Assembly: GCA_963754485.1 (NCBI GenBank)
Contig: CAVWFY010000011.1
Location: 156,833-220,832 of the forward strand
DNA from: an uncultured Chloroflexia bacterium
GTDB lineage: Bacteria; Chloroflexota; Limnocylindria; Limnocylindrales; CSP1-4
Reading direction: 5' to 3'
Length of the DNA stretch: 64,000 nucleotides
Positions 1 through 64,000 of the stretch are shown here, piece after piece. How positions within the stretch are numbered: the stretch's first letter is position 1; the number at the start of each line of letters is the position of its first letter. The notes beneath the pieces are model-generated. The model made no database searches. It had not been told where the DNA came from and saw only the letters and a program-made list of their open reading frames with translations. Position numbers and translations under genes: made by a program.

Positions 1-71
1 AGCGCCTCCGCGACGTCGAGGATCTCGTCGCGGCGGACGGCGTGCGAGACGGGGTTGAGCGTGCGTGCCAT
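1..71 (-). CDS. TetR-family transcriptional regulator, N-terminal fragment (gene runs off the window start)
   Basis: Minus-strand ATG at 69-71 gives MARTLNPVSHAVRRDEILDVAEAL..., a typical TetR HTH N-terminus; partial. Confidence 0.5.
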   Translation of the reverse strand, partial: MARTLNPVSHAVRRDEILDVAEA

Positions 72-84
72 CGTGTCCCAAATT

Positions 85-107
85 ATCCGACCGACTGTCG
101 GTCGGAT
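85..107. promoter_or_regulatory. Perfect 23-bp palindrome ATCCGACCGAC-T-GTCGGTCGGAT; candidate operator of the adjacent TetR
   Basis: Read directly; 11-bp arms with a single centre base, 14 nt upstream of the TetR start. Confidence 0.45.
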
Positions 108-157
108 TATAGGGCCATTGGGCAGCGGGCTGCATCCCCGGACGACCCTGGGCTGCG

Positions 158-1183
158 TCAGGTCGCCGGCCAGCCCCCGAGCTCGGCCAGGGTCGGCGGG
201 TTGGCGCCGGCCCGCCCGCATACGAAGGCGGACGCCCGCACCGCGAAGCGCACGGCCCGCATGACCGTGGCCGCATCACCAAGGCTGCCCGGTCCGATTC
301 CCTCGTGGACGAGGGAGGCCAGGAACGCGCCGCCGAAGGTGTCCCCCGCCCCGACGGTGTCCACCACGTCGACCGGCGGGGCGGTTACCTGCTCGGTCGC
401 GTTGCCGACGAGCACGCGGACCGGCCGGCTGCCGTCGGTCACGAGCACCACCGTGGGGCCGTGGGCCCTGACCCAGGCAGCGGCCGCCTCGGGGCTGTCA
501 CCCGGGCGCAGGTACGCGAGGTCCTCGGTGCTGGCCTTGACGATGTCCGCGCGGGCCATGATCCGGGTCATGCGGGCGCGCCAGGCGTCCGGGTTGCGGG
601 TGATGGACGGGCGGGCGTTGGGATCGAGCATCACGATGCGGTCCCGGGGCAGGGCAGAGGCGATGACCTCGAACGTCGATGCCATGGGCTCGAGGACCAG
701 CCCCAGCGATCCGGTCAGGAACGCGCGGGCAGACGCCGGGATCCCGCTCGCGAGCGGCCCGGGGAACACGTTCGGCGCGGACGTCGCCTCCGTGTAGAAC
801 CGGTACGAGGCGCTGCCGTCCGCGCCCAGCTCCGCGAGCGCCAGCGTCGTCGGCAGATCGGTTCGCTGCACGAGCTCGCGTCCCACGCCGTCGCCTGCGA
901 GGCCGTCCTCGAGCATCCGGCCGAACCGGTCGCTCGACAGGCCGCCGACCCACGACGCGGCCACCCCGAGCCGGGCGATCGCGCGCACCGAGTTGTAGGG
1001 GCTTCCTCCGGCGACGGAGACGATCTCTCCGTCGGGGCGCACGATCAGGTCGACGAGCGCCTCGCCCGCCACGACGATGAGGGGCGATACGGCGGTCGAG
1101 ATGGCGGAGGTGGTTGCTGCGCTCACCGGCCGATTATCGCAGCGCGCCCAGCCCGCCGTGGGTCCCCGCACGGGGCGCGACAT
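158..1183 (-). CDS. PfkB-family carbohydrate kinase (fructokinase/ribokinase-like)
   Basis: LIVVAGEALVDL N-terminal motif and DTVGAGDTFGGAFL C-terminal motif; the ORF track runs to 1240, and the internal Met at 1183 is the more plausible start. Confidence 0.8.
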   Translation of the reverse strand: MSRPVRGPTAGWARCDNRPVSAATTSAISTAVSPLIVVAGEALVDLIVRPDGEIVSVAGGSPYNSVRAIARLGVAASWVGGLSSDRFGRMLEDGLAGDGVGRELVQRTDLPTTLALAELGADGSASYRFYTEATSAPNVFPGPLASGIPASARAFLTGSLGLVLEPMASTFEVIASALPRDRIVMLDPNARPSITRNPDAWRARMTRIMARADIVKASTEDLAYLRPGDSPEAAAAWVRAHGPTVVLVTDGSRPVRVLVGNATEQVTAPPVDVVDTVGAGDTFGGAFLASLVHEGIGPGSLGDAATVMRAVRFAVRASAFVCGRAGANPPTLAELGGWPAT

Positions 1184-1193
1184 CCATGCAACG

Positions 1194-1685
1194 ATGTCGC
1201 CCGTGACGACCCCCGCACCGCTCCCGGCGCCCTTGGCCAAGTACTTCCAGGGCCGCGACGGCGTGGTCCAGCGCGTCCGCCTGGGCGCCTATGCCTGGTG
1301 CGAGCGCGGCGGGACCGTCCTGCTGACGCGGGTCTCGGCGAAGGGTCCCGGCGGCGGGCTGTGGACCCTCCCGGGGGGCGGGCTCAAGTTCGGCGAGGAC
1401 CCTGTGGCCGGCGTGACCCGCGAGGTGCGCGAGGAGACAGGCTACGACGTGACGCTGGGTGCGCTGGTCGGGATCCGGTCGGACGTCCTCGAGCCGGCCC
1501 AGACGATCAGCGGCCACCGGGTGCAGACGGTCGGGATCGTGTACCGCGGGACGATCGCGTCGGGCGAGCTGCTCGAGGTGTTCGAGGGCTCCACCGACGC
1601 GGCGGCGTGGATCGCGCTCGAGGACCTGGCCAGCCTGCCCTCCGTCGAGCTCCTCACGTGGGCGCGCGGGGTGGCCGGCCGCTGA
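1194..1685 (+). CDS. NUDIX hydrolase
   Basis: Nudix box GGGLKFGEDPVAGVTREVREETG; the start is chosen at MSPVTTP, diverging from the PfkB gene. Confidence 0.8.
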   Translation: MSPVTTPAPLPAPLAKYFQGRDGVVQRVRLGAYAWCERGGTVLLTRVSAKGPGGGLWTLPGGGLKFGEDPVAGVTREVREETGYDVTLGALVGIRSDVLEPAQTISGHRVQTVGIVYRGTIASGELLEVFEGSTDAAAWIALEDLASLPSVELLTWARGVAGR

Positions 1686-1730
1686 CGCCGGCGCCACCCC
1701 GTGGTGAGCCGGGTTCGATACCCTCGCGAG

Positions 1731-3617
1731 ATGTCCGACCAGCCCGCCTGGGAGCAGCGCTTCCGCACGCCCATCCTGTCCTTCCCCGCCTGGGCCGACG
1801 GTGATCCCGACCGCCTGGTGATCGCCTCCACGGAGAGCGGCTCGTACCAGCTCCACGCGTGGGACCGGCGCACCGGCGAGCGCCGCCAGGTCACGACCGA
1901 CCCCGTCGGCGTGCTGGAGGGGCGTCCGACGCGTGACGGCACCGGCGTCGTCTGGTTCCGCGACGAGACTGGCGACGAGACAGGTACCTTCGTGATCGCC
2001 CCGTTCGACGAGGACCTCGCCCCGGAGCCGCTGATGACCGGCCTCCCCAAGGGCTGGCCAGATGGGCTGGCGATCGGCCGTCGCCGGACGGTTGCCGCCA
2101 TCAGCACCGATACGGAGTTCTCCGTCTGGGTCTCGGACGACGGCGACGACGTGCGGCTGCTGCACACCCACGCCCAGCCCGTGCGGCTCGCGGCCGGGTC
2201 CGGGATGTCCGGGGCCGTTGACCGGGCGGCGCTGTCCGCGGACGACGCCGTGGTGGTGCTCGAGGTCATGGACGACGGTGACGTCCTGCATCCCTCGCTG
2301 CGGTCGATGGACGCCGTCACCGGCGAGACGCTCGCGGAGCTCAGGGACCCGGGCCTGGAGCTGGCCGGCTTCGGCTTCTCACCCGTCCCAGGCGACCTGC
2401 GCATGGCCATCACGCATGAGCGCATCGGCGAGCGACGTCCCGCACTGTGGCACGCGCGCACGGGCGAGCTCACCGAGCTCCCGGTCGACCTGCCCGGCGC
2501 GGTGGAGCCCGTGGGGTGGTGGCCCGACGGCGGTGCGCTCCTGCTCCTCGTGCTGCGGGAGGGTCGTCACCGGCTCTACCGGTACGAGGTGGCGACAGGC
2601 ACCACGACCCGTCTCGAGACGGAGCCCGGGTCCATCACCGCCGCCGCGGTGCGCCCGGACGGCAGCGTCTGGTACCGGGGACACAACGGCGTGCATCCCG
2701 CCCGGCTGCTCGAGACCGGCTCGGACGTGCCGCTCCTCGAGGCGGATGGGCCTGCCGCACTGGGCGGACGGCCGTTCGAGGCCTGGTGGTTCGAGAACCC
2801 GCGCGGACAGCGCGTCCATGGGTTCCTGGTCAGCCCGGACGGCGAGGGCCCGCACCCGGTGATGATGCGCGTCCACGGCGGCCCGCATTCTGTGGACATG
2901 GACCGCTGGGCGCCCGATGTCCTGGCCCACGTTGACGCCGGGTTCCTGGTCGCGATGGTCAACTACCGCGGCTCGGAGGGTTTCGGGCAGGAGTGGCGCG
3001 ACGCGCTCACCGGGAACATCGGCTTCCTGGAGCTCGAGGACGTCATCGCTGGGCTGGACGACATCGTGGCGCGCGGACTCGCAGACCCGGCGCGGGTCGT
3101 GCTGGCCGGCTGGTCCTGGGGCGGTTACGTCACCCTGCTCGGGGCGGGGCGGCACCCGGACCGCTGGGCCTCGCTGATCGCCGGGGTGCCGGTGGCGGAC
3201 TACGTCGCCGCATACGAGGACGAGGCGCCGATGCTCCAGGCACTGGACCGGGCGCTGTTCGGCGGGTCGCCCGCCGACGTGCCGGCGCTGTTCGCGGAGC
3301 GCAGCCCGCTCACCTACGTGGACGCGGTGGATGCGCCGCTGCTGATCCTCGCCGGGGAGAACGACTCGCGCTGCCCGATCCGCCAGGTCTGGAACTACGT
3401 GGGCCGGCTCCGGGAACGGGGCGTCTGGCCGCTCGTGTACACCTACGGGACCGGACACGCCTCGTTCGACATCGAGGAGCGGGTCCGCCAGACGGCGATC
3501 GTGCTGGACCACCTCGCGGCCACGGTGCCGGGGTCGGTGCGACTCGAGAACCTCGACGCGCACCTGGCGGCAGCGGGCATGACCCCGGCGACGGCGCCGG
3601 CTCAGGCGAACCGGTAG
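1731..3617 (+). CDS. S9-family serine peptidase (prolyl oligopeptidase / acylaminoacyl-peptidase-like)
   Basis: N-terminal beta-propeller-like region followed by a C-terminal alpha/beta hydrolase with GWSWGG nucleophile elbow; start taken at MSDQPAWEQRF. Confidence 0.8.
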   Translation: MSDQPAWEQRFRTPILSFPAWADGDPDRLVIASTESGSYQLHAWDRRTGERRQVTTDPVGVLEGRPTRDGTGVVWFRDETGDETGTFVIAPFDEDLAPEPLMTGLPKGWPDGLAIGRRRTVAAISTDTEFSVWVSDDGDDVRLLHTHAQPVRLAAGSGMSGAVDRAALSADDAVVVLEVMDDGDVLHPSLRSMDAVTGETLAELRDPGLELAGFGFSPVPGDLRMAITHERIGERRPALWHARTGELTELPVDLPGAVEPVGWWPDGGALLLLVLREGRHRLYRYEVATGTTTRLETEPGSITAAAVRPDGSVWYRGHNGVHPARLLETGSDVPLLEADGPAALGGRPFEAWWFENPRGQRVHGFLVSPDGEGPHPVMMRVHGGPHSVDMDRWAPDVLAHVDAGFLVAMVNYRGSEGFGQEWRDALTGNIGFLELEDVIAGLDDIVARGLADPARVVLAGWSWGGYVTLLGAGRHPDRWASLIAGVPVADYVAAYEDEAPMLQALDRALFGGSPADVPALFAERSPLTYVDAVDAPLLILAGENDSRCPIRQVWNYVGRLRERGVWPLVYTYGTGHASFDIEERVRQTAIVLDHLAATVPGSVRLENLDAHLAAAGMTPATAPAQANR

Positions 3618-4723
3618 CGGGCCTCCTCGCCTCGGCATCGCGGGCCACGCCCGTACCTGATCTCGCCCGCCGTGACGTCGGCGAGGCACCAGAAGGCGGT
3701 CGCGCTGCTCTCGGCGCCAGCGGCGTGGCGGCAGATGGACGGGCTGGTCGCGTGGTCCGCGAGGAACGCCGCCAGCTGCTCCGGGCCGATCGACCCGGGA
3801 GCCGGTCCCTCGCCCAGCGGCCCGTCCAGGAGCTCCAGGGCCCGCGCAAGACGCACGGCGGAGCGACGCGCGTAGTCGGGATCCCCCTCGTAGCGGCGCA
3901 TCCGGTCGCAGGCGTAGTGGTTGGTGTGGGCCAGCGTGCCGGCGGCCGACGGCGTCGTGACCTCGGCGTCCGTCGCGGAGCCCTCGATGTTCACCACTCG
4001 CCCGTCGCGATGCGCGAAGACCGTGTTGTACGAGGAGGCGCGGTCGGGCCGCAGGGCCATCGCCACCGCCTCGTCGAGGGTCCGCGCCGTGAGCTGCTCG
4101 CGGACCATGAGCAGCCGCGGGACGCCCACCCGCTCGTCGTTGGGCGCCAGCTCGTTGCCGGTGAGGGAGAGGCCCGCCGAGTTCCAGCCCACGCTGATCC
4201 ACGGCCCGATCCCCAGCGAGAAGACCACCGGCTCCCCGGGCACCCGCCACTCGATCGCGATCACCGAGGCCTCCGAGATCGGCGACAGGTCGTTGGTGTG
4301 GGCGACCCACACGTGGCCGTCCGGCGTGGCCGGCGGGGCGGCGACCATGTCGCTGCACCGGCCGTCGACGGTCACGCCGCCGGTCGCCTGTGACGGCCGA
4401 ACGGTCCAGATCTCCTCGACCGAAGCCGCGAACAGCGCCAGCGGGTCCGCCCCGGCGCCCTCGGCCGCCCCGTCGATCTCGTCGACCAGCCAGGGCGTGG
4501 CGGCAAGCGTCGCGTCCCGGTAGCGGGAGGCGAGGGCCAGCTGTTCGTCAAGAGACTGGCCCGGCGGCAGCACCTCGTCCCACGCCACGGCGTCGAACGA
4601 CGCTGCGTGGCGGAGGACGTCCCGGGTGGCGGCCCCGACCTGGCGCCCGACCTCGCGGTGCGAGCCCTCGACGACGAGGAACGGCAGGCCGCCTCGGGTC
4701 TCGATACCGCCGCGGGGCGCCAT
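3602..4723 (-). CDS. C45-family Ntn-hydrolase (acyl-CoA:6-APA acyltransferase-like peptidase)
   Basis: VEGSHREVGRQVG..., DGRCS (autoprocessing-site-like), NTVFAHRDGRVVNIEGSA and HTNHY; this is the C-terminal 373 aa of the 653-aa ORF, and the ATG at 4721-4723 lies 4 nt after the upstream S9 stop. Confidence 0.7.
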   Translation of the reverse strand: MAPRGGIETRGGLPFLVVEGSHREVGRQVGAATRDVLRHAASFDAVAWDEVLPPGQSLDEQLALASRYRDATLAATPWLVDEIDGAAEGAGADPLALFAASVEEIWTVRPSQATGGVTVDGRCSDMVAAPPATPDGHVWVAHTNDLSPISEASVIAIEWRVPGEPVVFSLGIGPWISVGWNSAGLSLTGNELAPNDERVGVPRLLMVREQLTARTLDEAVAMALRPDRASSYNTVFAHRDGRVVNIEGSATDAEVTTPSAAGTLAHTNHYACDRMRRYEGDPDYARRSAVRLARALELLDGPLGEGPAPGSIGPEQLAAFLADHATSPSICRHAAGAESSATAFWCLADVTAGEIRYGRGPRCRGEEARYRFA

Positions 4724-4727
4724 CAGG

Positions 4728-6893
4728 TCAGCGCCCGGCGCGGTTCCGCGGGGCCGGCGGGAGCCTGCGCGACCCCTTGACAAGGAAGTGGTCGAACCAG
4801 TCGCGGACCTGGACGAGGTTCTCCGCGCGCCGGAACGGGGCGCCGCCTCGCGTGAGCTCGTGGCTCTCGTCGGGGACGCGCATGAACCGGACCGGTCGCT
4901 TGAGCGACCGGAGGACCGTGAACAGCGCCTCGGCCTGGCCGACGGTGGTGCGCAGGTCGCGCTCCGCGTGCTGGATGAGCAGCGGCGTGTGCACGTTCGC
5001 GGCCAGCGACAGCGGTGAGATCGCGTGGAAGTAGTCCGCGTCCTCCCATGGGTTGCGCCCGAACTCCATCCTTGCCCACTCGCCGCCCGAGATGTCCCCG
5101 GTGAGGAACAGCGTCCGCATGTCGACGACGGAGCGGCACGTGACGGCGGCCTTGAACCGGCCGCTCTTGCCGATGATCCAGTTCGTGAGGTAGCCGCCGT
5201 AGGAGCCGCCCGTGACACCCAGGCGGTCGGGGTCGGCCAGCCCGTCCGCGATCGCCTGGTCCACCCCGGCGACAACATCGGCCATCGGGCCATCGCCCCA
5301 GTCGCCCAGGTTGGCCCGGTTGAATGCCTCGCCGTACCCCTCCGAACCGCGGGGGTTCGAGGCCAGGACGGAGATCCCGGCACCCGCGAGGACCTGCCAT
5401 TCGAGCATCGGGGACCAGCCGTAGAGCGTGTGGGGTCCGCCGTGGATCTCAAGCACCAGCGGGCGGGCTCCCGGGCCGCCCGGGAGCAGCCAGCCCTGGA
5501 TCTCGAACCCGTCACTCTCCCAGCGACGCTCCACGGGCTCGACCAGCGCCAGCTCCGCGGCAAGCTCGTCGTTAAGCCGCGTGACGGTGCGCGGCGCGGC
5601 GGCCGGTCCTCTCGCCGGGACGTCGAGGACGACGACCTCGGGCAAGGCAGTGCCGGCCGAGCGGATCGCGGCTACGAGGTCGCCTTTGCCCTGGGCGGCC
5701 GGACGGGCGTCCCAGCCGGCGAGGTAGTGGCGATCCGTCGTGAGGCGCACGGGCTGGCCACCGCCGGCGATCGCCACGCGCCACAGCTCCAGCGAGCCGT
5801 CCACGGGAGCCGTGAACAGGACGTGCGCCCCGTCCGCCGAGATCCTGATGGCCGGCTCGCCGCCGATCGTCACGTCGCTGTTCATCGCGGCATCCGGCTT
5901 GAGCTCGCTGTCGGCGAGGAGGTCCGTGCCTCCACCCGCGCCCGCGTCGGAGCCATCGGCGGCAAACCGCCAGATCCCCGTCCGGTAGCCGGACCGCGGG
6001 AAGCGGTCGCCGAGGGCGAGGATCGCGGAGCCGTCACGGGTCCAGACGGGGTTCGTGAAGGTGGCATCGGCGCCGCCGGCGATCGTCGTCACTGCGCCCG
6101 TAGCGGTGTCCACGACGTGGATCCCGGACCGCCAGTGAAGATCGGGGTCCGTCCGCCGGTTCGCGGCAAAGGCGATCCGCGTCCCGTCCGGCGACCACGC
6201 GGGCCCGGCCTCCGCCGACGGGCCGCTCACCAGGGCGCGTGCCGTGCCGCTGACCGCGTCCACGAGCCACAGGTGGCTCTCGCGGTCGTCCACGAACCCG
6301 GCTCCGTTGTACTGGTAGCCCAGGCGGTCGATGTAGCGGTAGTCGGATAGCGGCGTCTCGCCGGGCTTGGGCTTGGCCGGCCGTCCGCGACGGCGCTCGT
6401 CCTCCTTGGCCGTGGCGCCCAGGGAGCTGGTCAGGACGGCGAGCTGGGTGCCGTCCGGGGACCAGGCGAACTCGTCCACGCTGCGGGGCAGGTCCGTCAG
6501 GCGACGCGCCTCGCCGCCGTCGAGCGGCAGCAGGTGGACCTGGTCGCAGTCCTGGCGGTCCTTCACATCCCTGGGCCGGTCCGGCTCCTCCTCGATCAGC
6601 ACGCGGCGGTCCGAGATGAAGGCAAGGGTGCGCCCGTCGGGCGAGAACCGAGGGTGGCGGTCCGTGCGCCCGCCAATCGTCAGGCGCCGGGCGTCGGCGC
6701 TGCCGTCGGTCGGGGCCAGCCAGATCGCGTGACGGTAGCCGTCCCGGCCAACTGAGCTGCGCTTCACCGTGAAGGCCACGGTACGGCCGTCCGGGGAGCA
6801 ACGCGGCTCGAACGGGACGGCGAGGCGGTAGAGGTCATCAGGGCGCGCGGGGCGGGGCAACGGGGTCCTCCGGGTTGGCGCAGGGGGCGGCAT
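4728..6893 (-). CDS. S9-family serine peptidase with N-terminal TolB-like beta-propeller
   Basis: Repeated SPDG propeller motifs and a C-terminal GGSYGGYLT catalytic serine motif. Confidence 0.8.
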   Translation of the reverse strand: MPPPAPTRRTPLPRPARPDDLYRLAVPFEPRCSPDGRTVAFTVKRSSVGRDGYRHAIWLAPTDGSADARRLTIGGRTDRHPRFSPDGRTLAFISDRRVLIEEEPDRPRDVKDRQDCDQVHLLPLDGGEARRLTDLPRSVDEFAWSPDGTQLAVLTSSLGATAKEDERRRGRPAKPKPGETPLSDYRYIDRLGYQYNGAGFVDDRESHLWLVDAVSGTARALVSGPSAEAGPAWSPDGTRIAFAANRRTDPDLHWRSGIHVVDTATGAVTTIAGGADATFTNPVWTRDGSAILALGDRFPRSGYRTGIWRFAADGSDAGAGGGTDLLADSELKPDAAMNSDVTIGGEPAIRISADGAHVLFTAPVDGSLELWRVAIAGGGQPVRLTTDRHYLAGWDARPAAQGKGDLVAAIRSAGTALPEVVVLDVPARGPAAAPRTVTRLNDELAAELALVEPVERRWESDGFEIQGWLLPGGPGARPLVLEIHGGPHTLYGWSPMLEWQVLAGAGISVLASNPRGSEGYGEAFNRANLGDWGDGPMADVVAGVDQAIADGLADPDRLGVTGGSYGGYLTNWIIGKSGRFKAAVTCRSVVDMRTLFLTGDISGGEWARMEFGRNPWEDADYFHAISPLSLAANVHTPLLIQHAERDLRTTVGQAEALFTVLRSLKRPVRFMRVPDESHELTRGGAPFRRAENLVQVRDWFDHFLVKGSRRLPPAPRNRAGR

Positions 6894-6971
6894 ACGGGCG
6901 GGCGGGCGCCCTGGATCGGGGCCAGTCTATCCCCGGTTCCACGCCGGGCGAGGGGCTACCATCGACGCGCG

Positions 6972-7775
6972 ATGGCCGAGCAGCTCTCCCTCCAGCTCGA
7001 GCCGGCGATGCCGCGCTCCGGCGATGTGGCGCCCATGTGGCCGACCGCCCTCGCCGACCCGTTCGACTCGCCCGACTGGCTGTTCGAGCCCACCTGGGGC
7101 GGGCACCGGGTCCTCGCGTTCGTCGAGCCCGGGGCGACGGCGGGAAGCGGCACGGTGCGGGTCGTGGACGCGCGGGGCACGGAATTCGGGGAGCAGCTCC
7201 CGGAGCTGGCAGGGCTTGCCGTGCGGGTGGCAGCGCGGTCCGCGGTGCTCGACGGGGAGCTCGTCGTGGTGGACCCGCACGGCCGGGCCGACGACGAGGC
7301 CCTCCGCGAGCGCCTGTCCGGCCGGCCGGGACGGCCGGTCGCGTTCCTGGTCTTCGACCTGCTCCACCTCGACGGTCGCTGGCTCCTGGGCCAGGCCCTG
7401 GACAAGCGGCGCGCGGCCCTGCACAGGGTGCTGCGTCCGGGCGACGAGGTGGTCGTGGTGCCCGCGATCACGGGCGAGGGCCGGGCGCTCCACGCAGCCG
7501 TCTCGGCACAGGGGATCGCGGGTGTGCTCGCGCGCCGGCGCACGAGCCCCTACCTGCCCGGCGTCCGCAGCACGCTGTGGCGGTCGATCCTGGCCACGCC
7601 GCCCGGGGAGTCCTCCGCGCCGGAGAAGGCCGGCGCGCCAGGTGAAGGCGCCACGGGCGATGAGCCGGCGGGCGATCCGGCCGCCGCTTCGGCCACCGGC
7701 ACGGCGCCCGTCCTGGCGATGTTCCGGCGCCTCCCCTTCCCCGACGAACCCTCCGAGGACGGGCCGGGAGGCTGA
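6972..7775 (+). CDS. ATP-dependent DNA ligase-like nucleotidyltransferase-domain protein; motif I lysine absent; no OB domain
   Basis: FEPTWGGHR in place of KxDGxR; motif III AVLDGELVVVD and motif IV FLVFDLLHLDG present; 267 aa with a low-complexity tail. Confidence 0.5.
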   Translation: MAEQLSLQLEPAMPRSGDVAPMWPTALADPFDSPDWLFEPTWGGHRVLAFVEPGATAGSGTVRVVDARGTEFGEQLPELAGLAVRVAARSAVLDGELVVVDPHGRADDEALRERLSGRPGRPVAFLVFDLLHLDGRWLLGQALDKRRAALHRVLRPGDEVVVVPAITGEGRALHAAVSAQGIAGVLARRRTSPYLPGVRSTLWRSILATPPGESSAPEKAGAPGEGATGDEPAGDPAAASATGTAPVLAMFRRLPFPDEPSEDGPGG

Positions 7776-9101
7776 TCAGCTCCCGCGGACCGCGTGGAGG
7801 AACGTGCGCACCGTCGGCGGCTGCCCGTACATCAGGACACCGGCCCGGTAGACGCGGATCGCGAGCAGCGTGACCAGGGGCACCGTGGCGATCAGCAGCC
7901 CGAGCGAAAGCGCCAGCTCCCAGGGCTCCACCCGGCCGGTCGCCAGGCGGGCCATCATCACGAACGGGCTCCACAGCGGCACGTAGGACGCGAACTTGAT
8001 GAACCAGGAGGTGCTCCCGGACAGGGCGAGCACGGCGGGCAGGTAGCCCATGATGGCCGGGATCGAGAGCGGCAGGGCGACGATCTGCAGGTCTTCGGGG
8101 CGGCTGAGCAGCGAGCCCGCCCCGGCATACAGAGCCGCGTAGAGCGCGAACCCCAGCACGAAGTAGACGAGGAACGCCGCGATGAGTCCCGGGGACAGGC
8201 CCGCCATCGACGACGCGGCGGTCGGATCCTCGCCCAGCAGCATGTTGCCCAGCTGGCCGGACGCGACCACCATCATCAAGGCGGGCAGGAGGATGAGCGA
8301 CACCTGCGTCAGCCCCGCCAGGCCGATGCCCGCGATCTTGCCGACCACGAGCTGGGGTGCGGTCGCCGCGGAGATCAGCAGCTCCATCACCCGGCTCGCC
8401 TTCTCCGCCACGATCCCGGACGCGACCCACAGCCCGTAGAAGACGAGCGTCAGGAACGACAGCACGACGAACACGATGCCGACGATCCGCCGGCTCGCAT
8501 ACTCCGCGGTGTCGATCGCCTCGCCGCCCCCAGACGCCGCCGCACCGGCGTCCACCACGGCGAACGTCGGGGGCACGAACGGCCGGTCCGCCGCGGGCTG
8601 CGACGCGGTCCAGTCCAGGATTCCCACGGCGAACGACCCGACCTGGAGCAGCTGCGCCCGGTCCTGGCCCAGCCCGCCGACCGTGACCACCCGGAAGTCG
8701 AGCCCCCCTTCCGCGGTGCGCTCGATGAGGACCGCGCCGGCGACCAGCCCATCGCTCACCGCGTCGACGGCCGCGTCCCGGTCATCCATGCGCTCGAACA
8801 GGAAGGTCTTCTGCTCGCCAGCGGTGCTGTCCAGCTGGGCGTTGAGGAACCCGTCCATCACGCCCACGGCCCGCTGGCCCAGGTCCGGGTCCGCCGCCAC
8901 GACGGCCACCCGCGTCACGGTCGCCCGGTCCACGGCGCGGATCGCCAGCGGGATCAGTGCCATGACCATGGCGAGGCCGGCCATCAGGAGGGTCGAGAAC
9001 AGGAAGGCACGGGACCTGACGCGCTCCGTGTACTCCCGGCGCGCGACGAGGCCGACATTACGGGCGAGGGCGCCGCGGCCGGTCGGAGCCTCGTGCGTCA
9101 C
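7776..9101 (-). CDS. ABC-2 type transporter permease
   Basis: Multi-TM C-terminal part of the 926-aa ORF; GTG start at 9099-9101 overlaps the ATPase stop (GTGA). Confidence 0.75.
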   Translation of the reverse strand: MTHEAPTGRGALARNVGLVARREYTERVRSRAFLFSTLLMAGLAMVMALIPLAIRAVDRATVTRVAVVAADPDLGQRAVGVMDGFLNAQLDSTAGEQKTFLFERMDDRDAAVDAVSDGLVAGAVLIERTAEGGLDFRVVTVGGLGQDRAQLLQVGSFAVGILDWTASQPAADRPFVPPTFAVVDAGAAASGGGEAIDTAEYASRRIVGIVFVVLSFLTLVFYGLWVASGIVAEKASRVMELLISAATAPQLVVGKIAGIGLAGLTQVSLILLPALMMVVASGQLGNMLLGEDPTAASSMAGLSPGLIAAFLVYFVLGFALYAALYAGAGSLLSRPEDLQIVALPLSIPAIMGYLPAVLALSGSTSWFIKFASYVPLWSPFVMMARLATGRVEPWELALSLGLLIATVPLVTLLAIRVYRAGVLMYGQPPTVRTFLHAVRGS

Positions 9102-10057
9102 GCGGCGTCCTCCTCGCCCGGGAGCGTCATCGGCGCGAGGTGCGTCTCCTCGTCGGCCGGGCGGCCGACGAAGTCGATGAAGATCTGCTCGAGCGAGGGA
9201 TCGGCGACCTCGAAATGCCGGACTCGGGCGCCCGCACCCACCGCAGCCGCCAGAACGGCGTCGGGCTCCACGCCGACGTCCAGCTCCACCGTCGAGCGGT
9301 CGACACCCGGCTGGATCACCCGCGCCCCGGGGACGCCGGCCAGCCACGGAAGTCGATGGTCCCCTTCTACCGCGATCCGGACCATGCGCCGCCCGGTCGC
9401 CCGCCGGACCTCCCGAAGAGGCCCGCCCACCACCATGCGGCCGCGGTCGACGATCGCGACGGACTCGCAGAGCGCCTCGGCCACCTCCATCTGGTGGGTG
9501 GAGAACACCACCGTCCGGCCGCGGTCGCGCAGCTCGAGGAATGCCTCGCGGAGTAGCAGCACGTTGACCGGGTCGAGTCCCGTGAACGGCTCGTCCATCA
9601 GCAGGACCTGGGGATCGTGCAGGATGGCGGCGATGAACTGGACCTTCTGCTGGTTGCCCTTTGAGAGCTGCTCCGCCCGGCGGTCGGCAAGATCCTCCGC
9701 GCGGAACCGGCGCAACCAGGCCTGGGCCTCGCGCCGCGCACGGTCCACCGGAAGTCCATGGAGCCCGGCGAAGAACACGAGCTGGTCCAGGACCCGCATC
9801 CGCGGGTAGAGGCCCCGCTCCTCGGGCAGGTAGCCCCAGGTCGAGCGCGGCAGGCGATGGCTCTCCGTGCCGCGCCAGGTGACCCGCCCCGCGTCCGGCT
9901 CCAGCACGCCGAGGGCGATCCGCATGGTCGTGGTCTTGCCCGCACCGTTGGCGCCCAGGAAGCCGAACACCTGCCCCGGGGCGACCTCGAATGCGAGGTC
10001 GTCGAGGGCGGTGACGGTCCCGAAGCGCTTGGTCAGGTGGTCGACGACGAGGCTCAT
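9098..10057 (-). CDS. ABC transporter ATP-binding protein (ABC-2 exporter partner)
   Basis: Walker A GANGAGKTT, signature LSKGNQQK, Walker B LLMDEP; start taken at MSLVVDHLTKRFG. Confidence 0.85.
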   Translation of the reverse strand: MSLVVDHLTKRFGTVTALDDLAFEVAPGQVFGFLGANGAGKTTTMRIALGVLEPDAGRVTWRGTESHRLPRSTWGYLPEERGLYPRMRVLDQLVFFAGLHGLPVDRARREAQAWLRRFRAEDLADRRAEQLSKGNQQKVQFIAAILHDPQVLLMDEPFTGLDPVNVLLLREAFLELRDRGRTVVFSTHQMEVAEALCESVAIVDRGRMVVGGPLREVRRATGRRMVRIAVEGDHRLPWLAGVPGARVIQPGVDRSTVELDVGVEPDAVLAAAVGAGARVRHFEVADPSLEQIFIDFVGRPADEETHLAPMTLPGEEDAA

Positions 10058-10190
10058 CTGCCCCGCGAGCATACCGGCCCGACTCGCAGCGGCCATTCCG
10101 GGATAGTCCCTCACGCGGGACCGATGATGGTCCGGGTCGCGGTGCCGCCCCTCGACGCGGGACAGGCCGGGTCGGGAGTACGATCCGGGC

Positions 10191-10571
10191 GTGCAGGACC
10201 CCCGGATCACTCCCCTTCGCATCGATGCCGACCGGGCCGCCGGCACCCTTCGCATGGGCTGGGCGGACGGGCACGCCACGACCTACGACACCGTCACCCT
10301 CCGCTGGCTGTGCCCGTGCGCCTACTGCCGCGGCGAGGCGGGTATGCCCGGCTGGCTGGACTCGAACCCCACGCTGACGGCCGAGCAGACGCGCCTCGTG
10401 GACGTGGCCCTCGTGGGCGCCTACGCCATCCAGGCGACCTGGGGCGACGGCCACGCCACGGGCTACCACACGTTCGACCTGCTGCGCGACATGTGCCCGT
10501 GCGGCGAGTGCACGCGGGCCCGTGAGCAGCGGCTCGCAGAGGATCGCCACTCGCACGGAGAGGACCGATGA
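10191..10571 (+). CDS. DUF971-family protein (gamma-butyrobetaine hydroxylase N-terminal-like; Cys-rich)
   Basis: Duplicated DGHAT.Y....LR..CPC..C motif. Confidence 0.7.
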   Translation: MQDPRITPLRIDADRAAGTLRMGWADGHATTYDTVTLRWLCPCAYCRGEAGMPGWLDSNPTLTAEQTRLVDVALVGAYAIQATWGDGHATGYHTFDLLRDMCPCGECTRAREQRLAEDRHSHGEDR

Positions 10572-10921
10572 TCATCACGACTACGCCGTTCGTCGCCGGG
10601 TATCGCGTCACCGAGACCCGCGGGCAGGTCTTCGGGCTCGTCGTCCGCAGCCGGGGCCTGGGCGGCAACATGGTCGCCGGTCTTCGGTCCATCATGGGCG
10701 GCGAGATCCACGAGTACACGAGCCTCCTCGAGGACACCCGCCGCCAGGCCATCGATCGCATGGTCCAGAACGCGACCATCATGGGGGCGAACGCGGTGAT
10801 CTCGATGCGCTTCGACTCGACCGAGCTGGCCGGGACGATGTCCGAGATCGTGGCCTACGGGACCGCGGTCTTCCTGGTTCCCGACGAGGCCGCGGTCCAG
10901 GCGGTCCCGGCGATCGAGTAG
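10568..10921 (+). CDS. YbjQ/UPF0145-family protein
   Basis: GYRVTETRGQVFGLVVRSRGLGGNMVAGLRSIMGGEI..., a typical YbjQ sequence; ATGA overlap with DUF971. Confidence 0.8.
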   Translation: MIITTTPFVAGYRVTETRGQVFGLVVRSRGLGGNMVAGLRSIMGGEIHEYTSLLEDTRRQAIDRMVQNATIMGANAVISMRFDSTELAGTMSEIVAYGTAVFLVPDEAAVQAVPAIE

Positions 10922-10924
10922 GCC

Positions 10925-11278
10925 GTGGGCGTGATGCTCGCGCGGGTCCTGGTCGGGACCCTGGGCGTCCTGCTCATCCTGGGCGGCATCGGCCTCGCCG
11001 CCGTCACGGGACCGGGTGGCAGCCTCGGTTCCGCGCTGTTCCTGTTCGTGCCCGGCGTGCTCATGATCGCCGCCGTGATCCTGGAGCGGACGCGATACCG
11101 CTCCCTCCACTCCGAACGGACCGGGGACAACTACGGCCCCGGGGGCGGCGAGCCGGGCGCCCCGGAGCCGCGCTTCCGGCCCACGGACGAGCGCTTCGTG
11201 GATCCCACGACGCACGTCGCGATGCGCGTCTGGCTGGACCCGGCCACCGGCGAACGGAGGTATGTGCCGGAGGGCTGA
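10925..11278 (+). CDS. Small membrane protein, hypothetical
   Basis: Two predicted TM helices; no recognisable family. Confidence 0.45.
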   Translation: MGVMLARVLVGTLGVLLILGGIGLAAVTGPGGSLGSALFLFVPGVLMIAAVILERTRYRSLHSERTGDNYGPGGGEPGAPEPRFRPTDERFVDPTTHVAMRVWLDPATGERRYVPEG

Positions 11279-11387
11279 GACTGGCCCACTCCGGCGCGGT
11301 GGTATTCTCAACGGCCAAACCCGGACCGGGACGCGTGGCCGCCAGCATCGGCAGTGCGCCGGGCCTGAGCGCAACCGCGAGAGGACC

Positions 11388-13559
11388 ATGGCCACCGTTC
11401 GACCCGCCCCCGGACCTCGTGTCGCAGGCCGCGGTCGACGTCGGGCCGCCCGCGATCAGAAGGGTCCGATCCTCAACCGCGAGCTCTCCTGGATCGAGTT
11501 CAACGCGCGCGTCCTGCACGAGGCTCGCGACACGCGCAACCCGCTCCTGGAGCGCGTGAAGTTCCTCGCGATCTTCGCGTCCAACCTGGACGAGTTCTTC
11601 CAGGTCCGGGTATCCGGCCTGCGGCGCCAGGACCGGTCGCGCAGCGTCCACCACAGCCTCGACGGCCTCACGCCCTCCCAGCAGCTGGACGCTATCCGCG
11701 ACCGTGTCCGGGAGCTCATCGGCGACCACTCCGACATCTGGATGGAGATCCGCGCGGAGCTGGCCGCGGAAGGCGTGCAGATCCACGACTACGACGAGGT
11801 TCCGGAGCACCACGAGACCCTGCGGCGCCGCTTCCACGACGAGATCTTCCCGGTGCTGACACCGCTCGCTGTGGACCCCGGTCATCCGTTCCCCTACATC
11901 AGCACCCTGAGCCTGTCGATCGCCGTCGGCCTGCGCGACCCGGAGACCGGCGAGCGGCGCTTCGCGCGCGTCAAGATCCCGCCGATCCTCCCCCGCCTGT
12001 TCGCCGTGGAACGCGACAGGTTCGTGCTCCTCGACCAGGTCATCGAGGCGAACCTGGACGAGCTGTTCCGGGGCATGGAGATCCTGGAGACGCACCTGTT
12101 CCGGGTGACCCGCGACGCGGACATCGCGATCGAGGAGGACGAGGCCGACGACCTGCTGCTGGCCATCGAGGAGGAGATCCGGCGGCGGCGCTTCGGCGAG
12201 GCCGTCCGCCTCGAGGTGGAGCGCTCCATGCCGGAGCTCACGCGCCAGATCCTGATCAAGGGGACGGGCGTACGGGACGAGGACGCCTTCGAGGTCGCCG
12301 GCATGCTGGATCTCACGGCGCTGTGGCAGTTGGTGAGCCTGGATCGCCCGGATCTCAAGGCCCCGGTCCACAGCCCGGTGATCCCCCAGCGGCTGCTGCC
12401 GCTGGACGAGGACGAGCCCACGGACGTCTTCGCACAGATGCGCGCGGGCGACATCTTCGTCCATCACCCCTACGAGTCGTTCACCGCGTCGACGGAGCGG
12501 TTCATCGACCAGGCCGCGGACGATCCCGAGGTCCTCACGATCAAGCAGACCCTGTACCGGACGTCTGGCCAGTCACCGATCGTGGGCGCACTCATCCGCG
12601 CCGCGGAGGCGGGCAAGCAGGTCGTGGTGCTGGTCGAGATCAAGGCCCGCTTCGACGAGGAGAACAACATCGTCTGGGCCCGCCGCCTCGAGCAGGCCGG
12701 CGCCCACGTCGTGTACGGCCTGGTCGGCCTCAAGACGCACTCCAAGGTGGCCCTGGTGGTGCGGCGGGAGGGCAGCGGCCTCCGCCGCTACATCCACATC
12801 GGCACCGGCAACTACAACGGCAAGACCGCGCGCCTGTACACGGACCTCGGGTTGCTGACCTGTCGCGAGGAGCTTGGCGCGGATGTCACCGACCTGTTCA
12901 ACGTCCTGACCGGCCTGTCCCGCCAGCGCGTCTTCCGTCGTCTGCTCGTCGCCCCGATGACCATGCGCACGCGGTTCATCGAGATGGTGGAGCGCGAGAC
13001 GGCCCACGCGCAAGCCGGCCAACCGGCCCGCATCGTGCTCAAGGTCAACTCGCTGGTGGACGTCCAGGTGATCGAGGCGCTCTACGAGGCCTCGAGGGCC
13101 GGCGTGGAGATCGACCTCATCGTGCGCGGCGCGTGCTGCCTGGTCCCGGGTGTCGAAGGTGTCAGCGAGCGGATCCGCGTCCGTTCGATCATCGGCGAGT
13201 TCCTGGAGCACTCCCGGATCTGGATGTTCAGCAACAGCGGGCGCGCCGAGTGGTACATGGGCTCGGCGGACCTCATGGAGCGCAACCTTGACCGGCGGGT
13301 CGAGGTGGTGACACCGGTCGAGGACCACGAGGCCCAGGCCCGCCTCGCCCGGATCATCGAGGTCCTCCTCGCGGACGACCGCCGGTCGTGGCAGCTGGGG
13401 GCGGACGGGCGGTGGGCACGGACGGAGGTCCTCGAGTCCCGCGAGGGCACGGTGGAGACCTTCGCCGTCCTCAAGGAGGACGCCGCGACCGCGAGCGCGC
13501 TGGCCGACATCCCACGCCGTCCGCACGCGAATGCGGGCTCGATGGATCCTCGGGCATGA
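11388..13559 (+). CDS. ppk: Polyphosphate kinase 1
   Basis: LNRELSWIEFNARVLHEA, FLAIFASNLDEFFQVRV, and two PLD-like HSK motifs; start taken at MATVRPAP. Confidence 0.9.
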   Translation: MATVRPAPGPRVAGRGRRRAARDQKGPILNRELSWIEFNARVLHEARDTRNPLLERVKFLAIFASNLDEFFQVRVSGLRRQDRSRSVHHSLDGLTPSQQLDAIRDRVRELIGDHSDIWMEIRAELAAEGVQIHDYDEVPEHHETLRRRFHDEIFPVLTPLAVDPGHPFPYISTLSLSIAVGLRDPETGERRFARVKIPPILPRLFAVERDRFVLLDQVIEANLDELFRGMEILETHLFRVTRDADIAIEEDEADDLLLAIEEEIRRRRFGEAVRLEVERSMPELTRQILIKGTGVRDEDAFEVAGMLDLTALWQLVSLDRPDLKAPVHSPVIPQRLLPLDEDEPTDVFAQMRAGDIFVHHPYESFTASTERFIDQAADDPEVLTIKQTLYRTSGQSPIVGALIRAAEAGKQVVVLVEIKARFDEENNIVWARRLEQAGAHVVYGLVGLKTHSKVALVVRREGSGLRRYIHIGTGNYNGKTARLYTDLGLLTCREELGADVTDLFNVLTGLSRQRVFRRLLVAPMTMRTRFIEMVERETAHAQAGQPARIVLKVNSLVDVQVIEALYEASRAGVEIDLIVRGACCLVPGVEGVSERIRVRSIIGEFLEHSRIWMFSNSGRAEWYMGSADLMERNLDRRVEVVTPVEDHEAQARLARIIEVLLADDRRSWQLGADGRWARTEVLESREGTVETFAVLKEDAATASALADIPRRPHANAGSMDPRA

Positions 13560-15346
13560 CCGAGGTCCCGGGCGCCGGACCGCTCGAGATCGAGCTGAAG
13601 TACCGCATGACCGATGCCACGACGGGCGATCGTCTGCTGGCCGCCGATGATCTCGCAGGGCTGACAGCTGCCGCCCCCGTCGAGACCGTGGTCCACGAGG
13701 ACCGGTACGTGGACACGCCCGACGGTGCGCTGGCGGCCGCGGGGTACGCGGGGCGGTTCCGCTCGAGCGGCGACGAGACGATCATCACGCTCAAGGGCCT
13801 CCACCGGCAGGACGATGGCGGGGCCGCCCATCGGCGCGAGGAGCTGGAGGGTCCCGCGGACCTCGAGACGGCGGCGCCGGCCTGGCCGGAGTCCGCGGCG
13901 CGCGACGCGGTGATCTCGATCGTCGGCGAGGCGACGCTCGGCGAGCTGGTCCGCGTCCGCCAGGTGCGGCGCAAGCGGGACTATGCTGCGAACGGCACCA
14001 TCGTGGAGCTGTCCGTGGACGACGTGGAGGTCGTGATGGGCGACCGCGTGATCGAGCGGTTCGCGGAGCTCGAGGTCGAGCTGCGCCAGGGTGACGAGGC
14101 GGCCCTGGAGCCACTGGTGGATCTCCTGTCCGAGATCGAGGAGCTCGTTCCCGCCGAGACGTCCAAGCTCGAACGCGCCATGGAGGCCGTGCGCCGTGAG
14201 GCGGAGGCGGGCGACGGCGAGCCCGACGAGCCCGAGAAGGACGAGCCGGATGGTGGCGTGACCGGGATCCCGGTCATGGACCGTCCCGCCGATGCCGACA
14301 CCGTTGCCGGGGATGCCGAGCTCCACGCCGACGCCACCGAGGCCGCCGAGGCCGCCGAGACCGTTGAGCCCGAGGCGGACGCCGAACCAGTCCCGGAACC
14401 GCCGCGGATCATCGTCCCCAAGACACCCGGGGTCCTCGCGGACGACCACCTGGCCGAGGCCGGCCGCAAGGTCCTGCGCTTCCACCTGGCCCGAATGATC
14501 ACGCGCGAGCCCGGCACCCGCGTCGGCAAGGACCCGGAGGAGCTGCACGGGATGCGCGTCGCCACCCGCCGCCAGCGGGCGGCGTGGCGGGTCTTCGGGG
14601 ACGCCTTCGACCTCGATCGCACCGACCGTTACCGGCGCCGGCTCAAGCTGGTCGCGGCAGACCTGGGCGGCGTGCGGGATCTCGACGTCCTGATCGAGGC
14701 CGGCGAGAAGTACCAGGGCCGGCAGTCCGCCGTCGAGGCCAGGGCCTTCGAGCCGCTCCTGCAGTCGTGGCGCGTCCAGCGTGAAACCGCCCGCGAGGTC
14801 CTGATCAAGGAGCTCGACAGCAACCGGTACCGCAAGTGGCTCGACGCCTACATCGAGTTCGCCCAGGCGGACGGCATCGGCGCCCGCCAGGTCGGACCCA
14901 CGGATCCGCACCGCGTCCGGGACACGATGCCCTCGCGCATCTGGACCGCCTACGAGGTCGTGCGCGCCTACGAGCCCGTGATGCGCTGGGCCGACGTCAC
15001 GACGCTCCACGACCTGCGCATCGCCGCCAAGTGGCTCCGCTACACGCTGGAGTTCGTGCGCGAGGCGCTCGGTCGCGATGCCGGGCCCGTGATCGAGAAG
15101 GTGGTCGCCCTGCAGGACCACCTGGGCTGGCTCCACGACGCCGACGTCGCCGCCAACCTCGCGCGGGGGTATCTGGTGGAGCACGCGGGATCCCTGTCCG
15201 AGGGGGAGAGCGCCGCCATCGGGCGGTACCTCGTGGACCGCGAGCGGGAGCTGGCCCGCCTGCGGCGGACGGTCGGTCCGCCGTGGCGCGGCGTTGCAAG
15301 CCTCGCATTCCGGCGCTCGCTCGGACGAGTGGTCGCGGGACTCTAG
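13556..15346 (+). CDS. CYTH-CHAD domain protein (triphosphate tunnel metalloenzyme plus CHAD)
   Basis: EIELKY CYTH start, an acidic linker, and a CHAD region (HGMRVATRRQRAAWRVF); ATGA overlap with the ppk1 stop. Confidence 0.8.
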   Translation: MTEVPGAGPLEIELKYRMTDATTGDRLLAADDLAGLTAAAPVETVVHEDRYVDTPDGALAAAGYAGRFRSSGDETIITLKGLHRQDDGGAAHRREELEGPADLETAAPAWPESAARDAVISIVGEATLGELVRVRQVRRKRDYAANGTIVELSVDDVEVVMGDRVIERFAELEVELRQGDEAALEPLVDLLSEIEELVPAETSKLERAMEAVRREAEAGDGEPDEPEKDEPDGGVTGIPVMDRPADADTVAGDAELHADATEAAEAAETVEPEADAEPVPEPPRIIVPKTPGVLADDHLAEAGRKVLRFHLARMITREPGTRVGKDPEELHGMRVATRRQRAAWRVFGDAFDLDRTDRYRRRLKLVAADLGGVRDLDVLIEAGEKYQGRQSAVEARAFEPLLQSWRVQRETAREVLIKELDSNRYRKWLDAYIEFAQADGIGARQVGPTDPHRVRDTMPSRIWTAYEVVRAYEPVMRWADVTTLHDLRIAAKWLRYTLEFVREALGRDAGPVIEKVVALQDHLGWLHDADVAANLARGYLVEHAGSLSEGESAAIGRYLVDRERELARLRRTVGPPWRGVASLAFRRSLGRVVAGL

Positions 15347-15397
15347 CCGGAGGGGCGGCGCCGCCTGCGATCAGGGGCCCGGCGCGGCACCGGTCCC

Positions 15398-16605
15398 CTA
15401 CTCGATCGGCCAGTCCTCCTCGGACCAGCCGCGGACCAGCACCCGGAGACGGTCACGCCAGGCCGGACCCGCTGCCGCGGCGGCGATCACGAGTCCCTCG
15501 CGGATCCCCTCTTCGGACACGGTCAGGCGCTCCGCGGCGTAACGCTCCAGGATCGCGTCCACGATGATCGCCCCGGCCGGCAGGATCCGTGCGCGGGCCG
15601 GTCGGACGAGGTGCCGCTCGGCAGCCTCAAGGCTCCGCTCGACGGTCAGCATCGCGAGCGCCACCGTCAGCCGCCGTCGGGTGAGGACGTGATCCAGGGC
15701 GGTCGCCGGGAGCAGCCGGAGCAGGTTCGCCGCCGTCCCGCCAACCGCAACGATGTCGCCGGGATGGATCGCGGGAGCATCGGCCAGGATCTCCCGGACG
15801 CGAACCCTGACCGCCTCGAGGTCCGCCAGCGTCGGCGGATCGCCGCGCACCAGGTCACGAGTCAGGCGCGCAGCGCCCAGCGGGAGTCCCGTTGCGTGCA
15901 CCTCGCCCGCCGCACTGACGACGACGAACTCGGAGCTGCCTCCGCCGATGTCGACGACGAGCAGATTGGTCTCGATGGGCCGGCCCTTGGTCACGCCCAG
16001 GAGCGTGAGCAGGCCCTCCTCGTCGTGGTCGACAACATGCAGCGGGACGCGGGCGCGCACCTCGACCGCCGAGACGACTGCCGCCGTGTCCTCCGCACGC
16101 CTCAACGGTTCGGTGCCCACGATCGTGATCCGCTCCGCGCCGAGCTGGCGGGCGGTGTCGGCATAGGCGACGAGCGACGCCACGAGCTCCTCCCGGGCAT
16201 CGATGCCCAGATGCCCGTCAGCCGCGACCCGATCGCCAAGGCCCAGGAACACGGACTCGTCAAGGAGCGGCTCCACGCTGTGGCCACCGACCGCCGCGAC
16301 GAGGAGATGGACGCTGGTCGACCCGACGTCAATGGCGGCCCCGATGACGGCCCCGGCCGCGATCTCGATCTTGGCCGCCGCGGGCTCGGGTTCGGGTGAC
16401 GGCTCGATGGGCTCGGGTTCGGGTGGCGGCTCGGGTGACGGCTCGGGTTCTGGCTCAGGTTCTGGTTCAGGTTCAGGTTCTGGTTCTGGTTCAGGTGGCC
16501 TCAGCTCGGGCGCCGGTTCCGGCTCGGCGGCCTCCGGCTCAGCGGCCTCCGGCTCAGCGGCCTCCGGCTCAGGTTCTGGCTCGGGTTCTGGCTCAGCTGG
16601 CCTCC
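15398..16605 (-). CDS. ppx: Ppx/GppA exopolyphosphatase domain; no in-frame start codon near the domain; probably continuous with the lysine-rich ORF upstream after correcting one indel
   Basis: [15 protein letters not shown] followed by DIGGGSSEF; upstream in the same frame only (EP)n repeats and no ATG/GTG/TTG; the rest of the ORF frame (R/P-rich) is a shadow. Confidence 0.75.
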
Positions 16606-16680
16606 GGCTCAGGCTCGGGCTCGGGCTCCACCAAGGGCTCAGGCGCCGGTTCAGGTTCGGGCTCGGGCTCGACGGCCGAA
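16381..16680. repeat. Imperfect GAACCN hexanucleotide (Glu-Pro codon) repeat tract, about 300 bp
   Basis: ggctcgggttcgggt... repeats on the plus strand encode (EP)n on the minus strand; the EP reading phase jumps by one near 16593-16605. Confidence 0.75.
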
Positions 16681-17129
16681 TCCGACGGCACGCGATCAAC
16701 GATGTGGGACGCCGCAGGCTCCCCCACCTGGCGAACGAGGCTGGCGAGCTCCTCGAGCACCGTCCCGGCCGCCGCCGCCAATGCCGTGGAGCGGCCGACT
16801 TCTGCATCTCCCTGCTTCCGGTGTCGCGTCGCCCTGCCGCCCTCCGTATCGGGGGACGTCTTCGGAGCCGCCGCCGCGGACTCCTTCGCGGACTCCTTCG
16901 TGCTCCTCGCGGTGGCCTTCTTGGGCGCCTTCGCGGCCTTCTTGGGCGCCTTCGCGGCCTTCTTCGCGGACTTCCGGGCGAGCTTCTCCGCCTTGTCGGC
17001 GGCCTTCTTCGCGGCCTTCTTCGCGGCCTTGCGGGCCTTCTTGCCGGTCTTGGGACCGCCTGCCAGCGCACCGGCGGCTGACCCTGTGACGCCGGTCGTG
17101 ACCTCGATGTCCCCGGCGTCCGGCATCAC
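16593..17129 (-). CDS. Lysine/alanine-rich histone-H1-like protein; probable N-terminal part of Ppx
   Basis: [42 protein letters not shown], then [16 protein letters not shown] and an EP repeat that ends at a TGA inside the repeat tract; the R/P-rich overlapping frame uses rare AGA/AGG codons and is the shadow. Confidence 0.55.
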
Positions 17130-17256
17130 GTTCCTCCTGACTGAGCTGGGGCACCCGCGACGGAGCGCGCTGTGGCCACCAGTCTGCCGCAGGCGGGAGC
17201 GTCGCGCTGACGGGTACCGCGCGTTGACAACACGTTAACCGGCGTCGAACGAGTCG

Positions 17257-18036
17257 TTGACGGGTGACGCCGATGATCCGCTCGTGGTCGCCTTGCCGCC
17301 TTCCAGTCCCGAACCCAGCCCCGACCAGGTCGCCTGCTTCGCCGGACGGGAGCGGACCGCCTGGCTCGTGCTGGCCAATGGCGGGCCCGCGGTCGCCCTC
17401 CCGGAGCTGGCCGCTACCAGGGCGGTCAATGTCACTGCCGATCCCCGACGCTTCCGGGACATCCTGCTCGCGGAACGACCGAGGATCGTGGTGGTCTGCC
17501 AGCCACCGGCTGGTGACGAGGACCTGGGCCTCGTGGCGTCCGAACGACGCCGTCGACCCCGGCTTCGCGCTCTGCACCTTGCACCCCCGGGGGCCGTCGC
17601 CGACCGCATCGCCGCCCTTGCCCGGGGCTTCGACGACGCGCTCACCACGACGACCACGAGCGGGGAGTTGGCCGCGCGTCTGGAACTGCTCGAGGCTCGG
17701 GCTCGGGAACGTCCCGTGCCCGGCTCCACGCTGCCGGTCGCGCACGGCGTTGAGCTGGACCTGGTCGCTCACGAGGTCCGGCGCGATGCGCTCGCCGTCC
17801 ACCTCCGACCGAAGGAGTTCGGCCTGCTGGCGCTCATGGCGTCCCACCCGGGCCGTGCATACACCCGGCAGGAATTGCTCGAGCGCGTGTGGGGGAAGGG
17901 GCACGAGAGTGGCGTCCGCACGGTGGACGTCCACGTCCGCTGGCTCCGCACGAAGATCGAGAGCGATCCGGAGCGGCCAGCCCATCTCGTGACCGTGCGC
18001 GGCGTCGGCTACCGCCTGGATCCGCCCTTGCGTTAA
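17257..18036 (+). CDS. OmpR/PhoB-family winged-helix regulator with degenerate (pseudo-)receiver domain
   Basis: C-terminal trans_reg_C (LRPKEFGLLALMASHPGRAYTRQELLERVWG...VRTVDVHVRWLRTKIE...VRGVGYRL); the N-terminal 140 aa lack the DD pocket and the phospho-Asp context. Confidence 0.7.
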   Translation: MTGDADDPLVVALPPSSPEPSPDQVACFAGRERTAWLVLANGGPAVALPELAATRAVNVTADPRRFRDILLAERPRIVVVCQPPAGDEDLGLVASERRRRPRLRALHLAPPGAVADRIAALARGFDDALTTTTTSGELAARLELLEARARERPVPGSTLPVAHGVELDLVAHEVRRDALAVHLRPKEFGLLALMASHPGRAYTRQELLERVWGKGHESGVRTVDVHVRWLRTKIESDPERPAHLVTVRGVGYRLDPPLR

Positions 18037-18152
18037 CCGGACCTTAACACCTCGCACACGACCTGTTGACAGCCCGGCCCGAACTTCGGCTCTGTAGAAG
18101 ACCAGAGGCGTCGCACGCGCTCGGGGCGCGACGCCAGACAAGGAGAACCTCC

Positions 18153-19178
18153 GTGACGCTCGCATCAACCAAGCGCATCGGCGCACTCGCCCTGGCTGCG
18201 ACGGTCCTCGTCGCAGCGTGCGGCAGCTCGACGGCCACGTCCGCCCCCGCCAGCGGCGCTCCTGCCGGTGGTGGCGTGACCGGCGCCATCAACGTGTCCG
18301 GCTCGTCCACCGTCGAGCCGATCTCCACGGGTGTGGCCGAGGCGTTCGCGGCCGCCAACGCAGAGTTCACCTACACCGTCGAGGGCCCCGGAACCGGCGA
18401 CGGGTTCAAGAAGTTCTGCGCGGGCGAGACCGACATCTCCGACGCCTCCCGCAAGATCAAGGACGAGGAGGCCAAGGCCTGCGCCGACGCCGGCATCGAG
18501 TATGTCGAGCTCAAGGTCGCGATCGACGGCATGTCCGTCCTGACCTCGGTGAACAACAAGGCGGTCGCCTGCCTCAGCCTCGCTGATCTATACGCGCTGA
18601 TCGGACCCGAGTCCACCGGGTTCGCCAAGTGGAGTGACGCCGCGGCGCTTGGCAAGGAGCTCGGGTCCAACACCGTCTTCCCCGACGCAGACCTCTCCAT
18701 CACCGGGCCCGGCGAGGAGTCCGGCACGTTCGACAGCTTCGTCGAGCTCGCGATCGCGAAGACCGCCGAGAAGCGTGGCCAGGAACCCAATACCCGCCCC
18801 GACTACACCGCCTCGTCCAACGACAATGCGATCATCGACGGGATCTCGGGCAGCGACACGTCGCTCGGCTGGGTGGGCTTCGCCTTCGCCGAGGAGAACA
18901 GGGACAAGGTCAGCGAGATCCAGGTCTCCAAGGACGTCAACGGGACCTGCGTCGCCCCGACTCCCGAGACCATCACCGACGGCTCGTACCCGCTCTCCCG
19001 CGACCTCTTCATCTACGTCAACAAGGCCAAGGCAGCCGCGAACCCCGCCGTCGTCGCCTACGTCGACTACTACCTGGCCGACGGGACGATCGACTCGGTC
19101 CTCCAGACCGTCCCCTACGTCGGCCTCACGGCCGAGGCGCTCGCCGAGACGCGGGCGACCTGGGACGCGTCGAAGTAG
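18153..19178 (+). CDS. pstS: Phosphate ABC transporter substrate-binding lipoprotein PstS
   Basis: AGGAGA RBS at 18141-18146, GTG start, lipobox LVAAC, PstS-like body. Confidence 0.9.
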   Translation: MTLASTKRIGALALAATVLVAACGSSTATSAPASGAPAGGGVTGAINVSGSSTVEPISTGVAEAFAAANAEFTYTVEGPGTGDGFKKFCAGETDISDASRKIKDEEAKACADAGIEYVELKVAIDGMSVLTSVNNKAVACLSLADLYALIGPESTGFAKWSDAAALGKELGSNTVFPDADLSITGPGEESGTFDSFVELAIAKTAEKRGQEPNTRPDYTASSNDNAIIDGISGSDTSLGWVGFAFAEENRDKVSEIQVSKDVNGTCVAPTPETITDGSYPLSRDLFIYVNKAKAAANPAVVAYVDYYLADGTIDSVLQTVPYVGLTAEALAETRATWDASK

Positions 19179-19199
19179 CCCTGCGGCCCTTCTCCTCCG

Positions 19200-19236
19200 C
19201 GAACGGGCCGGCGCGCTTGGGCGCCCGGCTCGTTCG
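19200..19236 (+). promoter_or_regulatory. GC-rich stem-loop between pstS and pstC (intra-operon attenuator or mRNA-stability element)
   Basis: cgaacgggccggcgcgc-ttgg-gcgcccggctcgttcg imperfect inverted repeat read directly. Confidence 0.35.
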
Positions 19237-19289
19237 TTCCCGTATCCTCGCCACCTACCCTCCGACCACACAGGAGCCGTGACCAGCTG

Positions 19290-20219
19290 ATGGCCCAGGC
19301 AAGTCCAGCCCTCCCGGCCGGGATGTCGCTGCGCGGCAGCGCCCGGCGGCGACGTCGCGAGACCATCGTCCGCGGCCTGTTCCTCGCCGCGTCGCTGGTC
19401 ACCATCCTGATCAGCTTGTTCATCATCGAAACGGTCCTTGTCGAGGCGATCAGCTTCCTGTCGCAGATCGATCTCGGCCAGCTGTTCGGCATCGGGTGGT
19501 TCCCACGCCGCGGCATCTTCGACGTCTCGACGATCGTGATCGGGACCCTCATCGTCACGGCGATCGCCATGGTGATCGCGACGCCGGTCGGCATCTTCTC
19601 GGCGATCTACCTCTCCGAGTACGCCACACCCCGCTTCCGGCGGACCGTCAAGCCGGTCCTCGAGGTCCTCGCGGGCATCCCCAGCGTCGTCCTGGGGTTC
19701 TTCGCCCTGACGCTGCTCACGCCGTCGGTCATCAGGCCGCTGTTCGAGGAGGCTAACTCGTTCAACCTCGCGGCCGCGGGGCTGGGCGTCGGAATCCTGT
19801 CGATCCCCCTGGTCGCCTCCGTCGCCGAGGACGCGATGCGCGCGGTGCCCCAGAACCTGCGCGAGGCTTCCTACGGCCTCGGCGCCCGCAAGATCACGAC
19901 GTCACTCCGGGTGGTCTTCCCGGCCGCGATCTCGGGCATCGTGGCCGCGCTCATGCTCGCGACCAGCCGCGCGATCGGCGAGACCATGGTGGTGGCGGTC
20001 GCCGCTGGTGCTCCCCAGGCGCGGACGCTCAACCCACTCGACCCGGGCGGCACGATGACCTCCGCCATGGTCGGGCTGGCCACGGGCAGCGACCAGGTGA
20101 CCGGCAACAGTGCGGCCTTCCAGAGCCTGTTCTTCATCGGGCTCCTGCTGTTCCTCATCACGCTCGTCCTGAACGTCGTGGGCGACGCGTTCGTCCGGCG
20201 CGCCCGGCAGAAGTATTAG
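19290..20219 (+). CDS. pstC: Phosphate ABC transporter permease PstC
   Basis: Six TM helices, EAA-like loop, and position after pstS. Confidence 0.9.
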   Translation: MAQASPALPAGMSLRGSARRRRRETIVRGLFLAASLVTILISLFIIETVLVEAISFLSQIDLGQLFGIGWFPRRGIFDVSTIVIGTLIVTAIAMVIATPVGIFSAIYLSEYATPRFRRTVKPVLEVLAGIPSVVLGFFALTLLTPSVIRPLFEEANSFNLAAAGLGVGILSIPLVASVAEDAMRAVPQNLREASYGLGARKITTSLRVVFPAAISGIVAALMLATSRAIGETMVVAVAAGAPQARTLNPLDPGGTMTSAMVGLATGSDQVTGNSAAFQSLFFIGLLLFLITLVLNVVGDAFVRRARQKY

Positions 20220-20229
20220 GAGCTCGACG

Positions 20230-21171
20230 ATGTCCTCCATCGGCTCCTCCGCCGCGGCAACAAGCGCGAGCGTGCGTGCAGGGATCACGGGCGCCGGGCG
20301 GCGTGACGTCTGGGGCTACGTCTTCCAGGCCTTGCTCCTCGGAAGCCTGCTGGTCTCGCTCGCGATCCTGTTCGTCCTGATCGCGGACGTCCTGGGCCGC
20401 GCGGTCCCGGTCTTCGCGGACCGCGGGCTCGGGTTCCTCACCTCGCCCCTGTCGTCCAACCCCGCCAAGGCCGGGATCGTCCAGGGCCTCGTCGGCACGG
20501 CAATCCTGGCAGCCATCGTGGCGCTCCTGGCCTTCCCCTTCGGCCTGGCCACCGCGATCTACCTCGAGGAATACGCCGCCGACACCAAGCTCACCCGCTT
20601 CATCCAGATCAATATCCGCAACCTCGCGGGCGTCCCGTCGGTGGTCTACGGCCTGTTGGGCCTGTCGGTCTTCGTCGCGTTCATGAACTCAGTGGACGGA
20701 GGTGGGTCCGGGCGCAACATCCTGGCCGGTGGCATCACGCTGGCTGTGCTGGTGCTGCCGATCGTGATCATCACCTCCATCGAAGCGTTGCGGTCCGTGC
20801 CGAACACCATCAGGGAGGCGGGCTACGGCGTGGGGGCCTCGCGCTGGGAGGTGACGCGCCAGCTCGTGCTTCCCTCGGCAGCACCCGGAATCCTGACCGG
20901 CACGGTGCTCGCGCTCTCCCGGGCGCTGGGCGAGACCGCGCCGCTGATCCTGGTCGGGGCCGTCCTCGGATCGTTCTCCGGGCTGTCCATCTCGACCTTG
21001 TTCACCGGCAGCTACACCGCCCTGCCGGTCATCGTGTACGACTGGGCCCGCAAGCCGCAGGAGGCCTTCCGGGCCGACGCCGCCGCAGCCATCGTCGTCC
21101 TGCTCATCATTACGATCGTCGCGAACGTGATCGCGATCCTCCTGCGCAGTCGCTACGAGCGGGCCTGGTGA
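20230..21171 (+). CDS. pstA: Phosphate ABC transporter permease PstA
   Basis: Permease homology and operon position. Confidence 0.9.
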
Positions 21172-22076
21172 TGCCCGACACCACCGGAGAGCCCATGACC
21201 GCCCCGACCATATTCGTCCCCGAGTCCCCCTCGCCGGCTGCGCCCGGACCGGCAGTGCCAATCCACGTCGAGCGCCCGTCGGAGGGCGACGGTGCGGTCG
21301 CGTCCCCCAGGGGCGAGGACGTCATCCGCATCGAGAACCTGGACTTCTACTACTCCAAGTTCCGCGCGGTGAAGGGCATCAGCATCGCGTTCGAAGCGCG
21401 CAAGATCACCGCCCTCATCGGTCCGTCTGGCTGCGGCAAGTCCACCCTGCTCCGGACCATCAACCGGATGAACGACCTGATCACGGGGACCCGCGTCGAG
21501 GGCAAGGTGCTCTACCACGATGTGGACCTCTATGCGAAGGACGTGGACGCGGTCGAGGTCCGCCGGCGGATCGGGATGGTGTTCCAGAAGGCGAACCCCT
21601 TCCCGAAGTCGATCTACGACAACGTCGCGTTCGGCCCCCGGATCAACGGCTACAAGGGCAACATGGACGAGCTCGTCGAGTCGAGCCTGCTCCGTGCCGC
21701 CCTCTGGGACGATGTGAAGGACAAGCTCAAGCAGTCCGGCCTGGCCCTCTCGGGCGGCCAGCAGCAGCGTCTGTGCATCGCGCGGGCCATCGCGACCAGC
21801 CCGGATGTCATCCTGATGGACGAGCCGTGCTCCGCACTGGACCCGCGCTCCACGCTCCAGATCGAGGAGCTGATGTTCGAGCTCAAGGAGCAGTACACGA
21901 TCGTCATCGTGACCCACAACATGCAGCAGGCCGCCCGCGCGTCGGACTACACGGTGTTCCTGAACATGGCCGACGATCGGGCGGGATACGTCGTTGAAGA
22001 GGGGCCGACGCTGGGCATCTTCACGAACCCCCAGAACCAGCTCACCGAGGATTACGTCTCCGGCCGGTTCGGCTGA
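21168..22076 (+). CDS. pstB: Phosphate ABC transporter ATP-binding protein PstB
   Basis: [31 protein letters not shown]; the start overlaps the pstA stop (GTGA). Confidence 0.9.
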
Positions 22077-22095
22077 GCGGCGGAGGAGCAACCCC

Positions 22096-22869
22096 ATGGA
22101 CAACCAGCACGGCTCCGGTCCGCACGTGGCGGACGCCTTCGGCGGCAGCTTCGACGATCTCTCGCCGGCCCAACCCGTCGAAGCGCCGGGTCCCGCCTTC
22201 CCGCCCACCCACGGGATCCGCAGCGCCTACGACCGCGAGATCGCGGAGGTCAAGGACAACGTCCTGCGAATGGGCTCCATGGTGGAGGCGCAGATCCATG
22301 CGGCGATCGGGTCGCTCGTGGCGCACGACGCCGATGCCGCCACGCAGGTGATCCTCGACGACCGGCAGATCAACGAGGTCCAGCGCAAGGCCACGGCGAT
22401 GATCGCCGCCGTGATCGCAACCCAGAACCCCGTGGCCCGCGACCTGCGCTACCTGCTGACCCTGGACCACGTGAGCTACGAGCTGGAGCGCATGGGCGAC
22501 CACGCTGGCTCCGTGGCCAAGCAGGCACGCAAGCTGGCCCCCTACCCGCCCCTCAAGGACTACGTGCTGCTGCCGCAGCTGGGCGAGCGGGTGGCGGACC
22601 TGGTGCAGGGCATCATCCGGGCCCTCGTGGACGTCGACCAGGACCGGGCGCGCGAGGTGGCCAAGCTGGACGACGAGGTGGACGAGCTGTACCACCGCAT
22701 CTTCAGCGAGGTGCTGGAGCTGATGCGGACCGACCCGGCCAACGTGGATCCCGGGACGCGGATCCTGTTCGCCGCCCACTACCTCGAGCGCATCGGCGAC
22801 CGCGTCACCAACATCGCCGAGGACATCGTGTTCCTCGCCTCGGGCGAGGTAGAGGACCTGAACCAGTGA
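22096..22869 (+). CDS. phoU: Phosphate signalling complex protein PhoU
   Basis: Two PhoU repeats (ELERMGDHAGSVAK and ERIGDRVTNIAEDIVF); start taken at MDNQHGS. Confidence 0.85.
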   Translation: MDNQHGSGPHVADAFGGSFDDLSPAQPVEAPGPAFPPTHGIRSAYDREIAEVKDNVLRMGSMVEAQIHAAIGSLVAHDADAATQVILDDRQINEVQRKATAMIAAVIATQNPVARDLRYLLTLDHVSYELERMGDHAGSVAKQARKLAPYPPLKDYVLLPQLGERVADLVQGIIRALVDVDQDRAREVAKLDDEVDELYHRIFSEVLELMRTDPANVDPGTRILFAAHYLERIGDRVTNIAEDIVFLASGEVEDLNQ

Positions 22870-23378
22870 GCCAGCCGCAAGACCGGGACGACCATCACGA
22901 TCACGGCGCGTTCCACGGCGAGGCGGCCCCCGTCCGGGTCCTCGTCGTGTGCACCGGCAACAGCGCCCGCTCGATCCTCGGCGAGGCGCTCCTGCGACAC
23001 CTCGGTGGCGACCGGATCGAGGCCCACTCCGCGGGCACGCACCCGGGCCCGGTCAACCCGCTGAGCCTGCGCGTCCTCGAGGAGGCCGGCATTTCGACGG
23101 AGGGGCTTCGCTCCAAGTCCATCAACGAGTACCTGGGCCAGAGGTTCGACTACGTGATCACCGTGTGCGACGACGCCCGCGACGCGTGCCCGGTCTTCCC
23201 GGGTGTCCACGAGTCCATGCACTGGGGGTTTCCGGACCCGGCGAAGGCCACAGGAACAGACGAGGTCCGGCTCGCGGCGTTCCGCTCCGTGCTGACGGGC
23301 CTCGGACAGCGGATCCACCAGTTCCTCCCCCTGGCGGAGCGCTACGCTGCCCAGCGAACACCCATCGAGCTCGCATGA
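22866..23378 (+). CDS. Arsenate reductase ArsC / low-molecular-weight protein-tyrosine-phosphatase family enzyme
   Basis: P-loop VLVVCTGNSARS (CX5R) plus downstream Cys pair (ITVCDDARDACPVF); ATGA overlap with phoU. Confidence 0.75.
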   Translation: MSQPQDRDDHHDHGAFHGEAAPVRVLVVCTGNSARSILGEALLRHLGGDRIEAHSAGTHPGPVNPLSLRVLEEAGISTEGLRSKSINEYLGQRFDYVITVCDDARDACPVFPGVHESMHWGFPDPAKATGTDEVRLAAFRSVLTGLGQRIHQFLPLAERYAAQRTPIELA

Positions 23379-23857
23379 CCACGCTGTTCCTCCTGCGCCA
23401 CGCGCACGCCGGCGATCCCGAGCGCTGGACCGGCGACGACGACCTGCGTCCGCTCACCGACAAGGGCCGGCGCCAGGCGGAGCGGGTCGGGAACCTGCTC
23501 GCCGCCGCGGACGAGGCACCGGATCTCGTGGTCACCTCCCCGCTGGCACGCGCCGATGAGACCGCGCGGATCGTGGCGGCGGCGCTGGACGTGCCGGTCG
23601 TGGTGGACCGGCGGCTCGTCGGATCGCTGTACGCGGAGGTGGTCCAGGACGTCCTCGCGGCCGCCGGCCCGGCGGAGCGGCCATGCATCGTCGGCCACGA
23701 CCCGGACTTCTCATCCCTGCTCGGCGAACTGATCGGCGTGGCGGCCGTCCCCATGCGCAAGGGAGCCCTGGCGCGGGTGGACTTCGAGGGGCACGTGCGC
23801 AGCGGACGCGGGACGCTGCGGTACCTGGTGCCGCCGGAGATCCTGTCGGGACGCTAG
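23375..23857 (+). CDS. SixA-like histidine phosphatase (phosphoglycerate-mutase superfamily)
   Basis: LLRHAHA catalytic motif, 160 aa; ATGA overlap with the preceding gene. Confidence 0.7.
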   Translation: MTTLFLLRHAHAGDPERWTGDDDLRPLTDKGRRQAERVGNLLAAADEAPDLVVTSPLARADETARIVAAALDVPVVVDRRLVGSLYAEVVQDVLAAAGPAERPCIVGHDPDFSSLLGELIGVAAVPMRKGALARVDFEGHVRSGRGTLRYLVPPEILSGR

Positions 23858-23899
23858 CCGGTCCCTGGCCGCTCGCCCCCGGCCGCGAACCCGTCTAGA

Positions 23900-24706
23900 T
23901 CAGCCCAGGCGCGTCCAGGACCAGCGCATCGAGTGCGTCAACGGCCGGCCCGGGACCACCACGTCCGGCGAGCTGCTGGCGCCGTCCCGCGAGTGCCCCA
24001 GGCCATCGGGCGGCCCCGACTGGGGCTCCACGCAGATCGCGTGCTCCGGCATCGAGTAGACCACCCACCAAGGGCAGGTGGACGCGATCGACAGGCGCAG
24101 CAGGCCGGGCCACTCCAGGACGGGGTCCGCGGCGAGATCCGTGAACGCGTCGTCCCAGGGGCCCGCGGTCGGCGGCACAATCTCCCCTGTCGGGATCCCG
24201 TCGGCACCGCGCACCAGCATCGTGGCGGCCCGGAACGCCAGGCCCACGGGCTCGGCCCCCTCGGCGAGGACGCGGCGGAACCACGGGTGCCAGCCGACCA
24301 CGACGGGCATCGGCTCGTCAGCCTCCACGGTCATTGTCACCTCGAGCCGGTCGTCGAGCAGGACGAAGCGCTGCTCCACCCGGCCACGGAACGGCCAGCG
24401 ATCGTCGAGGTCGATGCCGATGGTGTCTTCGGCCACGACTGACCATGGCCGGTCGTACACGACGCCGTGGATGGCGTGGGGGGCCATGGTGATGGGCAGC
24501 TGGTGTGTGCGGCCGTCGAAGGAGAACCGGCCGAGGTTCACGCGCCCGGCCCATGGCGCCATCGGGTAGCTGCCCCAGGAGATCGGATCGCGGGGATCGC
24601 CGTCCACCAGCAGCTCCCGGCCCCCGATCGTGACGGAACCCAGGCGGCCACCATCGCGTGGCAGCACGACCGCGCGGGCATCGCCCGCCTCCAGCACCAG
24701 TCTCAT
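23900..24706 (-). CDS. Aldose 1-epimerase (mutarotase) family protein
   Basis: Galactose-mutarotase-like fold motifs; located downstream of the sugar ABC transporter. Confidence 0.65.
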   Translation of the reverse strand: MRLVLEAGDARAVVLPRDGGRLGSVTIGGRELLVDGDPRDPISWGSYPMAPWAGRVNLGRFSFDGRTHQLPITMAPHAIHGVVYDRPWSVVAEDTIGIDLDDRWPFRGRVEQRFVLLDDRLEVTMTVEADEPMPVVVGWHPWFRRVLAEGAEPVGLAFRAATMLVRGADGIPTGEIVPPTAGPWDDAFTDLAADPVLEWPGLLRLSIASTCPWWVVYSMPEHAICVEPQSGPPDGLGHSRDGASSSPDVVVPGRPLTHSMRWSWTRLG

Positions 24707-24848
24707 GTCGTCCACGTTCACACGCTCCGCGATTCCACGCTGCACCCGGGTCCCGGACGCACGACGCGCCGCCCGTTGGGACGGGCGGCGCGATCGCGAG
24801 GAGGAGCGAAGGTCATGCCCAGCTGCCGGCGACGTGCCGGGAACCAGG

Positions 24849-26161
24849 TCAGGCGTCCCGCGTCTTGCCCCGGATGTCGAAGTACACGGCAACGAGCAGC
24901 ACGAGGGCCTTGACCATGAACTGGTAGTCGATCGGGATGGACATCACGCCCATGCCGATGTTGAGGAGGCCGAAGAACAGGGCGCCGATGACCGTGCCGG
25001 CCACCGTGCCCACGCCACCGTACGCGGATGCGCCACCGACGAAGGTCGCCGCGATGACATCCAGCTCGAAGCCGTAACCGGCCTTGGGGGTGGCGGAGTT
25101 GAAGCGAGCGGCGATGATCATGCCGCCGAGGGCCGCCAGCACACCCATGTTGATGAACGTGAGGAAGACCATCCACTTCGCGTTGACACCGGACAGCGTC
25201 GCCGCCTTGGCGTTGCCACCGACCGCGTAGATCCGGCGTCCGATGGTGGTCTTGAGGGTCAGGAACATGTACACGCCGATCAGGATGAACGAGATCAGCG
25301 CCACGATCGGCAGGCCCTTGTAGCCCGCGAGCCGGTAGGCGATGAACATGATCCCGACGATGATCCCGACGTTGCGGAGCCAGAAGTTGGCCATGGACGG
25401 GACGGCGAAGCCGTACTTCACCTGCTCGCGTCGGGATCTCCAGCCGAGGAGGACCACGAACCCGCTGAGCACCGCACCGACCAGCAGCGTGGTCAGGTTG
25501 AGCGGGTCACCGCCCAGCGGCAGGACGAGCGGCCCGATGGCGAGCGGCGGCTTGCCGATCCCGAACGGGTCGGCCACGGTCCCGATCAGCTCCGGGATGA
25601 AGCCCGACGAGATGGCCCGGAAGCTCTCGGGGAACGGGCCCACCGGCTGGCCGCCCAGCATGAACAGCGTGGCGCCGCGGAACAGGAGCATGCCGGCCAG
25701 GGTGACGATGAACGATGGGACGCGCAGGTACGCGATCCAGGCGCCCTGGAAGACGCCGATCAGGCCGCCTGCGATCAGGGTGACGGCAACGGCGAGCAGC
25801 GGGTCGAGCTGCACCTCTCCGAAGATGGGGACCTCGACGCCGACCAGCAGCACGGCAACGATCGCGCCCAGGAAGCCGGCCACCGAGCCGACCGACAGGT
25901 CGATGTGCCCGATGACGATGACCAGCAGCATCCCCAGGGCCATCACGAGGATGTAGCCGTTCTGGAGGAAGACGTTGGTGACGTTCAGGGACTTGAGCAT
26001 CACGCCATTGGTCGTGATCTGGAAGAACACGACCACGATGAGCAGGGCGACCAGCATCCCGCCCTGGCCGATGGCGGCGCGGATCGTCGCGAGGGCGCTC
26101 GTGCTCGGGTCCGAGTAGGCGACCGGCGGGGCGCCGGGGGGGGTGACTTCCGTGGGCGCGC

Positions 26162-26165
<4 letters not shown>
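24849..26165 (-). CDS. Sugar ABC transporter permease (CUT2; XylH/AraH/GguB-like)
   Basis: 10-12 TM helices and typical CUT2 permease sequence. Confidence 0.85.
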
Positions 26166-27715
<1,550 letters not shown>

Positions 27716-27838
27716 AGCACCGCCGCCCTCTCGCCCTCGTGTAGTGGATATGGAGACTGTGGTGGATATGAAAACGCGGGTGTGCGAGGTCGGTGACCGC
27801 CGCACACCCGCGATGGTGATCCTAGTCTAAGGCAGCGC

Positions 27839-28990
27839 CTAGGGCTGAACTTCCTCGGCCGTGTAGTAGCCGGTGTCGACCAGCTCCTTGGTGACGTTGT
27901 CCTTGGTCACGGAGGTGACCGGCAGGAGGTACGACGGGACGACCTTGACGCCGTTGTCGTAGGTCGTGGTGTCGTTCACCTCGACCGTCTGGCCGGCGAG
28001 GAACTGGCCGACCATCTCGGCAACCTTGGCGGCCAGCACGCGGGTGTCCTTGAACACCGTGCTGGTCTGCTCGTCGGCGAGGATGGACTTGACGGACGGG
28101 AGCTCGGCGTCCTGGCCGGTGACCACGGGGCCGGGCTTGTCGGCGGTGTAGTAGCCGACCTGCTTCAGCGAGGCGATGATGCCGCGGCTGATGCCATCGT
28201 ACGGGGACAGGACCGCGTCAACGCGCCCATCGGCGTACTTGGAGGAGAGGATGTTGTCCATGCGGGCCTGGGCGGCGTCGCCCGACCAGCGGAGGGTGCC
28301 GACCTGCTCCGGGAACTTGGTCTCACCGGACTGGACGACAAGCTTGCCGCTGTCGATGAAGGGCTGCAGGATGGACATGGCGCCGTTGAAGAAGAACCCG
28401 GCGTTGTTGTCGTCCGGCGAGCCGGCGAAGAGCTCGATGTTGAAGGGGCCCGCGGCGTTGTTGAGGTCCAGGCTGTCGACGATCGAGCCGGCCTGGGCGA
28501 CGCCAACGTCGAAGTTGTCGAACGCGGCGTAATAGTCGACGTTCGGCGACTCGCGGATCAGGCGGTCATAGGCGAAGACCTTGATGCCCGCGTCCGCAGC
28601 CTTCTGCAGCGTGTCGGCGAGGGTGGTGCCGTCGATGGCGGCGATCACGAGGGCCTTGGCGCCCTTCGTGATCATGTTCTCGACCTGGTTGAGCTGGGTC
28701 GGGATGTCGTCCTCGGCGTACTGGAGGTCGGTCTCATAACCGGCCGCCTGCAGCGACTTGACGAGGTTGTCGCCGTCCGCGATCCAGCGGGCGGAGGACT
28801 TGGTCGGCATCGCGATGCCGACGAGGCCGCCTGCGGCGGCGACGGACTCGGCCGGGGCCTCGGTGGCAGCGGGAGCCTCGGTGGCCGCGGGGGCCTCGGT
28901 CGCGGCGGGGGCCGTGGTGGCGGCGGTGCCGCCGCACGCGGCGACGGCAAACGCGCCAGCGATGACGGCAACTGACAGGAACTTCTTCAT
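27839..28990 (-). CDS. Sugar ABC transporter substrate-binding lipoprotein (CUT2; ChvE/arabinose/xylose-binding-like)
   Basis: AGGAGGA RBS, MKKF... lipobox AACGG, (APAATE)x3 linker, periplasmic-binding fold I body. Confidence 0.85.
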
Positions 28991-29127
28991 CTGTACTAGA
29001 TCTCCTCCTCTTGTGGGGCGGGTGCCCCACGGTCTCGCGTCCCCCGTTCGCCCCAGCTGCTGACGGTCATACCGCCTGTGCTGCTGGTGGAACCATGCGG
29101 CTCCAGGTCGATGTCGGTGAACGCTTG

Positions 29128-29155
29128 CCGTTATCGTTCCCGTGAACGATAACGG
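29128..29155. promoter_or_regulatory. 28-bp inverted repeat CCGTTATCGTTC-ccgt-GAACGATAACGG; candidate LacI/AraR operator
   Basis: Perfect 12-bp arms; between the araA stop and the binding-protein start; GTGAACGCT half-site at 29116-29124. Confidence 0.4.
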
Positions 29156-29252
29156 TCGCATGCTATGCGCCTGACGCACCCTGCGTCAAGCCGGTCCGTC
29201 AAGCCCGAAACCGGTTCTGAAATCGGGCCATCCGGGTGACGATCGGCCCGTC

Positions 29253-30758
29253 CTACAGCCCCTTTGCCAGCAGCCAGTAGAGGTCGTTCCACCGGAGCTG
29301 ATCGCGGAAGCCATCGATCGTGGTCGTCTCGTCGATGACCAGGATCTCGACCCCGGACATCGCAGCGAAGTCTCGCAGATGTTGCGCCGTCACGCTGAAT
29401 CCGAGGCTGGTGTGATGCGAGCCGCCCGCGTAGATCCAGGCGGCGGCGCCGGTCCGAAGGTCGGGCCGTGGGCGCCAGACGGCGCGGGCGACCGGGAGCT
29501 TCGGGAGGGGCTGCTCCGCGGGCACGACGTCGACGACGGTCGCGACCATCCGGAAGCGCTGCCCCATGTCGGTGATGCAGGCGGCCACCGCGGGTCCCGG
29601 GTGCGCGTCGAAGACGAGCCGGACCGGGTCCTCCTTGCCGCCGATGGACAGAGGATGGACCTCGAGGCGGGGGCGGTCGCCCGCGATGGACGGGCAGACC
29701 TCGAGCATGTGCGCGCCAAGGATCAGGTCGTCGTCACCCGTGAGGTGGTAGGTGTAGTCCTCCATGAACGACGTGCCGCCGGGGAGCCCGGCCGACATGA
29801 CCTTCATGGCGCGGACCATCGCAGAGGTCTTCCAGTCCCCTTCCCCGCCGAAGCCATATCCGTCGGCCATCAGGCGCTGGACGGCGAGCCCCGGGAGCTG
29901 CTTGAGGCCGTGCAGGTCCTCGAAGGTGTCGGTGAACGCGGTGAAACCGCCGTCCACCAGGAATCGGCGCAGACCGAGCTCGATCCGGGCGCCGTCACGC
30001 AGGCTCTGCGCGCGGTCGCCGCCCGGCCGGAGCTCCGCGGCCACGAGGTACTCGTCGAGGTACTGCGCCACCAGGGCGTCCACCTCCGCGTCGGAGGCCT
30101 CGTTCACGACCTTGACGAGGTCGCCCACGCCCCACGTGTTGACGGAGAAGCCGAGCCGGCGCTGGGCCTCCACCTTGTCGCCGTCCGTGACCGCGACCTC
30201 GCGCATGTTGTCGCCGAAGCGCGCGATCTTCCCGTTCTGCCAGTCGGTCTTGGCGCACGCCGCCCGCGCCCAGACTCCGATCTCCTCCTGGACCGAGGCG
30301 TCGCCCCAGTGGCCCACGACCACCTTGCGCTCCAGGCGCAGGCGGGCGGCGATGAACCCGAACTCCCGGTCGCCGTGGGCGGCCTGGTTCAGGTTCATGA
30401 AGTCCATGTCGATGTCGGCCCAGGGAATCTCGCGGTTGTACTGCGTGTGCAGGTGCAGGAACGGCTTGTCCAGGGCCTCGAGGCCGGCGATCCACATCTT
30501 GGCGGGGCTGAACGTGTGCATCCAGGTGATCAGGCCCACGCAGGCCGGGTCTGCATTGGCCTCGCGGACCAGGGCCAGGATGCCGTCCGAGCCCGTCAGG
30601 ACCGGCCTGGTTACGACGCGGACGGGGATCGCCGGCGCATCGTCCAGGGCCGCCGCAATCTGGGCCGAGTGCTGGGCGACGTGCTCCAGCGTCTCCGGAC
30701 CGTAGAGGTGCTGGCTGCCGGTGACGAACCAGACCTCGGATGCCGCCAGGTTGAGCAC
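29253..30758 (-). CDS. araA: L-arabinose isomerase
   Basis: [14 protein letters not shown]-terminus and [14 protein letters not shown]; GTG start at 30756-30758; the upstream part of the 741-aa ORF is a shadow. Confidence 0.9.
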
Positions 30759-30787
30759 GTGAATCTCCCAGGGTGCGGCTCGGCGCG

Positions 30788-31435
30788 TCAGCGCTGGCCG
30801 TAGACGTTCATATAGCGGTCGTGGAGCCTGGCCACGACATCCTCGGGGAGGACATCGGGCGTGCCCAGCTGGAGGGCCATGAAGACCGTCGCGGCCACAT
30901 CCTCGGTCATGACGGCGGCCTTGACGGCCGCCTTGGCCGTGGGGCCGATCGTGAACACGCCGTGGTTCTTGAGCAGGATCGCGGGCGAGGCGCCGATGCC
31001 CTCGACCACGAGCTTGCCGATCCCCTCGTCGCCGATCAGCGTGAAGCCCGCGCACGGGATCTCGCCGCCGAACTCGTCCGCCTGGGCGGTGAGGTAGACG
31101 GGGATCGACCGCCCCACGGCCGCGAACGCGGTCGCGTAGCGGGAGTGCGTGTGCACGACCCCGTTCACGTCCGGTCGGTGGCGGTAGATGTAGAGGTGGC
31201 TCGCCGTGTCGGAGCTGGGCGAGTAGCTGCCCTCCACGACCGTCCCGTCGGGATCCACGACAACCATCGTCTCCGCGGTCAGGTCCTCGTAGCGGACGCC
31301 GGAGGGCTTGATCGCCACCAGGCCCGTCTCCGGGTCGCGGGCGGACACGTTGCCGCCCGTCCAGCGCACCAGGTCGTTCGCGGGCAACTCCGCATGGAGC
31401 GCCACGAGTTGCTCGCGCAGTGTCGCGAGGCGCAT
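30788..31435 (-). CDS. araD: L-ribulose-5-phosphate 4-epimerase
   Basis: Class II aldolase/adducin fold with metal-binding His residues (HTHS...H); start taken at [10 protein letters not shown]. Confidence 0.85.
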
Positions 31436-31490
31436 CAGCCCACCTCTGTCGTGACCCGCGGCGCCACCGTCGTGACAATCGGCGCGCGGA

Positions 31491-31517
31491 CCGTTATCGT
31501 TCCCGTTAGCGTTCACG
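31491..31517. promoter_or_regulatory. Second copy of the operator-like element (CCGTTATCGTTCCCGT + TAGCGTTCACG) in the araD / LacI divergent region
   Basis: Shares a 16-mer with the 29128 site and contains AGCGTTCAC, the reverse complement of the GTGAACGCT half-site. Confidence 0.4.
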
Positions 31518-31584
31518 CTACCACATCGACGCAACGCCGAGACCGGCCCCAGACGTCTTCGGCCACACGAGGAGCGCCAACATC

Positions 31585-32718
31585 TTGCACCGGCAGCACA
31601 GGGTGACGATCAAGGAGATCGCCGCGATGACGGGCGTCTCCACGCAGACCGTCTCCCGCGTGATCAACAACCGCCCCGATGTCTCACCGGAGACACGACG
31701 GGCCGTTGAGGCCGCCATCGCGGAGCACGGGTTCCAGCCCAGCGCGGTCGCCCGGAGCCTCGTCCAGCGGCGTTCGCAGATGCTGGGCGTCATCGTCGCC
31801 GGACTCAAGTACTTCGGCGTCGCCCAGACCGTGAACGGGATGGCGGAGGCCACGGAGGCCGCCGGCTACTCGATCATCCTCAAGGAGCTGGGCAGCTTCG
31901 ACCTGCCGGACATCGTCCCGGTCGTGGAGTTCTTCGTCGCGCATCGGGTGGAGGGGATCATCTTCGCGCCGCCCCAGATGGGCGCCAACATCCGCCACCT
32001 GCAGGAGCAGCTGCCGCCTTCGACCCCGCCGGTGATCTTCCTCAAGGCCGAGCCGAGCGAGCGGTTCCAGTCGATCGGGATCGACAACGTGGAGGCCGCC
32101 CGGGTCGCCACCCGCCACCTCCTTGCGCTGGGCCGCACGCGGGTCGCGCACCTGGCCGGACCGCTGGAGTGGCGCGAGGCCCGCGACCGTCGCGACGGCT
32201 GGCTTGACGCGCAGGCCGAGGCGGGCCTGGAGCCCGGGCCGATGGCCGTCGGCGACTGGACGTCCGCCAGCGGCGCCGCCGCGTTCGCCCGGATCCTGGA
32301 GGCGGACCCGACGGTGGACGCGTTGTTCGCCGCGAGCGATCAGATGGCCCTGGGCGCCATGCACGTCGCCAATGCACGCGGGATCCGCATCCCGGAACAG
32401 CTGGCCGTCGTGGGCTTCGACGGGATCCCGGAGGCGGCGGAGTTCACGCCGTCACTGACCACCATCCGCCAGCCGCTCCAGGAGATCGGCAGGCTCGCCG
32501 TACAGGAGCTGGTGGCCAGCTTCGAGTCCGAGACCGGGCCTGTCGCGCGGACCATCACGCTGCCAACGGAGCTCGTGCTCGGCGACAGCGCTCCGATGCC
32601 GATGGTCGCGGGGACAGCCGGGGCTAGCGGCACCGGGGCGACCGGGGCCGGGGCGACCGGGGCATCTGCGACCCGACCCGCCCGTCGCGAGGCCCGCTCG
32701 GTGCCGGCTGCGACCTGA
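31585..32718 (+). CDS. LacI-family transcriptional regulator (probable arabinose-locus repressor)
   Basis: HTH IKEIAAMTGVSTQTVSRVIN and periplasmic-binding-like core; divergent from araD. Confidence 0.85.
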   Translation: MHRQHRVTIKEIAAMTGVSTQTVSRVINNRPDVSPETRRAVEAAIAEHGFQPSAVARSLVQRRSQMLGVIVAGLKYFGVAQTVNGMAEATEAAGYSIILKELGSFDLPDIVPVVEFFVAHRVEGIIFAPPQMGANIRHLQEQLPPSTPPVIFLKAEPSERFQSIGIDNVEAARVATRHLLALGRTRVAHLAGPLEWREARDRRDGWLDAQAEAGLEPGPMAVGDWTSASGAAAFARILEADPTVDALFAASDQMALGAMHVANARGIRIPEQLAVVGFDGIPEAAEFTPSLTTIRQPLQEIGRLAVQELVASFESETGPVARTITLPTELVLGDSAPMPMVAGTAGASGTGATGAGATGASATRPARREARSVPAAT

Positions 32719-32766
32719 CCCCGGCGCTCCGGCCCGTGCCATGGGCTGGCCGCCCTGCCCTCGGCG

Positions 32767-33460
32767 CTACCCGTCGAGCGCGGCCGCCTCCACGCAGCAG
32801 GCGACGACGCCCAGACGGGCCAGCCGATCGAATGTCGCGCGACGGCGCACCGTCCAGGCTGCCACCTCGAGGCCGGCCTCCCGCGCACGCACGATCGAGG
32901 GCGGGGTGATTGCGCCCCACAGGACGGAGACCGCGCGACAGCCCAGGTCAACCGCCAGCGAGAGCGTCGCGGGCGAGAGATCCTCCGCGTTGAGCCAGCG
33001 GGTCCACCCCGGCAGGCGGTCCCGCATCACGACGAGCGTCGTCGGCTCGAAGGACGAGACCACCGCCGTCGACGGTGCCTCGCCGCGAGCCGAGCGCATG
33101 ACGGCCGCCGTGACCTCTCCATGACCGTCTCCCTTGAGCTCGATGTCCATCCAGGCCTTCGGGAGCGCGGCGAGCACGTCGTCGAGGCGCGGAATCCCGT
33201 GACCGGCGAGCTCCGAGGTCTCGACGCGGTCCACGCCCAGCGGCACGTGCTGGACGCGCTCGAGCGTCGCATCGTGGAGCAGGACCGGGACGCCGTCGCG
33301 TGACAGGCGGACGTCAAGCTCCACGCCATGGCAGCCAGGAATTCCTCGTCGCAGCAAGCAGCGCCTCGAGCGTGTTCTCCGGGGCGACCCGCCAGTCGCC
33401 GCGGTGCGCGAGCCGAAGGGGCCGCCGCCCCTCCCCGGGTCCAGCCCCGAGCCGGGTCAC
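32767..33460 (-). pseudogene. Glycerophosphodiester phosphodiesterase (GDPD) family gene interrupted by one +1 frameshift near 33330-33350
   Basis: N-terminus LAHRGDWRVAPENTLEALLAA in one frame and GVELDVRLSRDGVPVLLHD in another; span is 3n+1; the shift lies in a gagg context. Confidence 0.6.
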
Positions 33461-33476
33461 CCGCGGCCCCAGCGGG

Positions 33477-34235
33477 TCACCCGTCGGCCTTGCCGACGAC
33501 CACGTGCGCGGCGACGCCCACGTGGTCCGACGGGTACAGCGTGGGATCGCCGACGGCCGGGCGGTCGAAGACCAGGCGGGCATCCTCGGCGCGGACGGCG
33601 CCACGCAGCCAGAGGTAGTCCATGCAGCCCGGGTCTCCATCGGTGTCCATGCCGGGGGCGATGAGGCCCGAGGGCCAGGTGACCGCCGGCTCCTCGCCGT
33701 TGGCCTGGACGTACGCCGACGCGAAGCTGGCGGCGGTGATGCGAGCGTACGCCGGCTCGTCGGGCTCCGCATTGAAGTCGCCGGCCACGATGAGCGCGTC
33801 GTGCTCCGGCAGGTCGTCGAGCCACGCGAGGAGGCGATCGACCTGGGCGACCCGGATCTCCTCGTCCGCAGGGACGTGGTGCAGGTGCGTGACCGCGAAG
33901 ACGAGGCGGGCGCCGCCGGGGAGCACGAGCCGCACCCGGTGGGCGGAGCGCGTTGCCCCCAGGTCAAGGCGCTCGGTGTCCGTCGCGCGCAGGGGCTGTC
34001 TGACCAGGAGGCTGTTGCCGTATTCGGGGCGGCCCGCCCAGCCGCGAACGGCCTCGTAGCGGCCCTCACCCGCCGCACCCAGCAGACGGTCCTGCTGCAG
34101 CGGGTAGACGACCTCGTTGAGCCCGAGCAGGTCCGGCTGGAGGGCGGCCATGTCCGCGAGCAGCAGCGGCAGGCGTTCGTCCCAGCGATCGGCCAGGTTG
34201 CGGATGTTGAGGGTCGCGACGAGCAGACGGTCCAC
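33477..34235 (-). CDS. Endonuclease/exonuclease/phosphatase (EEP) family protein
   Basis: LLVATLNIRN N-terminus and PSDHVGV C-terminal motif; GTG start. Confidence 0.75.
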   Translation of the reverse strand: MDRLLVATLNIRNLADRWDERLPLLLADMAALQPDLLGLNEVVYPLQQDRLLGAAGEGRYEAVRGWAGRPEYGNSLLVRQPLRATDTERLDLGATRSAHRVRLVLPGGARLVFAVTHLHHVPADEEIRVAQVDRLLAWLDDLPEHDALIVAGDFNAEPDEPAYARITAASFASAYVQANGEEPAVTWPSGLIAPGMDTDGDPGCMDYLWLRGAVRAEDARLVFDRPAVGDPTLYPSDHVGVAAHVVVGKADG

Positions 34236-34251
34236 GGCAGGCTCCTCGGGG

Positions 34252-35472
34252 TCAGGCGGTGGCCGGCGGCACGGACAGGGGCGGCACGGACAGGGGCGAC
34301 GCGGGCACGAGGATGGGGATGGTCACGGTGAAGGTGGACCCGGCGCCCTCATCGGACTCCACCGCGATCTGGCCGGCGTGGCCCTCCACCACGTGGCGGG
34401 CGATGGCGAGGCCGAGTCCAGTACCGCCGCCCCGCATGCGCGCCCGATCGGCCTTGTAGAACCGCTCGAAGATCCGCGCCCTGTCTGCACGCTTGATGCC
34501 GATGCCGTGGTCCGTGACGCTGAGCTCGATGACGTCGCCCGCGCGCCGGACCGCGACCCGGACCTCCCCGCCGTCTGGGCTGAACTTGATGGCGTTGTGG
34601 ACGAGGTTGACCACGACCTGGCCGAGGCGGGCCTCGTCGCCGCGCACGGTCGGCAGGTCCCGCTCGGTCTCCGTCACGAGCGTGACCCCGCTGCGCTCGG
34701 CGAAGGGGCGGAGGCGCTCGGCGGATGCGGCGGCGAGCTGCGCGAGATCCACGTCGTCCAGGAGGCGCAGCCGGGAGCCACCCTCCATCCGGGCGAGGTC
34801 CAGCATCTCGTTGACCATCTGGACGATATGGCCCGTCTCCACCTCGATGAGCGCGATGCGCTCGCGCATCCGGGGCGGGACGTCGGCGACCTCCGCCTCC
34901 CGGGCGAGGGTCTCGGCGAGCAGGGTGACAGTGGACAGCGGGGTGCGCAGCTCGTGGCCCAGGTTGTCGATGAACTCCGTCCGGATCTGCTGGAGCCGGC
35001 GCAGCTCGGTGACGTCCTCGAGAACCAGGACGAGGTCGTCCGGCGCCAGGCGGTGGGCGCTCACGACGAGAATGCGCGGCTCCGCGGTCCCGGCCCGGTG
35101 CTCCACGGTCGTGGCGCCGCCGACGGGCACGGCGTCCAGCGCCGCCTCGACGCGGACGTCCAGGAACGCCTCCATGACGCTCCGACCCGGCAGGCGCCCG
35201 GAGACGCCGAGCAGAGCGTGAGCCCGCTCGTTCGCGGCGCTGATCCGGTGATCGGTGCCGACGTGCAGGACGCCGACCGGCAGCAGGCCGATGTCGCGCT
35301 GAGACATCGCGCCGGGATCCGTGCCCGCGGCGGCTGCGGGCGCGACTGCCGCTTCCGCCGTCGCAGCCTCCACGATCCGGTCCAGCTCGTCGGTCCGGCG
35401 CCGGATCACGAGCAGCGCGGCCCCCAGCGCGACGGCCAGGCCGATGACGGCGATCCAGGACAGCCCTTCCAT
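34252..35472 (-). CDS. Two-component sensor histidine kinase (TM plus PAS-like plus HisKA plus HATPase_c); no cognate regulator adjacent
   Basis: H-box LGHELRTPL, N-box LVHNAIKFS, G-boxes DHGIGI / GTGLGLAI. Confidence 0.85.
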   Translation of the reverse strand: MEGLSWIAVIGLAVALGAALLVIRRRTDELDRIVEAATAEAAVAPAAAAGTDPGAMSQRDIGLLPVGVLHVGTDHRISAANERAHALLGVSGRLPGRSVMEAFLDVRVEAALDAVPVGGATTVEHRAGTAEPRILVVSAHRLAPDDLVLVLEDVTELRRLQQIRTEFIDNLGHELRTPLSTVTLLAETLAREAEVADVPPRMRERIALIEVETGHIVQMVNEMLDLARMEGGSRLRLLDDVDLAQLAAASAERLRPFAERSGVTLVTETERDLPTVRGDEARLGQVVVNLVHNAIKFSPDGGEVRVAVRRAGDVIELSVTDHGIGIKRADRARIFERFYKADRARMRGGGTGLGLAIARHVVEGHAGQIAVESDEGAGSTFTVTIPILVPASPLSVPPLSVPPATA

Positions 35473-35498
35473 GCGGCCGAGGATCGCACAGCCGAGGG

Positions 35499-36620
35499 TC
35501 AGCGTGCGCGGCGCACGTCCGGCGCCGTGGCGCCGTCACCACCGGCTCCCGCTTCGCCAACGGTGGCGGCCGTCCAGGGAGCGACCAGCGCCGCGTGGAT
35601 CACGGGCGGGAACGCGTGGCGGAGGGCAGTCACGTGGCCGACTCGTGCCGCCAGGCGCCGGGCCCGCGTCGCGACCGCGGGTGCGAGCCCCTCGACCGGA
35701 ACGGCCGCCGCCACGTCCCGCGCCGCGAGCAGGGCGGAGATGCGGAGCGCCTCGTCCTCGTCGCGGTCCAGGGCCTCGGGCCAGGGACGGTCGTCGCCCG
35801 CGATCCCCTGCGACGCGCGGAGGAACGCCGCCAGCTCCGTGCGGGTGAGCACGGCGGCCCGATCGCGCAGGCCCGCCACCTCGCCGCCGTTGGGGCCATA
35901 GCGAGGCTGGTCGATTGACGCGTCCCACGCTCGGAACAGGCGCTCGCGGGCACGCCCGCGGAACGGCTCGGCCAGCAGGTCATCCAGAAAGGGCGCGAGG
36001 ACGAGCTCCGCCGCGACGCCGAGGAGTCCCTCTCGGAGCCCGACCTCCGTCCATCGCTCCGGTGGCACACGCCGCACGAGCTCCACCTCCGCCGCAGCAA
36101 AGGCGCCCCTGGCCTCCGGGGGGAGGAACCGGCGGACGGTGGCCAGGAAGGCGATCGGCGGCGGCTCCGCGGCGGCCAGGCGGTCCAGCTCGTCCGGGTT
36201 CAGCTTCTCCACGCGGGCGAGGAAGCGGGCGACCCGCTCCGCCGGGGTGCCGCGGACGAGGTCCGGTCGCGTGGACCGGCGGCCCCCGGGCGCGGTCGCG
36301 CGCGACCCTGGCTGGCGTGCCCACGGGGTCCGCGAGACGCGCGGGCGGTACCCGGGCCTGCGGGCGCCGCCGCCAGCCGCGGAGGCCGGGCCCAGCCGGT
36401 CGGCGTCGTAGCGGGCGCGCAGCGCCGGGTCGCTCAACCAGTCGTGGGCGACGTTGATCCGCTTCGCGCGGTCGAGGGCGTCCGTGCCGTCGCCGGCGAC
36501 ATCGGGATGGTGCTGCTTGAGCAGCGCGCGCCAGGCTAGCTCGATGGCCTCCGGCGAGGCATCGACCGCCACTTCAAGGCGTGCGTAGAGGTCGTCGTCG
36601 GGGACAAGGGGGGCGGGCAT
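35499..36620 (-). CDS. J-domain (DnaJ N-terminal domain) protein with a 300-aa uncharacterised C-terminal region
   Basis: DLYARLEVAVDASPEAIELAWRALLKQHHPD (HPD motif); ends 27 nt before the sensor-kinase start. Confidence 0.65.
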   Translation of the reverse strand: MPAPLVPDDDLYARLEVAVDASPEAIELAWRALLKQHHPDVAGDGTDALDRAKRINVAHDWLSDPALRARYDADRLGPASAAGGGARRPGYRPRVSRTPWARQPGSRATAPGGRRSTRPDLVRGTPAERVARFLARVEKLNPDELDRLAAAEPPPIAFLATVRRFLPPEARGAFAAAEVELVRRVPPERWTEVGLREGLLGVAAELVLAPFLDDLLAEPFRGRARERLFRAWDASIDQPRYGPNGGEVAGLRDRAAVLTRTELAAFLRASQGIAGDDRPWPEALDRDEDEALRISALLAARDVAAAVPVEGLAPAVATRARRLAARVGHVTALRHAFPPVIHAALVAPWTAATVGEAGAGGDGATAPDVRRAR

Positions 36621-36650
36621 CTCGACGCTCCTCGGCCACCCTCGCCCCGC

Positions 36651-38370
36651 TCAGATGGGCGTGGGAGCGCGACCGGCCAGGAAGGCCTCGACGTCCTCGA
36701 TGGAGCGGACCACCTTCTCGCCGGTCTCGCGGTTCTTGACCTCGATCCCGCCGGCCTCCAGCGAGCGTGGGCTGACGGTGAGGATCCAGGGCATGCCCAG
36801 GAGGTCGGCGTCGGCGAACTTCACGCCCGGGGACTCGTCGCGATCGTCGTACAGGATCTCGTGGCTTGGCCCCGCGGCGGCGGCCAGGTCGTGGAGTCGC
36901 TCCGCGATCACGGTGACCTCGGGGTTCTTGTTGGCGCCGAGCGCGACCAGGTGCGCCGGGTACGGGGCGACCTCGGCGGGCCAGGCGATGCCCCGCTCGT
37001 CGTGGTGGGCCTCGACGATGCAGGCGACGTTGCGCCCGAGGCCGATGCCGTACGAGCCCATGACGATGGGGTGGCGCTCGCCATCCTCGCCCAGGTACTC
37101 GGCACCGAGGGCTCTGGTGTACTTCGTCCCGAGCTTGAAGATGTTGCCGACCTCGATGCCGTTGCGCAGGATCACGGTCCCGCCGCAATCGGGGCAGGCG
37201 TCGCCTTCGCGGACGCTGGCGATGTCGGTGACGATGTCCGGCGTGAAGTCGCGCGGGACGTTGACGTTGCGCAGGTGGAAGCCCGGCCGGTTGGCACCGG
37301 CGACGAGGTTCGCGCTCTTCGCGGCCAGCGCGTCCACGACCACGAGCGCGTCGCGGGCACCTATCGGTGAGCCGTAGCCGGGCTCCATGCCGCGCGCCTT
37401 GATCTCGTCGACCTGGGCCGGGCGCAACCCGCCCACCGCCTTGATCGCGTTGACAAGCTTCGTCTCGTTGACGTCGTGATCGCCCCGGACGATGGCCACC
37501 ACGAACTGGCCGGCACCGGTCACGAAGAAGGTGGCCTTGGCCGTCCTGCTCGTGGGCACGCCGAGGAAGGCGGCCAGGCTGTCGATCGTCGTGGCGTCGG
37601 GCGTCGCGACCTCCTCGATCGCGAGGGGCTCCTCCGCGACCGGGTCCGGCGCCGTCGTCGGCGCGACCTGGCGGTTCGAGGCATAGCCGCAGGACTCGCA
37701 CAGGACGAGCACGTCCTCGCCCGCCGGGTTGAGGAACATGAACTCGTGGGCCAGCGAGCCGCCCATCATCCCGACGTCCGAGGACACGGCCACGGTTGCG
37801 AGGCCCAGGCGCTCGAAGATCCGGGTGTACGCCGCGGTGGTGCGCCCAGTACGCCGTGTCGAGGCCGGCCTCGTCCCGGTCGCAGGTGTAGCTGTCCTTC
37901 ATGACGAACTCGCGGACGCGGATCAGGCCGCCGCGCGACCGGGGCTCGTCGCGGAACTTCGTCTGGAAGTGGTAGACGATGAACGGCAGCTGCCGGTAGC
38001 TCCGCACGATGTCCCGAAGCAGGTCAGCGACGACCTCCTCGTGCGTCATGGCGAGCACCATGTCGCGGTCCGCACGGTCCTTGAAACGGGCCATCTCGGG
38101 GCCGATCGCGTCGTAGCGGCCGGTCTCGCGCCAGAGATCCGCCGGGTGGACCACCGGCATCTCCATCTCCTGCCCGCCGATCGCGTTGAGCTCCTCGCGG
38201 ATCACCTGCTCCACCCGCTTGCTGACGCGGAAGCCCAGCGGCAGCAGCGAGTAGATGCCGGCGCCCAGCTGGCGCACGTAGCCCGCCCGCAGCAGCAGGC
38301 GGTGGGACGGCATCTCCGCCTCGGAGGGATCGTCGCGGAGCGTGGTGAAGAACAGGTTGGAAAGGCGCAT
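36651..38370 (-). pseudogene. proS: Prolyl-tRNA synthetase (bacterial type with editing domain) carrying a single +1 frameshift near 37825-37832; probably a sequencing indel in an essential gene
   Basis: N-terminal 179 aa in one frame (MRLSNLFFTTLRDD...DTAYWAHHR) and the remaining 380 aa (..AYTRIFERLGL...) in another; span is 3n+1; removing one g from cgcggcg restores AHHRAYTRIFERLGL. Confidence 0.85.
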
Positions 38371-38405
38371 GGCGCGAAGGATACCGGGCCGGAGGCGCCG
38401 GGCGG

Positions 38406-39527
38406 TCAGCCCACCGCGAACAGCGCCAGCAGCACCCCGCCCGCCACCGTGCTCGCAACCTGGCCGGCCGCGTTGGCGCCCATCGCGTGCATCAGCGGGA
38501 AGTTCTCGAAGTCGTCCTGCTGTGCGACGCGCTGGACGACGCGTGCCGCCATCGGGAAGGCGCTGATCCCGGCGGCGCCGATGAGCGGGTTGAACGTCCC
38601 GCCCGAGACCGTGTTGATGCCCTTGGCGAACACGATCCCGGCCGCGGAATCCAGCGCGAACGCGAGGATCCCGAGGACCAGGATGGCCAGGGTGCTGGGC
38701 AGGAGGAAGGTCTCGCCCACCATCGTGGAGCCGATGGCGAGCCCCAGGAACAACGTCACGACGTTCGCGATCTCGTTGGCGGACGCGTGGGTCAGGCGCT
38801 CGACGACGAGCGACTCGCGCATGAGGTTGCCCAGCATCAGCGAGCCGACGAGCGGCGTCGCGAACGGGACGAGGATCCCCACCACCATGGTCACCGCCAC
38901 GGGAAAGATGATCCGGGTGCGGCGGCTGACCGTTCGTCCGCCGTAGGTCATCCGGATCTTGCGCTCCTTCTCGGTCGTGAGCAGGCGCATGACCGGCGGC
39001 ATGATCAGCGGCACGAGCGCCATGTAGCTGTAGGCGGCTACGGTGATGGGACCCAGCAGCTGTGGCGCCAGGATCCCGGAGACGTAGATGGAGGTGGGGC
39101 CGTCGATGGCGCCGATGACCCCGATGGACGCCGCCTCGGGCCGGGTGAACCCGATGGCGAGGGCGAGCAGCATCACGGCGAAGATGCCGAACTGGCCCGC
39201 AGCTCCAAGAAGGACCATCTTCGGGTTCTCCAGCAACGGCCCGAAGTCCGTCATCGCGCCGATGCCGATGAAGATCAGCAGCGGGAACAGCTCGTTCTCG
39301 ATGCCCGCCTCGTAGAGGACGGTGAGCAGCCCGTCGGGGCCGATGACCGGGGACAGCGGCAGGTTCGCCAGCAGACAGCCTGCGGCGATGGGCAGGAGCA
39401 GGAGCGGCTCGTAGTCCTTGACGATCGCGAAGTACAGGAGGAGGCCCGCCACCGCGAACATGACCACGGACTGCCAGCTCAGCGCCGTGACCCCTGCGAG
39501 CAGCTGGTCGATCGTCTCCTGGCTCAT
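38406..39527 (-). CDS. Na+-translocating decarboxylase beta subunit (OadB/MmdB/GcdB family)
   Basis: Polytopic membrane protein with typical beta-subunit sequence (FIGIGAMTDFGPLL, NLMRESLVVERL). Confidence 0.85.
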   Translation of the reverse strand: MSQETIDQLLAGVTALSWQSVVMFAVAGLLLYFAIVKDYEPLLLLPIAAGCLLANLPLSPVIGPDGLLTVLYEAGIENELFPLLIFIGIGAMTDFGPLLENPKMVLLGAAGQFGIFAVMLLALAIGFTRPEAASIGVIGAIDGPTSIYVSGILAPQLLGPITVAAYSYMALVPLIMPPVMRLLTTEKERKIRMTYGGRTVSRRTRIIFPVAVTMVVGILVPFATPLVGSLMLGNLMRESLVVERLTHASANEIANVVTLFLGLAIGSTMVGETFLLPSTLAILVLGILAFALDSAAGIVFAKGINTVSGGTFNPLIGAAGISAFPMAARVVQRVAQQDDFENFPLMHAMGANAAGQVASTVAGGVLLALFAVG

Positions 39528-40045
39528 CCCGGGACGTCGCCCAGCCGCACCATGGGGTCGCCGGGACCGACGGGCTGCCCCGCCTCGACCTCGATGGACA
39601 CGACCACGGCGGCACGCGGCGCGCGTATCGTGTTGCGCATCTTCATCGCCTCGAGGACGAGCACCGGGTCACCGCGCTTGAGTACCGCGCCGGGCACGAC
39701 GTGGACCTCGAGGACGACGCCGGGCATGGGCGCGGCCAGCACGTCGGCGCGGGCGCCCCCACTCGCGACGCCCGGCGTGCCCGCGGTGGTCCGTGGGGGT
39801 CGTCCCGGGTCGGCCGGAGGCGGCGCGGACGGGGCGTGCGAGACGGAGGAGACCGCCGCCGGTGCTCGCGGTTCGTCGGGGACCGGCATCACCGGTGAGA
39901 TCACCGCCCCGGGCAGATCCTGGTCGGATTCCAGGGTGGCCTCGAACGTCTGGTCGCCGACGGTGACCTCGAAGCGGTCGGCGGCCGTCTCGATGACGTC
40001 GAGCGTGAAGGGGGTGCCGTCCACGGCGACGGTATAGCGGCGCAC
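39524..40045 (-). CDS. Biotin carboxyl carrier subunit of the decarboxylase
   Basis: Biotinyl-lysine motif LEAMKM near the C-terminus and a Pro/Ala linker; overlaps the beta subunit by 4 nt. Confidence 0.75.
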   Translation of the reverse strand: MRRYTVAVDGTPFTLDVIETAADRFEVTVGDQTFEATLESDQDLPGAVISPVMPVPDEPRAPAAVSSVSHAPSAPPPADPGRPPRTTAGTPGVASGGARADVLAAPMPGVVLEVHVVPGAVLKRGDPVLVLEAMKMRNTIRAPRAAVVVSIEVEAGQPVGPGDPMVRLGDVPG

Positions 40046-40048
40046 GGG

Positions 40049-40438
40049 CTACCTCCGGCGACGCCAGGACTGACCCTGGCGGGTGCGGCCCGCGGCGACC
40101 CAGCGGCTGGCGAACAGCAGGCTGCCCGGCCAGTAGCTGCGCATCGCGGGTGCGGCCTGGAGGCGGCGTGCCTCCTCGTGCCGCAGGATGGCGACGGTGA
40201 TGGCGGCGACCAGCCTGGGGTCCACGTCGCCCGCGCCGACGAGGTGGACGGTGGGCGCGGGGCCGGCGACGGACGACCCGGTGGTCGCGGCGACGGGCGT
40301 CGCGCCGGCCTTCGTGGCCGCTGCGCGCGCATCGAGCTTCATCAGGACGGTGAGCAGGGCCCACACGATCGCGAGCACGGAGAACACGATGGCCATGCCC
40401 ACCAGCGCCGTTCGCAACCCGAAGAGCAGGTCGTCCAT
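40049..40438 (-). CDS. Small membrane-anchored subunit (OadG/MmdD-like) of the decarboxylase
   Basis: Single N-terminal TM helix plus Ala/Pro-rich region; operon position. Confidence 0.5.
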   Translation of the reverse strand: MDDLLFGLRTALVGMAIVFSVLAIVWALLTVLMKLDARAAATKAGATPVAATTGSSVAGPAPTVHLVGAGDVDPRLVAAITVAILRHEEARRLQAAPAMRSYWPGSLLFASRWVAAGRTRQGQSWRRRR

Positions 40439-40443
40439 CGTCG

Positions 40444-41988
40444 TCAGGCCGGGAACAGGCCGTGCTTGCGCGGCGGGTTCTGCTGGACCTTGGTGCGCAG
40501 CAGCTCGAGGGCGCGGATCAGCCGCTGGCGCGTCTCGCGGGGCTCGATGACCTCGTCGATCTGGCCCTCGTCCGCTGCCCGGTACGGGTTGAAGAACGCC
40601 TCCCGGTACTCCGCGACGAAGGCGGCCTCGGCGGCGACCGGATCCTCGGCAGCCGCGATCTCACGCCGGAACAGGATCCGGACCGCGGCGTCCGCGCCCA
40701 TCACGGCGATCTGTGCCCCGGGCCAGGCGAACGCGACGTCCGTCCGCATCTGGCGCGAGCTCATCGCCACGTAGGCGCCGCCCATTGCCTTGCGGGTCAC
40801 GATCGAGATCTTGGGGACGGTGGCCTCGCAGTACGCGTAGATGATCTTGGCCCCGTGCCGGATGACGCCCCGGTACTCCTGGTCCGTGCCGGGCAGGAAC
40901 CCGGGACAGTCCACGAACGTGATCACGGGGATGTTGTAGACGTCGCAGATGCGGATGAAGCGGCTGATCTTGTCCGAGGCATCGATGTCCAGCACGCCCG
41001 CCATCACGGACGGCTGGTTGGCGATGATCCCGACGGAGAACCCGTCGAGGCGCCCGAACCCCACCACGGCGTTGGGCGCAAAGGCCGGGTGGATCTCGAG
41101 GAAGCTGTCGCGGTCGAGGATGACGTCCAGGATCTCGCGGACGTCATAGGCCTCCCCCTCGTCCTGCGGGATGAGCGTGTTGAGTTCGTCATCCATCCGG
41201 TTCGCGGGGTCGTACGGGGTGACCTGGGGCGGATCCTCGTTGTTGTTCTGGGGCAGGTAGCCCAGCAGCTGCTTGGCCAGCTCCAGGGCCTGGCGCTCCG
41301 TGTCGGCGACGAGGTGCGCGACCCCGCTGCGGGCGTCGTGGACGTCCGGCCCGCCCAGCTCGTCGATGGTGACCTGCTCCCCGGTCACCGCCTCCACGAC
41401 ATCCGGCCCGGTCAGGAACATGGAGCTCGTGCCGCGGGCCATCACCACGAAGTCCGTGAGTGCCGGGGAGTACACGGCGCCGCCGGCGCAGGGTCCCAGG
41501 ATCAGCGAGATCTGCGGGATGACCCCCGAGGCGAGCACGTTGCGGACGAAGACCTCGCCGTACGCCGCGAGGCTCGCGACGCCCTCCTGGATCCGCGCGC
41601 CGCCCGAGTCGTTGAGGCCGATGAGCGGGATGCCGCTCTCCATGGCGAGGTCGCTGATGCGGCAGATCTTGTTGGCCTGCACCCGGGACATCGACCCACC
41701 GAGGACCGTGAAGTCCTGGGCGAACACGGCGACACGGCGGCCGTTGATCTTGCCGAACCCGGCCACCACGCCGTCACCCGGGAATCGCTGGCGGTCCAGC
41801 CCGAAGGCCGTCTCATCGTGCGTGGCGAGGGCGCCCATCTCCTGAAACGAGCCGTCGTCCAGCAGCAGGGCAAGCCGCTCCCGGGCCGTGAGCTTGCCGC
41901 GCGCGTGCTGGGCCGCGATCCGCTCGGGCCCACCACCCTCCACGGCACGCGCGCGCATGGCCCGGAGGGTGTCGAGATGCTCAGTCAC
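40444..41988 (-). CDS. Carboxyltransferase subunit (methylmalonyl-CoA decarboxylase alpha / propionyl-CoA carboxylase beta family)
   Basis: LIGLNDSGGARIQEGV and NIPVITFVDCPGFLPG motifs; GTG start at 41986-41988; the upstream 450 codons of the ORF are a shadow of pitA. Confidence 0.85.
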   Translation of the reverse strand: MTEHLDTLRAMRARAVEGGGPERIAAQHARGKLTARERLALLLDDGSFQEMGALATHDETAFGLDRQRFPGDGVVAGFGKINGRRVAVFAQDFTVLGGSMSRVQANKICRISDLAMESGIPLIGLNDSGGARIQEGVASLAAYGEVFVRNVLASGVIPQISLILGPCAGGAVYSPALTDFVVMARGTSSMFLTGPDVVEAVTGEQVTIDELGGPDVHDARSGVAHLVADTERQALELAKQLLGYLPQNNNEDPPQVTPYDPANRMDDELNTLIPQDEGEAYDVREILDVILDRDSFLEIHPAFAPNAVVGFGRLDGFSVGIIANQPSVMAGVLDIDASDKISRFIRICDVYNIPVITFVDCPGFLPGTDQEYRGVIRHGAKIIYAYCEATVPKISIVTRKAMGGAYVAMSSRQMRTDVAFAWPGAQIAVMGADAAVRILFRREIAAAEDPVAAEAAFVAEYREAFFNPYRAADEGQIDEVIEPRETRQRLIRALELLRTKVQQNPPRKHGLFPA

Positions 41989-42240
41989 ATGCTGGAGCCT
42001 GCGCCCCTGGGGCGGTTCCGGCCAACGGCCGATCGGCACAGGCGCGGGCCGCGGATGGCGGGGTCGAACCGGGCACCCCGGCGGCGCACTAGGGTCCGAA
42101 CCGCCCCCGGCCGCACAGCCACGCGTTAACGTCCCATGAACGCCGGTATGCTCTGGGGATCGCGGCACTGCGCGATCGGCCCGTCCCCGCCGCTCGTGGA
42201 ACCCCCTCGTCTCAACACGCATTCGAGGCGCACCGGCATC

Positions 42241-43245
42241 GTGGAAGGCATCACGCTCACGCTTCTCCTCACCATCGCGCTCGCCGTCTTCTTCGACTAC
42301 GTCAACGGCTTCCACGACACGGCGAACGCGATCGCGACCTCGGTCGCCACCAAGGCATTGCGCCCGCAATACGCCATCCTGATGGCGGCGGCGTTCAACT
42401 TCATCGGCGCCTTTGCCGGCACCGCGGTCGCCAAGACGATCGGCGCAGGCCTCGTCAACGAAGAGAGCACGACCCAGGCAATCGTGATGGCAGCGCTGAT
42501 CGGCGCCATCGTCTGGAACCTCATCACGTGGAGGCTTGGCCTGCCGAGCTCCAGCAGCCACGCGCTGATCGGCGGGTTGCTGGGCGCGACGATCGTGGGG
42601 GCCGGCTTCGACCAGCTCAATCTGCCGGGCATCTGGAACAAGGTCATCATCCCGCTGGTCACCTCGCCGATCATCGGCTTCACCATCGCGTTCGGGCTGG
42701 TGATCATGCTGTTCTGGATCTTCCGTCGCGTCCGGCGCCGTCCGCTCGCCACGGGCTTCCGCAGGGCGCAAGTCTTCTCGGCCGGCTTCATGGCGTTCGC
42801 CCACGGCTCCAACGATGCCCAGAAGACGATGGGCATCATCACCCTCGCGCTGGTTGCCGCCGGCATCCTGCCCAATGCCGACACCATCCCCTGGGAGGTG
42901 ATCGTTCTTTCTGCCACCACGCTGAGCCTGGGCACCGCAGTCGGCGGCTGGCGGATCATGAAGACGATGGGGCACAAGGTCGTGGATCTTGAACCCATCC
43001 ACGGGTTTGCCGCGGAGACAACCGCGGCCACCGTGATCTACACCGCCGCCCACTTCGGCATGCCGGTCTCGACGACGCACGTCATCTCGAGCGCGATCAT
43101 GGGCGTCGGCTCGAGCAAGGGCGTGAAGGGTGTCCGCTGGGGCGTCGCCCGCAACATCCTCGGCGCCTGGGTGCTCACGTTCCCGGCGACGATGTTCATC
43201 GGGGCGATCTCCTGGTACGTCCTGAACGCGCTCGGCATCAAGTGA
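42241..43245 (+). CDS. pitA: Inorganic phosphate transporter, PiT family
   Basis: Duplicated GxNDxxN(A/T) motifs (GFHDTANAIAT and GSNDAQKTMGI); GTG start taken at VEGITLTLL. Confidence 0.85.
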   Translation: MEGITLTLLLTIALAVFFDYVNGFHDTANAIATSVATKALRPQYAILMAAAFNFIGAFAGTAVAKTIGAGLVNEESTTQAIVMAALIGAIVWNLITWRLGLPSSSSHALIGGLLGATIVGAGFDQLNLPGIWNKVIIPLVTSPIIGFTIAFGLVIMLFWIFRRVRRRPLATGFRRAQVFSAGFMAFAHGSNDAQKTMGIITLALVAAGILPNADTIPWEVIVLSATTLSLGTAVGGWRIMKTMGHKVVDLEPIHGFAAETTAATVIYTAAHFGMPVSTTHVISSAIMGVGSSKGVKGVRWGVARNILGAWVLTFPATMFIGAISWYVLNALGIK

Positions 43246-43312
43246 TCGACTCCGGCGGCCGCCGGCCGCACCAGACCTCAACGACCTGCACGAACAAGCG
43301 AAGGGGACCCCG

Positions 43313-43927
43313 ATGGTGCGACTGATGCCCAAGGACGAGAAGTTCCAGGAGCTGTTCGTCGATTACGCCCAGACCACCCTCGACGCCGCCCGCAAGCTCG
43401 AGGCCATGATCGTCACCTACGACCGGCTCGACGAGCGCGTCGCCGAGATCCGGGCGCTGGAGCACCACGGCGACGAGACCCAGACCGAGGTCGAGGTGCG
43501 CCTCGACCGCTCGTTCATCACGCCGTTCGACCGCGAGGACATCCACGAGCTCGTCTCGCGGATGGACGACGTGCTCGACCGCATCCAGGAGGTCGCCGAG
43601 ACGTTCGTCATCTACGACGTCAAAGAGCCGACCGACGACGCGCGCCGCATGGCGGGCATCCTGTCCGCCCAGGCAGGCCAGCTGAACGAGGCGATCGGGA
43701 AGCTCGAGGGGCTCAAGGGCCTGGAGTCGAACCTCAAGGCGGTCCACGACCTCGAGAACGAGGCAGACGGCCTGTCGCGCGCCGCCGTGGCACGCCTGTT
43801 TCGCGGTGGCCACGAGGCGATCGAGGTCATCAAGTGGCGTGACATCTACACCGCCATGGAGAACATGATCGACTCCGCCGAGGACGTGGGCGAGGTCATG
43901 GAGCGCATCGTCGCCAAGAACGCCTGA
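43313..43927 (+). CDS. DUF47 (PhoU-like, PiT-associated) protein
   Basis: Typical TIGR00153-like sequence; adjacent to pitA. Confidence 0.8.
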   Translation: MVRLMPKDEKFQELFVDYAQTTLDAARKLEAMIVTYDRLDERVAEIRALEHHGDETQTEVEVRLDRSFITPFDREDIHELVSRMDDVLDRIQEVAETFVIYDVKEPTDDARRMAGILSAQAGQLNEAIGKLEGLKGLESNLKAVHDLENEADGLSRAAVARLFRGGHEAIEVIKWRDIYTAMENMIDSAEDVGEVMERIVAKNA

Positions 43928-43951
43928 GGCAGGAGCAGCTGGGCCAGTGCG

Positions 43952-44647
43952 TCAGGCAGGGCGGCGGAACACGTAGCCGACGCCGCGCACCGTCTGCAGC
44001 AGCTCCGGTGCGGCCGGGTCCTGCTCGAGCTCCGCACGGAGCCAGTGCACGTGCACGTCCACGGTTCGCGACTCGCCGGCGTAGTCGTAGCCCCAGACCT
44101 TCTCCAGGAGCTGGTCGCGGGTGAACACCTGCCCCGGGTTGCGCACGAGGAACGCGAGCAGCTCGAACGCCTTGGGCTTGATGGGCACCGCCTGGCCGTC
44201 ACGCAGGACACGGTGACCGGCGAGGTCCACCTGGACCTGGCCCAGATCCACGAACGGCGGCGGGGCCTGCGTCGCGGCCAGCTGCTCGGCGCGGCGGAAG
44301 ATCGCGCGGATGCGGGCGGTGAGCTCACGCAGGCTGAAGGGCTTGGTCACGTAGTCGTCCGCGCCCAGCTCCAGGCCCACGACCTTGTCCACCTCGCCGT
44401 CGCGGGCGGTCAGCATGATGATCGGGACCTGCGACTCCGCGCGGAGAATCCGGCAAACCTCGACACCGGACAGCTCCGGCAGCATGAGGTCGAGGAGCAC
44501 GAGGTCCGGCTGGTCGGCACGGAAGCGGATCAGCGCCTCGCGTCCGTTTGCGGCGGGGATGGCCCGGTAGCCCTCGAGCTCGAGCGCCTCAACGAGGGTC
44601 TCGCGCAGGGTCTTCTCGTCGTCCACGACGAGGATGGTGCGGATCAT
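43952..44647 (-). CDS. OmpR-family response regulator (PhoP/RegX3-like) with a canonical receiver
   Basis: ILVVDDE, LVLLDLMLP, LTAR, K-containing loop and trans_reg_C. Confidence 0.9.
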   Translation of the reverse strand: MIRTILVVDDEKTLRETLVEALELEGYRAIPAANGREALIRFRADQPDLVLLDLMLPELSGVEVCRILRAESQVPIIMLTARDGEVDKVVGLELGADDYVTKPFSLRELTARIRAIFRRAEQLAATQAPPPFVDLGQVQVDLAGHRVLRDGQAVPIKPKAFELLAFLVRNPGQVFTRDQLLEKVWGYDYAGESRTVDVHVHWLRAELEQDPAAPELLQTVRGVGYVFRRPA

Positions 44648-44718
44648 GTGTCTTCACCATGCTGCCCGCCAGTTAACGACGCGTTCACGGCGTGTTCACG
44701 TCCTGTTCCACCGCCTGT

Positions 44719-46215
44719 TCATGCCGACGCGTCCAGGCGGACAATCGCCGCGTCCAGGCGGGCGAGCGTCCGGTCGCGCCCGAGGGCGACCAGCGTGTCG
44801 AACAGGGGCGGCGTGGCGGTCTTGCCGGTCACGGCGACGCGGATCGCCATGAACAGGTCGCCGGCCTTCCAGCCGCGGGTCTCCGCGAGCGCACGGAGCG
44901 GCGGCTCCAGCTCGTCTGCCTCCCATGTGACCGCATCGTGGGCCACGAGGAGCCCCCGGGCGGCGACAAGACCCTCGCGGGTCGTGGCGACGTCCCAGCG
45001 CTTGGGCACGACGGCCGCCGGATCGACCACGAGGTCGTCGATCCAGAGAAAGCCGACCGTGTCCACCAGGGACGCGAGGGTCGGGATGCGCTCGCGTACG
45101 ATCGGCAGCAAGCAGCGGACCTCCTCGGGCGACGGAAGGCGGTCGATCTGGCCGGCAACCTGGGCGGCCTCCAGGAACGGCATCAGGCGCTCGACCAGGT
45201 CGTCGTCGTCAAGGCGGCGGATCCACTGGCCGTTGAGCCACTCGAGGCGCTCGCGGTCGAAGCGGGCGCCGCCCTTGTGCACCTTGTCCAGCTCGAAGCG
45301 CTCGACGATCTCGTCGAGCGTCAGCACGTCCTCCTCGGTGCCCGGGGACCAGCCCAGGAACGAGAAGTAGTTGACCAGCGCCTCGCGCAGGAACCCCTGG
45401 GCGACGTAGTCCGCTACCGCGGTCTGGCTCTTGCGCTTGCTCATCTTCGTCCCGTCCGGGTTGAGGATGAGCGGCAGGTGTCCGAAGACCGGCAGCGGAT
45501 AGCCCAGCGCCTCGAACAGGAGGATGTGCTTGGGCGTGTTGCTGACGTGGTCCTCGCCGCGGATGACGTGGCTGATCTGCATCGCCATGTCGTCGACGAC
45601 CACGGTGAAGTGGTAGAGCGGGTTGCCGTCCGCGCGGACGATGACGAAGTCGCCGCCCAGGTTGGCGGTGTCGATCTCGACACGGTCGCGGACGAGGTCG
45701 TTCCAGCCGACGACGCCGGGGCGGACGCGGAAGCGAAGGGCGCCGCGACGGCCCTCGGCCTCCCTCACGGAGCGCTCGTCCGGGGTCAGCGCCGCGCAGT
45801 GGCCGAGGTAGCGGACCGGCTCCTTCGCGGCCTCCTGGGTCTTGCGGTCAGCGTCGAGCTGCTCGGGGGTGCAGTAGCAGGGGTACGCCGCGTCCTGCTC
45901 CAGCAGGTCGCGAGCGGCTGCCGCGTAGTCGCCGAGGCGGGCCATCTGCCGATAGGGCGCGTACGGGCCCGCCTCCTCGACGCCGGCCACGCCCGGGCCC
46001 TCGTCCCACGTGATCCCCAGCCAGTGAAGGCCGTCCAGGATGTCCTTCTCGAAGGCCGCGGTGCTGCGGGCGACGTCCGTGTCCTCGAGGCGCAGGACGA
46101 ACGTGCCGCCGGTGTGCCGGGCGAACAGGAAGTTGAACAGCGCCGTGCGCGCGGTGCCGATGTGAAGGGGTCCGGTCGGGCTGGGCGCGATGCGGACGCG
46201 GATGTCGGAGGGCAT
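44719..46215 (-). CDS. gltX: Glutamyl-tRNA synthetase
   Basis: HIGTAR (HIGH) and KMSKR (KMSKS) motifs; start taken at MPSDIRVRIAPSPTG. Confidence 0.9.
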   Translation of the reverse strand: MPSDIRVRIAPSPTGPLHIGTARTALFNFLFARHTGGTFVLRLEDTDVARSTAAFEKDILDGLHWLGITWDEGPGVAGVEEAGPYAPYRQMARLGDYAAAARDLLEQDAAYPCYCTPEQLDADRKTQEAAKEPVRYLGHCAALTPDERSVREAEGRRGALRFRVRPGVVGWNDLVRDRVEIDTANLGGDFVIVRADGNPLYHFTVVVDDMAMQISHVIRGEDHVSNTPKHILLFEALGYPLPVFGHLPLILNPDGTKMSKRKSQTAVADYVAQGFLREALVNYFSFLGWSPGTEEDVLTLDEIVERFELDKVHKGGARFDRERLEWLNGQWIRRLDDDDLVERLMPFLEAAQVAGQIDRLPSPEEVRCLLPIVRERIPTLASLVDTVGFLWIDDLVVDPAAVVPKRWDVATTREGLVAARGLLVAHDAVTWEADELEPPLRALAETRGWKAGDLFMAIRVAVTGKTATPPLFDTLVALGRDRTLARLDAAIVRLDASA

Positions 46216-46320
46216 GTCCCGATTGTAGGGCGGGCTGTCTCGGATCCCGCCCGGGCCAGGCGCCGCCCAGCGGCTCCGGCGGCCCGCCGGTCCGGGCGGA
46301 TCGCGTGGCTTGGGCAGCCT

Positions 46321-46490
46321 CGTGCGTCGCATGCACGATTCCCGGCTCGAAACGTCGTGGGCGTGCGTGCCATGCGCGCCGACGACGTCTGCTGGGGCTG
46401 AACGAGGACGCAACGTGGCGTCGCCATGCGCCCCATGCACGAAGGGCTCACCCAGGCCCCGAGAAGATGCGTCGGACGCATGCAGCTGCC
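46321..46490. repeat. Cluster of five [GC]CATGC[AG] motifs in the 340-nt gltX leader
   Basis: cgcatgcacga, gccatgcgcgcc, gccatgcgcc, ccatgcacga, gcatgcag read directly. Confidence 0.3.
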
Positions 46491-46552
46491 GGGAGCTGCC
46501 GGGGGTCCCGGCACGGGGCGTCCGAACCCCGGTCGGAAGGTCGGTGCCCGGG

Positions 46553-47287
46553 TCAGCCGCCCAGCGGTTCCGGCACGCGGTGGAACAGCGCGGTGTCGGC
46601 CTCACCGGGGATCACGCGGATGAGCGCCGCGGGCCGCAGCCCGAGCGTCGCGCGTCCGCGGGGGCCGTCGAGCGTCAGCGAGTCAAGCGACTCCGACCTC
46701 GACAGGATCGTCACGTGCGCACCCGGGGTCAGGGCCCTCGCCTCGAGGTAGGACAGCAGCCCGGGATCCTCCTCGGCCTCCTCGGTGATCCGCAGCACGG
46801 TGGCCCGGGAACCTGACTCCAGCTCCGAGAGCGGCACGCCGGACGGTCGGCGGCGAGCGGTCTCGAGGTCGATCGGGTTGCCGTGTGGGCAGGTCTCGGG
46901 GTGGCCCAGCAACTCGTCCAGCCTCGACTCGACCCGCGGCGAGAGCGCGCCCTGGAGCCGCATCGCCTCGACGTCGCTCTCGGCCCACGACAGCCCCACG
47001 ACGGAGGTGAGCAGCCACTCCAGCAGCGCATGTCGACGGAAGATGGCATCAGCGGCCGCACGTCCCGCGGTGGTCAGCACGAGCCCGCGACCTGTGGAGG
47101 GTTCAAGCAGCCCATCGCTTGCAAGGCGGCGGCACATCTCGCTCGCCGCCTGCGTGGACACCCCGACGTGGCGCCCGAGCTGGGCGGAGGTGGCCACGCG
47201 CCCATCGGAGCCCATTACCCGCAGGGCGAGGAGGTACTCCTGGGCGGCGGCGCTGATGTCGGCGGCGTCGGTGCGGCGCATGACCAC
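46553..47287 (-). CDS. DtxR/IdeR/MntR-family metal-dependent repressor with C-terminal FeoA/SH3-like domain
   Basis: HTH plus metal-binding core plus C-terminal SH3-like region. Confidence 0.8.
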   Translation of the reverse strand: MVMRRTDAADISAAAQEYLLALRVMGSDGRVATSAQLGRHVGVSTQAASEMCRRLASDGLLEPSTGRGLVLTTAGRAAADAIFRRHALLEWLLTSVVGLSWAESDVEAMRLQGALSPRVESRLDELLGHPETCPHGNPIDLETARRRPSGVPLSELESGSRATVLRITEEAEEDPGLLSYLEARALTPGAHVTILSRSESLDSLTLDGPRGRATLGLRPAALIRVIPGEADTALFHRVPEPLGG

Positions 47288-47348
47288 AGTCTACGCGGCG
47301 ACATCCCGGCCGCCGGAGCCGGCATGGATGGGAGCGGCCGCAGATCGC

Positions 47349-48044
47349 CTATCCGTCGTCGCCGGTGTCGCGGGGATCCTCGCCGGTGGCGCGGGGATCG
47401 TCGGGTGGACTCGGTTCGGCAGCCGGCCCACCGGAGACGGCCCCAGGTGCGGCGCGCCTGGCGCGCTCGAGGTACTCCGGGCCGTGCTTGCGGGGGTCCG
47501 CGTACTCGCGCGGGTTGAGGGTCCAGTAGGTCCCGGACGACGGCCCGTACCAGGCGCCGCCGTCCCACTCCGGATCGAGCGGGGTCTCGGCGGCTTCGTC
47601 ATACGTCGTCGACCCTGGGGTTGCCTTGCGCGGACCCCGCCTCGCGTGGGACCGCGGGCCCGGGCCGGCGGTCCCAGCTGAACCCGTCGCCCCACCGCGT
47701 CCCGGCGCACCATCCGAGCCAGCGGCACGTCCACTGCCCCCCGCCGCCCGGGAGCGTGTCGCCCCGCCGCTCCCCGACCGCCGCGCGCGCCATGCGTCCC
47801 GCGACGCGCGTGGCCGGCCCGGGGCCTCGGGCGACGGATCGATCCCCGCCGGACGCAACCGGCCCTCGCCGTCCACGAGCCGCTCGTACGCGGCCTGGAT
47901 CGCCAGGAACCGGGGCAACGCGCGTTCACCTGCCGCGTCGGGGTGGTACTTCTTCGCGAGCCGCCGGTACGCCGACTTGATCTCGTTCAGGGAGGCACCT
48001 GGCGAAACGCCGAGCGTGAGGTGCGGGTCTCCCTGGGACGACAT
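47349..48044 (-). CDS. J-domain protein with Gly/Arg-rich disordered region
   Basis: LTLGVSPGASLNEIKSAYRRLAKKYHPD (HPD motif) followed by a low-complexity GR/GS tract. Confidence 0.6.
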   Translation of the reverse strand: MSSQGDPHLTLGVSPGASLNEIKSAYRRLAKKYHPDAAGERALPRFLAIQAAYERLVDGEGRLRPAGIDPSPEAPGRPRASRDAWRARRSGSGGATRSRAAGGSGRAAGSDGAPGRGGATGSAGTAGPGPRSHARRGPRKATPGSTTYDEAAETPLDPEWDGGAWYGPSSGTYWTLNPREYADPRKHGPEYLERARRAAPGAVSGGPAAEPSPPDDPRATGEDPRDTGDDG

Positions 48045-48098
48045 TGCGGGCGCCTCCGTCGGCTCGCTGCGGTGATCCGGGCGCCCGGCTCGCGAGCG

Positions 48099-49235
48099 TC
48101 AGCCGATGAGCTCGCCCACCGGCGCGAGCTCGAACGCGGGCATCGTCTCGGCCGCGACCCGGCCGTGGGGGTCCAGGCTGGGAGGGCGGTGATATCGGGC
48201 GAGCACCCGGAGCTCCTGGCCCTCGAGGACTCCGACCTGGCGGAGCGCCTCGACGGTGGCGGACCACGTGGCTCGCTCGTACCCGTCTCCGTCTTCGATC
48301 TTGAGGGCCAGTCCGGATGCCGGCGAGCCCGACCCGCGGGCGCCGGCCAGGATGCCCACGCCTCGCAGGGCCTCCATGCCGCTCTTGGAGATCACCCGCC
48401 CCGGCGCCGCCTTCATCAACGATGTGTCCAGCCGGTCCCGGTTGCCGGCCACGAGCTCCGGGTGGGCGAGCATCGCGTCACGGACGTGGTGCAGGTGCTT
48501 GGCGAGAGGCGCGCGCGGGTCCGCGGACGGGATCGCCCCGGGATCCGCGAGCATGGCATATGCCCGCGCGACGTCACGGAGCGGGAACGCGTAGGTCAGC
48601 ACGCCACAGCCATCGAGACCGGTGACCAGGCGCGCGTTGGGTACCCCGAACACATCAGCGATGGTCTCGCGGTAGGCGGCCTGCGCCGGGTGGTCCTCCT
48701 GCCAGTAGGTCTCGGGGTCCCAGCCGCCCAGCTTGGCGAGCAGCAGGAACACCGAGTGCTGCCCTGAGCACATGTGGCGGACCGGGCTCGGCCGCTCGCC
48801 GTCGCGCGCGAGGCGCGCCGCGGTCAGGACGTCCAGCGGCGATCCCTCGGTGCCACAGGCGAGCATCGTCTGCGCCACGCCGATGCGGCGGTACAGCGCC
48901 TGGAGCGTCCGGACGTGCAGGTCCTCGCCCGAGTGGCTCGACGCCATCACCGCGAGCTCCTCGGAGGTGAGGTCGAACTCGGCGATGCCGCCGGCCCGGA
49001 GTAGTGCCACCAGGCCGAAGGGCTTGACCGTTGAGCGCAGGTTGACCAGCCGGTCCGGGTCGCCCAGGACGTGGAGCATCCGTCCGCCCGCGTCCACCTC
49101 CACGATGTCGCCGCGCTGGACCGATTCCACCACGCCGTTGCGCACCTGGCGGGCGAGCACGGGCGGCACCGTCCAGCGGGCGGGGCGGGGGGCGGGCGCG
49201 GAGTGGGACGTTCGGCCTGAGTTCCGGGTAGCCAT
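48099..49235 (-). CDS. Asparaginase-II family protein (PF06089-like)
   Basis: Family-typical VESVHRG-like N-terminus (VESVQRGDIVEVDAGGRML) and overall length; start is uncertain (49235 or 49247). Confidence 0.65.
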   Translation of the reverse strand: MATRNSGRTSHSAPAPRPARWTVPPVLARQVRNGVVESVQRGDIVEVDAGGRMLHVLGDPDRLVNLRSTVKPFGLVALLRAGGIAEFDLTSEELAVMASSHSGEDLHVRTLQALYRRIGVAQTMLACGTEGSPLDVLTAARLARDGERPSPVRHMCSGQHSVFLLLAKLGGWDPETYWQEDHPAQAAYRETIADVFGVPNARLVTGLDGCGVLTYAFPLRDVARAYAMLADPGAIPSADPRAPLAKHLHHVRDAMLAHPELVAGNRDRLDTSLMKAAPGRVISKSGMEALRGVGILAGARGSGSPASGLALKIEDGDGYERATWSATVEALRQVGVLEGQELRVLARYHRPPSLDPHGRVAAETMPAFELAPVGELIG

Positions 49236-49421
49236 CGCGCCGAGCATAGCGCGACGGGGGCCGCGCCAGCCATGCCGCGCACGTCAGGCCACGCGACCCG
49301 ACCGGAGCAGGCGACGCGACCCGCCCCGGGCCGCGTCGCCGCGCTAGGATTGGGTCTCGACCGGCGCGTGCGTGCCGCCCGGGCGGCGCACCGCCCGTCA
49401 TGATCAACGCGAGGGATCCCC

Positions 49422-50066
49422 GTGGCGAACTGGCCGAACCTCCACGTGTCGCAGCACCCCGCCGTCCGCCACAAGCTGGGCATCCTGCGGGACGAGACGA
49501 CCGAGCCCAAGAAGTTCCGCGAGGTCGTCCGGGAGCTGTCCTGGCTCCTGGGCTACGAGGCCCTCGCGGACGCCCGCACCCGCCCCCTCGAGATCCGGAC
49601 GCCGATCGAGCTCATGGACGCCGACGAGCTGGCCGACCGGATCGGCTTCATCCCGATCCTGCGCGCCGGCCTGGGCATGGTCGACGCGTTCCTGGAGCTG
49701 ATGCCCACGGCACAGGTCTGGCACCTCGGCCTGTTCCGGGACGAGAAGACGCTGCGCCCGGTCGAGTACTACAACAAGCTTCCGGACACCACCACCGTGG
49801 ACCTGTGCCTGATCCTGGACCCGATGCTCGCGACCGGCGGATCCGCCACGGCGGCCATCGAGGTCCTCAAGAAGTGGGGCGCGGTGCGGATCAAGCTGGT
49901 CAACCTGATCGCGGCCCCCGAGGGCGTCGAGGCGGTCCTCGCCGCGCATCCGGAGGTCGAGATCTACACCGCCGCGCTGGACCGCCAACTGAACGAGAAG
50001 GGCTACATCATGCCCGGGCTCGGCGACGCGGGCGACCGCCAGTTCGGGACGGGCGGCGCGGGCTGA
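49422..50066 (+). CDS. upp: Uracil phosphoribosyltransferase
   Basis: [19 protein letters not shown]-terminus and PRPP loop [11 protein letters not shown]. Confidence 0.9.
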
Positions 50067-50198
50067 CCCTCGCGGCGGCGGATCAGCTCACGAGGCGTAG
50101 AGACGCGCCACCGATGTCCCTGGTGCCGCGCCGAGCGTGAAGAAGACCCCGCGCCGAAGACCAGGCCGAGCACGGTCGGGGCGGAGGAAGGCGATCGT

Positions 50199-52604
50199 CT
50201 ACTGGCTCGCGAGCGCTCCCCGCACCTGACCGTCGTGGACCGCTGCCAGCTGGGCCTCGTCCAGGGCCGGGTGGAGGTCGATCTCGATCCGGTCGATCCT
50301 TCCCGTGAACGGGAAGCGGTGCGGGTACGGCCCCACGGGCGCCCCCGTGTCCACGCCGACGTCGAGCGTTTCCCCGCTCATCGAGAACAGGAACGGGACC
50401 GTCCGCTCGATCCGACCCCCCGCGACCTCCCGGTCATCGACGGTGAGCCGGATCCGCCCGCCCTTTCCCAGCCCGCCGCCGTCGTAGTCGAAGTGCACCC
50501 CCAGCACGATTTCGCCCGTCGGAAGGGGATCCGTGCCGGCGATCCGGGTCAGGATCCGGCCGAACAGGTTGTAGTAGTAGACGGGACATCCGTCCTGGAC
50601 GTAGAGCGACCAGCCGGCCATGTTGCCGCCCTGGCAGATGACGACGCCTTCCGCGCCACCCTCCGGGATCGCCAGCTTCGCCCGCAGGTCGAACGACGTG
50701 TTCTTGAGGCTCACGGACGCGAGCTCGGGGAGGCGGACGTGGTCGCGGTACAGGGTGAAGCTCGTCTTCCCGTCGAGGAGGCTGGGCCGGTTGTGCGGGA
50801 GCGCACGGAGAGTCGTCTGGTCGCTGAGCGGGTACACGCCGAATGCCCGTGCCTCGCGGTCGAAGATGGCCTGGAGCTCACGGAGCTTCTCGGGGAACTG
50901 CGCGGCGACGTCGGCGGCCTGGCTGAAATCGTCATCGACGCGATAGAGCTCCCAGCGCTCGCTCTCCCCGAACTCGACGGCTTGTGATCGCACCCACGGC
51001 AGGCGGCCGTGGAAGCAGGCGGCCACCCATCCCTCGTGGTAGATCGCGCGGTTGCCGAGGATCTCGAAGTACTGCGTCGTGCGCCGGCTAGTGGCCGCGG
51101 CGTCGTCGAACGTGTAGCGGAGGCTCACGCCCTCCATCGGTCGCTGCTCGATGCCGTTGACCACGGCCGGCTCTTCGATACCCGCGACATCGAGGATCGT
51201 CGGAACGAGGTCGATGACGTGGTGGAACTGCGACCGAAGCTCGCCGCGGGCGACCATGCCGATCGGCCACGAGACCGCCATGCCGTTGCGGGTGCCGCCG
51301 AAGTGGGAGGCGACCTGCTTCATCCACTGGAACGGCGCGTCGAGCGCCCAGGCCCAGGCGACGTTGAAATGGTTCTCGCAGCGAGGCGACCCGAAGTCGT
51401 CGATGTGGGCCAGCAGCCACTCGGGATCCTCGGGCTCGCCGTTCTGGAACGACGGCGAGCTCCACGCGCCGTGCAGCGTCCCCTCGCCCGATGCCCCGTT
51501 GTCACCCACCAGGTAGACGACGAGCGTGTTCTCCGCCTGGCCGAGATCGCCCAGGGCGTCGAGCAGGCGCCCAACCTGGGCATCGGTGTGGGCGAGGAAG
51601 GCCGCGTAGACCTCCATCAGCCGGCGGGCGACCGGCTTGTAACGGTCCGGGTAGTCGTCCCACGCGGGGATCTGCTCGGGGCGGGGTGTGAGGATGGTGC
51701 CCGGCGGGATGACGCCCAGCTCGAGCTGGCGGGCGTGGGTCCGCTCCCGGAGCGCGTCCCAGCCGTCGTCGAACTGGCCGCGGAACCGCTCGATCCATTC
51801 CGGCCAGACATGGTGCGGCGCGTGCGTGGCGCCCGGCGAGAAGTAGACGAAGAATGGCTTGTCGGGCGCCGCCGCCTTCTGGAGGCGCATCCACTCGATC
51901 GTGCGGTCGGCCAAGTCCTCCGTCAGGTGATAGTCCTCACGACCGACGTACGGCTCGATCGGCGTCGTCTGGTCGTAGAGGGCCGGTTCCCACTGCGACG
52001 CCTCGCCGCCCAGGAACCCGTAGAAGCGCTCGAAGCCCAACCCCGTGGGCCAGCGGTCAAAGGGCCCGGCCGGGCTCGTCTCCCACATCGGCGTGACGTG
52101 AGCCTTGCCGAACATCGCGGTGCTGTAGCCGTTGAGGCGGAGGATCTCGGCGACGGTCGCGGTGCTGCGCGGGATGATCCCGTCGTAGCCCGGGAAGCCG
52201 TAGGCGATCTCGGAGATCCCGCCCATGTGGGCGCTGTGGTGGTTGCGGCCCGTCAGGAGCGCGGCCCGGGTCGGCGAGCACAGCGCCGTCGTGTGGAACC
52301 GGTTGTACGTCACTCCCTGGGCCGCGACGCGGTCAAGCGCGGGCGTGGGGACCGGCCCACCGAAGGTGCTCGGGGCCCCGAACCCGACGTCGTCGTACAT
52401 CACGACGATCACGTTCGGGGCGCCCGTTGGCGCGCGCTCGATCTCAGGGCGCGATGGCGTCGATGCGGTCGCCAGCTCGGCGATGACGCCGCCGAACGGG
52501 CGCTCCGGGCGCGGGAGACGTCCCGTCGGGCGGTCGGGGGCTGACAAGGAATCCTCCGCGCTCAGGGAGCTCCCAGCCGGCAGGCGCCCTCGGGTCGCGC
52601 TCAT
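50199..52604 (-). CDS. Arylsulfatase (formylglycine-dependent sulfatase family)
   Basis: CSPTRAALLTGR (C-x-P-x-R FGly motif) and GKAH; 801 aa. Confidence 0.85.
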   Translation of the reverse strand: MSATRGRLPAGSSLSAEDSLSAPDRPTGRLPRPERPFGGVIAELATASTPSRPEIERAPTGAPNVIVVMYDDVGFGAPSTFGGPVPTPALDRVAAQGVTYNRFHTTALCSPTRAALLTGRNHHSAHMGGISEIAYGFPGYDGIIPRSTATVAEILRLNGYSTAMFGKAHVTPMWETSPAGPFDRWPTGLGFERFYGFLGGEASQWEPALYDQTTPIEPYVGREDYHLTEDLADRTIEWMRLQKAAAPDKPFFVYFSPGATHAPHHVWPEWIERFRGQFDDGWDALRERTHARQLELGVIPPGTILTPRPEQIPAWDDYPDRYKPVARRLMEVYAAFLAHTDAQVGRLLDALGDLGQAENTLVVYLVGDNGASGEGTLHGAWSSPSFQNGEPEDPEWLLAHIDDFGSPRCENHFNVAWAWALDAPFQWMKQVASHFGGTRNGMAVSWPIGMVARGELRSQFHHVIDLVPTILDVAGIEEPAVVNGIEQRPMEGVSLRYTFDDAAATSRRTTQYFEILGNRAIYHEGWVAACFHGRLPWVRSQAVEFGESERWELYRVDDDFSQAADVAAQFPEKLRELQAIFDREARAFGVYPLSDQTTLRALPHNRPSLLDGKTSFTLYRDHVRLPELASVSLKNTSFDLRAKLAIPEGGAEGVVICQGGNMAGWSLYVQDGCPVYYYNLFGRILTRIAGTDPLPTGEIVLGVHFDYDGGGLGKGGRIRLTVDDREVAGGRIERTVPFLFSMSGETLDVGVDTGAPVGPYPHRFPFTGRIDRIEIDLHPALDEAQLAAVHDGQVRGALASQ

Positions 52605-52716
52605 TGTCGCCCATCGCGTTGCCTTCGGGATCGTGAATGCCCGATGTACCCTACGGCCGAGGCCGGACCTGCGGCGCGCACGACCTCACCAGTCACCACC
52701 CGGTGATGGCAGATGG

Positions 52717-54330
52717 GTGCGCGGCCGGTCGAGGGGCCCAGCGTTGCACAAGCCGCCAATCCCGGCAGTCATCGCGGAGCTGTTCGAAGCACCTGTCGCT
52801 CGCAACGGGCTGATCGCGGGAACGCTCGCCCTCGTGGCAGCCGCCCTCGATCCCAAGGTCTGGAGCGCATCCCTGCCCACGATCCAGGCCGTGATCCGGG
52901 AGCGTCCGAGCGTGGAATCGCTGGTCCTGCTCGCGGCGGTCGGGGGCGCCGCCCTCCTCCTCGTCGGCGGCGCCGTCGGTGACACGGTTCGCGCCCGGCG
53001 CGTCATCGTGGGCGGGCTGGCCGTCGAGCTGGCCGCGGCGGTGGCGAGCCTGCTCGTCCCCTCGGGACCACTGTTCGTCGCATCGAGATTCATCGGGCAT
53101 GGGGCGGCGGCGTTCGTCATCCCGGCATCGCTTGCGCTCGTCGCACTGAGCTACAGGGGCATCCCGCGCGCCACGGCGATCGGCATGGCCTACGGCGCCT
53201 ACAGCGGTGCGGCCGCCGTGGCGCCGATCCTCCTGCAGCTTTCGCCCGGACTGCGTGCCCCTGCCTTCGTGGCCGCCATCGTGGCGTGCGTCCTCGCGCT
53301 GTGGCTCGTCCGCTCGCGGATCCCGGATCTCGATCGACCGACGCTGCCCGAACGGCCGTACGTTGTCAGGACGGCCATCTGGGCCTTCGGCATCATCTCT
53401 CTCACGGTGGGCCTCACGTGGGTGGGTGCGGGCTGGGACAACCCGCTGCGCCTGGGCCTGGTCATCGGCGGCGTCGGCATCGTGGGTCTCGCGCTCCTCC
53501 GCGACCGGGCACGGTCCGGCTCCGGTCACGCGGGCGTCAGGATCGAGCGACGGCCAGCCGCGATCGCCGTCATCATCGGGGTGATCCTCGGCATCGCCCA
53601 GACAGCGCCGATGCTCGAGCTCCCGCGCTACTTCCAGCTCGTCCTCCGCTTCAACCCGGTGCTTGCCGTCGTGGCACTGGCGCCGCTCTTCGGAGCGCTC
53701 GTGGTGGCGGGGCCGGCCGCGGGTTTCATGCTGGCGCGCTGGTCGCCACGGAGGCTCGTCGGTGCGGGAGCCATCGTGGTGGGCGTCGGCAACCTGCTCC
53801 TGGCCGTCGTGGTCACGGCCTCGACGGGCTACCTGCTGTTCGTGATCCCGTGCTTCCTCATCGGGGCAGGGTTCGTCGTCGCCACTACTGTGAGGACAGC
53901 CATCATCTTCGCGAGTGTCCCGCGCGGGCTGCCCGCCACGGCAGCTGCGCTGAACGAGGCATCGATCTCGGTCGGCAACAGGATCGGCATCGTGATCATC
54001 ACCGCGCTCGTCGCCGAGATCGCGATCACAACGTACACGGCCAGCGTGGCCGGGCTGCCCGCGACCGAGGCCCAACAAGCGATCGCGGGCTTTCGCGATG
54101 TCCTGGTCGCGGTCGGCACGCCGTCCTTCGTCGCGGCGTCGGAAGCCGTCGCGTCCGTCGATGCGTCGGCGTACATGCAGGCGTACGCCTCGGGTGTGGG
54201 CACCGCGCTCGCACTGAGTGGCGTCGTGGTGATCATCGGCGGCGCCATCGCGTGGCTTGCCCTCGGCCATCGGGACCCATTGGCGACCGTGTACGAGCAT
54301 CGCGACGAGCGGGTCGTGACGGGGGTCTGA
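52717..54330 (+). CDS. MFS transporter
   Basis: 12-14 predicted TM helices; the start is uncertain (GTG 52717 or TTG 52744); the upstream part of the 701-aa ORF is a shadow of the sulfatase. Confidence 0.7.
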   Translation: MRGRSRGPALHKPPIPAVIAELFEAPVARNGLIAGTLALVAAALDPKVWSASLPTIQAVIRERPSVESLVLLAAVGGAALLLVGGAVGDTVRARRVIVGGLAVELAAAVASLLVPSGPLFVASRFIGHGAAAFVIPASLALVALSYRGIPRATAIGMAYGAYSGAAAVAPILLQLSPGLRAPAFVAAIVACVLALWLVRSRIPDLDRPTLPERPYVVRTAIWAFGIISLTVGLTWVGAGWDNPLRLGLVIGGVGIVGLALLRDRARSGSGHAGVRIERRPAAIAVIIGVILGIAQTAPMLELPRYFQLVLRFNPVLAVVALAPLFGALVVAGPAAGFMLARWSPRRLVGAGAIVVGVGNLLLAVVVTASTGYLLFVIPCFLIGAGFVVATTVRTAIIFASVPRGLPATAAALNEASISVGNRIGIVIITALVAEIAITTYTASVAGLPATEAQQAIAGFRDVLVAVGTPSFVAASEAVASVDASAYMQAYASGVGTALALSGVVVIIGGAIAWLALGHRDPLATVYEHRDERVVTGV

Positions 54331-54573
54331 CCGGGGTAGTCGCAACCGAGGTGGGCTTGGAGTAGCCCGTTCGTCGCCGGTGACGTGACGCAATCCACCG
54401 GACGATCGCGTCGCTAGACTTCCTCGAAACCGGGTCGGGCGATCGGAAGGCTGGGGACGACAATCTCGAGACCAAGCAACGGCAGGCCAGAAGCGGCGGG
54501 TGCGCCCGTTGGCGACGATGGCACGGCATTCCGGCCGTCGTTTCCGCTCGTCGATGCGAAGCTGCGCAAGCCC

Positions 54574-56790
54574 GTGTTGCGACCCTGGATCGTGCGGAGG
54601 GATCGCGTCGTCCGAGTCCTCATGGCCGAGCCCTGGGCACCGGTTGTCTCGGTCATCGCGCCGCCCGGCTACGGGAAGACGATCCTCCTCGCGGACTGGG
54701 CGTCTCGCGAGCGACGGCCCGTCACGTGGCTCACCATCGACGACTACGACAACGAGCCGAGCGTCTTCCTCACCTACCTCGCCGCGGCGCTCGACCGCCT
54801 CGCCCCGATCGATCCGGGGGTCGGACGGGCAATCGCCTCCTCGCCGACGCGTCTCCTGGGGACGGCGGTGCCGCGCCTTGCGGCTGCTGTCCACCGGATC
54901 GGCGAGCCGGCCGTCCTCATCCTCGACGACGCACACCGGCTGGTCGATCGGACGTGCCTCGATGCCCTCGTCGCGCTCATCGACCACCTGCCGGACGGAT
55001 TCCAGGTTGCCCTTGCTGGGCGCGCCGAGCCGGACCTGAATCTCGCCAGGCTCCGCGCTCGCCGGGACCTCCTCGAGATCGGGGCGTCCGAACTCGCCCT
55101 CGACGTGGACGAGACGAAGCGACTCACTGACGCGGCGGGGCGTTCGCTCACGCCCGACCAGGTCAGCGTGCTCCGCGAACGGACCGAAGGTTGGGCGACG
55201 GGCATCTACCTGGCCACGCTGGCCGGTGCCGGGTCCGTCGATCCCGGCCGCGCGACCGTGATGGTGTCCGGCCAGGATCCGGCGATCGCCGACTATCTCC
55301 GTTCCGAGCTGCTGTCCAGCCTCGGCGACGAGGACCAGACATTCCTCACCAGGTCGTCGATCCTCGAGGTCGTCGAACCTTCGGTCGCCGAGGCCGTGAC
55401 CGGGATGCGCGGAGCGGCGGAGCGCCTGCGGTCGCTGGCCCGGGACAATCGTCTCGTCGCGCCGCTCGCGGGCGGTGCGCCCTCCTACCGGTTCCACCAC
55501 GTCCTGTCCGAGTACCTGCGGGCCGAGCTCGAGCGCCGGGAGCCCGGGGCGACGACGGAGCTTCATCGCCGCGCCGCCACCTGGTTCGAGGATGCGGGCC
55601 GACCCGAGGTCGCGATCGAGCACGCGCTGGCCGGTGCCGATCAAGCGACCGCGGCGCGTCTCGTCGTTGCGATCACCTTGCCGATGCACTACGCGGGGCA
55701 CACGGACCTGCTCGATCGCTGGATCCGGACCTTTGACGAGACGACGTTCGAGCGGCTTCCGCCGCTGGCCGTCGTTGGCGCGTTGGTGAACGGCGTCACC
55801 GGGAGGGCGGAGGCGGCCGAGCGACTAGCCCACATCGCCGAACGCTCGACGTTCGCCGGAATTCCTGGGGACGGTTCTGCGTCATTCGAGTCTGCGCGCG
55901 CGATCCTGCGGGCGGCCATGGCTCGGCGCGGTCCAGACGATATGCTCGCGAACTCCCGGCTGGCGGTCGAGGCCGAGCCGCCGACCAGCCCATGGCGCCC
56001 GATGGCCCTCTACGGTCTGGGCGCCGCGCACATCCTGCGTGGCGAGTTCGCCACGGCCGACGCCGTCCTGGCCGAGGCCGTCGATGGCGCAGCCCCCGCC
56101 GGCACGTCTCCGTTCTACGGGCTGGCCATGCGCTCGACCCTCGCGATGGCACGGGCCGACTGGCGAATCGCCGAGCGACTCGCACAGGAGAGCCATGCCG
56201 CCTTCGACGCGACACGGCTTCGAGACGTCGCCACCGCCATCCACGTCCACGCCGTCTCTGCCCGCGTGGCCATCCATCGTGGCGACAGCGCGCGCGGCCG
56301 CGAGGAGCTCGTCCACGCCCAGCTCGTCCGTCCGCTGGCTTCGTACGCGCTGCCGTGGACCGCGGTCGGGGCACTCATCGAGCTCGCCCGGGCCTACCTG
56401 GCGATCGCCGACACGGCGGGTGCCCGGACGGCCGTCGCCGAGGCGGAGGAGGTGGTGCGCCGACGGCCCGACCTCGGCCTGCTGACGGACCGCCTCGCCG
56501 AGCTGCGCCGCCAGGTGGACGCCGCGGCGAGCTCGCTGGCCGGACCGTCGACGCTCACCCCCGCCGAGCTCCGGGTGCTGCCCCTGCTCTCCACGCATCT
56601 CACGTTCCAGGAGATCGCGGACCGCCTGTTCAACTCCCGCAGCACGATCCACTCCCACGCGATGGCCATCTACACGAAGCTCGAGGTCAGCGGCCGCGGC
56701 GAGGCCGTCGAGCGGGCGATCGAGCTCGGCCTCCTGGAGCCGTTCCCCGGGCTCAGGCTCACGGCGCGGAGCCAGCCGGACGGGGACTGA
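54574..56790 (+). CDS. LAL/MalT-type large ATP-binding LuxR-family regulator
   Basis: P-loop APPGYGKT, long TPR-like middle region, C-terminal LuxR HTH (LTPAELRVLPLL...TIHSHAMAIYTKL). Confidence 0.8.
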   Translation: MLRPWIVRRDRVVRVLMAEPWAPVVSVIAPPGYGKTILLADWASRERRPVTWLTIDDYDNEPSVFLTYLAAALDRLAPIDPGVGRAIASSPTRLLGTAVPRLAAAVHRIGEPAVLILDDAHRLVDRTCLDALVALIDHLPDGFQVALAGRAEPDLNLARLRARRDLLEIGASELALDVDETKRLTDAAGRSLTPDQVSVLRERTEGWATGIYLATLAGAGSVDPGRATVMVSGQDPAIADYLRSELLSSLGDEDQTFLTRSSILEVVEPSVAEAVTGMRGAAERLRSLARDNRLVAPLAGGAPSYRFHHVLSEYLRAELERREPGATTELHRRAATWFEDAGRPEVAIEHALAGADQATAARLVVAITLPMHYAGHTDLLDRWIRTFDETTFERLPPLAVVGALVNGVTGRAEAAERLAHIAERSTFAGIPGDGSASFESARAILRAAMARRGPDDMLANSRLAVEAEPPTSPWRPMALYGLGAAHILRGEFATADAVLAEAVDGAAPAGTSPFYGLAMRSTLAMARADWRIAERLAQESHAAFDATRLRDVATAIHVHAVSARVAIHRGDSARGREELVHAQLVRPLASYALPWTAVGALIELARAYLAIADTAGARTAVAEAEEVVRRRPDLGLLTDRLAELRRQVDAAASSLAGPSTLTPAELRVLPLLSTHLTFQEIADRLFNSRSTIHSHAMAIYTKLEVSGRGEAVERAIELGLLEPFPGLRLTARSQPDGD

Positions 56791-56917
56791 CGTCTGGCTT
56801 GCGAAGTCGACTGATCTGGTCGATGCGCCGCGCCCGGGATGGGCGGACCGTTCATGCACAGAGCAGCGGCTCTCGACAGACCGCGCACGCCACGGATACG
56901 GATGAGAGGGATCGACC

Positions 56918-58081
56918 ATGGCCGCCGAACGAGTCTCCACCACCGTCCCGCTGAACTGGAACGAGGTCTGGTTCACCAACTGCCCCATGGTCTCCGCCAA
57001 CAACGTGGACCAGGAGTTGGGGTGGTGCCGCGAGGAGTTCAAGAAGATCGGCGTCGACTACGCCTACTTCCGCCACGCTCCCGAGAACAACTGGTACCCG
57101 CACTACATCCACAACCTCGACAACCTGATCCGCTTCGGCGGCCTCTACCCGCCGATCCACGTCAACGCCGACATCCGTCGCACCGTGCTGCTCGGCGCGA
57201 CGTGGGTCTACGAGGGCGGCTGCATGGCCGTGCGCGCCGACGACAAGCTGTTCCGGATGCAGGACCTCAAGGGCAAGAAGGTCGGCATCAGCAAGAGCCT
57301 GAACACCATCAAGAACGACTGGTGGCGGATCCAGGAGCACATGGGCATCGAGAACATGCTCATGCTCAACGGCATGACCATGGACGACATCGAGCTCGTC
57401 GAGTTCCCGTACCCGGACGACTGGTACGACAAGCCCGAGATGCTCGCGGTCACGATGAACAACCCGTCCGAGCTGTGGATGCGCCGCGACCACAAGCACG
57501 ACTACGCCTTCCGCCCGCTCGAGAAGGCCCTCCTGGCCGGCACCGTCGACGCGATCTACACGCAGAGCAAGGTGTTCCAGCACATCCAGGAGGCGACCGG
57601 CCAGCTCGCGATGATCGAGGACCTGACCCGGTACCCGGACTGGCGGGTCCAGGTCGCCAACACGCCGGCCGTCATCACCTGCACGGACGTCATGGCCGAC
57701 GAGCACCCCGAGCTGGTCGTCGCCTACATGAAGGCCATGATCAAGGTCGGCCGCTGGGCGAACGAGAACAAGCACGCCGCCGGCGCGATCCTCAACCGCC
57801 AGACCTTCTACCTCGATGCCGAGGACACGTACCAGGGCATCAAGGACGTCGACATGGTCCCGAGCCTCAGCGCCCGGAACCTGCAGACGATCAAGATCGG
57901 CAAGGACTTCATGTTCAGCCACGGCTACATCAAGCACGACTTCGACGTGGACGAGTGGGCACGCCCGGAGTTCCTCGAGCAGGCGGCGACCGAGGTGCTC
58001 AAGGAGGAGTGGGAGCGCCGAAGCTGGAGCAAGCTGCCGCACGGCGGCGGGCTCGAGGTGGAAGGCGTCCGGCTCGGCTGA
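56918..58081 (+). CDS. Cytoplasmic SsuA/THI5-fold protein resembling DszB (2'-hydroxybiphenyl-2-sulfinate desulfinase family)
   Basis: No signal peptide; TNCPMVSA near the N-terminus (DszB has an SNCPVPNA-like Cys nucleophile motif) and IRFGGLYPP (DszB has a TRFGGEIPP-like motif). Confidence 0.55.
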   Translation: MAAERVSTTVPLNWNEVWFTNCPMVSANNVDQELGWCREEFKKIGVDYAYFRHAPENNWYPHYIHNLDNLIRFGGLYPPIHVNADIRRTVLLGATWVYEGGCMAVRADDKLFRMQDLKGKKVGISKSLNTIKNDWWRIQEHMGIENMLMLNGMTMDDIELVEFPYPDDWYDKPEMLAVTMNNPSELWMRRDHKHDYAFRPLEKALLAGTVDAIYTQSKVFQHIQEATGQLAMIEDLTRYPDWRVQVANTPAVITCTDVMADEHPELVVAYMKAMIKVGRWANENKHAAGAILNRQTFYLDAEDTYQGIKDVDMVPSLSARNLQTIKIGKDFMFSHGYIKHDFDVDEWARPEFLEQAATEVLKEEWERRSWSKLPHGGGLEVEGVRLG

Positions 58082-58190
58082 CGCGTCGGCGCAACGGAAC
58101 GTGCAGGCGGCACAGGCCGCCACGTCACGTTGCTGCGCCACGAGGCGGCCCGAACCTCGCGAGATCCGGGCCGCCTCGGTCACCGAGCCC

Positions 58191-58229
58191 AACCGGGACG
58201 TACATGCTCGGCTACCCGACCGGGACGTA
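58191..58229. repeat. Direct repeat ACCGGGACGTAC x2 (27-bp periodicity) upstream of the crotonase gene
   Basis: Copies at 58191-58202 and 58218-58229; read directly. Confidence 0.35.
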
Positions 58230-58315
58230 CCACCGGATCCCGGTGCGCAAGCCCGTGGACGTCACCTGGCACTGAACGCCGGCCACCGGGACATCGTCAG
58301 CGAAGAAGGACGACC

Positions 58316-59173
58316 ATGACCACTTCTAACGGCACCCGCATGCAGCAGCTCGGCTACCGCGCGCCCGACGCGGTCCCGGAGCCCGAGCAGCTCGTCCTCG
58401 TCGACTACGTCTCGGAGGGGCGGATCGCGGTCATCACCATCAACCGGCCCCATGCCCTCAACGCCGTCACGACGGCCCTCGCGGCGCAGCTCATCGAGAT
58501 CCTCGAGACGATCAGCGCCCGGGCCTCCGTCCGCGTGGCGATCCTCACGAGCGCGGGCGACGAGGCCTTCTCGGTCGGCGGCGACCTGTACGAGCGCAAG
58601 TCGATGACGCAGGAGCAGTGGCTCCGCCAGCGCCAGGTGTTCGACCGGGTGCTGTTCGAGCTGCGCCAGTCCCGCCGCCCGATCTTCGCCGCCGTCCACG
58701 GGATGGCCTACGGCGGCGGCTGCGAGATGGCGATCAGCACCGACTTCATCATCGCCAGCGACGACGCCGTTTTCGGCCAGCCAGAGGCGATGGTCGGGCT
58801 GTCGGCGGGCGGCGGCTCGCCGGTCTTCCTGCCCCGCTTCCTCCCGCCCGGCAGGGCGATGCAGATGCTGATGACGGGGCAGCCGATCACCGCCCAGGAG
58901 GCGTACCGGCTGGGCATGGTCAACGAGGTCCACCCGCGAGCCGAGCTCATGGACGCCGCGCTGCGGATCGCCGAGCAGATCGCGATCAACTCGCCGACCG
59001 CGGTGCAGGCGGTCAAGCGGGCGGTGCAGATGGGCCAGGGCGAGCCGGTGGAGCAGGCGATCGCGATCATGATGGAGGAGCACTGGCGCTCGGTCGTCCA
59101 TGCCGATCGTGTCGAGGGCATCCATGCTTTCGTCGAGGAGCGCGAGCCCGTCTTCGCCGACCCTGACGTCTGA
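58316..59173 (+). CDS. Enoyl-CoA hydratase/isomerase (crotonase) family protein
   Basis: RPHALNAV, GDEAFSVGGDL, AAVHGMAYGGGCEMAISTDF; GAAGGA RBS before the ATG at 58316. Confidence 0.85.
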   Translation: MTTSNGTRMQQLGYRAPDAVPEPEQLVLVDYVSEGRIAVITINRPHALNAVTTALAAQLIEILETISARASVRVAILTSAGDEAFSVGGDLYERKSMTQEQWLRQRQVFDRVLFELRQSRRPIFAAVHGMAYGGGCEMAISTDFIIASDDAVFGQPEAMVGLSAGGGSPVFLPRFLPPGRAMQMLMTGQPITAQEAYRLGMVNEVHPRAELMDAALRIAEQIAINSPTAVQAVKRAVQMGQGEPVEQAIAIMMEEHWRSVVHADRVEGIHAFVEEREPVFADPDV

Positions 59174-59243
59174 TCTTCGGCTCTGCGGCCGGACCGTTCC
59201 CGCCGCCGGCCGCCGCCCCAACATCCTCACCAAGGAGGCCGCG

Positions 59244-59845
59244 ATGAGCGAGACCAACCCCATCGAGACGATCGCCCTGGCGCGACAGACCGGCCTCGGG
59301 CTGTACGTCACCGCCAAGGAGGCGTACGACATGTGGCAGGCCGACCCGGGCCTGAAGATCCTCGACGTCCGCACGCCCGGAGGAGTTCGTCTTCGTCGGC
59401 CACGCACCGATGGCCACGAACATCCCGTTCGCGCTCCAGACCTACGAGTGGGATCCGGAGAAGAAGGCGCTCCGCTGGGAGCTCAACCCCGAGTTCGTCG
59501 CGGCGGTGCAGGCGTGGGCCGCGCCCGACGAGCAGATCCTCGTCGCGTGCCGGTCCGGCGGCCGCTCCGCGATGGCGATCAACATGCTGGCGAAGGCCGC
59601 CGGGTACACGCGCGGCCTGGAACATCCTCGACGGCTGGGAGGGGAGCCAGGTCAAGGACCCCGAGAGCGTCTTCGACGGCATGCGCATGAAGAACGGCTG
59701 GAAGAACTCCGGCCTGCCCTGGACCTACGAGATCGATCCCCGAACGGATGCAGCTGCCGCCGCGCGAGAGCCGCGACGTTCGTGGCCGGGAACGAGCACG
59801 ACTGACGTACGACCGCGGTCCACCGTCCGCGCCGACGAGGAGTGA
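59244..59845 (+). pseudogene. Rhodanese-domain sulfurtransferase gene interrupted by two +1 frameshifts (near 59378 and near 59614)
   Basis: AAGGAGG RBS; LKILDVRTP | EEFVFVGHAPMATNIPF...ILVACRSGGRSAMA...GYTR | WNILDGWEG spread over three frames; span is 3n+2; both shifts are single-base insertions at G/C dinucleotides. Confidence 0.65.
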
Positions 59846-59847
59846 GC

Positions 59848-60714
59848 ATGCTCTCGGAGACCCTGCAGGTCATCACCCAGGTCGCGATGCTCGTGTTCGT
59901 GGTCGGCAGCATGGCCGCCATGGGCCTGGGCCTGACCGTCGCGCGGATCGCCCAGCCGCTGCGCGACGTTCGGCTGGTGGTGGCGCTGCTCGTCGTCAAC
60001 TTCGTCGTCGTCCCCGCGGCTGCCATCGCGGCGGCGCGGCTGCTGCCGATGGAGCCTGCCGCGGCGACCGCCGTCGTGCTGATCGGATGCGTGGGTGGCG
60101 CGCCGTTCCTGCCCAAGCTCGCCAAGCTGGCCAAGTCGAACCTGGCCCTCGCGGTCGGGGCGATGGTCCTCCTCATGGTCGTCACGATCGGGTACGCGCC
60201 GATCGTGGTGCCGCTGGCGGTCGAGGGCGCGACGGTGGACCCGCTCGCGATCGCGCAGTCGCTCGTCCTGTTCATGCTCATCCCGCTCGGCCTCGGGCTC
60301 CTCGTGCGCGCCCGCTACCCGGAGCTGGCCGACGACTGGGTCGGCCGGGCCGGCCACGCGTCCACCATGGGACTGCTCCTCGGGATCGGGAGCGCGCTCC
60401 TGCTGACCTGGCGCGAGGTGATCGGCTCGATCGGGACGTACATCTTCGTGGGCCTCGCGATCATCCTCGTGGTCGGGCTGCTTGCCGGCTGGCTGGCCGG
60501 CATGGGACGCCCATCGGGCGAGCGCACGCTGATGGGGCTCGCGACCGCGAACCGCAACATCGCGGCGGCGCTCGTCATCGCCACGTCGATCGGCGGCGAC
60601 ACCATCGTGTACACGCTCGTCGGAGCGCTGACGATCCCCGTCGTGCTGATCGTGCTCGCCGGCCAGATCGGCCGCCGCTCCGTCGCGACCGAACCGCTCC
60701 CGAGTACCGCGTAG
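59848..60714 (+). CDS. Bile acid:sodium symporter (BASS) / ACR3-like family transporter
   Basis: About nine TM helices with BASS-like sequence; ATG at 59848. Confidence 0.65.
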   Translation: MLSETLQVITQVAMLVFVVGSMAAMGLGLTVARIAQPLRDVRLVVALLVVNFVVVPAAAIAAARLLPMEPAAATAVVLIGCVGGAPFLPKLAKLAKSNLALAVGAMVLLMVVTIGYAPIVVPLAVEGATVDPLAIAQSLVLFMLIPLGLGLLVRARYPELADDWVGRAGHASTMGLLLGIGSALLLTWREVIGSIGTYIFVGLAIILVVGLLAGWLAGMGRPSGERTLMGLATANRNIAAALVIATSIGGDTIVYTLVGALTIPVVLIVLAGQIGRRSVATEPLPSTA

Positions 60715-60909
60715 CGGGCGGGCAATCGACTGCGCCGCATTTCGCACACGAGGGCGAGGTTGGCCGCGCAGTGGCGATTTCGCGCTCAGATGACGGCGGC
60801 ACGAAGACATGATCGGCACGAATCCGGGCCGTATCGGGCAGCCTCTGCGCACGGCATCAGCGTATCGTTGGACCCGCATCACCACAGCGCCAGAGGGGCG
60901 AGGTCGACA

Positions 60910-61593
60910 ATGCGATCGGCTGTGCTCGCACGTGTCTGCGGCCTTGCCGCCGTCTCCTGCTTCCTGATTGCAGCCTGCAGTGCGGCTGAGCCCTCGCCGG
61001 TGCCGGCCCTCACGCCCGCGCCTGCCCCCGATGGCTGGACGTTCCAGAGCTGGACCGACCCCTCGCTGGAGGTGGCCGTCCCGTCGACGTGGACCAACAA
61101 CGGGGCGATTGATCCAGGGGCTGTGACCTCCCCCGACCCGTCACTGGGGCCGAAGCAGGCCGCGATGACCGCGGCCATCAACGCGATCACGGCTCAGGGT
61201 GGCTACCGCACGAATCTCGGCGGGATCATCGAGACGCCGCTTGGTGAGGCAGGCCCCGGGTACGTCGAGGTCCTCGTGGAGCGGGGAGAATGGAAAGACC
61301 TCGACGGATTCGCCGACCACTGGGAGGCGGCGACAGCCCTCGTGACCCGCGAGCGCCTGGAGCCGGTCGTCCTACCTGCCGGACCGGCAGAGGTGTTCGA
61401 GGTCGACGACGTCTTCGAGTCGGGGTATCCGCTGCGGGCGCGCTGGTACTTGTTCGTCCTGCCCGACGGGCGTGGCATGGCGATCTCGTTCGGGACGTAC
61501 GCGGACGAGGAAGCGGGCGATCGACCGGCCACTCTCGAGGCCCTGCGTGCCTTCGCAGAACGGTCGGTCGCCACGCTCCGTCCAGCCCGCTGA
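60910..61593 (+). CDS. Lipoprotein, hypothetical
   Basis: Signal peptide with lipobox FLIAAC. Confidence 0.55.
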   Translation: MRSAVLARVCGLAAVSCFLIAACSAAEPSPVPALTPAPAPDGWTFQSWTDPSLEVAVPSTWTNNGAIDPGAVTSPDPSLGPKQAAMTAAINAITAQGGYRTNLGGIIETPLGEAGPGYVEVLVERGEWKDLDGFADHWEAATALVTRERLEPVVLPAGPAEVFEVDDVFESGYPLRARWYLFVLPDGRGMAISFGTYADEEAGDRPATLEALRAFAERSVATLRPAR

Positions 61594-61657
61594 GCGCGAG
61601 CGCCAGCACCCTCGACCGACATACCCGCGGGACACGGCCGGGCAGCGAGCAACGCCG

Positions 61658-62104
61658 TCAGCCCACCGCCTTCTTCACGAGCGCGGCAATCCGGGCCTCG
61701 TCGGCGCCGGTCAGCTCCGTCAGGGCGAAGGCGGTCGGCCACATCGAGCCATCGTCGAGGTTTGCGTCGGGCTGGAAGCCGAACGTCGCGTAGCGCACCT
61801 TGAACTTCGATGCGGCCTGGAAGAAGCAGATGAGCTTGCCATCCTTGCCGTCCTTGGCGTAGGCGGGCATCCCGTACCAGGTCCTGGGCAAGAGGCCCGG
61901 CGCGCTGGCCATGACGATCGCGTGGACGCGCTCGGCCAGCGAGCGATCAGGCTCCGGCATCTCGGCGATCTTCGCGAGCAGGCCACGCTCGCCATCCGCC
62001 CTTGAGCTGGCGGACTTCGCCTCCCGGGCGCGCTCCTTCATCGCCTCGCGCTCTTCGGCGGTGAAGCCCTCGGGTGCCTTGGCTGCCTTCGTGTCCTTTG
62101 CCAT
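61658..62104 (-). CDS. DUF1801 (YdhG/iron-chaperone-like) domain protein
   Basis: Family-typical [12 protein letters not shown]...ICFFQ motif. Confidence 0.6.
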
Positions 62105-62223
62105 GGGTTCCTCCTCTGCAGGTACCGGGCGGGGCAACCCGGGTGATCGTAGAGCCCACTCGCTCCCGCGGGCGGCCGGCATCCGTCACGCGACGGGGGC
62201 TACCCCCACCCAGATGACGCCGG

Positions 62224-62559
62224 GTGGCGGGCTGGGCACCATCCGCGGCCGAGCGTATGGTCTCGATGACGGGCAACACGCCCTCGGAAGCAGAACAACG
62301 GGAGGTCGACGCGGCGATGGACACAGTAGCTGGTGCTGATGCACCCGAGGATCGAATGGCCCGGTGGAAGGCTCGGGGACCAGGCCAGGGCGGGACGCAA
62401 CCCGGGGGAGGTGCGGTCTACGGGCTCGGGATGATCGGGGCGGTGGCCTACTTCTTCGGGTCCGCCGAGTCCGGCCGGGACTACGTCCTTGCCGCCCCCA
62501 AGGCTGTCTTCTGGCCGGCTCTCCTCGTGTACAAGCTGCTCAAGTACCTCTCCGCATAG
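62224..62559 (+). CDS. Small hypothetical protein with C-terminal TM helix
   Basis: ORF only; hydrophobic C-terminus GAVYGLGMIGAVAYFFGSA; the start is uncertain. Confidence 0.3.
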   Translation: MAGWAPSAAERMVSMTGNTPSEAEQREVDAAMDTVAGADAPEDRMARWKARGPGQGGTQPGGGAVYGLGMIGAVAYFFGSAESGRDYVLAAPKAVFWPALLVYKLLKYLSA

Positions 62560-62662
62560 CGACGCCGGCCGCCGCCGCGCAGAACCTGCACGACTGCTCC
62601 GGTCGCGGGGCTGTCGTCCGCTGTCTCAGGCGACGGCGATCGGCCGCTCGATGGCGAGGTCG

Positions 62663-63436
62663 CTACGGGTTGGGCCGCCTGCGCCAGCGCTCCCGGGTCA
62701 GGCCGCGCACCCGCGGCGCCTCGCCATCTTTCGGGCCGACCGTCCCGGTCATGAGGTCGCGGTACCACGGCCGCCAGGAACCGGTCCGCCGCTCGAACTC
62801 GACGTAGGTCTCCGTCCGGTCGGGGGCGTCGGCCCGCGTGGTCCGGCGGTCCGCCACGTCGTGGAGCCCCGGCAGGTCGTCCTCGCCGATCCCGAGCCGG
62901 CGGTAGACGGCCTCGACCTGGTGGAGCCACTCGTGGACGAAGCCGTGCTCCGGGTCGACCATCGACGGCCAGCGCGGCCAGTCGCCGCTCGCGATCGAGG
63001 AGATGCCGGTCCCGCCGAGGAAGCCGACCTCACCCCAGGTGTAGCCCCAGGCGGGTGCCAGCTCGGGTGTCCCGTCGGCCGGGTACAGCACGATGGCCGA
63101 GTCCCAGCCGCCGGCGGTCCCGAGGTGCGGCTCGAGCAGCGGGGCGAGGGCGTCTGGGTCCGCCCACCAGCCGCCGCCCACCCGGGCGAGGCGGCGCAAT
63201 GGACCGTCGGCGACGGCCACGTGCGAGCGCGACACCCGGACGTTGCCCTCGCTCCAGGCCTCGATGGCTGCGGGCACGCGGCTGAGCATCGCCAGGTCGG
63301 CCGCGATCTCGGCTTCGCCCATGGCCCTGCGGCGGCGGCGCAGGCCGGCCCGCGCGTCGAGGGCTGGGACCACGAGGAGGAGCAGCCGCCAGCGTGACGC
63401 GCTGCCGGGGCCTGGCGCCGAGGGCTCGGACGTCAC
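62663..63436 (-). CDS. Hypothetical protein containing an HExxH motif (possible zincin-like metallohydrolase)
   Basis: FVHEWLHQVE; no other recognisable family features. Confidence 0.4.
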   Translation of the reverse strand: MTSEPSAPGPGSASRWRLLLLVVPALDARAGLRRRRRAMGEAEIAADLAMLSRVPAAIEAWSEGNVRVSRSHVAVADGPLRRLARVGGGWWADPDALAPLLEPHLGTAGGWDSAIVLYPADGTPELAPAWGYTWGEVGFLGGTGISSIASGDWPRWPSMVDPEHGFVHEWLHQVEAVYRRLGIGEDDLPGLHDVADRRTTRADAPDRTETYVEFERRTGSWRPWYRDLMTGTVGPKDGEAPRVRGLTRERWRRRPNP

Positions 63437-63437
63437 C

Positions 63438-64000
63438 TCACACGTGGGGCGCGACGCCCTCGGCGAGCTGCCGCATCAGGTCGACCTGCGCGTCGTACTC
63501 GAGGAGCGGGAAGTGGCTGCGCGCGACGAGCTCGACGGGCACCCCCGCCTGCTTGCGGATGTCGAGGAGAGCATCGACGAGCTCGTCCGGGGTCCCGGCG
63601 AACGTCGCCCGGCCCTTCACGAGCGCCTCGACCGGGCGATCGAAGGGCGGCGCGGCCGGCGGCGGGAGCGGGCGGGTCGCCGAGGCCTCCATGTCGGAGT
63701 ACTTCCACTGCATCGCCCACAGCGCGTCGCGGTAGCGGGCGAGCGCCTCCTCGCGCGATGGGCCGGGCAGCAGGATCGAGTAGTGGACGAACCGGAAGGT
63801 CGACGGGTCGCGACCGATGCGCTCGCACTCGTCGAGCACCCAGCCCACCTGTTCGACGAACGCCGCGGCCGGGGCGTTCGCGAAGATCCCGTCGGCGAGG
63901 CGTGCGGCGCGGCGTATCGCGGGCTCGGCGCTGCCGCCGACCAGGACTGGGATCCGCCTGGCGGGCACCGGCCGGACCGCGAGCGTCGGGAGGTCGTAGA
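63438..64000 (-). CDS. LLM-class (luciferase-like) flavin/F420-dependent oxidoreductase, C-terminal part (gene continues past the window end)
   Basis: IPVLVGGSAEPAIRRAARLADG motif typical of the LLM C-terminal half; the reading frame is open through 64000. Confidence 0.7.
   Translation of the reverse strand, partial: YDLPTLAVRPVPARRIPVLVGGSAEPAIRRAARLADGIFANAPAAAFVEQVGWVLDECERIGRDPSTFRFVHYSILLPGPSREEALARYRDALWAMQWKYSDMEASATRPLPPPAAPPFDRPVEALVKGRATFAGTPDELVDALLDIRKQAGVPVELVARSHFPLLEYDAQVDLMRQLAEGVAPHV

Follow-up and report, generated by a model that had tools for sequence, protein, structure and literature searches.

A conserved, lysine-less relative of end-joining DNA ligases in Limnocylindria and its possible docking role in DNA repair

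The window (the whole 64-kb stretch of DNA that was analyzed) carries a complete gene for a 267-aa ligase-like protein, here called LIGL, a new type of pseudoenzyme derived from a clade of small end-joining ligases. The protein is homologous to an enzyme family, lacks the catalytic residues of that family and has been kept by selection, the three features by which pseudoenzymes are recognized, and its status as one is firm. LIGL probably works in DNA repair as an adaptor without enzymatic activity, a kind of protein for which we know no earlier description. The more specific proposal, that this pseudo-ligase docks as an adaptor on the sliding clamp, on the Ku/LigD machinery or on both, has in our judgment about an even chance of being right. 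The features discussed below are the following, with coordinates given in the window.

4728..6893, minus strand: S9-family peptidase (Tricorn_N/PD40/Peptidase_S9), conserved divergent neighbor
6972..7775, plus strand: LIGL, complete ligase-like pseudoenzyme gene, 267 aa, from the ORF list; GC3 of 0.88, a coding-type GC pattern
6981..6998, plus strand: N-terminal peptide 4-QLSLQL-9 (family pattern Q-L-[ST]-[LF]-x-L), which fits the beta-clamp hexapeptide QLxLxL
7002..7601, plus strand: degenerate LigD-type nucleotidyltransferase (NTase, adenylation) domain, residues ~11-210, from PF01068, AF2 and Foldseek
7092..7109, plus strand: degenerate motif I, 41-TWGGHR-46 (canonical KxDGxR; KWDGYR in Mycobacterium tuberculosis LigD), with Lys changed to Thr and Asp to Gly, Gly and Arg being kept
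7242..7274, plus strand: intact motif III, 91-AVLDGELVVVD-101, aligned with VVLDGEAVVLD of M. tuberculosis LigD
7341..7376, plus strand: intact motif IIIa, AFLVFDLLHLDG, aligned with EFWAFDLLYLDG of M. tuberculosis LigD
7518..7538, plus strand: degenerate motif IV, 183-AGVLARR-189 (canonical EGxxxK; EGVIAKR in M. tuberculosis LigD), with Glu changed to Ala and Lys to Arg
7575..7592, plus strand: degenerate motif V, 202-LWRSIL-207 (canonical WxKxK), with both Lys replaced; WLKVK in the relative P0184 and WLKDK in M. tuberculosis
7596..7700, plus strand: acidic, low-complexity, disordered linker, residues ~209-243, pLDDT 48-66, net charge -5
7701..7748, plus strand: C-terminal peptide 244-TAPVLAMFRRLPFPDE-259 (family pattern [TAS]-A-P-V-L-A-L-[FI]-[RS]-R-L-P-[FL]-acidic)
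7776..9101, minus strand: ABC-2 permease, convergent neighbor whose stop codon abuts LIGL; its homologue in locus L001 has PF12698

Fold, family and catalytic motifs

The profile PF01068 matched residues 35-203 of LIGL (E=6e-14, 52.6 bits against a cutoff of 26.2). The best solved relative by sequence is the ligase domain of M. tuberculosis LigD (1vs0/6nhz, E~1e-20), in whose alignment TWGGHR falls at the position of motif I and with which LIGL has in common the NTase fold, motifs III and IIIa and a segment of the form S-P-Y-x-P-G-x-R-S-x-x-W. The AF2 model, computed from a 124-sequence alignment, reached a pLDDT of 87 overall and of 88-98 over residues 11-210, with a value above 94 given for that domain (32 close sequences alone gave 52), a confident LigD-type NTase fold. 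Its top Foldseek matches were 6nhx, 1vs0 and 6nhz (rmsd 2.2-2.6 Å, 33% identity), and archaeal and human ligases were also among the top matches. The best NCBIfam matches were NHEJ ligase models, all far under cutoff (TIGR02779, 110.3 against 227.75 bits; NF007210, 116 against 989; TIGR02776, 82 against 373). The NTase domain of mRNA capping enzymes has the fold of the same covalent nucleotidyltransferase superfamily, but its profile, PF01331, gave no significant match in LIGL (E=0.36, 11.1 bits against a cutoff of 29.6) and the strong matches in sequence and fold were all DNA ligases, the nearest relatives being LigD-type NHEJ ligases; the capping-enzyme kinship raised in the preliminary description of this gene was therefore abandoned. 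A role in anti-phage defense or a phage origin was also set aside, since there were no PADLOC matches and the match to a generic ligase PHROG was weak (E=6e-4).

The OB domain, which carries motif VI, is missing, as the preliminary description had stated. The profile PF04679 found no match in LIGL, and only ~57 residues follow the NTase domain, modeled by AF2 as disordered with one short helix beyond residue 210. The statement in the preliminary description that the C-terminal 90 aa are of low complexity holds for residues ~209-243; in contrast, residues 178-208 belong to the fold and residues 244-256 form a conserved motif. The OB domain is present in the relatives P0184 and P0257. Compared with LigD and the stand-alone NHEJ ligases of TIGR02779, LIGL lacks the OB domain and hence motif VI, the Lys and Asp of motif I, the Glu and Lys of motif IV and both Lys of motif V.

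These losses characterize the family. Family counts refer to the 228 unique Lys-less relatives, and 188 full-length LigDs served as the comparison set. Motif I reads [TS]WGGHR in all of the 120 closest homologues, which speaks against a sequencing error and bears out the earlier report that both Lys and Asp are replaced. Across the family, the Lys site is occupied by Thr (107), Ser (48), Trp (48), Arg (6) or Ala (5), and also by Asn, Val and Leu, and the Asp has become Gly in 214 of 228 members. Motif III had been correctly recognized; its D94 is invariant in the family and E96 nearly so. The segment FLVFDLLHLDG, previously taken for motif IV, is in fact motif IIIa, of which D129, L131 and G135 are invariant in an alignment spanning 38-79% identity. 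The true motif IV is AGVLAR, and the form A..R occurs in 174 of 228 members, the Lys-bearing relatives having E..K. At the two Lys sites of motif V, the family has Ser, Phe or Ala at one and Ala, Pro, Leu or Val at the other. The degenerate motifs IV (AGVLAR) and V (WRSIL) had not been remarked upon before. Because the residues of motifs I, IV and V were lost together with the OB domain, LIGL is predicted to be unable to self-adenylate or to seal DNA.

Selection, distribution and genomic context

A protein database search returned homologues with 100% identity and others with 68-95% identity to LIGL. Estimates of dN/dS ranged from about 0.04 to 0.14 (median ~0.12), and LIGL is under strong purifying selection (omega ~0.12). 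Relatives were found in 369 species-representative genomes, the best 80 of these 369 all belonging to Chloroflexota/Limnocylindrales. LIGL is a core gene of Limnocylindria (Chloroflexota), and its carriers include the complete genomes OY970218.1 and OY969796.1.

Two further readings can be weighed against these data. LIGL resembles a truncated LigD ligase domain followed by a low-complexity tail, and frameshifts are visible in some database cluster representatives, which would suit a decaying gene fragment, a sequencing error or a miscalled ORF. We give this practically no credence: dN/dS is low, the same substitutions recur across 228 unique sequences and in 369 species-level genomes, the relatives agree in start, length and terminal motifs, and the fold is confidently modeled, so that conservation and selection rule this reading out. 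LIGL could also be a cryptic enzyme that still performs nucleotidyl transfer, or a new reaction, through a relocated nucleophile. Migrated catalytic residues are known for pseudoenzymes of other families, R204 adjoins the lost Lys of motif V, and R188 stands in place of the Lys of motif IV. This is nevertheless very improbable, since a Lys or His that might compensate is conserved nowhere among the 228 relatives: K145, the only semi-conserved Lys, alternates with Arg (94:97), His45 is variable, and the median Lys content is one per protein, which together rule out a relocated catalytic Lys or His. The nucleophile site itself varies freely (T, S, W, R, A, N, V, L), and the OB domain required for step 1 of ligation is missing. 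The suggestion of a degenerate ligase pseudoenzyme made in the preliminary description is thus upheld by the family-wide loss of motifs I, IV and V, the lack of a substitute Lys or His and the low omega.

The end-joining ancestry of LIGL is visible in the gene order of its relatives. P0184, an NTase-OB protein with intact motifs (KWDGLR at motif I) and both terminal peptides, is encoded directly after Ku in loci L087-L089. Relatives of the P0144 type, in which the Lys of motif I is changed to Ser and the OB domain is kept, lie 4 bp upstream of full-length LigD, and LigD follows the P0144-type gene in 5/5 informative contigs. The terminal peptides are common to LIGL, the Ku-adjacent active relative and the LigD-adjacent Lys-less relative, and a DeoC/HTH/DUF971 synteny is common to the P0144-type/LigD loci and the window locus. 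Neither these peptides nor the Ku/LigD operon link had been mentioned in the preliminary description. The association with Ku and LigD genes is limited to the more distant relatives: the 64-kb window has no Ku, Prim-Pol or PE module, and none lies within 10 kb of the LIGL relative in 80 related genomes. Over the same 10-kb distance, in the window and in these genomes, there is also no gene for LigD, the clamp (dnaN) or another repair protein. Full-length LigD is encoded in Limnocylindrales MAGs, and no contig was common to the LIGL matches and the full-length LigD matches.

The S9 peptidase lies beside LIGL in 64 of 81 genome loci and is found next to relatives down to 38-40% identity; it is missing from the LIGL-LigD operon clade; it is a conserved neighbor of LIGL, with no functional link shown. 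The convergent ABC-2 permease was noted correctly in the preliminary description. In L082 a P-type ATPase stands in place of the permease, which is missing from L083 and L174; the neighbor is therefore incidental, and a functional tie between LIGL and the exporter was discarded. The conserved neighborhood also includes the polyphosphate/ATP-related genes PPK, CYTH-CHAD and Ppx. A promoter and terminator scan of positions 6700-8000 found nothing, a result that is uninformative in DNA of 73% GC.

Terminal peptides and candidate docking partners

LIGL differs from full-length LigD by its two terminal peptides, both of which are missing from 188/188 LigDs. The N-terminal one (Q-Phi-x-Phi-x-Phi) was found in 217 of the 228 Lys-less members (~95%); Q4 and L5 do not vary at all within the alignment of 38-79% identity, and the Gln is residue 4 in 68 annotated N-termini. 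The C-terminal peptide, present in 209-210 of 228 members (~92%), lies ~6 residues from the protein end and has a short helix predicted at residues 245-253. AF2 confidence was only 57-70 for both peptides. The linker is ~33 aa long in LIGL and is unconserved in the family, with a median length of 29 and a range of 19-137.

The consensus of clamp-binding peptides is QLxLF or QLxLxL (PMC4564189), and Hda carries the clamp-binding sequence 6-QLSLPL-11 (PMC5397184). The hexapeptide of LIGL is similar to that of Escherichia coli Hda and to QLVLGL of Pol IV, and as in Hda it lies at a flexible extreme N terminus. LIGL is homologous neither to Hda nor to the polymerases, and its likeness to clamp binders is confined to the peptide pattern. 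Furthermore, unlike in Hda-type clamp binders, the peptide also occurs in a Ku-adjacent active ligase, so its partner could differ. The clamp assignment, drawn from a six-residue pattern, is thus a putative one, and Ku would be an equally logical partner, because the active relative with the N-terminal peptide adjoins Ku. Ligases are tethered to clamps in other systems: PCNA tethers the replicative ATP-dependent ligases of eukaryotes and archaea via an N-terminal PIP box, and T4 ligase binds the gp45 clamp. LIGL likewise combines a ligase NTase domain with an N-terminal, Gln-initiated peptide of clamp type; those ligases are active and have OB and DNA-binding domains, whereas LIGL is dead and has the NTase domain only.

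In the mechanism that we favor, LIGL would act in DNA repair without catalysis, as an adaptor or a regulator. Its folded domain would present a LigD-like surface to which another protein, an adenine nucleotide or DNA, at an end or a nick, could bind, while the N-terminal QLSLxL and the C-terminal ...PVLAL[FI]RRLP[FL], the latter borne on the flexible acidic linker, would dock on a DNA-bound ring-shaped hub. The C-terminal peptide may occupy a second clamp cleft or contact Ku/LigD. The candidate partners, clamp and Ku/LigD, are suggested by the N-terminal peptide pattern and by the gene neighbors of the relatives, respectively. The core domain has a net charge of -2 and a pI of 6.2, against +3 and 9.0 for the NTase domain of M. 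tuberculosis LigD, which counts against strong autonomous DNA binding.

Two other roles compete with the docking adaptor. The peptides could be Ku/LigD-recruitment motifs taken over from a stand-alone NHEJ ligase, with no involvement of the sliding clamp, and LIGL a Ku/LigD-specific accessory. Such an accessory might serve as a structural NHEJ scaffold, comparable in logic to the non-catalytic XRCC4, XLF and PAXX with their Ku-binding tails, might activate LigD as its "prozyme" partner or might restrain end joining by competition. We regard this role as possible, if on balance doubtful. It is favored by the position of the active, two-peptide P0184 immediately downstream of Ku, by the Lys-less OB-bearing relative 4 bp upstream of LigD in all five informative contigs and by the presence of LigD in Limnocylindrales. 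The full-length LigD of M. tuberculosis binds Ku via its polymerase domain, and the absence of the peptides from all 188 LigDs also counts in its favor on this ground. Against it stand the lack of a Ku or LigD gene less than 10 kb away, both in the window and in the 80 related genomes, the lack of a contig common to LIGL and LigD, and the N-terminal peptide, an exact clamp consensus; in addition, we know of no bacterial Ku-binding peptide motif for comparison. A role as a non-covalent sensor or sequesterer of adenosine, AMP, ATP, NAD+ or a 5'-adenylated DNA end appears improbable. The adenosine-side residues G44, R46, D94/E96 and F128/D129 are retained, several of them invariant at 38% family identity, and the conserved neighborhood includes PPK, CYTH-CHAD and Ppx. 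However, the retained residues double as core structural elements of the fold, the phosphate- and metal-contacting residues are all lost, and the window neighborhood is not an operon, because opposite-strand genes intervene.

The docking adaptor also admits a bolder version, held tentatively and in our opinion rather unlikely, in which LIGL would be a dead bivalent hub-binder, the bacterial counterpart of the eukaryotic non-catalytic NHEJ scaffolds. Its peptides would fill the beta-clamp clefts and/or bind Ku, and in this way link the clamp to the repair of double-strand breaks or control access to it. XRCC4, XLF, PAXX and APLF are non-catalytic NHEJ scaffolds with Ku-binding motifs in their tails. 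By analogy, LIGL may be seen as having a similar layout of folded head, disordered linker and short basic/hydrophobic C-terminal peptide (…RRLP[FL]), and it too is linked to end joining by evolution, but the folds are unrelated. Bacterial Ku is without the vWA domain, which is the site of the eukaryotic Ku-binding motifs. If this version were true, LIGL would count as the first pseudoenzyme with a function in the covalent nucleotidyltransferase (ligase/capping) superfamily.

Novelty and database annotation

ATP-dependent DNA ligases are textbook enzymes, and the motif I lysine is their defining feature. In the literature, we came across no account of a ligase paralogue that is conserved and selected but has neither the lysine nor the OB domain; only E3 "pseudoligases" were found. 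If either the sliding clamp or Ku proves to be what the peptides bind, LIGL would add a new non-catalytic part to the DNA-repair machinery of bacteria, and docking would offer a handle on the recruitment of stand-alone NHEJ ligases that have no polymerase domain. Hundreds of LIGL-type proteins of 250 aa are labeled "bifunctional non-homologous end joining protein LigD" or "ATP-dependent DNA ligase" in databases, labels that would wrongly credit genomes with ligase or NHEJ capacity.

Catalytic motifs and fold of LIGL

LIGL, the ligase-like protein of 267 aa encoded by ORF 6972-7775 (+), has a coding-type GC content by codon position (0.81/0.60/0.88), in a window of ~72% GC. Its residues 35-203 matched PF01068, the adenylation domain of ATP-dependent DNA ligases (E = 6e-14; 52.6 bits, cutoff 26.2). 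The top NCBIfam matches were models of LigD, the bacterial NHEJ ligase, and of NHEJ ligases, all far under their curated cutoffs (110 against 227.75 for TIGR02779), and LIGL stayed below every equivalog cutoff. By sequence, the nearest solved structures were those of the Mycobacterium tuberculosis (Mtb) LigD ligase domain (1vs0, 6nhx, and 6nhz; E ~ 1e-20). A generic phage ligase PHROG was weakly similar, and LIGL is not in PADLOC. The profile search gave no match to the C-terminal ligase domain (OB; PF04679) and showed that LIGL is not capping-enzyme-like, one of the options in the preliminary description.

Catalytic motifs in the residue-level alignment of LIGL to Mtb LigD
Motif I: KWDGYR in Mtb LigD, TWGGHR (residues 41-46) in LIGL; Lys and Asp lost
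Motif III: VVLDGEAVVLD in Mtb LigD, AVLDGELVVVD in LIGL; retained
Motif IIIa: FWAFDLLYLDG in Mtb LigD, FLVFDLLHLDG in LIGL; retained
Motif IV: EGVIAK in Mtb LigD, AGVLAR (183-188) in LIGL; Glu and Lys lost
Motif V: WLKDK in Mtb LigD, WRSIL (203-207) in LIGL; both Lys lost

The alignment agrees with the preliminary description on the replaced Lys and Asp of motif I and on motif III, and corrects its motif IV (FLVFDLLHLDG), which is actually motif IIIa; the true motifs IV and V, overlooked there, are degenerate. LIGL has just two lysines: K145, at a position that family members fill with Lys or Arg (94 K versus 97 R), and K219, which sits in a variable linker. No lysine was invariant in a 32-sequence family alignment, and His45 was not conserved among relatives. 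Residues on the adenosine side are kept (G44, R46, D94/E96, and F128/D129). As read from the alignment, LIGL is shown to lack every residue class required for lysine adenylylation and phosphodiester synthesis.

The AF2 model, built from a 124-sequence alignment including canonical ligases, had a mean pLDDT of 87 (88-98 for residues 11-210), while a shallow alignment gave 52. Residues ~211-243 were disordered, with a short helix at 245-253. The top Foldseek match in the PDB was the Mtb LigD ligase (rmsd 2.2-2.6 Å, ~196 columns, 33% identity), followed by archaeal and human ATP-dependent ligases. The model and these matches indicate that LIGL is an entire nucleotidyltransferase (NTase) domain without an OB, as the preliminary description stated, with nothing but linker and short helix beyond the NTase. 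The C-terminal 90 aa had also been described as low complexity, which holds for the ~33-aa linker and not for the rest, where a conserved peptide follows. Given the missing motif I lysine, motif IV/V residues, and OB, and the sub-cutoff equivalog scores, LIGL is, judged by its sequence, a homologue of LigD-type ligases that fails the tests that define a ligase.

Conservation and selection in the Lys-less family

A word-indexed protein search retrieved 2,277 relatives, the best 120 of which (68-100% identity, 242-312 aa) all carry [TS]WGGHR. Searching 1.84 billion cluster representatives with a profile revealed many 50%-identity clusters of ~250-aa proteins with FEPxWGGxR, shading into canonical KWDGxR ligases. 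Pooling all fetched sequences gave 228 unique members without the motif I lysine (Lys-less members). Their nucleophile site holds T (107), S (48), W (48), or else R, A, N, V, or L; the Asp site is Gly in 214, motif IV is A..R in 174, and the motif V Lys sites hold S/F/A and A/P/L/V, respectively. The free variation of the ex-lysine site beside a fixed W-G-G-x-R shows that this position has no chemical role now.

Pairwise dN/dS (Nei-Gojobori) of the core (residues 1-210) was 0.04-0.14 over 74 orthologue pairs (median 0.12). A one-genome-per-species scan found 369 relatives, the best 80 of them all Chloroflexota, mostly labelled Limnocylindrales. The recurrent substitutions, the dN/dS values, and these species-level relatives firmly establish LIGL as a conserved, putatively non-catalytic pseudoenzyme under purifying selection, in line with the degenerate ligase first suggested; the family-wide motif losses and dN/dS rule out both erroneous sequencing and gene decay. 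Full-text searches for ligase pseudoenzymes turned up nothing but "pseudoligases" of the ubiquitin-E3 type and reviews on pseudoenzymes in general, and neither a recent ligase review nor a Limnocylindria genomics paper mentions Lys-less ligase proteins. From these negatives and the failed ligase tests, we therefore rate LIGL as a pseudoenzyme offshoot of the LigD ligases that had not been described before.

Most JGI entries for the ~250-aa Lys-less homologues bear the name "bifunctional non-homologous end joining protein LigD" or else "ATP-dependent DNA ligase", and NCBI uses "hypothetical protein" or "ATP-dependent DNA ligase"; the ligase names are functional mis-annotations. Some 50%-cluster representatives (P0127, P0145, P0149, P0151, and P0214) switch mid-protein to unrelated Arg/Ala-rich sequence; they look like frameshifted calls from low-quality assemblies, which swell the apparent diversity of the family.

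Genomic neighbourhood and distant relatives

The LIGL gene is a solitary unit, and the window contains neither Ku, LigD, nor dnaN, nor any other evident partner in repair.

Genes around LIGL, including the phosphate/polyphosphate block downstream (10191-23000)
4728-6893 (-), S9-family peptidase (Tricorn_N/PD40/Peptidase_S9), divergent, upstream of LIGL
7776-9101 (-), ABC-2 permease, converging on the LIGL stop codon, paired with the ATPase
9098-~10051 (-), ABC ATPase, paired with the permease
10191-10571, DUF971
10568-10921, YbjQ
10925-11278, TM protein
~11385-13559, PPK
13388-15346, CYTH-CHAD
15398-17071 (-), Ppx
17257-18036, response regulator
18066-21171, PstS/C/A-like
21994-22869, PhoU

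Beyond the peptidase and the ABC pair, the window carries housekeeping, sugar, and phosphate/polyphosphate genes. The convergent ABC-2 neighbour was correctly noted in the preliminary description and is incidental, because relatives have a P-type ATPase in place of the ABC pair, or nothing. The permease start (GTG at 9101) and the ATPase stop share 4 bp (GTGA, 9098-9101), a typical form of translational coupling.

Over 81 genome loci the conserved order is S9 peptidase, LIGL, and, further on, DUF971-YbjQ-TM-PPK, still present at merely 38-47% identity. The peptidase is divergent upstream in 64 of these loci and in most metagenome loci, and is missing from the clade with a LIGL-LigD operon; no functional link to LIGL was evident. 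DUF971-YbjQ-TM-PPK-CYTH/CHAD adjoins the gene even in 38-40%-identity relatives, and in the distant locus L174 DUF971 starts just 18 bp past the LIGL-type gene, in the same orientation. The arrangement may reflect simple synteny or a genuine tie to polyphosphate/ATP metabolism. A GDPD phosphodiesterase and Exo_endo_phos pair (32767-34235, -) is also syntenic with the LIGL-type locus in L174 (15023-16472); its Exo_endo_phos member may be either a nuclease of the AP-endonuclease type or a phosphatase. The 1002-aa ORF at 52693-55701 (-), without a Pfam match, overlaps + strand ORFs 52225-54330 and 54574-56790 (AAA_22 and LuxR/GerE) and probably represents a high-GC shadow ORF.

Full-length LigD is present in Limnocylindrales MAGs, an occurrence at the level of the order. 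Among distant relatives, P0184 (344 aa) is a stand-alone NTase + OB with intact KWDGLR, EGVVAK, and WLKVK, an N-terminal DQLQIEL (DQLxIEL type), and a C-terminus ending in DLTRFPF. It directly follows Ku (L087 7138-9035; L088, L089), and may exemplify recruitment of polymerase-less NHEJ ligases. P0144 (362 aa) retains the OB, reads FEPSWDGLR (K->S), and has an N-terminal DQLTLQL and a C-terminal LLALLQRLPLPED. Its gene is separated by 4 bp from that of a full-length LigD downstream (932 aa; PE-LIG-OB-PrimPol), and the locus has DeoC/HTH/DUF971 synteny in common with that of LIGL. The pair occurs in 5/5 metagenomic contigs of sufficient length, and the operon is preceded by an HTH_5/HTH_20 regulator (L084 1585-5476; L085, L090, L091, L093); it looks like a pseudoenzyme-enzyme pair. 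P0257 reads FETRWGGIR and keeps the OB and both terminal peptides. Taken together, these proteins make plausible a series from an active Ku-linked small ligase with both peptides, through a Lys-less NTase + OB with LigD, to the NTase-only LIGL.

Terminal peptides and putative role

The extreme N-terminus is strongly conserved in the family alignment (M-x-[DE]-Q-L-S-[LF]-x-L-E), as is a C-terminal block beyond the variable, acidic, low-complexity linker (median 29 residues).

Terminal peptides in the 228 Lys-less members
N-terminal: Q-Phi-x-Phi-x-Phi (QLSLRL, QLSFRL, QLSLQL, etc.), 217/228; Q is residue 4 in 68 annotated N-termini
C-terminal: [TAS]-A-P-V-L-A-L-[FI]-[RS]-R-L-P-[FL]-[DE]-[DE]-[DE], 209-210/228; ~6 residues before the C-terminus

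Q4 and L5 are invariant down to 38% identity. Each peptide was found in 0/188 full-length Chloroflexota LigDs. LIGL has two clade-specific terminal peptides, each set off from the fold by flexible segments. The N-terminal one exactly fits the hexameric form of the beta-clamp-binding consensus (pentameric QLxLF or hexameric QLxLxL; PMC4564189) and resembles in sequence and position the canonical N-terminal clamp motif of Escherichia coli Hda (6-QLSLPL-11; PMC5397184). In the C-terminal peptide, the opening half (V-L-A-L-F) is also similar to the clamp pentapeptide, though less closely.

LIGL may act non-catalytically, as a DNA-repair adaptor or regulator, its peptides docking it to a DNA-bound hub. 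We favour the beta sliding clamp as the putative partner of the N-terminal peptide because of the exact QLxLxL match, the Hda-like position, and the existence elsewhere of ATP-dependent ligases that are clamp clients via N-terminal Gln-initiated peptides. In other domains of life such a peptide tethers these ligases to the clamp (e.g., the PIP box of LIG1), and in a ligase-clamp study the T4 ligase is reportedly a clamp client. The main alternative, docking to Ku or LigD, is suggested by the gene neighbourhoods of relatives; with two peptides, the two modes would not be mutually exclusive. The core is near-neutral (net -2, pI 6.2), compared with a net charge of +3 and a pI of 9.0 in the Mtb LigD NTase, which points more to contacts with other proteins than to strong DNA binding of its own. 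Non-covalent binding of a nucleotide or AppDNA, consistent with the kept adenosine-side residues, would be a possible alternative. The docking mechanism is suggestive at the sequence level, and a non-catalytic scaffold for repair, docked to the clamp and/or Ku, is a tentative, rather unlikely reading, of high interest if true.

Follow-up and report, generated by a model that had tools for sequence, protein, structure and literature searches.

Within a stretch of 64,000 nucleotides assembled from an uncultured Chloroflexia bacterium (the window), an open reading frame encoding a lysine-rich N-terminus and a Glu-Pro (EP) repeat comes to an end inside the very repeat tract from which a Ppx/GppA frame continues in another phase. 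The question this locus raises is whether it holds two genes, one gene that has lost its function, or one gene that is only interrupted in the assembly. The original prediction, which was silent on strand, had proposed a single fused protein hidden by a one-base frame break; both frames are on the minus strand. It is most probable that there is one minus-strand gene here, running from 17126 to 15398 and encoding a modular predicted exopolyphosphatase of ~575 aa, and that it has been split by an inserted T at 16598 through a sequencing or assembly error. The features of the locus are given in Table 1.

Table 1. Features of the ppx locus, in window positions
Feature	Position	Strand	Remarks
ORF A	17129 (GTG) or 17126 (ATG) to TGA 16595-16593	-	MPDAGD..., Lys/Ala-rich stretch, EP repeat ending ...EPEPEPEAS (stop)
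Ppx/GppA frame	open from 17125 to stop 15400-15398	-	Arg-rich nonsense until ~16597, then EP and Ppx domain
Ribosome-binding site AGGAGG	17133-17138	-	6 nt 5' of the ATG; read from the sequence; kept in L001 and L002 (alignment)
Likely true start ATG (MPDAGD...)	17124-17126	-	L002 ORF begins at the equivalent ATG
Lys/Ala-rich segment (residues 29-87)	16866-17042	-	Predicted amphipathic alpha-helix, Lys/Arg face and Ala face
Conserved short helix motif	16689-16778	-	Sole strongly conserved sequence of the N-terminal extension
Acidic Glu-Pro spacer, portion in K-rich ORF frame	16599-16673	-	Frame translation and E/P composition
Extra base (+ strand T, coding-strand A)	16598	-	Within a copy of the 15-nt repeat unit GGCCGCTGAGCCGGA; shifts the frame
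Premature TGA made by the frame shift	16593-16595	-	Ends ORF A
Acidic Glu-Pro spacer, portion in Ppx frame	16382-16597	-	Frame translation and E/P composition; disordered in orthologue AF2 model
Ppx/GppA catalytic core: short spacer junction, then two ASKHA domains	15401-16381	-	PF02541, PDB matches, Foldseek
First catalytic motif AAIDVGSTS	begins 16339	-	
Gene stop codon	15398-15400	-	Convergent with CYTH-CHAD gene ending at 15346

It had been claimed that the Ppx domain has no start codon nearby, that the upstream K-rich ORF stops at a TGA within the EP tract and that the two phases of EP coding differ by one nucleotide, and the sequence bears out all three. Between 16698 and 16340 the Ppx frame contains no ATG, GTG or TTG, only a CTG at 16504 and some ATC/ATT codons, and the canonical starts found farther upstream in this frame (TTG 16699, ATG 16807 and GTG 17071) fall within the part that reads as nonsense. 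The offset between the K-rich frame and the Ppx frame is +1, with the span 15398-17129 being 1732 nt long, that is 3n+1. The same switch is apparent in the composition, the E+P fraction being 0.77 upstream of the break and 0.79 downstream when each side is read in its own frame (frames A and B), against 0.24 and 0.01 in the opposite frame, and the synonymous GAR/CCN variation of the EP tract sits at third codon positions. On the minus strand the break reads CCGGAGGCC, then the additional A, then GCTGAGCC, and the identical 17-mer without this A is found again 40 nt downstream, the break lying inside a tandem array with a period of 15 nt and 6.7 copies (16518-16612). The base to be removed had been placed near 16596-16603, and deletion of T16598 does give a single ORF of 576 codons from the GTG, or a protein of 575 aa from the conserved ATG.

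The choice between these two starts can be made by comparison with relatives, in which the aligned start region reads GAGATG (L002) and GTGATG (L001). The ATG at 17124-17126 is the likely start, rather than the GTG at 17127-17129 chosen by the ORF finder, because only the ATG is common to the relatives. A scan of 15250-17350 for sigma-70 promoters and intrinsic terminators found none.

The fusion itself is considered real because it is found unbroken elsewhere. Locus L002 (~95-97% amino-acid identity) has an intact ORF of 519 aa with the same N-terminus, and protein P0001, with 94% identity in the aligned catalytic part, is unbroken at 556 aa. The parts follow one another in this order within one ORF in more than 60 further homologues (480-816 aa) as well, all of them from MAGs and metagenomes of Chloroflexota, some under the name Candidatus Limnocylindrales. 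In 19 related genome loci the K-rich part, or its conserved motif, is likewise in one frame with Ppx. Comparison of orthologous Ppx genes for N-terminal K-rich/EP extensions, which had been put forward as a check on the prediction, has therefore found what was looked for, and as judged from these sequences the fused architecture is widespread in the clade, a class of uncultured Chloroflexota, and is not unique to the source genome. A subclade of close homologues (~72% identity) is entirely without the extension, which is thus dispensable for catalysis. No published description of an architecture made up of a K-rich helix, EP spacer and Ppx was found.

Whether the break is an artefact can be judged from the rest of the window and from how the relatives were sequenced. 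It had been noted that other genes of the window appear to carry 3n+1 breaks, and at least four more one-base insertions are indeed found in the 64 kb, one each in proS and a GDPD gene and two in a rhodanese gene. proS is a single-copy aminoacyl-tRNA synthetase gene, here matching the tRNA-synt_2b profile in two pieces (3-73 and 86-179) and intact in locus L018. With this number of insertions, one of them in proS, it follows that the assembly needs polishing. Some apparent frame switches from a GC3 scan and tblastn, e.g. at 10143-11275 and at pstC/pstA, are shadow ORFs or adjacent genes and are no breaks.

The MFD MAGs among the relatives were assembled from Nanopore data only and polished with Medaka (PMC12313526). 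Frame breaks in the extension, in its Glu-Pro and Lys-Ala repeat DNA, occur in 7 of the 17 loci from these MAGs compared to 0 of 9 loci with short-read-style contig names, or 0 of 11 once L001 and L002 are added (Fisher p = 0.058 and 0.023 respectively), a modest association in which the short-read class of the non-MFD assemblies was inferred from contig names only. The break positions in the broken Nanopore MAGs differ from one another. Among the relatives, then, frame breaks of the extension are confined to Nanopore-only MAGs, and the break in the window is most likely technical.

An alternative is that the frameshift is real, the locus being a recent ppx pseudogene or an OFF variant that makes a K-rich/EP product of 177 aa (from the ATG) and no Ppx. 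This is considered unlikely. The break is present in the sequence as given, it lies where the EP tract, which evolves fast, has undergone a strain-specific expansion, and no independent assembly among those searched contradicts it. Public assemblies gave no exact match to the 178-aa ORF, scans of metagenome DNA gave 0 matches both for the junction pattern with or without the extra base and for a conserved 53-mer from where the catalytic part begins, and the closest match in a scan of genome contigs was of 83% identity. Yet the codon structure downstream of the break shows no decay, GC3 being high and the catalytic motifs conserved, the relatives with short-read-type contig names are all intact, and four other one-base insertions are found in the 64 kb, that in proS included. 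Neither does the inserted base lie in a homopolymer run, its context being GCC[A]GCT, and the periods detected by TRF in the EP tract (6, 12, 15, 18 and 27) are, a weak overlapping period-7 call aside, multiples of 3, so slippage between repeat units would leave the frame unshifted.

Programmed +1 frameshifting at AGC-UGA, with an upstream GGAGG acting as stimulatory element as in prfB, would allow full-length Ppx to be made in a regulated fraction of translation. The site, CC-GGAGG-CC-AGC-UGA-G, does place an SD-like GGAGG 2 nt before the last sense codon and an in-frame UGA directly after that codon, and ribosomes shifting by +1 would be back in the Ppx frame, but the GGAGG is part of the repeated PEA codons (CCGGAGGCC) and has three more copies downstream without a shift, whilst moving from AGC to GCU gives no re-pairing of the tRNA. 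No shift site is conserved in the orthologues, the intact relatives read through, the EP tract at the break is absent from the closest relatives, and the same type of +1 insertion is found in unrelated genes of the window, all of which makes such a mechanism highly improbable.

It is just as hard to believe that there are two separate genes, one for a small K-rich/EP protein and one for a Ppx that is started from a non-canonical codon (CTG 16504, ATC 16369 or 16363) or by re-initiation. The related subclade does have short Ppx forms (~320 aa) whose start lies directly ahead of the catalytic domain, but these have a proper ATG, whereas here there is no ATG, GTG or TTG for ~350 nt and no RBS ahead of the non-canonical candidates. 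Furthermore, the Ppx frame has 72 codons of continued EP coding ahead of the catalytic part, and the closest relatives are single ORFs. A phase-variable contingency locus was rejected, as there is no homopolymer and the break is within a period-15 unit. The preferred reading remains that of one gene broken by an artefact, and in annotation the break is to be repaired, not called a pseudogene or two genes.

The catalytic core of the repaired protein belongs clearly within the Ppx/GppA family, matching PF02541 with an E value of 5e-36 and 125 bits (cut-off 27) over profile positions 2-279 of 285, and the PDB entries 2J4R/1T6C by sequence with E ~4e-23. Its catalytic and phosphate-binding motifs, IDVGSTS (DxGSxS), DHDEEG (with the Glu of the EEG loop) and one of the DxGGGS(T/S)E type, have as their counterparts in Aquifex 2J4R the aligned IDIGSNS, TPEQEG and VVDQGGGSTEY. 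In the AlphaFold2 (AF2) model of the orthologue P0001 the core has a pLDDT > 95, and a Foldseek search made with this orthologue model found 1T6D/1T6C as best matches (TM 0.83-0.85, with 0.85 for 1T6D). The score against the NCBIfam model TIGR03706 (exo_poly_only) was 180 bits against a cut-off of 307, which makes the protein a relative of this family but not a member of the curated model, and that against NF008108, the model of the long E. coli-type PPX, was 64 bits against 864. The C-terminal domains III/IV are absent, with the protein ending ~25 residues past domain II. It is known that Ppx/GppA homologues differ in activity, Rv1026 being a case for comparison, and that short PPX enzymes, which are without the C-terminal polyphosphate (polyP)-binding region, have a preference for short chains and a low processivity (PMC3411833).

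The N-terminal extension is of a very different composition. Residues 1-123 have a net charge of +19, residues 29-87 are mostly K and A, and in a six-frame scan of the window this Lys/Ala segment is the only K-rich stretch. The ratio K/(K+R) is 0.54 in the N-block compared to 0.03 in the catalytic part, which indicates that Lys has been specifically selected in a genome of 71% GC that prefers Arg. The Lys and Arg residues of the window segment recur with a periodicity of ~3.6 residues (power 15.6, which 0 of 5000 shuffles reach), with K set apart from A on a helical wheel, and across 57 homologues the periodicity is 3.6-3.65 residues with a power of 13.7 times the noise. In AF2 models of orthologues this part is a single helix, 72 or 124 residues long (pLDDT ~70-91). 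Periodicity and models together indicate that the segment forms a long amphipathic helix along which the cationic residues make up a straight stripe.

The segment had been described as histone-H1-like, which holds for the Lys/Ala composition only. Searches of Pfam and NCBIfam at E values up to 10 gave no match of the N-terminal segment to a histone H1 or AlgP/PhaF family, returning compositional matches such as an adenylate kinase tail and a sigma-factor N-terminus, and the predicted helix with its 3.6-residue period is not the Pro-containing disordered tail of H1 or AlgP type. Proline is near-absent from the Lys-rich segment (2 in the window, 0-1 in relatives), and there are no KPAA arrays. 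A phmmer search with the 149-aa N-terminal module against 1.84 billion representatives found one protein (P0014, E 5e-4), a sparse yield explained by the module being too low in complexity for a single-sequence search.

Between the Lys-rich helix and the EP spacer lies the short motif, in which L, A and L are invariant across 46 homologues, with E, R and EPAAxRIVxRV nearly so. AF2 predicts it to be a helix with a pLDDT of ~65-75, and in the model of P0076, in which the motif adjoins the core, the pLDDT is only ~75. A 48-aa profile of the motif had no match at E <= 1 among 5.8 billion proteins. The spacer as a whole has a net charge of ~-37, is ~130 nt longer than in the closest relatives and is disordered in the AF2 model of an orthologue. 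The positive charge of the N-block does not co-vary with the negative charge of the spacer (Spearman -0.12, p 0.33), thus an intramolecular switch based on matched charge is unsupported.

What the extension might do has to be considered from its parts and its neighbours. The order of parts would be a short acidic N-terminus, an amphipathic helix of 60-120 residues with a straight Lys/Arg stripe, a motif of ~25 residues (LxEVAxLVRQxxEPAAxRIVxRV), a disordered spacer very variable in length and then the core. The locus order pstS-regulator, ppx and CYTH-CHAD-ppk1 is kept in most of the related loci that are long enough to show their flanks. Lys-rich regions are known to bind polyP in the E. coli proteins YihI and Rnr, and changing K to R abolishes the binding by YihI (PMC12345225). 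The cationic helix may thus bind a linear polyanion, most likely polyP or the surface of a polyP granule, alternatively DNA, and so do for a short-type Ppx what the C-terminal domains do for E. coli PPX, namely capture the substrate or localise the enzyme. Being acidic, the spacer would be repelled by polyP and might serve as an extended link that tethers the catalytic core to its anchor, and the conserved motif is probably a helix that docks onto a partner or onto the core itself. Judged from composition and context, the role of the helix would be to capture polyP or to hold the enzyme at polyP granules or at the nucleoid, although binding of DNA, RNA or anionic lipid fits equally well.

A more specific proposal, which is tentative and given somewhat less than an even chance, is that the Lys-striped helix is a dedicated polyP rail that docks a short-type Ppx on polyP chains or granules, or granules to the nucleoid, with the spacer setting the catalytic reach and the LxEVAxLVRQ motif recruiting or gating, e.g. 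via the neighbouring CHAD or Ppk1. If this were true, the protein would represent a so far undescribed class of exopolyphosphatases that are targeted to granules and are typical of Limnocylindria-like Chloroflexota.

The core is that of the short Ppx/GppA enzymes, its best PDB matches both by sequence and by fold. Aquifex aeolicus PPX/GPPA (1T6C/1T6D/2J4R), M. tuberculosis PPX1 Rv0496 and C. glutamicum PPX2 have the same two-domain ASKHA core of ~310 residues without domains III/IV, but the solved short enzymes (299-333 residues) match end to end and leave no room for the N-terminal extension of 260-500 residues found in the window type. The long PPX/GppA of the E. coli type (1U6Z, 2FLO, 6PBZ) belong to the same catalytic superfamily and have an extra module thought to hold the polyP chain, with only the first ~300 residues of their chains (480-530 residues) aligning with the window Ppx. 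In E. coli PPX the C-terminal domains bind polyP and confer processivity (PMC3411833). These are folded, HD-like domains III/IV, whereas the extra module of the window Ppx is N-terminal and is predicted to consist of a single charged helix and a disordered spacer.

The Lys-Ala-Pro tails of AlgP, PhaF and histone H1 type are likewise cationic, Lys/Ala-rich and of low complexity, and AlgP is also found in a polyP context. In P. aeruginosa AlgP associates with polyP granules, its tail is needed for granule spacing and tail peptides bind DNA (PMC9239181). Unlike these disordered, Pro-repeat tails the window segment is a predicted long helix without KPAA-type repeats that is fused to an enzyme. The spacer has a compositional likeness to other (EP)n sequences, with sub-threshold matches to Trypan_PARP (E 0.0066) and to the TonB Pro-rich region (E 6.6e-4 and 0.009), all far below family cut-offs. 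The EP repeats of TonB and trypanosome procyclin (PARP) form extended spacers, but the window spacer differs in being cytoplasmic and in joining two parts of an enzyme. CHAD-domain proteins of polyP granules are also helical, basic and associated with polyP, and the neighbouring gene is a CYTH-CHAD fusion that is convergent with ppx in most of the related loci that are long enough. CHAD is a folded helical bundle (PF05235), whereas the Ppx extension is a single predicted helix with no match to CHAD.

How bacteria deliver polyP-degrading enzymes to their substrate is poorly understood, and Ppx of P. aeruginosa is not enriched on polyP granules (PMC9239181). A Ppx found across a clade, with a Lys-enriched helix and within a ppk1-CHAD-ppx-pst locus, provides a testable case of polyanion targeting by a charged helix and an acidic spacer. 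At 1.5 Å for each of the 72-124 predicted helical residues the predicted length of the rail would be ~10 nm or more.

The ppx gene of the window is divided between two reading frames on the minus strand. By translation the upstream one, ORF A, runs in order through a Lys/Ala-rich stretch, a further segment and a Glu-Pro repeat, and closes within that repeat, whilst the Ppx frame has 72 codons of Glu-Pro-type sequence before the domain and Arg-rich nonsense farther upstream, with no ATG, GTG or TTG from 16698 to 16340 in a start-codon scan. The two frames are offset by +1 and the span 15398-17129 comprises 1732 nt, a length of the form 3n+1. This is the arrangement that the original prediction had described, and the one-base removal that it placed near 16596-16603 does restore one protein, as deletion of T16598 (plus strand) gives a single ORF of 575 aa counted from the ATG. 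The junction reads CCGGAGGCC[A]GCTGAGCC, with a copy of the 17-mer that lacks the A 40 nt downstream, and lies within a period-15 array (16518-16612, 6.7 copies by TRF). The share of Glu plus Pro in the coding frame is 0.77 upstream of the break and 0.79 downstream, against 0.24 and 0.01 in the other frame, and synonymous GAR/CCN variation in the Glu-Pro tract is at third positions.

Features of the ppx region and of other genes in the window with frame changes
Feature	Position	Strand	Evidence or remark
ORF A	ATG 17126 (GTG 17129 per ORF finder) to TGA 16595-16593	minus	ORF scan, translation
Ppx/GppA frame	ends 15398	minus	PF02541, 125 bits
ppk1	11421-13553		polyP locus
CYTH-CHAD fusion	13388-15346	plus	convergent with ppx
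OmpR-type regulator	17257-18036	plus	divergent from ppx
PstS-like gene	18066-19178		follows regulator, divergent from ppx
GDPD (glycerophosphodiester phosphodiesterase) gene	32776-33442, break near 33343	minus	extra A, AGG[A]ATTCC
proS (prolyl-tRNA synthetase)	36654-38421, break near 37832-37837	minus	extra C, CACCAC[C]GCGGCG
Rhodanese-like gene	59245-59770, breaks near 59385 and 59620	plus	two frame changes

The catalytic part is a short two-domain Ppx/GppA, without the domains III/IV that E. coli PPX possesses. Its nearest solved structures are those of Aquifex aeolicus PPX/GPPA (2J4R, 1T6C, 1T6D; E ~4e-23 by sequence, TM 0.85 by fold), with IDVGSTS, DHDEEG and a third, 11-residue motif aligning with the Aquifex catalytic motifs. 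The match to TIGR03706, at 180 bits, falls below the curated cut-off of 307.

Judged from its relatives, the fusion of K-rich block, EP spacer and Ppx is real, as had been predicted. The repaired protein retrieves 409 homologues, many of 480-816 aa and with query coverage up to 95%, whose parts follow the order of MxxAGD-like N-terminus, Lys/Arg/Ala-rich block, LxEVAxLVRQxxEPAAxRIVxRV motif, acidic Pro/Glu-rich linker and Ppx, so the comparison with orthologous genes proposed at the outset does find N-terminal K-rich and acidic Pro-rich extensions. P0001, an intact protein of 556 aa from a JGI contig, is 94% identical across the aligned catalytic part, and L002 (the contig of P0002, ~95-97% amino-acid identity) has an uninterrupted ORF of 519 aa with the same ATG and the same first residues. 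DNA alignment with the related loci L001 and L002 places the break inside an expansion specific to the window, whose EP tract is ~130 nt longer. The 30 related loci retrieved from GTDB species representatives are all Chloroflexota MAGs, several of them named Candidatus Limnocylindrales, and in 19 a single frame encodes both the K-rich block (or its conserved motif) and Ppx. A subclade at ~72% identity (P0036, P0046, P0048, P0051, P0052; about 320 aa) has no extension, its members having their start codon (ATG or GTG) only a few residues ahead of the first catalytic motif, so the N-terminal module is clade-specific and dispensable for catalysis. Because these proteins come from both JGI and ENA contigs, gain or loss of the extension has taken place within the group.

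The frame break is probably not biological, and the most likely explanation is an assembly error. There are at least four further one-base insertions in the window, for which the original prediction had already mentioned other indel-disrupted genes. The translation of proS across its break reads ...YWAHH / AAYTRIF..., with the tRNA-synt_2b profile divided 3-73 / 86-179 over two frames, and the homologue at L018 is an unbroken ORF. A single-copy prolyl-tRNA synthetase gene normally cannot be lost, thus its disruption indicates a sequence error. The first ~35 codons of the GDPD gene, including HRGD...PENT, are displaced to another frame; the L018 homologue continues through RVPGCDGVELDV with no frame change. 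The rhodanese-like gene changes frame at VRTP/EEFVFVGH and AGYTR/AWNILDGW, and both changes look like one-base insertions.

Breaks in the N-terminal extension also occur in relatives, all of them MFD MAGs, which are Nanopore-only, Medaka-polished assemblies (PMC12313526). Seven of the 17 MFD loci (L004, L005, L011, L019, L022, L028, L031) have one or more breaks in Lys/Ala- or Glu/Pro-coding repeats, against none of nine loci that have MEGAHIT/SPAdes-style contig names and in which the N-terminal region is complete (Fisher p = 0.058), or none of 11 if L001 and L002 are included (p = 0.023), the short-read status of the non-MFD assemblies being inferred from contig names. Gene callers give a shortened Ppx of about 390-570 aa at broken MFD loci (P0018, P0029, P0100). 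L031 seems to have a further break inside the catalytic part, and in L011 the ppx frame overruns the usual stop.

That the break is a real recent mutation in this strain is unlikely, given the other insertions in the window, one of them in proS, and the restriction of extension breaks to MFD MAGs. Nor does the EP tract offer a means of phase variation, since slippage of its repeat units (periods 6, 12, 15, 18 and 27 by TRF, plus a weak overlapping period-7 call) preserves the frame and the inserted base is outside a homopolymer, and the Ppx part downstream is undecayed, with high GC3 and all catalytic motifs. Programmed +1 frameshifting, formally suggested by GGAGG-CC-AGC-UGA at the break, is highly improbable, as GGAGG simply belongs to the Pro-Glu-Ala codons of the repeat, no codon at the putative shift site allows re-pairing and the site is conserved in no orthologue.

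The Lys-rich block had been called histone-H1-like, a label that did not hold and should be replaced by that of a predicted cationic amphipathic helix; the block has no family match in Pfam or NCBIfam, and whereas histone-H1/AlgP-type tails are disordered it is predicted to be helical. AlphaFold2, with a 46-sequence alignment, predicts a single helix at residues 29-100 in P0001 (pLDDT ~84-91), and the K-helix predicted for P0076 is 124 residues long. Across 57 homologues Lys/Arg recurs with a sharp periodicity of 3.6-3.65 residues (power 13.7x noise), with 7.5x noise for Ala and hydrophobic positions. The segment in the window has a power of 15.6, matched by 0 of 5000 shuffles, with K on one side of the helical wheel and A opposite, and is the only K-rich stretch in six frames of the 64 kb. 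Over 62 homologues the N-block has a K/(K+R) of 0.54 and the catalytic parts one of 0.03, so there is specific selection for lysine in genomes whose usual choice is arginine.

For most homologues the N-block has a net charge between +8 and +27, with a few at or below 0 (mean +14; +19 in the window), and the linker, disordered in AlphaFold2 models, one of -2 to -63 (mean -27; about -37 in the window) over 14-337 residues (median 129), with no co-variation of the two charges among homologues. The only well-conserved sequence of the extension is the LxEVAxLVRQxxEPAAxRIVxRV motif, in which L, A and L are invariant and for which a short helix is predicted with moderate confidence. In P0076, P0087 and P0095 the order is K-helix, acidic TEEPEEPEA-type region, motif, 14-29 linker residues and core; here the motif adjoins the core, so it stays with the catalytic part and not with the helix.

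Lys-rich regions of E. coli YihI and Rnr bind polyP, with K to R substitution abolishing YihI binding (PMC12345225). In P. aeruginosa AlgP associates with polyP granules, the even spacing of which requires its K-rich tail, and Ppx is not enriched in granules (PMC9239181). Short PPX enzymes do not have the polyP-binding C-terminal region that is present in E. coli PPX; they favour short chains and show poor processivity (PMC3411833). It is therefore proposed that the helix may provide a short-type Ppx with substrate capture or with localisation to the granule (or nucleoid). A straight Lys stripe on a helix of 60-120 residues would be a plausible rail for a linear polyanion, the acidic Pro-rich spacer could serve as an extended tether to which polyP does not adhere, and the conserved motif may be a docking helix. 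We infer roughly an even chance that the ligand is polyP, with DNA a less likely candidate and other anionic partners sharing the rest. Full-text literature searches yielded no publication about Lys-rich or extended Ppx proteins or about polyP in Limnocylindria, and homologues are named only "exopolyphosphatase" or "hypothetical protein" in databases. The architecture is new for a known kind of enzyme; the frame break itself is ordinary.

Going by its gene content, the surrounding region is a polyphosphate and phosphate locus. The order pstS-regulator / ppx / CYTH-CHAD-ppk1 is kept in most related loci with flanks long enough, and across L003-L032 identity is 78-89% for Ppk1 and 77-88% for CHAD, compared with a lower 58-83% for the Ppx core. 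Genes past the PstS-like gene look like further pst operon members (locus 11421-23850). The regulator, possibly an atypical or orphan response regulator, has an OmpR-type Trans_reg_C domain at residues 181-254, and its 180-residue N-terminal part has no receiver-domain match in Pfam. An imperfect palindrome, GTTGACAACACGTTAAC, was seen by eye between ppx and the regulator (about 17215-17240) and also in L002 (about 1130-1160), and may be an operator site. The interdomain linker of the CYTH-CHAD fusion (14140-14420, plus strand) is acidic and rich in Glu, Pro and Asp (EAEAGDGEPDEPEKDEPDG...EPEADAEPVPEPP), thus acidic Pro-rich spacers recur among the polyP proteins of this organism.

Follow-up and report, generated by a model that had tools for sequence, protein, structure and literature searches.

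An aspartate-less PhoB paralogue encoded directly upstream of pstSCAB-phoU in Limnocylindria is a candidate phosphorylation-independent reader of PHO boxes

Aspartate-less receivers (ALRs), also termed pseudo-receivers (PsRs), are defined by a receiver fold or receiver homology without the phosphotransfer residues, chiefly the acceptor Asp (PMC4395418, PMC12632262). A survey has counted 609 OmpR-type ALRs, ~2% of REC-OmpR architectures, and found that the acidic pocket residues of ALRs are often swapped for basic ones (PMC4395418), while the switching of bacterial pseudo-receivers is largely unknown according to a 2025 analysis (PMC12632262). In canonical PhoB, R91 and E111' form a salt bridge across the dimer (PMC4888885), and the substitution D101R rescues R115D (PMC4511772). 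Both PhoB and OmpR contact RNA polymerase (RNAP) through their transactivation loop (PMC3960148), an element that varies throughout the OmpR/PhoB family (PMC3960148, PMC4773095). The PHO boxes to which such regulators bind have been defined as 11-nt units (PMC4415409), with CTTAACCT as the cyanobacterial (SphR) box type (PMC1906773). Neither the ALR/PsR surveys (PMC4395418, PMC12632262) nor a targeted literature search yielded a pst-linked or PhoB-like pseudo-receiver.

The locus that we describe herein lies in a 64-kb window, i.e., the whole stretch of DNA that was analysed, and its central gene encodes an OmpR/PhoB-type regulator. An earlier note, made from the sequence alone, had placed this gene immediately before the pst operon, at the position where a PhoB/PhoP would be expected, and both observations hold. 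Pfam searches identified pstS, pstC, pstA, pstB, and phoU as the next genes in line, and in sister Chloroflexota classes the pst operon has a canonical response regulator plus histidine kinase (RR+HK) pair beside it, mostly on its upstream side but downstream of phoU in two loci (L025 and L028). The phosphate-binding lipoprotein gene pstS (18154..19178, + strand; PBP_like_2 105.6 bits, TIGR02136 203.1 bits) has a probable GTG start at 18154, a ribosome-binding site AGGAGA at 18141 and the lipobox LVAAC. It is followed on the same strand by pstC (19290-20219) and pstA (20230-21171), both BPD_transp_1, by pstB (21168-22076; ABC_tran) and by phoU (22096..22869; PhoU domain, 131.1 bits in two stretches), whose probable start is ATG 22096 within a mechanical ORF from 21994; synteny within the family agrees with all four assignments. 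The 3' end of the operon is formed by a thioredoxin-type, ArsC-like LMW phosphatase (22866..23378, +; LMWPc 72.5 bits; TIGR02691 101.3 bits, under its cutoff), which also follows phoU in roughly a dozen loci of the family. On the other side of the regulator are a CYTH-CHAD gene (13388-15346, +; Pfam CHAD and CYTH), a Ppx core (15398 to ~16400, −; Pfam Ppx-GppA) and, in one upstream unit with ppx, a Lys/Ala-rich (polycationic) ORF (16593-17129, −), and the order of these polyphosphate-related genes (13388..17129) is conserved in the family loci.

The regulator had been reported as an ORF at 17257-18036 (+, 259 aa), which is correct as an ORF, although its TTG start at 17257 is probably wrong. 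This codon falls within a PHO-box array that precedes the gene, in the fourth unit, and residues 1-9 (259-aa numbering, used throughout) are not conserved among homologues, so that GTG 17284 appears the likelier start. The resulting CDS (17284..18036, +) encodes 250 aa beginning MVALPPS, as do most homologues, which are mostly 250 aa long with an N-terminus of the form MVxxPP. A further possible start is TTG 17293. Residues 1-31 are disordered in the AF2 model and 21% conserved.

Downstream of this tail, the AF2 model contains a confident (beta-alpha)5 CheY-like fold at residues 36-150 (block pLDDT 82-96), with beta1 at 36-39, alpha1 at 44-51, beta2 at 57-60, alpha2 at 63-73, beta3 at 77-81, alpha3 at 87-99, beta4 at 104-109, alpha4 at 114-122, beta5 at 127-130 and alpha5 at 135-150, while the pTM of the whole regulator is 0.51 only and the domain-domain arrangement is not fixed by the model. 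Foldseek aligned ~226-235 columns to OmpR/PhoB regulators, and the full-length matches are response regulators, including the atypical GlnR, HP1043, RitR, and CosR. By sequence, the best PDB matches are MtrA and RegX3, and full-length response-regulator models, together with the PDB sequences of MtrA, RegX3, and KdpE, align back to residues ~56-97. The earlier note had described this N-terminal domain (17350..17706, +, residues 32-150) as receiver-like but devoid of the acidic pair and of a phospho-acceptor Asp, and had proposed scoring the D/D/T/K positions against a receiver profile. This was done and bears the description out. The Response_reg model PF00072 had no match in the regulator even at E ≤ 1, nor had the GlnR_1st model PF21695 at the same threshold, although the latter weakly matches the canonical response regulator of the window; the equivalog models TIGR02154 (95.5 bits) and NF007546 (70.8 bits) stayed below their cutoffs of 296.2 and 471. 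A custom receiver HMM, built from 53 canonical regulators of sister classes and with the canonical response regulator of the window as positive control, gave 19.1 bits for the regulator vs. 168.5 bits for the control. In its alignment the phospho-Asp corresponds to C81, the Thr to A109 and the Lys to T131, and the same DDyvtK/DDALTT block, together with a MAFFT alignment, puts A128 at the switch Tyr; the acidic-pair positions after beta1 are A40 and N41, and the string IVVVCQPP that had been noticed at the end of beta3 comprises residues 77-84. An upstream start that would supply a canonical receiver N-terminus, and with it an Asp set, is ruled out by the in-frame TAA at 17236-17238 and by the fold, which is already complete from beta1 to alpha5. 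The regulator thus fits the ALR/PsR definition of receiver fold and homology without phosphotransfer residues. Since the acidic pair, acceptor Asp, Thr, switch Tyr, and Lys have all been lost, neither a histidine kinase nor acetyl-phosphate would be expected to switch it at the canonical site.

These losses are a property of the family. Across 30 members the acceptor position holds Ala in 14, Cys in nine, Ser in three, Thr in two, and Gly and Val in one each, and never Asp or Glu; the Lys position never holds Lys or Arg. Position 40 is Ala in 30/30 while position 41 is variable, 28/30 have Ala where the switch Tyr would be, and the Thr position at the end of beta4 is Ala in 25, Thr in three and Ser in two. 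The 24 distant members that were aligned (29-56% identity) show the same losses with P83 invariant, and none of them, out of 91 domain-level relatives, is an evolutionary intermediate that retains the Asp; altogether, no phospho-Asp or Lys was found in any of 54 aligned family sequences. In place of the lost residues the family carries a signature of its own (A40, G43, x-[QE]-P-P-A after beta3, A-P-P after beta4, and GFDDAL), and new invariant residues have arisen in the pseudo-receiver (P83, P84, A40, G43, R97, and R100). The family is narrow, with 91 cluster representatives among 1.84 billion, found in Chloroflexota and mostly in Limnocylindria, and a search with the pseudo-receiver only retrieved its own family alone. 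Mean pairwise identity amounts to 65% in the pseudo-receiver, 21% in the N-terminal tail, 40% in the linker and 75% in the winged-helix domain, and as judged from these alignments the family is under purifying selection and not a one-off. Of the 28 loci that extend downstream, 27 have the regulator directly 5' of pstSCAB(-phoU), two of the most diverged members among them, and in L014 a kinase-like ORF lies between regulator and pst genes; a kinase-like gene is nearby in only three of the loci examined, and none is adjacent in the window. Nearly all of the ~28 loci carry an uninterrupted ORF; the split matches seen in a few of them resemble assembly frameshifts.

The C-terminal domain (17728..18018, +, residues 158-254, by PF00486 and structural superposition) is the canonical OmpR/PhoB winged helix that it had been taken for. 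Trans_reg_C (PF00486) is the sole Pfam match of the regulator (residues 181-254; 89.7 bits, cutoff 26.2), and the domain, modelled with strands within 158-182, helices at 185-196, 204-212, and 220-234, and strands at 244-247 and 251-254, superposes on the DNA-binding domains of YycF, VicR, and PhoB with TM scores of 0.80-0.92 (Foldseek). Its recognition helix, RTVDVHVRWLRTKIE, matches the consensus RTVDVHVRWLR.KIE.dP..P that the regulator family shares with the canonical group; the wing T.RGvGYR is likewise identical in the two. The transactivation loop is different: it reads KGHESGV in the window and is Gly/Ser-rich and neutral, whereas PhoB-type loops are acidic/aromatic, with 0.5 acidic residues in the regulator family vs. 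1.75 in canonical response regulators and a net charge of −0.13 vs. −1.7.

The canonical counterpart is encoded in the same window. The earlier note had located a PhoP/RegX3-like response regulator about 26 kb away, and we find it at a distance of 26.7 kb (43952..44647, −; PF00072 104.6 bits, PF00486 103.5 bits), with RegX3 as its best PDB match (228.7 bits) and 47-56% identity to pst-linked response regulators of sister classes. It is the closest relative of the regulator within the window and presumably the true PhoB. A PhoR-like PAS-HisKA-HATPase histidine kinase (34252..35472, −; Pfam) is linked to neither regulator gene; its best NCBIfam matches are PnpS (246 bits) and PhoR (240.2 bits), both under their cutoffs, and its identity is 35-43% with the kinases that accompany PhoB-type response regulators in sister classes, rising to 57-59% with those found near pst in L018 and L022. 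The co-occurrence of the regulator with a canonical PhoB was established for this window only.

Arrays of PHO boxes of the SphR type flank the regulator gene on both sides. The upstream array, GTTGAC / GTTAAC / TCGAAC / GTTGAC with 11-bp spacing (17223..17261), occupies the intergenic space between the regulator and the divergently oriented unit of ppx and the Lys/Ala-rich ORF, and the pstS array, GTTAAC / CTTAAC / GCACAC / GTTGAC, likewise with 11-bp spacing (18032..18070), overlaps the regulator stop codon with its first unit and a TTGACA −35-like hexamer with its last. A third array, TGGAAC / GTGAAC / GTGAAC / GTTAAC (44661..44710, −, coding strand), lies ~24 nt ahead of the ATG of the canonical response regulator. 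Four-unit arrays scoring at least 16/24 occur at these three places only in the 64-kb window, and a two-unit pattern gave two matches where 0.01 were expected. At the same threshold the upstream array is found in 23 of 25 family loci and the pstS array in 19 of 25 (the window counted in both; background mode 10). A fourth PHO-like site at 49030 has two units only, lies inside an ORF (48099-49247, −) and was treated as chance. Sister classes devoid of the regulator have the same box type ahead of pstS. The boxes are ancestral PhoB sites and would be present irrespective of any binding by the regulator. In the gap between regulator and pstS a consensus scan found no sigma-70 promoter or intrinsic terminator, which is uninformative for a high-GC phylum; an Rfam search of the intergenic regions had no match at E ≤ 1, and a hairpin in the pstS leader (~18107-18135) was no better than shuffles (z = −1.37).

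In the pseudo-receiver, conservation reaches 90% or more at R117, L121, G124, D126, D127, E137, and R141, and these residues align with PhoB R91, L95, G98, D100, D101, E111, and R115, respectively, so the residues of the alpha4-beta5-alpha5 dimer interface have been retained; such a conserved face is equally compatible with homodimers and with heterodimers. In addition, three Arg-rich motifs (DPRRFRD, AERPR, and ERRRRxxLR) are conserved on parts of the surface that usually vary among receivers, and only moderately so in distant family members. The Arg-rich alpha2/alpha3 surfaces (DPRRFRD and ERRRR) are unaccounted for by a model in which the protein reads PHO boxes.

On balance, we favor, by a modest degree of belief, the interpretation that the regulator, a PhoB/RegX3-derived paralogue, works independently of phosphorylation, reads PHO boxes and modulates the promoters of the Pho regulon. 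Its observed base consists of the fold, the residue losses, the conservation of the family, the synteny, and boxes that are both present and conserved. The regulator would most likely target the same PHO boxes (GTTAAC-type units, 11-bp spacing) as the canonical PhoB-type regulator, because its recognition helix and wing are the same as those of the canonical PhoB-type regulator of the phylum. In the mechanism that we propose, the regulator gene would itself be a member of the Pho regulon, expressed from its own PHO-box promoter, and its product would dimerise without phosphorylation and, once on the PHO boxes, modulate the transcription of pstSCAB-phoU that depends on PhoB~P, and perhaps that of phoB and the divergent ppx unit as well. 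It would more probably act as a brake, a competitor or an occupant of the basal state than as a second PhoB-like activator, because the RNAP-contact loop has lost its acidic/aromatic character. Dimerisation, box binding, and the direction of regulation are those parts of the scheme that we infer. The remodelled loop may signal a different RNAP contact instead of none.

Other explanations start from the same observations. The position of the gene directly 5' of pstSCAB-phoU in nearly all loci examined, its polyphosphate neighbours (CYTH-CHAD, ppx, and the polycationic ORF), the Arg-rich motifs DPRRFRD, AERPR, and ERRRRxxLR on normally variable surfaces, and the complete loss of an acidic pocket whose residues are frequently replaced by basic ones in ALRs (PMC4395418) would all suit a main phosphate-responsive activator of pst that takes a non-phosphoryl signal, either direct contact with PhoU/PstB or non-covalent binding of Pi/polyP to the basic residues that stand in for the acidic pocket and line alpha2 and alpha3, and bypasses the kinase. 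We regard this as unlikely, given that the same window holds a canonical PhoB-type response regulator with its own PHO box and a PAS-containing PhoR-like kinase, that the Arg motifs are just moderately kept in distant members and that the transactivation loop is unlike those of PhoB-type activators. A related idea, to which we attach a small probability, is that the pseudo-receiver itself could be a phosphate sensor whose arginines (DPRRFRD, ERRRR) bind Pi/polyP or dock PhoU/PstB. If so, a transcription factor would read the status of Pst or the polyP pool directly, without a histidine kinase, in parallel with the classical PhoR-PhoB pathway and in competition with it at the same PHO boxes. 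The retained interface could alternatively make the regulator an obligate heterodimer partner of phosphorylated PhoB through alpha4-beta5-alpha5, altering promoter selectivity or activity. The equivalents of PhoB R91, D101, E111, and R115 are kept in both proteins, their recognition helices match, multi-unit PHO-box arrays could accommodate mixed dimers, and WhiI-BldM offers a precedent for heterodimers of atypical response regulators (PMC4125116). Yet the sequence data fit homodimerisation equally well, the family-wide conservation of the interface is as for a self-complementary homodimer, and the two regulator genes are 26 kb apart and not co-transcribed, which makes an obligate partnership rather improbable.

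Control might also be exerted covalently at a non-canonical residue, such as Cys81 as in redox or Cys-type ALRs, Ser/Thr phosphorylation in the Thr-rich TTTTTS loop between beta5 and alpha5, or an acidic mimic beside the lost Asp. The protein in the window does have a Cys at the acceptor position and five Thr after beta5, Glu occupies the D+1 position in 6/30 members, and both Cys-type ALRs (PMC4395418) and the redox sensor RitR (Foldseek match 5u8k) are known. A regulatory site would be expected to be conserved, however, and for this reason we consider covalent control very improbable: Cys81 is present in 9/30 members only, Ala being commoner, and was rejected as a conserved site of the redox or Cys-ALR type; conservation is also lacking in the Thr run (T131 in 21/30, T132 in 9/30); and the D+1 position is Gln in 24/30. 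Finally, the loss of all catalytic residues, and the canonical RR+HK pair that flanks the pst operon in sister classes, could suggest a decaying, non-functional remnant of a phoB gene that once stood beside pst. The chance of this is close to nil, and conservation across the family effectively refutes it: an uninterrupted ORF has been kept at nearly all of the ~28 loci and by the 91 cluster representatives, the pseudo-receiver is conserved at 65% compared with 21% in the tail and has gained the invariant residues listed above, and the predicted fold is confident.

Limnocylindria are a class of Chloroflexota that is widespread in soil and freshwater. Should the regulator be active at PHO boxes, it would constitute a conserved third Pho component in this class, besides PhoR-PhoB and PhoU. 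The family is also an unusually tractable case of a pseudo-receiver: its likely output is easy to name (three short PHO-box promoters, pstS foremost), the same genome offers for side-by-side comparison the ancestral paralogue, which is phosphorylatable and shares the recognition helix, and both the losses (Asp, Thr, Tyr, and Lys) and the gains (Q/E-P-P, A-P-P, and Arg-rich helices) are sharply defined family-wide. For annotation, the names PhoP or RegX3 response regulator are unsuitable for these proteins; some sources use them.

Compared with the described systems, the regulator resembles PhoB, PhoP, RegX3, and SphR in its OmpR/PhoB winged helix, with the recognition helix of Chloroflexota PhoB-type response regulators, in its adjacency to pstSCAB-phoU and to 11-bp-unit PHO boxes of the SphR CTTAACCT type, and it further shares with PhoB the salt-bridge residues of alpha4-beta5-alpha5. 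It differs from all four in lacking the acceptor Asp, acidic pair, Thr, Lys, and switch Tyr, in its neutral, Gly/Ser-rich loop, in having no adjacent kinase and in the presence of a separate canonical PhoB-type response regulator in the genome. With HP1043 (HsrA), ChxR, GlnR, CosR, RitR, and NblR it has in common the two domains and a degenerate receiver that keeps its fold, and four of these are among its Foldseek neighbours (8hih GlnR, 2hqr HP1043, 8uvk CosR, and 5u8k RitR). HP1043, ChxR, and GlnR form alpha4-beta5-alpha5 dimers without phosphorylation (PMC3960148, PMC12632262), and by analogy the same may be expected of the regulator. There is, however, no sequence-family relation to these atypical regulators (the family has its own signature, and PF21695 is unmatched), and GlnR keeps the Asp, so that the loss here goes further. 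A tie to the Pho regulon, beside a canonical paralogue that shares the recognition helix, was not found described for any of the named atypical regulators. In Streptomyces, a further regulator whose DNA-binding domain is of the OmpR type competes with PhoP at PHO-box promoters, binding those of pstS and phoRP (PMC4415409, PMC3561978), but the AfsR/GlnR overlap with PhoP is no more than an analogy of function: AfsR, a large SARP/ATPase protein, is under Ser/Thr-kinase control and has its own recognition sequence, whereas here the second regulator, encoded within the pst locus, is a paralogue of PhoB and shares its recognition helix. WhiI-BldM of Streptomyces similarly pair an atypical, non-phosphorylatable response regulator with a related one (PMC4125116), although these are NarL/FixJ-type proteins and a heterodimer would be hypothetical for the regulator. 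Aspartate-less OmpR regulators are thus known as a class, and what is new in this locus is that conserved PHO-box arrays flank the gene, that the family is conserved and that its transactivation loop has been remodelled.

The ORF at 17257-18036 (+; 259 aa from a TTG start, the form used for residue numbers) encodes, as the earlier note had stated, a regulator with an OmpR/PhoB-type C-terminal domain (PF00486, residues 181-254, 89.7 bits), and Pfam gave no match in it to the receiver PF00072 even at E ≤ 1. The N-terminal half is a receiver homologue. NCBIfam models of full-length regulators (MtrA, PhoB, OmpR, TctD) and the PDB sequences of MtrA, RegX3 and KdpE align back to residues ~56-97, and AlphaFold2, supplied with a 30-sequence family alignment, predicted a confident (beta-alpha)5 fold for residues 36-150 (block pLDDT 82-96), with residues 1-31 disordered. 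Foldseek aligned ~226-235 columns to OmpR/PhoB regulators, including the known atypical GlnR, HP1043, CosR and RitR. The receiver alignment that the earlier note had proposed as a check was made with a custom HMM of 53 canonical regulators from sister Chloroflexota classes, which scored the canonical regulator of the window at 168.5 bits vs 19.1 bits for the regulator (family range 14-24) and placed the phospho-Asp, Thr and Lys positions on C81, A109 and T131. The switch Tyr corresponds to A128 (in this and a MAFFT alignment) and the acidic pair after beta1 to A40-N41, so that the receiver-like N-terminus indeed has neither acidic pocket nor phospho-Asp. In further tests the regulator was recognised neither as a canonical nor as a GlnR-type receiver, and it scored 95.5 bits against the PhoB equivalog cutoff of 296.2.

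The real start is likelier to be GTG 17284 than TTG 17257, because the TTG falls within a PHO-box unit (see below) and residues 1-9 are without conservation; translation from the GTG would give MVALPPS... and 250 aa, the usual homologue length. An alternative upstream start that restores the Asp set, which the earlier note had named as evidence against its reading, is excluded by an in-frame TAA at 17236-17238.

The regulator belongs to a conserved, discrete family. Its best 120 database relatives share 59-97% identity with it over most of its length, all with PF00486 as their sole domain; those with a name come from Candidatus Limnocylindrales (Chloroflexota). In the 30-member alignment, the acceptor position holds A (14), C (9), S (3), T (2), G (1) or V (1), acidic position 1 is always Ala, the switch Tyr position is Ala in 28 members and neither K nor R occurs at the Lys position; new invariant residues occupy the former active site (A40, G43, [Q/E]82-P83-P84, and A-P-P after beta4). 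On average, pairs of members are 65% identical in the pseudo-receiver vs 21% in the N-terminal tail (linker 40%, winged helix 75%), which indicates that the pseudo-receiver is under purifying selection; family conservation rules out a decaying remnant. An exhaustive pseudo-receiver-only search of 1.84 billion cluster representatives recovered just 91 relatives, none of which is a canonical receiver. The x-P-P-A and GFD(D/E)AL signatures persist in the 24 aligned distant members (29-56% identity); Asp and Lys are missing from the canonical positions in every one, and no intermediate between pseudo-receiver and canonical receiver was seen. Source databases label several members 'response regulator RegX3' or 'alkaline phosphatase synthesis response regulator PhoP', names that are a systematic mis-annotation of proteins without the receiver phosphorylation residues.

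Across ~24 family loci in reference genomes, the gene order is CYTH-CHAD(+), ppx(-), a Lys/Ala-rich ORF(-), regulator(+), pstS, pstC, pstA, pstB, phoU and an ArsC-like phosphatase. The position immediately upstream of the pst genes, already remarked on, extends to L081 and L083, which are among the most divergent members and in which the regulator directly precedes pstS-C-A-B; in L081 a PhoU_div (DUF47) gene (1080-1700) lies directly 5' of it. No histidine kinase accompanies the regulator in these loci except in L014, with a weakly HK-like ORF (7333-7998) between regulator and pstC, and in L018 and L022, with PhoR-like kinases at the far end of the pst cluster. Because the CYTH-CHAD fusion protein (13388-15346, +) and the Ppx/GppA exopolyphosphatase core (15398 to ~16400, -) are conserved just upstream of the regulator-pst cluster, the ~10-kb block is a phosphate/polyphosphate island. 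Between ppx core and regulator lies the Lys/Ala-rich ORF (16593-17129, -; 178 aa, PE-repeat tail), which most family loci have at this place on the same strand; the mechanical 'Ppx' ORF (15398-17071) begins with a long R/P-rich stretch that is probably an out-of-frame shadow of it. The encoded polycationic protein, with ppx and CYTH-CHAD as neighbours, might bind polyphosphate or be a granule protein. The ArsC-like LMW phosphatase of the thioredoxin-type arsenate reductase kind (22866-23378, +; CTGNSARS P-loop; TIGR02691 101 bits, below cutoff) follows phoU in about a dozen family loci, and L083 has a MerR-LMWPc fusion directly 5' of the regulator, which suggests that arsenate detoxification is coupled to Pst uptake. 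Farther 3', 23350-23857 (+, within ORF 22949-23857) can be read as SixA/histidine-phosphatase-like, with an RHAHAG motif.

New relative to the earlier note are the PHO-box arrays that flank the regulator. On our reading of the DNA, GTTGAC, GTTAAC, TCGAAC and GTTGAC lie upstream at 17223-17261, and GTTAAC, CTTAAC, GCACAC and GTTGAC at 18032-18070, from the regulator stop codon towards pstS. Both arrays have exact 11-bp spacing, conform to PHO boxes as generally defined, with direct-repeat units of 11 nt (PMC4415409), and resemble the cyanobacterial SphR box CTTAACCT (PMC1906773). The two-unit pattern has exactly 2 matches in 64 kb vs 0.01 expected, and allowing one mismatch adds a third site, before the canonical regulator gene; four-unit arrays scoring at least 16/24 occur in the window at only three promoters (regulator, pstS and canonical regulator). 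With the window counted, such arrays stand upstream of the regulator gene in 23 of 25 family loci and on the pstS side in 19 (background mode 10). Since (G/C)TTAAC arrays also precede pstS in classes without the regulator, we take the boxes to be ancestral PhoB sites, with the regulator gene embedded between two of them. The upstream box is located in the divergent promoter region and might act on the ppx unit as well. The pstS leader contains an inverted repeat, GGCGUCGC...GCGACGCC (18107-18135, +), just 5' of the RBS AGGAGA (18141), whose predicted hairpin (-24.7 kcal/mol) is not better than shuffled sequence (z = -1.37).

The separate canonical PhoP/RegX3-like regulator noted earlier was confirmed at 43952-44647 (-; best PDB match RegX3, 228.7 bits). 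It adjoins genes for a PitA-type low-affinity phosphate transporter (42136-43245, +) and a PhoU_div/DUF47 protein (43313-43927, +), has no adjacent kinase gene, and lies behind a four-unit PHO box of its own (44661-44710), an arrangement that implies autoregulation. A PhoR/PnpS-like PAS-HisKA-HATPase kinase (34252-35472, -) stands alone and unlinked beside a DnaJ-domain gene (35499-36620); 8.5 kb separate it from the canonical regulator and 16 kb from the pst cluster, and close homologues (57-59% identity) are the kinases that end the pst clusters of L018 and L022. In the sister classes Dehalococcoidia and Anaerolineales, a canonical RR+HK pair flanks the pst operon, and this RR is closer to the canonical regulator (47-56% identity) than to the pseudo-receiver regulator. 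Judging from the co-occurrence of canonical regulator and kinase in the window, the lineage appears to have PhoR, PhoB and an extra pseudo-receiver paralogue.

The family and the canonical group share the same DNA-reading elements, with consensus recognition helix RTVDVHVRWLRsKiEpdP.rP and wing TvRGvGYRL in the family, and RTVDVHVRWLReKIE.dP..P and TiRGvGYrf in the canonical group; the simplest expectation is therefore that the regulator would read the same PHO box. Both groups carry Trp at the position of Arg201 in E. coli PhoB. Equivalents of PhoB R91, L95, G98, D100, D101, E111 and R115 (E. coli numbering in agreement with PMC4888885) are at least 90% conserved in the family, which points to retained alpha4-beta5-alpha5 dimerisation; in PhoB, R91-E111' is a cross-dimer salt bridge (PMC4888885) and D101-R115 a charge pair, by compensatory mutation (PMC4511772). 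The seven-residue transactivation loop, which contacts RNA polymerase in PhoB and OmpR (PMC3960148) and is variable across the OmpR/PhoB family (PMC3960148, PMC4773095), differs systematically, being aromatic and acidic in canonical RRs (YDFAGDT, HDYIGDV; 1.75 acidic residues, net charge -1.7) vs Gly/Ser-rich and neutral in the family (KGHESGV, SGTGSGA; 0.5 acidic residues, net charge -0.13).

Residue losses and synteny support the earlier reading of an atypical, probably phosphorylation-independent regulator at the PhoB/PhoP position. From the shared helix, the dimer residues and the altered loop we infer that it is a Pho-regulon member that would dimerise without phosphorylation and occupy the PHO boxes of pstS and of its own divergent promoter, and possibly that of phoB. 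Its role would more probably be that of a brake, a competitor or an occupant in the basal state than that of another activator. A less probable alternative, attractive in view of the neighbouring polyphosphate genes, is a kinase-independent sensor whose conserved Arg-rich surfaces would read Pi, polyP, PhoU or PstB. It seems improbable that the regulator is an obligate heterodimer partner of PhoB~P, after the partnership reported for WhiI and BldM, and regulation through a modified Cys81 or Thr run is a weak candidate, since the family does not conserve these residues.

Aspartate-less OmpR-type regulators are a recognised class, ~2% of REC-OmpR architectures (PMC4395418), and the regulator falls within its definition; the alpha4-beta5-alpha5 dimerisation of HP1043, ChxR and GlnR is expected for it too. 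Surveys of aspartate-less and pseudo-receivers and a targeted literature search yielded no description of a pst-linked or PhoB-derived one, and we regard the family as new and uncharacterised within this known kind. It will be little surprise to a two-component specialist. It nevertheless provides a clean system in which to study how pseudo-receivers operate, and it suggests that phosphate regulation has a further layer in this widespread, uncultured class. What appears to distinguish it from the known systems is its setting, as a paralogue sharing the canonical PhoB recognition helix and lying between PHO boxes.

Follow-up and report, generated by a model that had tools for sequence, protein, structure and literature searches.

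A lineage-restricted J-domain protein gene beside a PhoR-like sensor kinase gene in Limnocylindria: an adjacency probably inherited with a conserved gene block

A gene for a J-domain protein (hereafter J) lies directly upstream of a gene for a sensor histidine kinase in the window, the whole 64-kb stretch of soil Chloroflexota DNA that was analysed. We estimate at roughly 0.6 the probability that this adjacency is inherited synteny within a conserved block, the kinase being of PhoR type and equipped with a start element of its own. The block comprises five genes on the same strand, namely proS, J, the kinase and genes for an endonuclease/exonuclease/phosphatase (EEP) family protein and a glycerophosphodiester phosphodiesterase (GDPD), and is conserved across Limnocylindria (Chloroflexota). 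A chaperone-kinase partnership, which had been proposed in a preliminary description of this DNA, is possible but not supported by the analysis.

The J gene (35499-36620, minus strand) encodes 373 aa. The N-terminal HPD J-domain noted in the preliminary description was confirmed: the Pfam DnaJ model matches aa 10-72 (nt 36405-36593; E 7.6e-13, 48.8 bits for a cut-off of 27.8), with the HPD motif at aa 38-40 (nt 36501-36509). H38, P39 and D40 are invariant in alignments of 13 and 22 sequences restricted to intact homologues, from which frameshifted gene calls, many among the 50%-cluster representatives, were left out. The J-domain is followed on the same minus strand by a basic disordered linker (aa 80-119, nt 36264-36383; pI 12, ten R/K and no D/E), an all-helical domain delimited by the AlphaFold2 model and alignments (aa 120-355, nt 35556-36263) and a disordered tail (aa 356-373) that ends in a conserved VRRAR. 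The AlphaFold2 model, confident for the helical domain, has a pLDDT of 83.5 and a pTM of 0.77, with linker and tail below a pLDDT of 50. The GC3 of the J and kinase reading frames, 0.89-0.93, is of the coding type.

The large C-terminal region of J had been called uncharacterised, and this description holds. The roughly 300 aa outside the J-domain have no matches in Pfam or NCBIfam, a Pfam scan and an alignment-based PDB sequence-profile search with the C-terminal domain (about 235 aa) returned nothing significant, and a Foldseek search of the model against PDB and BFVD matched the J-domain, with a target-normalised TM of up to 0.89 to solved J-domains, and left the C-terminal domain unmatched. 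Cyclin and talin, the best Foldseek matches of that domain, had probabilities below 0.1 and were rejected as relatives.

Both hallmarks of the J-domain superfamily, a four-helix fold and an HPD motif between helices II and III, are present in J, while the G/F region, zinc finger and DnaJ C-terminal domains of class I/II Hsp40s are not. NCBIfam scores were 46 bits for DnaJ (cut-off 377) and 24 bits for CbpA (cut-off 403), and because these two models align with the J-domain only, the "CbpA" labels carried by homologues in JGI are unsupported. J does not belong to the DjlA type either: its J-domain is N-terminal, and neither a transmembrane (TM) segment nor a TerB match was found. The combination of an HPD J-domain with a family-specific domain for clients or localisation, in the absence of the other Hsp40 modules, resembles class-III (type C) J-proteins, such as HscB and the CbpA-unrelated DjlB/DjlC, from which J differs in that its C-terminal domain has no counterpart among described families or solved structures. 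J is best read as a new, putative class-III J-domain co-chaperone, lineage-restricted to Limnocylindria (Chloroflexota). It forms a small family, with 123 clusters at 50% identity in a set of 1.84 billion representatives; the members come essentially all from Limnocylindria-type Chloroflexota, and some of them have C-terminal TM helices. No dnaK is found within the 64-kb window.

The kinase gene (34252-35472, minus strand) encodes 406 aa with a single N-terminal TM segment (aa 5-24), an extracellular part of about 4 residues, a PAS-like region (aa 61-160), a HisKA domain (aa 164-232; Pfam E 5e-15) containing the H-box GHELRTPL with His173 at nt 34954-34956, and a HATPase_c domain (aa 278-387; Pfam E 1e-31). 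It thus has both the DHp with phospho-acceptor His and the HATPase_c of HisKA-class sensor kinases; the earlier PAS/HisKA/HATPase assignment was sound, with a PAS_4 match that is weak (E 8e-4) and under the gathering score. The top NCBIfam models, PnpS (246 bits, cut-off 400) and PhoR (TIGR02966; 240 bits, cut-off 334), span aa 61-386, and remain the top models even though the kinase scores below their equivalog cut-offs.

As stated before, no response regulator gene adjoins the kinase. The nearest, and the sole receiver-domain gene in the window, lies 8.5 kb upstream on the same strand and downstream of gltX, and encodes an OmpR/PhoB-family response regulator (43952-44647, minus strand; Pfam Response_reg and Trans_reg_C). 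Its top NCBIfam models (MtrA, YycF and PhoB) represent the family set that the kinase also matches, and in most loci it is found 4-8 kb upstream of J. Since an OmpR/PhoB-type regulator is present at this distance in conserved synteny, the kinase, which had been described as an orphan, looks like a PhoR-like phosphate-starvation sensor and does not appear to be truly orphan. Family match and conserved synteny make this regulator the most likely candidate partner.

The surroundings of the block are rich in phosphate genes, all assigned with Pfam. Between the regulator and proS, and convergent with the former, are a PHO4-family phosphate transporter gene (pit, 42136-43245, plus strand) and phoU_div/DUF47 (43313-43927, plus strand), which occupy the same position in relatives. 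Further genes of this type are pstS-pstC-pstA-pstB-phoU (18066-22869, plus strand), ppk1 (11079-13559), CYTH-CHAD (13388-15346) and ppx (15398-17071). The region also contains a His_Phos_1 gene. One related locus (L086) has PhoU and PstB near the block. Within the block, the kinase is followed by EEP (33477-34235, minus strand; 252 aa; Pfam Exo_endo_phos E 4e-20), which is downstream of the kinase in nearly all loci, and by GDPD (32767-33460, minus strand; Pfam GDPD E 1.8e-18, from profile position 23), with gaps of 16 and 16 nt. GDPD has an apparent frameshift near 33340-33350, and its N-terminal HRG...ENT motif shares a frame with the GTG at 33460.

These features bring the kinase close to the PhoR-PhoB/PhoP systems (including SenX3-RegX3 and PnpS-PnpR), with which it shares the TM-PAS-HisKA-HATPase layout, the top models (PnpS/PhoR for the kinase, with PhoB among those of the regulator) and the association with pst, phoU, pit, ppk, ppx and phosphoesterase genes, as well as a divergent phoU_div in many relatives. 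However, the scores are under the equivalog cut-offs, the genes for kinase and regulator do not adjoin but are separated by 4-8 kb, and the neighbouring PhoU-like protein belongs to the DUF47 type. PhoR of E. coli has two TM helices, compared with one in this kinase.

With the end of the J stop codon at 35499 and the kinase ATG at 35472, the two genes are 26 nt apart; their order and strand had been given correctly, but the gap had been counted as 27 nt. Within it, 5 nt upstream of the ATG, is a 13-nt element (TGTGCGATCCTCG; 35478-35490, minus strand) that occurs once in the window and has the consensus TGTGCGAT[CG]CTCG. Allowing up to 2 mismatches, it was found at 70 of 77 kinase loci, with a spacer to the start codon of 4-5 nt in 66 of these 70, and none of the 70 has a Shine-Dalgarno-like sequence before the kinase start. 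According to a direct reading of the sequence, the window has GAGGAG upstream of J (36628-36633, minus strand; 7 nt before the start codon, in the 30-nt proS-J gap) and of EEP (34242-34247, minus strand; 6 nt before the GTG, in the kinase-EEP gap), whereas none precedes the kinase. The element is kept beside the kinase even in loci where J has been split off by intervening genes (0.6-6.9 kb) or by an inversion (L019, L020, L025, L026, L070, L064, L073, L074 and the inverted L048). In L052, a locus that has lost the kinase by deletion but retains J, the element precedes EEP.

The element can be read as TGn plus GATCCT; it would then be an extended -10-like core promoter at a distance from the start codon that suits a leaderless transcript. 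Alternatively, it may act as an operator or as an RNA element inside a polycistronic transcript. The hexamer is without the usual first T. Together with the missing Shine-Dalgarno sequence, the element predicts that the kinase transcript is probably independent and leaderless. Inspection excluded a Pho box, as a second repeat at 11-nt spacing is absent, and a sigma-54 site, as the GG-N10-GC spacing is absent. A scan of 32500-39000 for sigma-70 promoters and intrinsic terminators gave no promoters and one terminator-like site at chance level, and is uninformative at 72% GC.

These observations bear on the earlier proposal that J and the kinase are co-operonic. The two genes share a strand and a short gap (26 nt), and a terminator-like site was not found between them, as is usual in operons. 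On the other hand, the kinase seems to have start signals of its own where a downstream operon gene would show a Shine-Dalgarno sequence or coupling. An element that is held at a fixed distance and stays with the kinase, before a start that lacks a Shine-Dalgarno sequence in all 70 loci, argues against the co-operonic description. Independent promoters together with a pair not conserved in relatives had been named as evidence that would overturn it; an independent promoter is indeed suggested for the kinase, as far as sequence can tell, and the pair is nonetheless conserved. In 16 loci the J-kinase gap is 21-28 nt. Such gaps are too small for a terminator, and upstream parts of a promoter would fall inside the J coding sequence, so that transcription probably continues from J into the kinase in any event.

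Neither proS, 30 nt upstream of J, nor EEP and GDPD after the kinase had been mentioned in the preliminary description. The Shine-Dalgarno-like sequence in the proS-J gap suggests that in the window's clade J may be translated from the proS transcript. Two clades differ in this part of the block: proS is directly upstream of J in nearly all clade A loci, whereas in clade B an opposite-strand gene separates them and J, with its own promoter-like site, is the first gene of a co-directional J-kinase-EEP-GDPD cluster. The clade B promoter-like sequence CACTAGGAT was rejected for the window, in which its counts are at chance level with few intergenic near-matches.

The conservation of the J-kinase adjacency was analysed from both sides. 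The J-anchored set consisted of 80 species-level genomes with J proteins 44-90% identical to that of the window, and in about 85% of these species the kinase is the next gene after J on the same strand. With kinase starts anchored by the 13-nt element, the gap could be measured in 69 loci and has a median of 56 nt, 56 of the 69 being at or below 150 nt. The kinase-anchored set consisted of 38 metagenome contigs retrieved via the 13-nt element: J is directly upstream in 21 and further away in three, and the remaining 14 have no J upstream, at least ten of them carrying a divergent phoU_div in its place. No signal of J-kinase-specific co-evolution was present in the distance matrices, where the correlation between J and the kinase (r = 0.74) compares with 0.78 for J-EEP and 0.80 for J-regulator and the partial correlation of J and kinase (0.30) is the lowest among the pairs of J. 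As the housekeeping genes proS and gltX are conserved in the block no less well than the J-kinase pair, synteny alone does not discriminate between a functional link and common inheritance. Finally, a distant branch of the J family is not near proS and has a non-phosphate context: four members (P0255, P0263, P0269, P0250) lie between genes of the HpcH_HpaI and MFS families, none of the four adjoining a kinase gene, and P0197 has a recombinase nearby.

Inherited synteny would fit the following picture. The HPD J-domain of J is expected, from its family, to stimulate DnaK, with the helical domain of about 235 aa presumably selecting clients or a location. The kinase would be a membrane-anchored, cytoplasm-sensing sensor of phosphate limitation, signalling to the OmpR/PhoB-type regulator 8.5 kb upstream, as family match and conserved synteny suggest. 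It would most likely be co-expressed with EEP and GDPD from the element at its start, on a putatively leaderless transcript, while J in the window's clade would probably be translated from the proS transcript.

Known systems offer two precedents for chaperone action on two-component signalling. In E. coli, HPD-dependent recruitment of DnaK by the class-III membrane J-domain protein DjlA alters the output of the Rcs phosphorelay (PMC11709261), which is the mechanism proposed earlier for J and the kinase. However, the architectures differ: in DjlA a TM helix comes first, then a TerB-like domain, and the J-domain last, in contrast to the N-terminal J-domain, lack of a TM segment and unrelated helical domain of J. 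Furthermore, djlA lies apart from the rcs genes and affects Rcs output upon overproduction, whereas J adjoins the kinase. In Mycobacterium tuberculosis, DnaK acts as a third component that keeps the sensor kinase MprB off until it is titrated away (PMC8561658). That case does without a dedicated J-protein and includes a role for the extracytoplasmic domain of MprB, unlike the present kinase with its approximately 4 extracellular residues. A literature search on Limnocylindria and phosphate found nothing of relevance to the J-kinase pair.

By analogy with these precedents, J could be an accessory that serves this kinase in particular. Its C-terminal domain would bind the membrane-anchored PhoR-type kinase or a kinase-containing complex and its J-domain would recruit DnaK for remodelling, so that the balance of kinase and phosphatase activity follows proteostasis or another cue. 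This we regard as doubtful. The adjacency with short gaps in most J-anchored loci, the position of J at the head of the clade B cluster and the inverted locus L048, where J remains the neighbour of the kinase, are consistent with it, as are the C-terminal TM helices of some family members, which are compatible with action at the membrane, and the near absence of an extracellular part, because of which the kinase must sense via cytoplasmic partners, as PhoR does. A specific partnership is nevertheless disfavoured by the 14 of 38 kinase contigs without J upstream, by the retention of J in L052 after deletion of the kinase, by the distant branch without a kinase neighbour and by the missing J-kinase co-variation; the kinase's own conserved 5' element without a Shine-Dalgarno sequence and the equal conservation of proS and gltX also weigh against it. 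A more specific version is unlikely: J as third component of a PhoR-type system, the helical domain docking on the kinase or on a kinase-PhoU_div complex and DnaK recruitment switching between kinase and phosphatase states, which would tie phosphate signalling to chaperone availability in an uncultured but abundant lineage of soil bacteria.

J might also serve the phosphate-starvation response without involving the kinase, by directing DnaK to Pit/PhoU_div, Pst parts or the phosphoesterases, or by being induced with the Pho regulon. Phosphate-gene-rich surroundings in two clades would agree with such a role, and in relatives arsenic-resistance genes or phoU_div, that is, arsenate- and phosphate-related genes, are inserted right beside J, between it and the kinase. 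We nevertheless consider it quite unlikely, given that proS and gltX share the block without a known phosphate role, that the distant branch is in an HpcH_HpaI/MFS context and that the sequence upstream of J revealed no repeat resembling a Pho box; moreover, the N-termini of EEP and GDPD are without a signal peptide, so these proteins have no obvious need for export chaperoning. A tie to proS and translation, with J as a ribosome- or tRNA-synthetase-associated co-chaperone whose basic linker and tail contact RNA, would account for the pI of the linker, the conserved VRRAR and the short proS-J gap with its Shine-Dalgarno-like sequence, as well as for the position of proS in clade A. It is very improbable in view of the clade B arrangement, where J is parted from proS and has its promoter-like site, and of the distant branch away from proS.

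The value of these results is at present descriptive. They define a new J-protein family, small in size and with a helical domain that lacks matches, from the uncultured class Limnocylindria, which is widespread in soil and freshwater. They also show the "CbpA" labels on homologues to be unjustified, re-annotate the "orphan" kinase as probably the phosphate sensor for an extensive region of phosphate genes, and provide, in the very well conserved 13-nt element, a candidate leaderless promoter or operator in Limnocylindria. Were the adjacency functional, this genome would encode a naturally occurring case of a J-protein that serves one particular two-component kinase, a relation so far known only indirectly, through the effect of overproduced DjlA on Rcs and that of DnaK on MprB.

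Rfam gave no matches over the whole window, and the sole output of ARAGORN was a dubious tRNA-??? at 6868-6956. The prolyl-tRNA synthetase gene proS (36651-38370, minus strand) has Pfam matches to tRNA_edit, HGTP_anticodon and tRNA-synt_2b on the C-terminal part. A single indel near 37800-37832 disrupts its frame, as seen from the two HSPs in frames -2 and -3 that tblastn with an intact orthologue returned, while proS is intact in the related loci L001-L005.

Domain searches bore out the pair reported in the preliminary description, namely a J-domain protein gene followed by a sensor kinase gene on the same strand. The first gene (J; 35499-36620, minus strand) encodes 373 aa. A Pfam scan recognised a single domain in it, a J-domain covering aa 10-72 (DnaJ, E 7.6e-13, exceeding the gathering score), whose HPD is at aa 38-40. 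The second (34252-35472, minus strand) encodes a 406-aa PhoR-type histidine kinase with one N-terminal transmembrane (TM) helix, a region resembling a PAS domain (PAS_4 under its cut-off, at E 8e-4), HisKA (His173) and HATPase_c. The J stop codon and the kinase ATG are 26 nt apart, and no receiver domain adjoins the pair, which agrees with the earlier statement that no response regulator is adjacent. In this window of ~71% GC, the two genes form the centre of a five-gene same-strand block that the preliminary description does not mention: a 30-nt gap separates J from proS upstream, an EEP-family phosphoesterase gene (EEP; 33477-34235, minus strand) starts 16 nt past the kinase, and a GDPD gene (32767-33460, minus strand) lies 16 nt past EEP as the last member. 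A single indel splits proS over two reading frames (37800-37832, minus strand), with intact orthologues in the related loci L001-L005; since proS is normally regarded as essential, the split probably reflects an error in assembly or sequencing rather than a pseudogene. The N-terminus of GDPD (33340-33460, minus strand; HRG...ENT motif, from GTG at 33460) is out of frame with the remainder. Two apparent frameshifts less than 5 kb apart suggest indel errors in the assembly.

Full homologues of the J-protein are many but closely related, and originate from Limnocylindria-type Chloroflexota. A J-anchored scan with one genome per species comprised 80 loci (J identity 44-90%), most of which retain the order proS, J, kinase, EEP, GDPD; conservation of the pair in relatives, whose absence was named earlier as a refutation, thus extends over most of these species-level loci and across much of one class. 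In most of them, the same strand also carries an OmpR-type regulator gene 4-8 kb upstream, and the intervening stretch contains phoU_div and pit in the opposite orientation. After kinase starts had been re-anchored on the 13-nt element described below, the distance from J stop to kinase start showed a median of 56 nt, being ≤150 nt in 56 of 69 loci and >500 nt in ten.

Within the phosphate locus, the J-kinase junction seems to be a hotspot for insertions. Translations revealed ArsR, ArsM, Acr3 and ArsC-like genes exactly between J and kinase in four loci (L019, 11113-17988; L020, 11113-14631; L025, 11101-13973; L026, 11113-12413), which is notable because arsenate mimics phosphate. An opposite-strand phoU_div parts the two genes in L064 and L073, and an unrelated two-component pair does so in L070 (13035-15187), L063 (12884-14865) and metagenome loci L089/L179; identity to the corresponding proteins of the window is ~50% for its regulator and ~30% for its kinase. 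J is inverted relative to the kinase in L048. Two loci have the appearance of natural deletions with J intact: in L052 (11059-11108) the kinase is cleanly missing and EEP follows J, and in L016 (7096-7888) the kinase is internally shortened and EEP absent.

In the window's clade, J would be translated from the transcript of proS. In 22 loci that form a sub-clade (L049-L079; J identity 44-54%), proS and J are parted by a conserved opposite-strand gene of ~150-177 aa (e.g., L053, 9389-9922, minus strand, intergenic region 9923-9994), for which no family assignment was obtained. Upstream of J, the intergenic region of this sub-clade conserves a footprint, (T/A)CTAGCG ... CCACTAGGAT-N6-GTG, of which the CCACTAGGAT-N6-GTG part has leaderless-promoter geometry. 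Similar CTAGG[AG]T sites are present upstream of pit (42087-42095) and upp (49342-49350) in the window.

Among curated models, PnpS and PhoR scored best for the kinase and WalK and MtrB came next, none of the four reaching its equivalog cut-off. The only receiver-domain protein within the window is an OmpR-type regulator (43952-44647, same strand as the kinase), whose neighbours are pit (PHO4) and phoU_div (DUF47) and whose top models (MtrA, YycF and PhoB) match the set found for the kinase. The kinase had been called an orphan, which holds for its immediate surroundings; however, with this likely partner 8.5 kb away, the term applies in a narrow sense only. PhoR senses from the cytoplasmic side, and by analogy the kinase must do likewise, because its extracellular part comprises only ~4 residues. 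Together with the model matches, the phosphate neighbours and the two phosphoesterase genes that follow, this makes it a probable phosphate-limitation sensor, which would signal to the regulator at 43952-44647. The two proteins would work like PhoR-PhoB or SenX3-RegX3, although they stay below the curated membership scores and are encoded at a distance from each other.

Phosphate and polyphosphate genes are densely packed at 11079-23857 (ppk1, CYTH-CHAD, ppx/gppA, pstS-C-A-B-phoU and a His_Phos_1 phosphatase); a sugar ABC/arabinose cluster that includes a LacI regulator (23900-32718) lies between them and the kinase block. Just upstream of pstS, a 259-aa protein (17257-18036, plus strand) carries a C-terminal OmpR-type winged helix (Trans_reg_C), but no receiver domain could be recognised in the 180 aa at its N-terminus; it may regulate pst in an atypical way, independently of phosphorylation. 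Between proS and pit, a Na+-translocating decarboxylase cluster (38406-42000, minus strand; carboxyltransferase, small subunit, biotinyl carrier and beta subunit) seems to be an insertion specific to this lineage within the conserved block, because the beta subunit is present at this position in just 7 of 80 related loci.

Alignment of the J-kinase gaps brought to light a 13-nt element, TGTGCGAT[CG]CTCG, immediately upstream of the kinase start codon, which occurs once in the window (35478-35490). Among 77 kinase loci it was found with no mismatch in 43, one in 20 and two in seven, and the spacer to the start codon was 4-5 nt in 66 of 70 loci. A Shine-Dalgarno-like sequence was found within 20 nt upstream of the kinase start in none of 70 loci, in contrast to J and EEP in the window, both preceded by GAGGAG at 6-7 nt. 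The element keeps with the kinase in every case of separation or inversion, and in L052, which lacks the kinase, it lies 7 nt before the EEP start. L045 contains two copies (2521-2533 and 3920-3932), one ~240 nt upstream of J and the other before the kinase, and an ATGGA start context comes after each. One possible reading of the element is TGn plus GAT[CG]CT; the end of the hexamer then lies 6-8 nt from the start codon, a pattern consistent with the extended -10 promoter geometry of a leaderless mRNA. On this reading the element would serve as core promoter, from which kinase, EEP and GDPD are transcribed together without a leader. As the hexamer is without the usual first T and the conservation is wider than a -10 box requires, an operator or RNA-level role is also possible. 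Under each of these readings it is a start signal specific to the kinase and independent of J.

Metagenome contigs were searched with the element and start context as an exact pattern, so the kinase-anchored sample is biased by this requirement and the counts concern the matches listed. At least 120 contigs matched; a kinase homologue lay directly downstream in 55 of those listed, and six more had J upstream and ended before the kinase. Among listed contigs with at least 1.2 kb upstream, J was immediately upstream in 21, further away in three and absent in 14. The upstream neighbour in at least ten of these 14 listed J-less contigs was a divergent phoU_div, and two of the other four had pstS-pstC upstream. 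Two of the 14 (L154 and L187) kept proS, or proS with the small opposite-strand gene, and no J intervened before the kinase. J is therefore not an obligatory neighbour of the kinase, and phosphate genes are recurrent ones.

We consider inherited synteny within a conserved block the most probable explanation of the J-kinase adjacency (probability roughly 0.6). A direct partnership has precedents in DjlA/DnaK-Rcs and DnaK-MprB, where J-proteins or DnaK act on kinases (PMC11709261, PMC8561658), and the widely conserved pairing would be in keeping with it. Across 29 loci in which all six proteins compared were complete and unbroken, pairwise distances of J correlated with those of the kinase (0.74) no more strongly than with those of EEP (0.78), GDPD (0.74) or the regulator (0.80). 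With proS and regulator regressed out, the J-kinase value was 0.30, the lowest among the pairs of J, and the highest overall was kinase-EEP (0.58). Distance correlation, a weak test, gave no support for a specific J-kinase relationship. We regard a direct partnership as unlikely; if demonstrated, it would make a locus of presently modest interest considerably more interesting. The remaining probability goes to a phosphate-related or translation-related role of J that does not involve the kinase, for which the conserved phosphate genes and proS offer a setting.

The novelty of the locus resides in the J-protein, the neighbouring kinase being of an ordinary type. Both defining sequence features of the J-domain superfamily are present, and the protein belongs to none of the DnaJ, CbpA and DjlA families, DnaJ and CbpA having been ruled out with curated models. 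A new class-III J-protein family is the most fitting description, and the protein would act with DnaK on clients. Its C-terminal 258 aa matched just 123 clusters among 1.84 billion cluster representatives, many of them fragments or frameshifted calls. Conserved motifs of the family include ELDRLxxAEPPPIAF, FRxRARERLxRxW, DQPRYGPN, PWP, EDEALRxS, HxxALRHAF and a C-terminal VRRA(R). An AlphaFold2 model from a 22-sequence alignment (mean pLDDT 83.5, pTM 0.77) predicted the J-domain, a disordered linker (aa 80-114) that is strongly basic (pI 12, no acidic residues), a 13-helix domain (~aa 120-355) and, at the C-terminus, a disordered tail. Foldseek searches of PDB and BFVD returned J-domain matches only, a C-domain profile matched nothing among PDB sequences and Pfam, and the literature searched contained no description of this domain or of a J-protein gene beside a PhoR-type kinase.

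Distant members, retrieved with a profile built from divergent sequences, occupy other contexts. In one branch, all four tested have an HpcH_HpaI gene upstream, an adjoining opposite-strand MFS gene and no adjacent kinase. P0300, of an intermediate branch, retains the typical block, in the order regulator, phoU_div, pit, proS, small gene, J, kinase, GDPD, with PhoU and PstB farther downstream. In the divergent members P0188 and P0197, one to several C-terminal TM helices replace the soluble tail, and P0197 (L081, 6244-7902) adjoins a serine recombinase gene. Finally, the window encodes a second J-domain protein of 231 aa (47349-48044, minus strand), whose middle is of low complexity and whose C-terminus bears a conserved motif; it resembles the first in the J-domain only. 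Downstream of its gene come a DtxR/IdeR-type regulator, gltX and the OmpR-type regulator, and the two J-protein genes are located within 12 kb.
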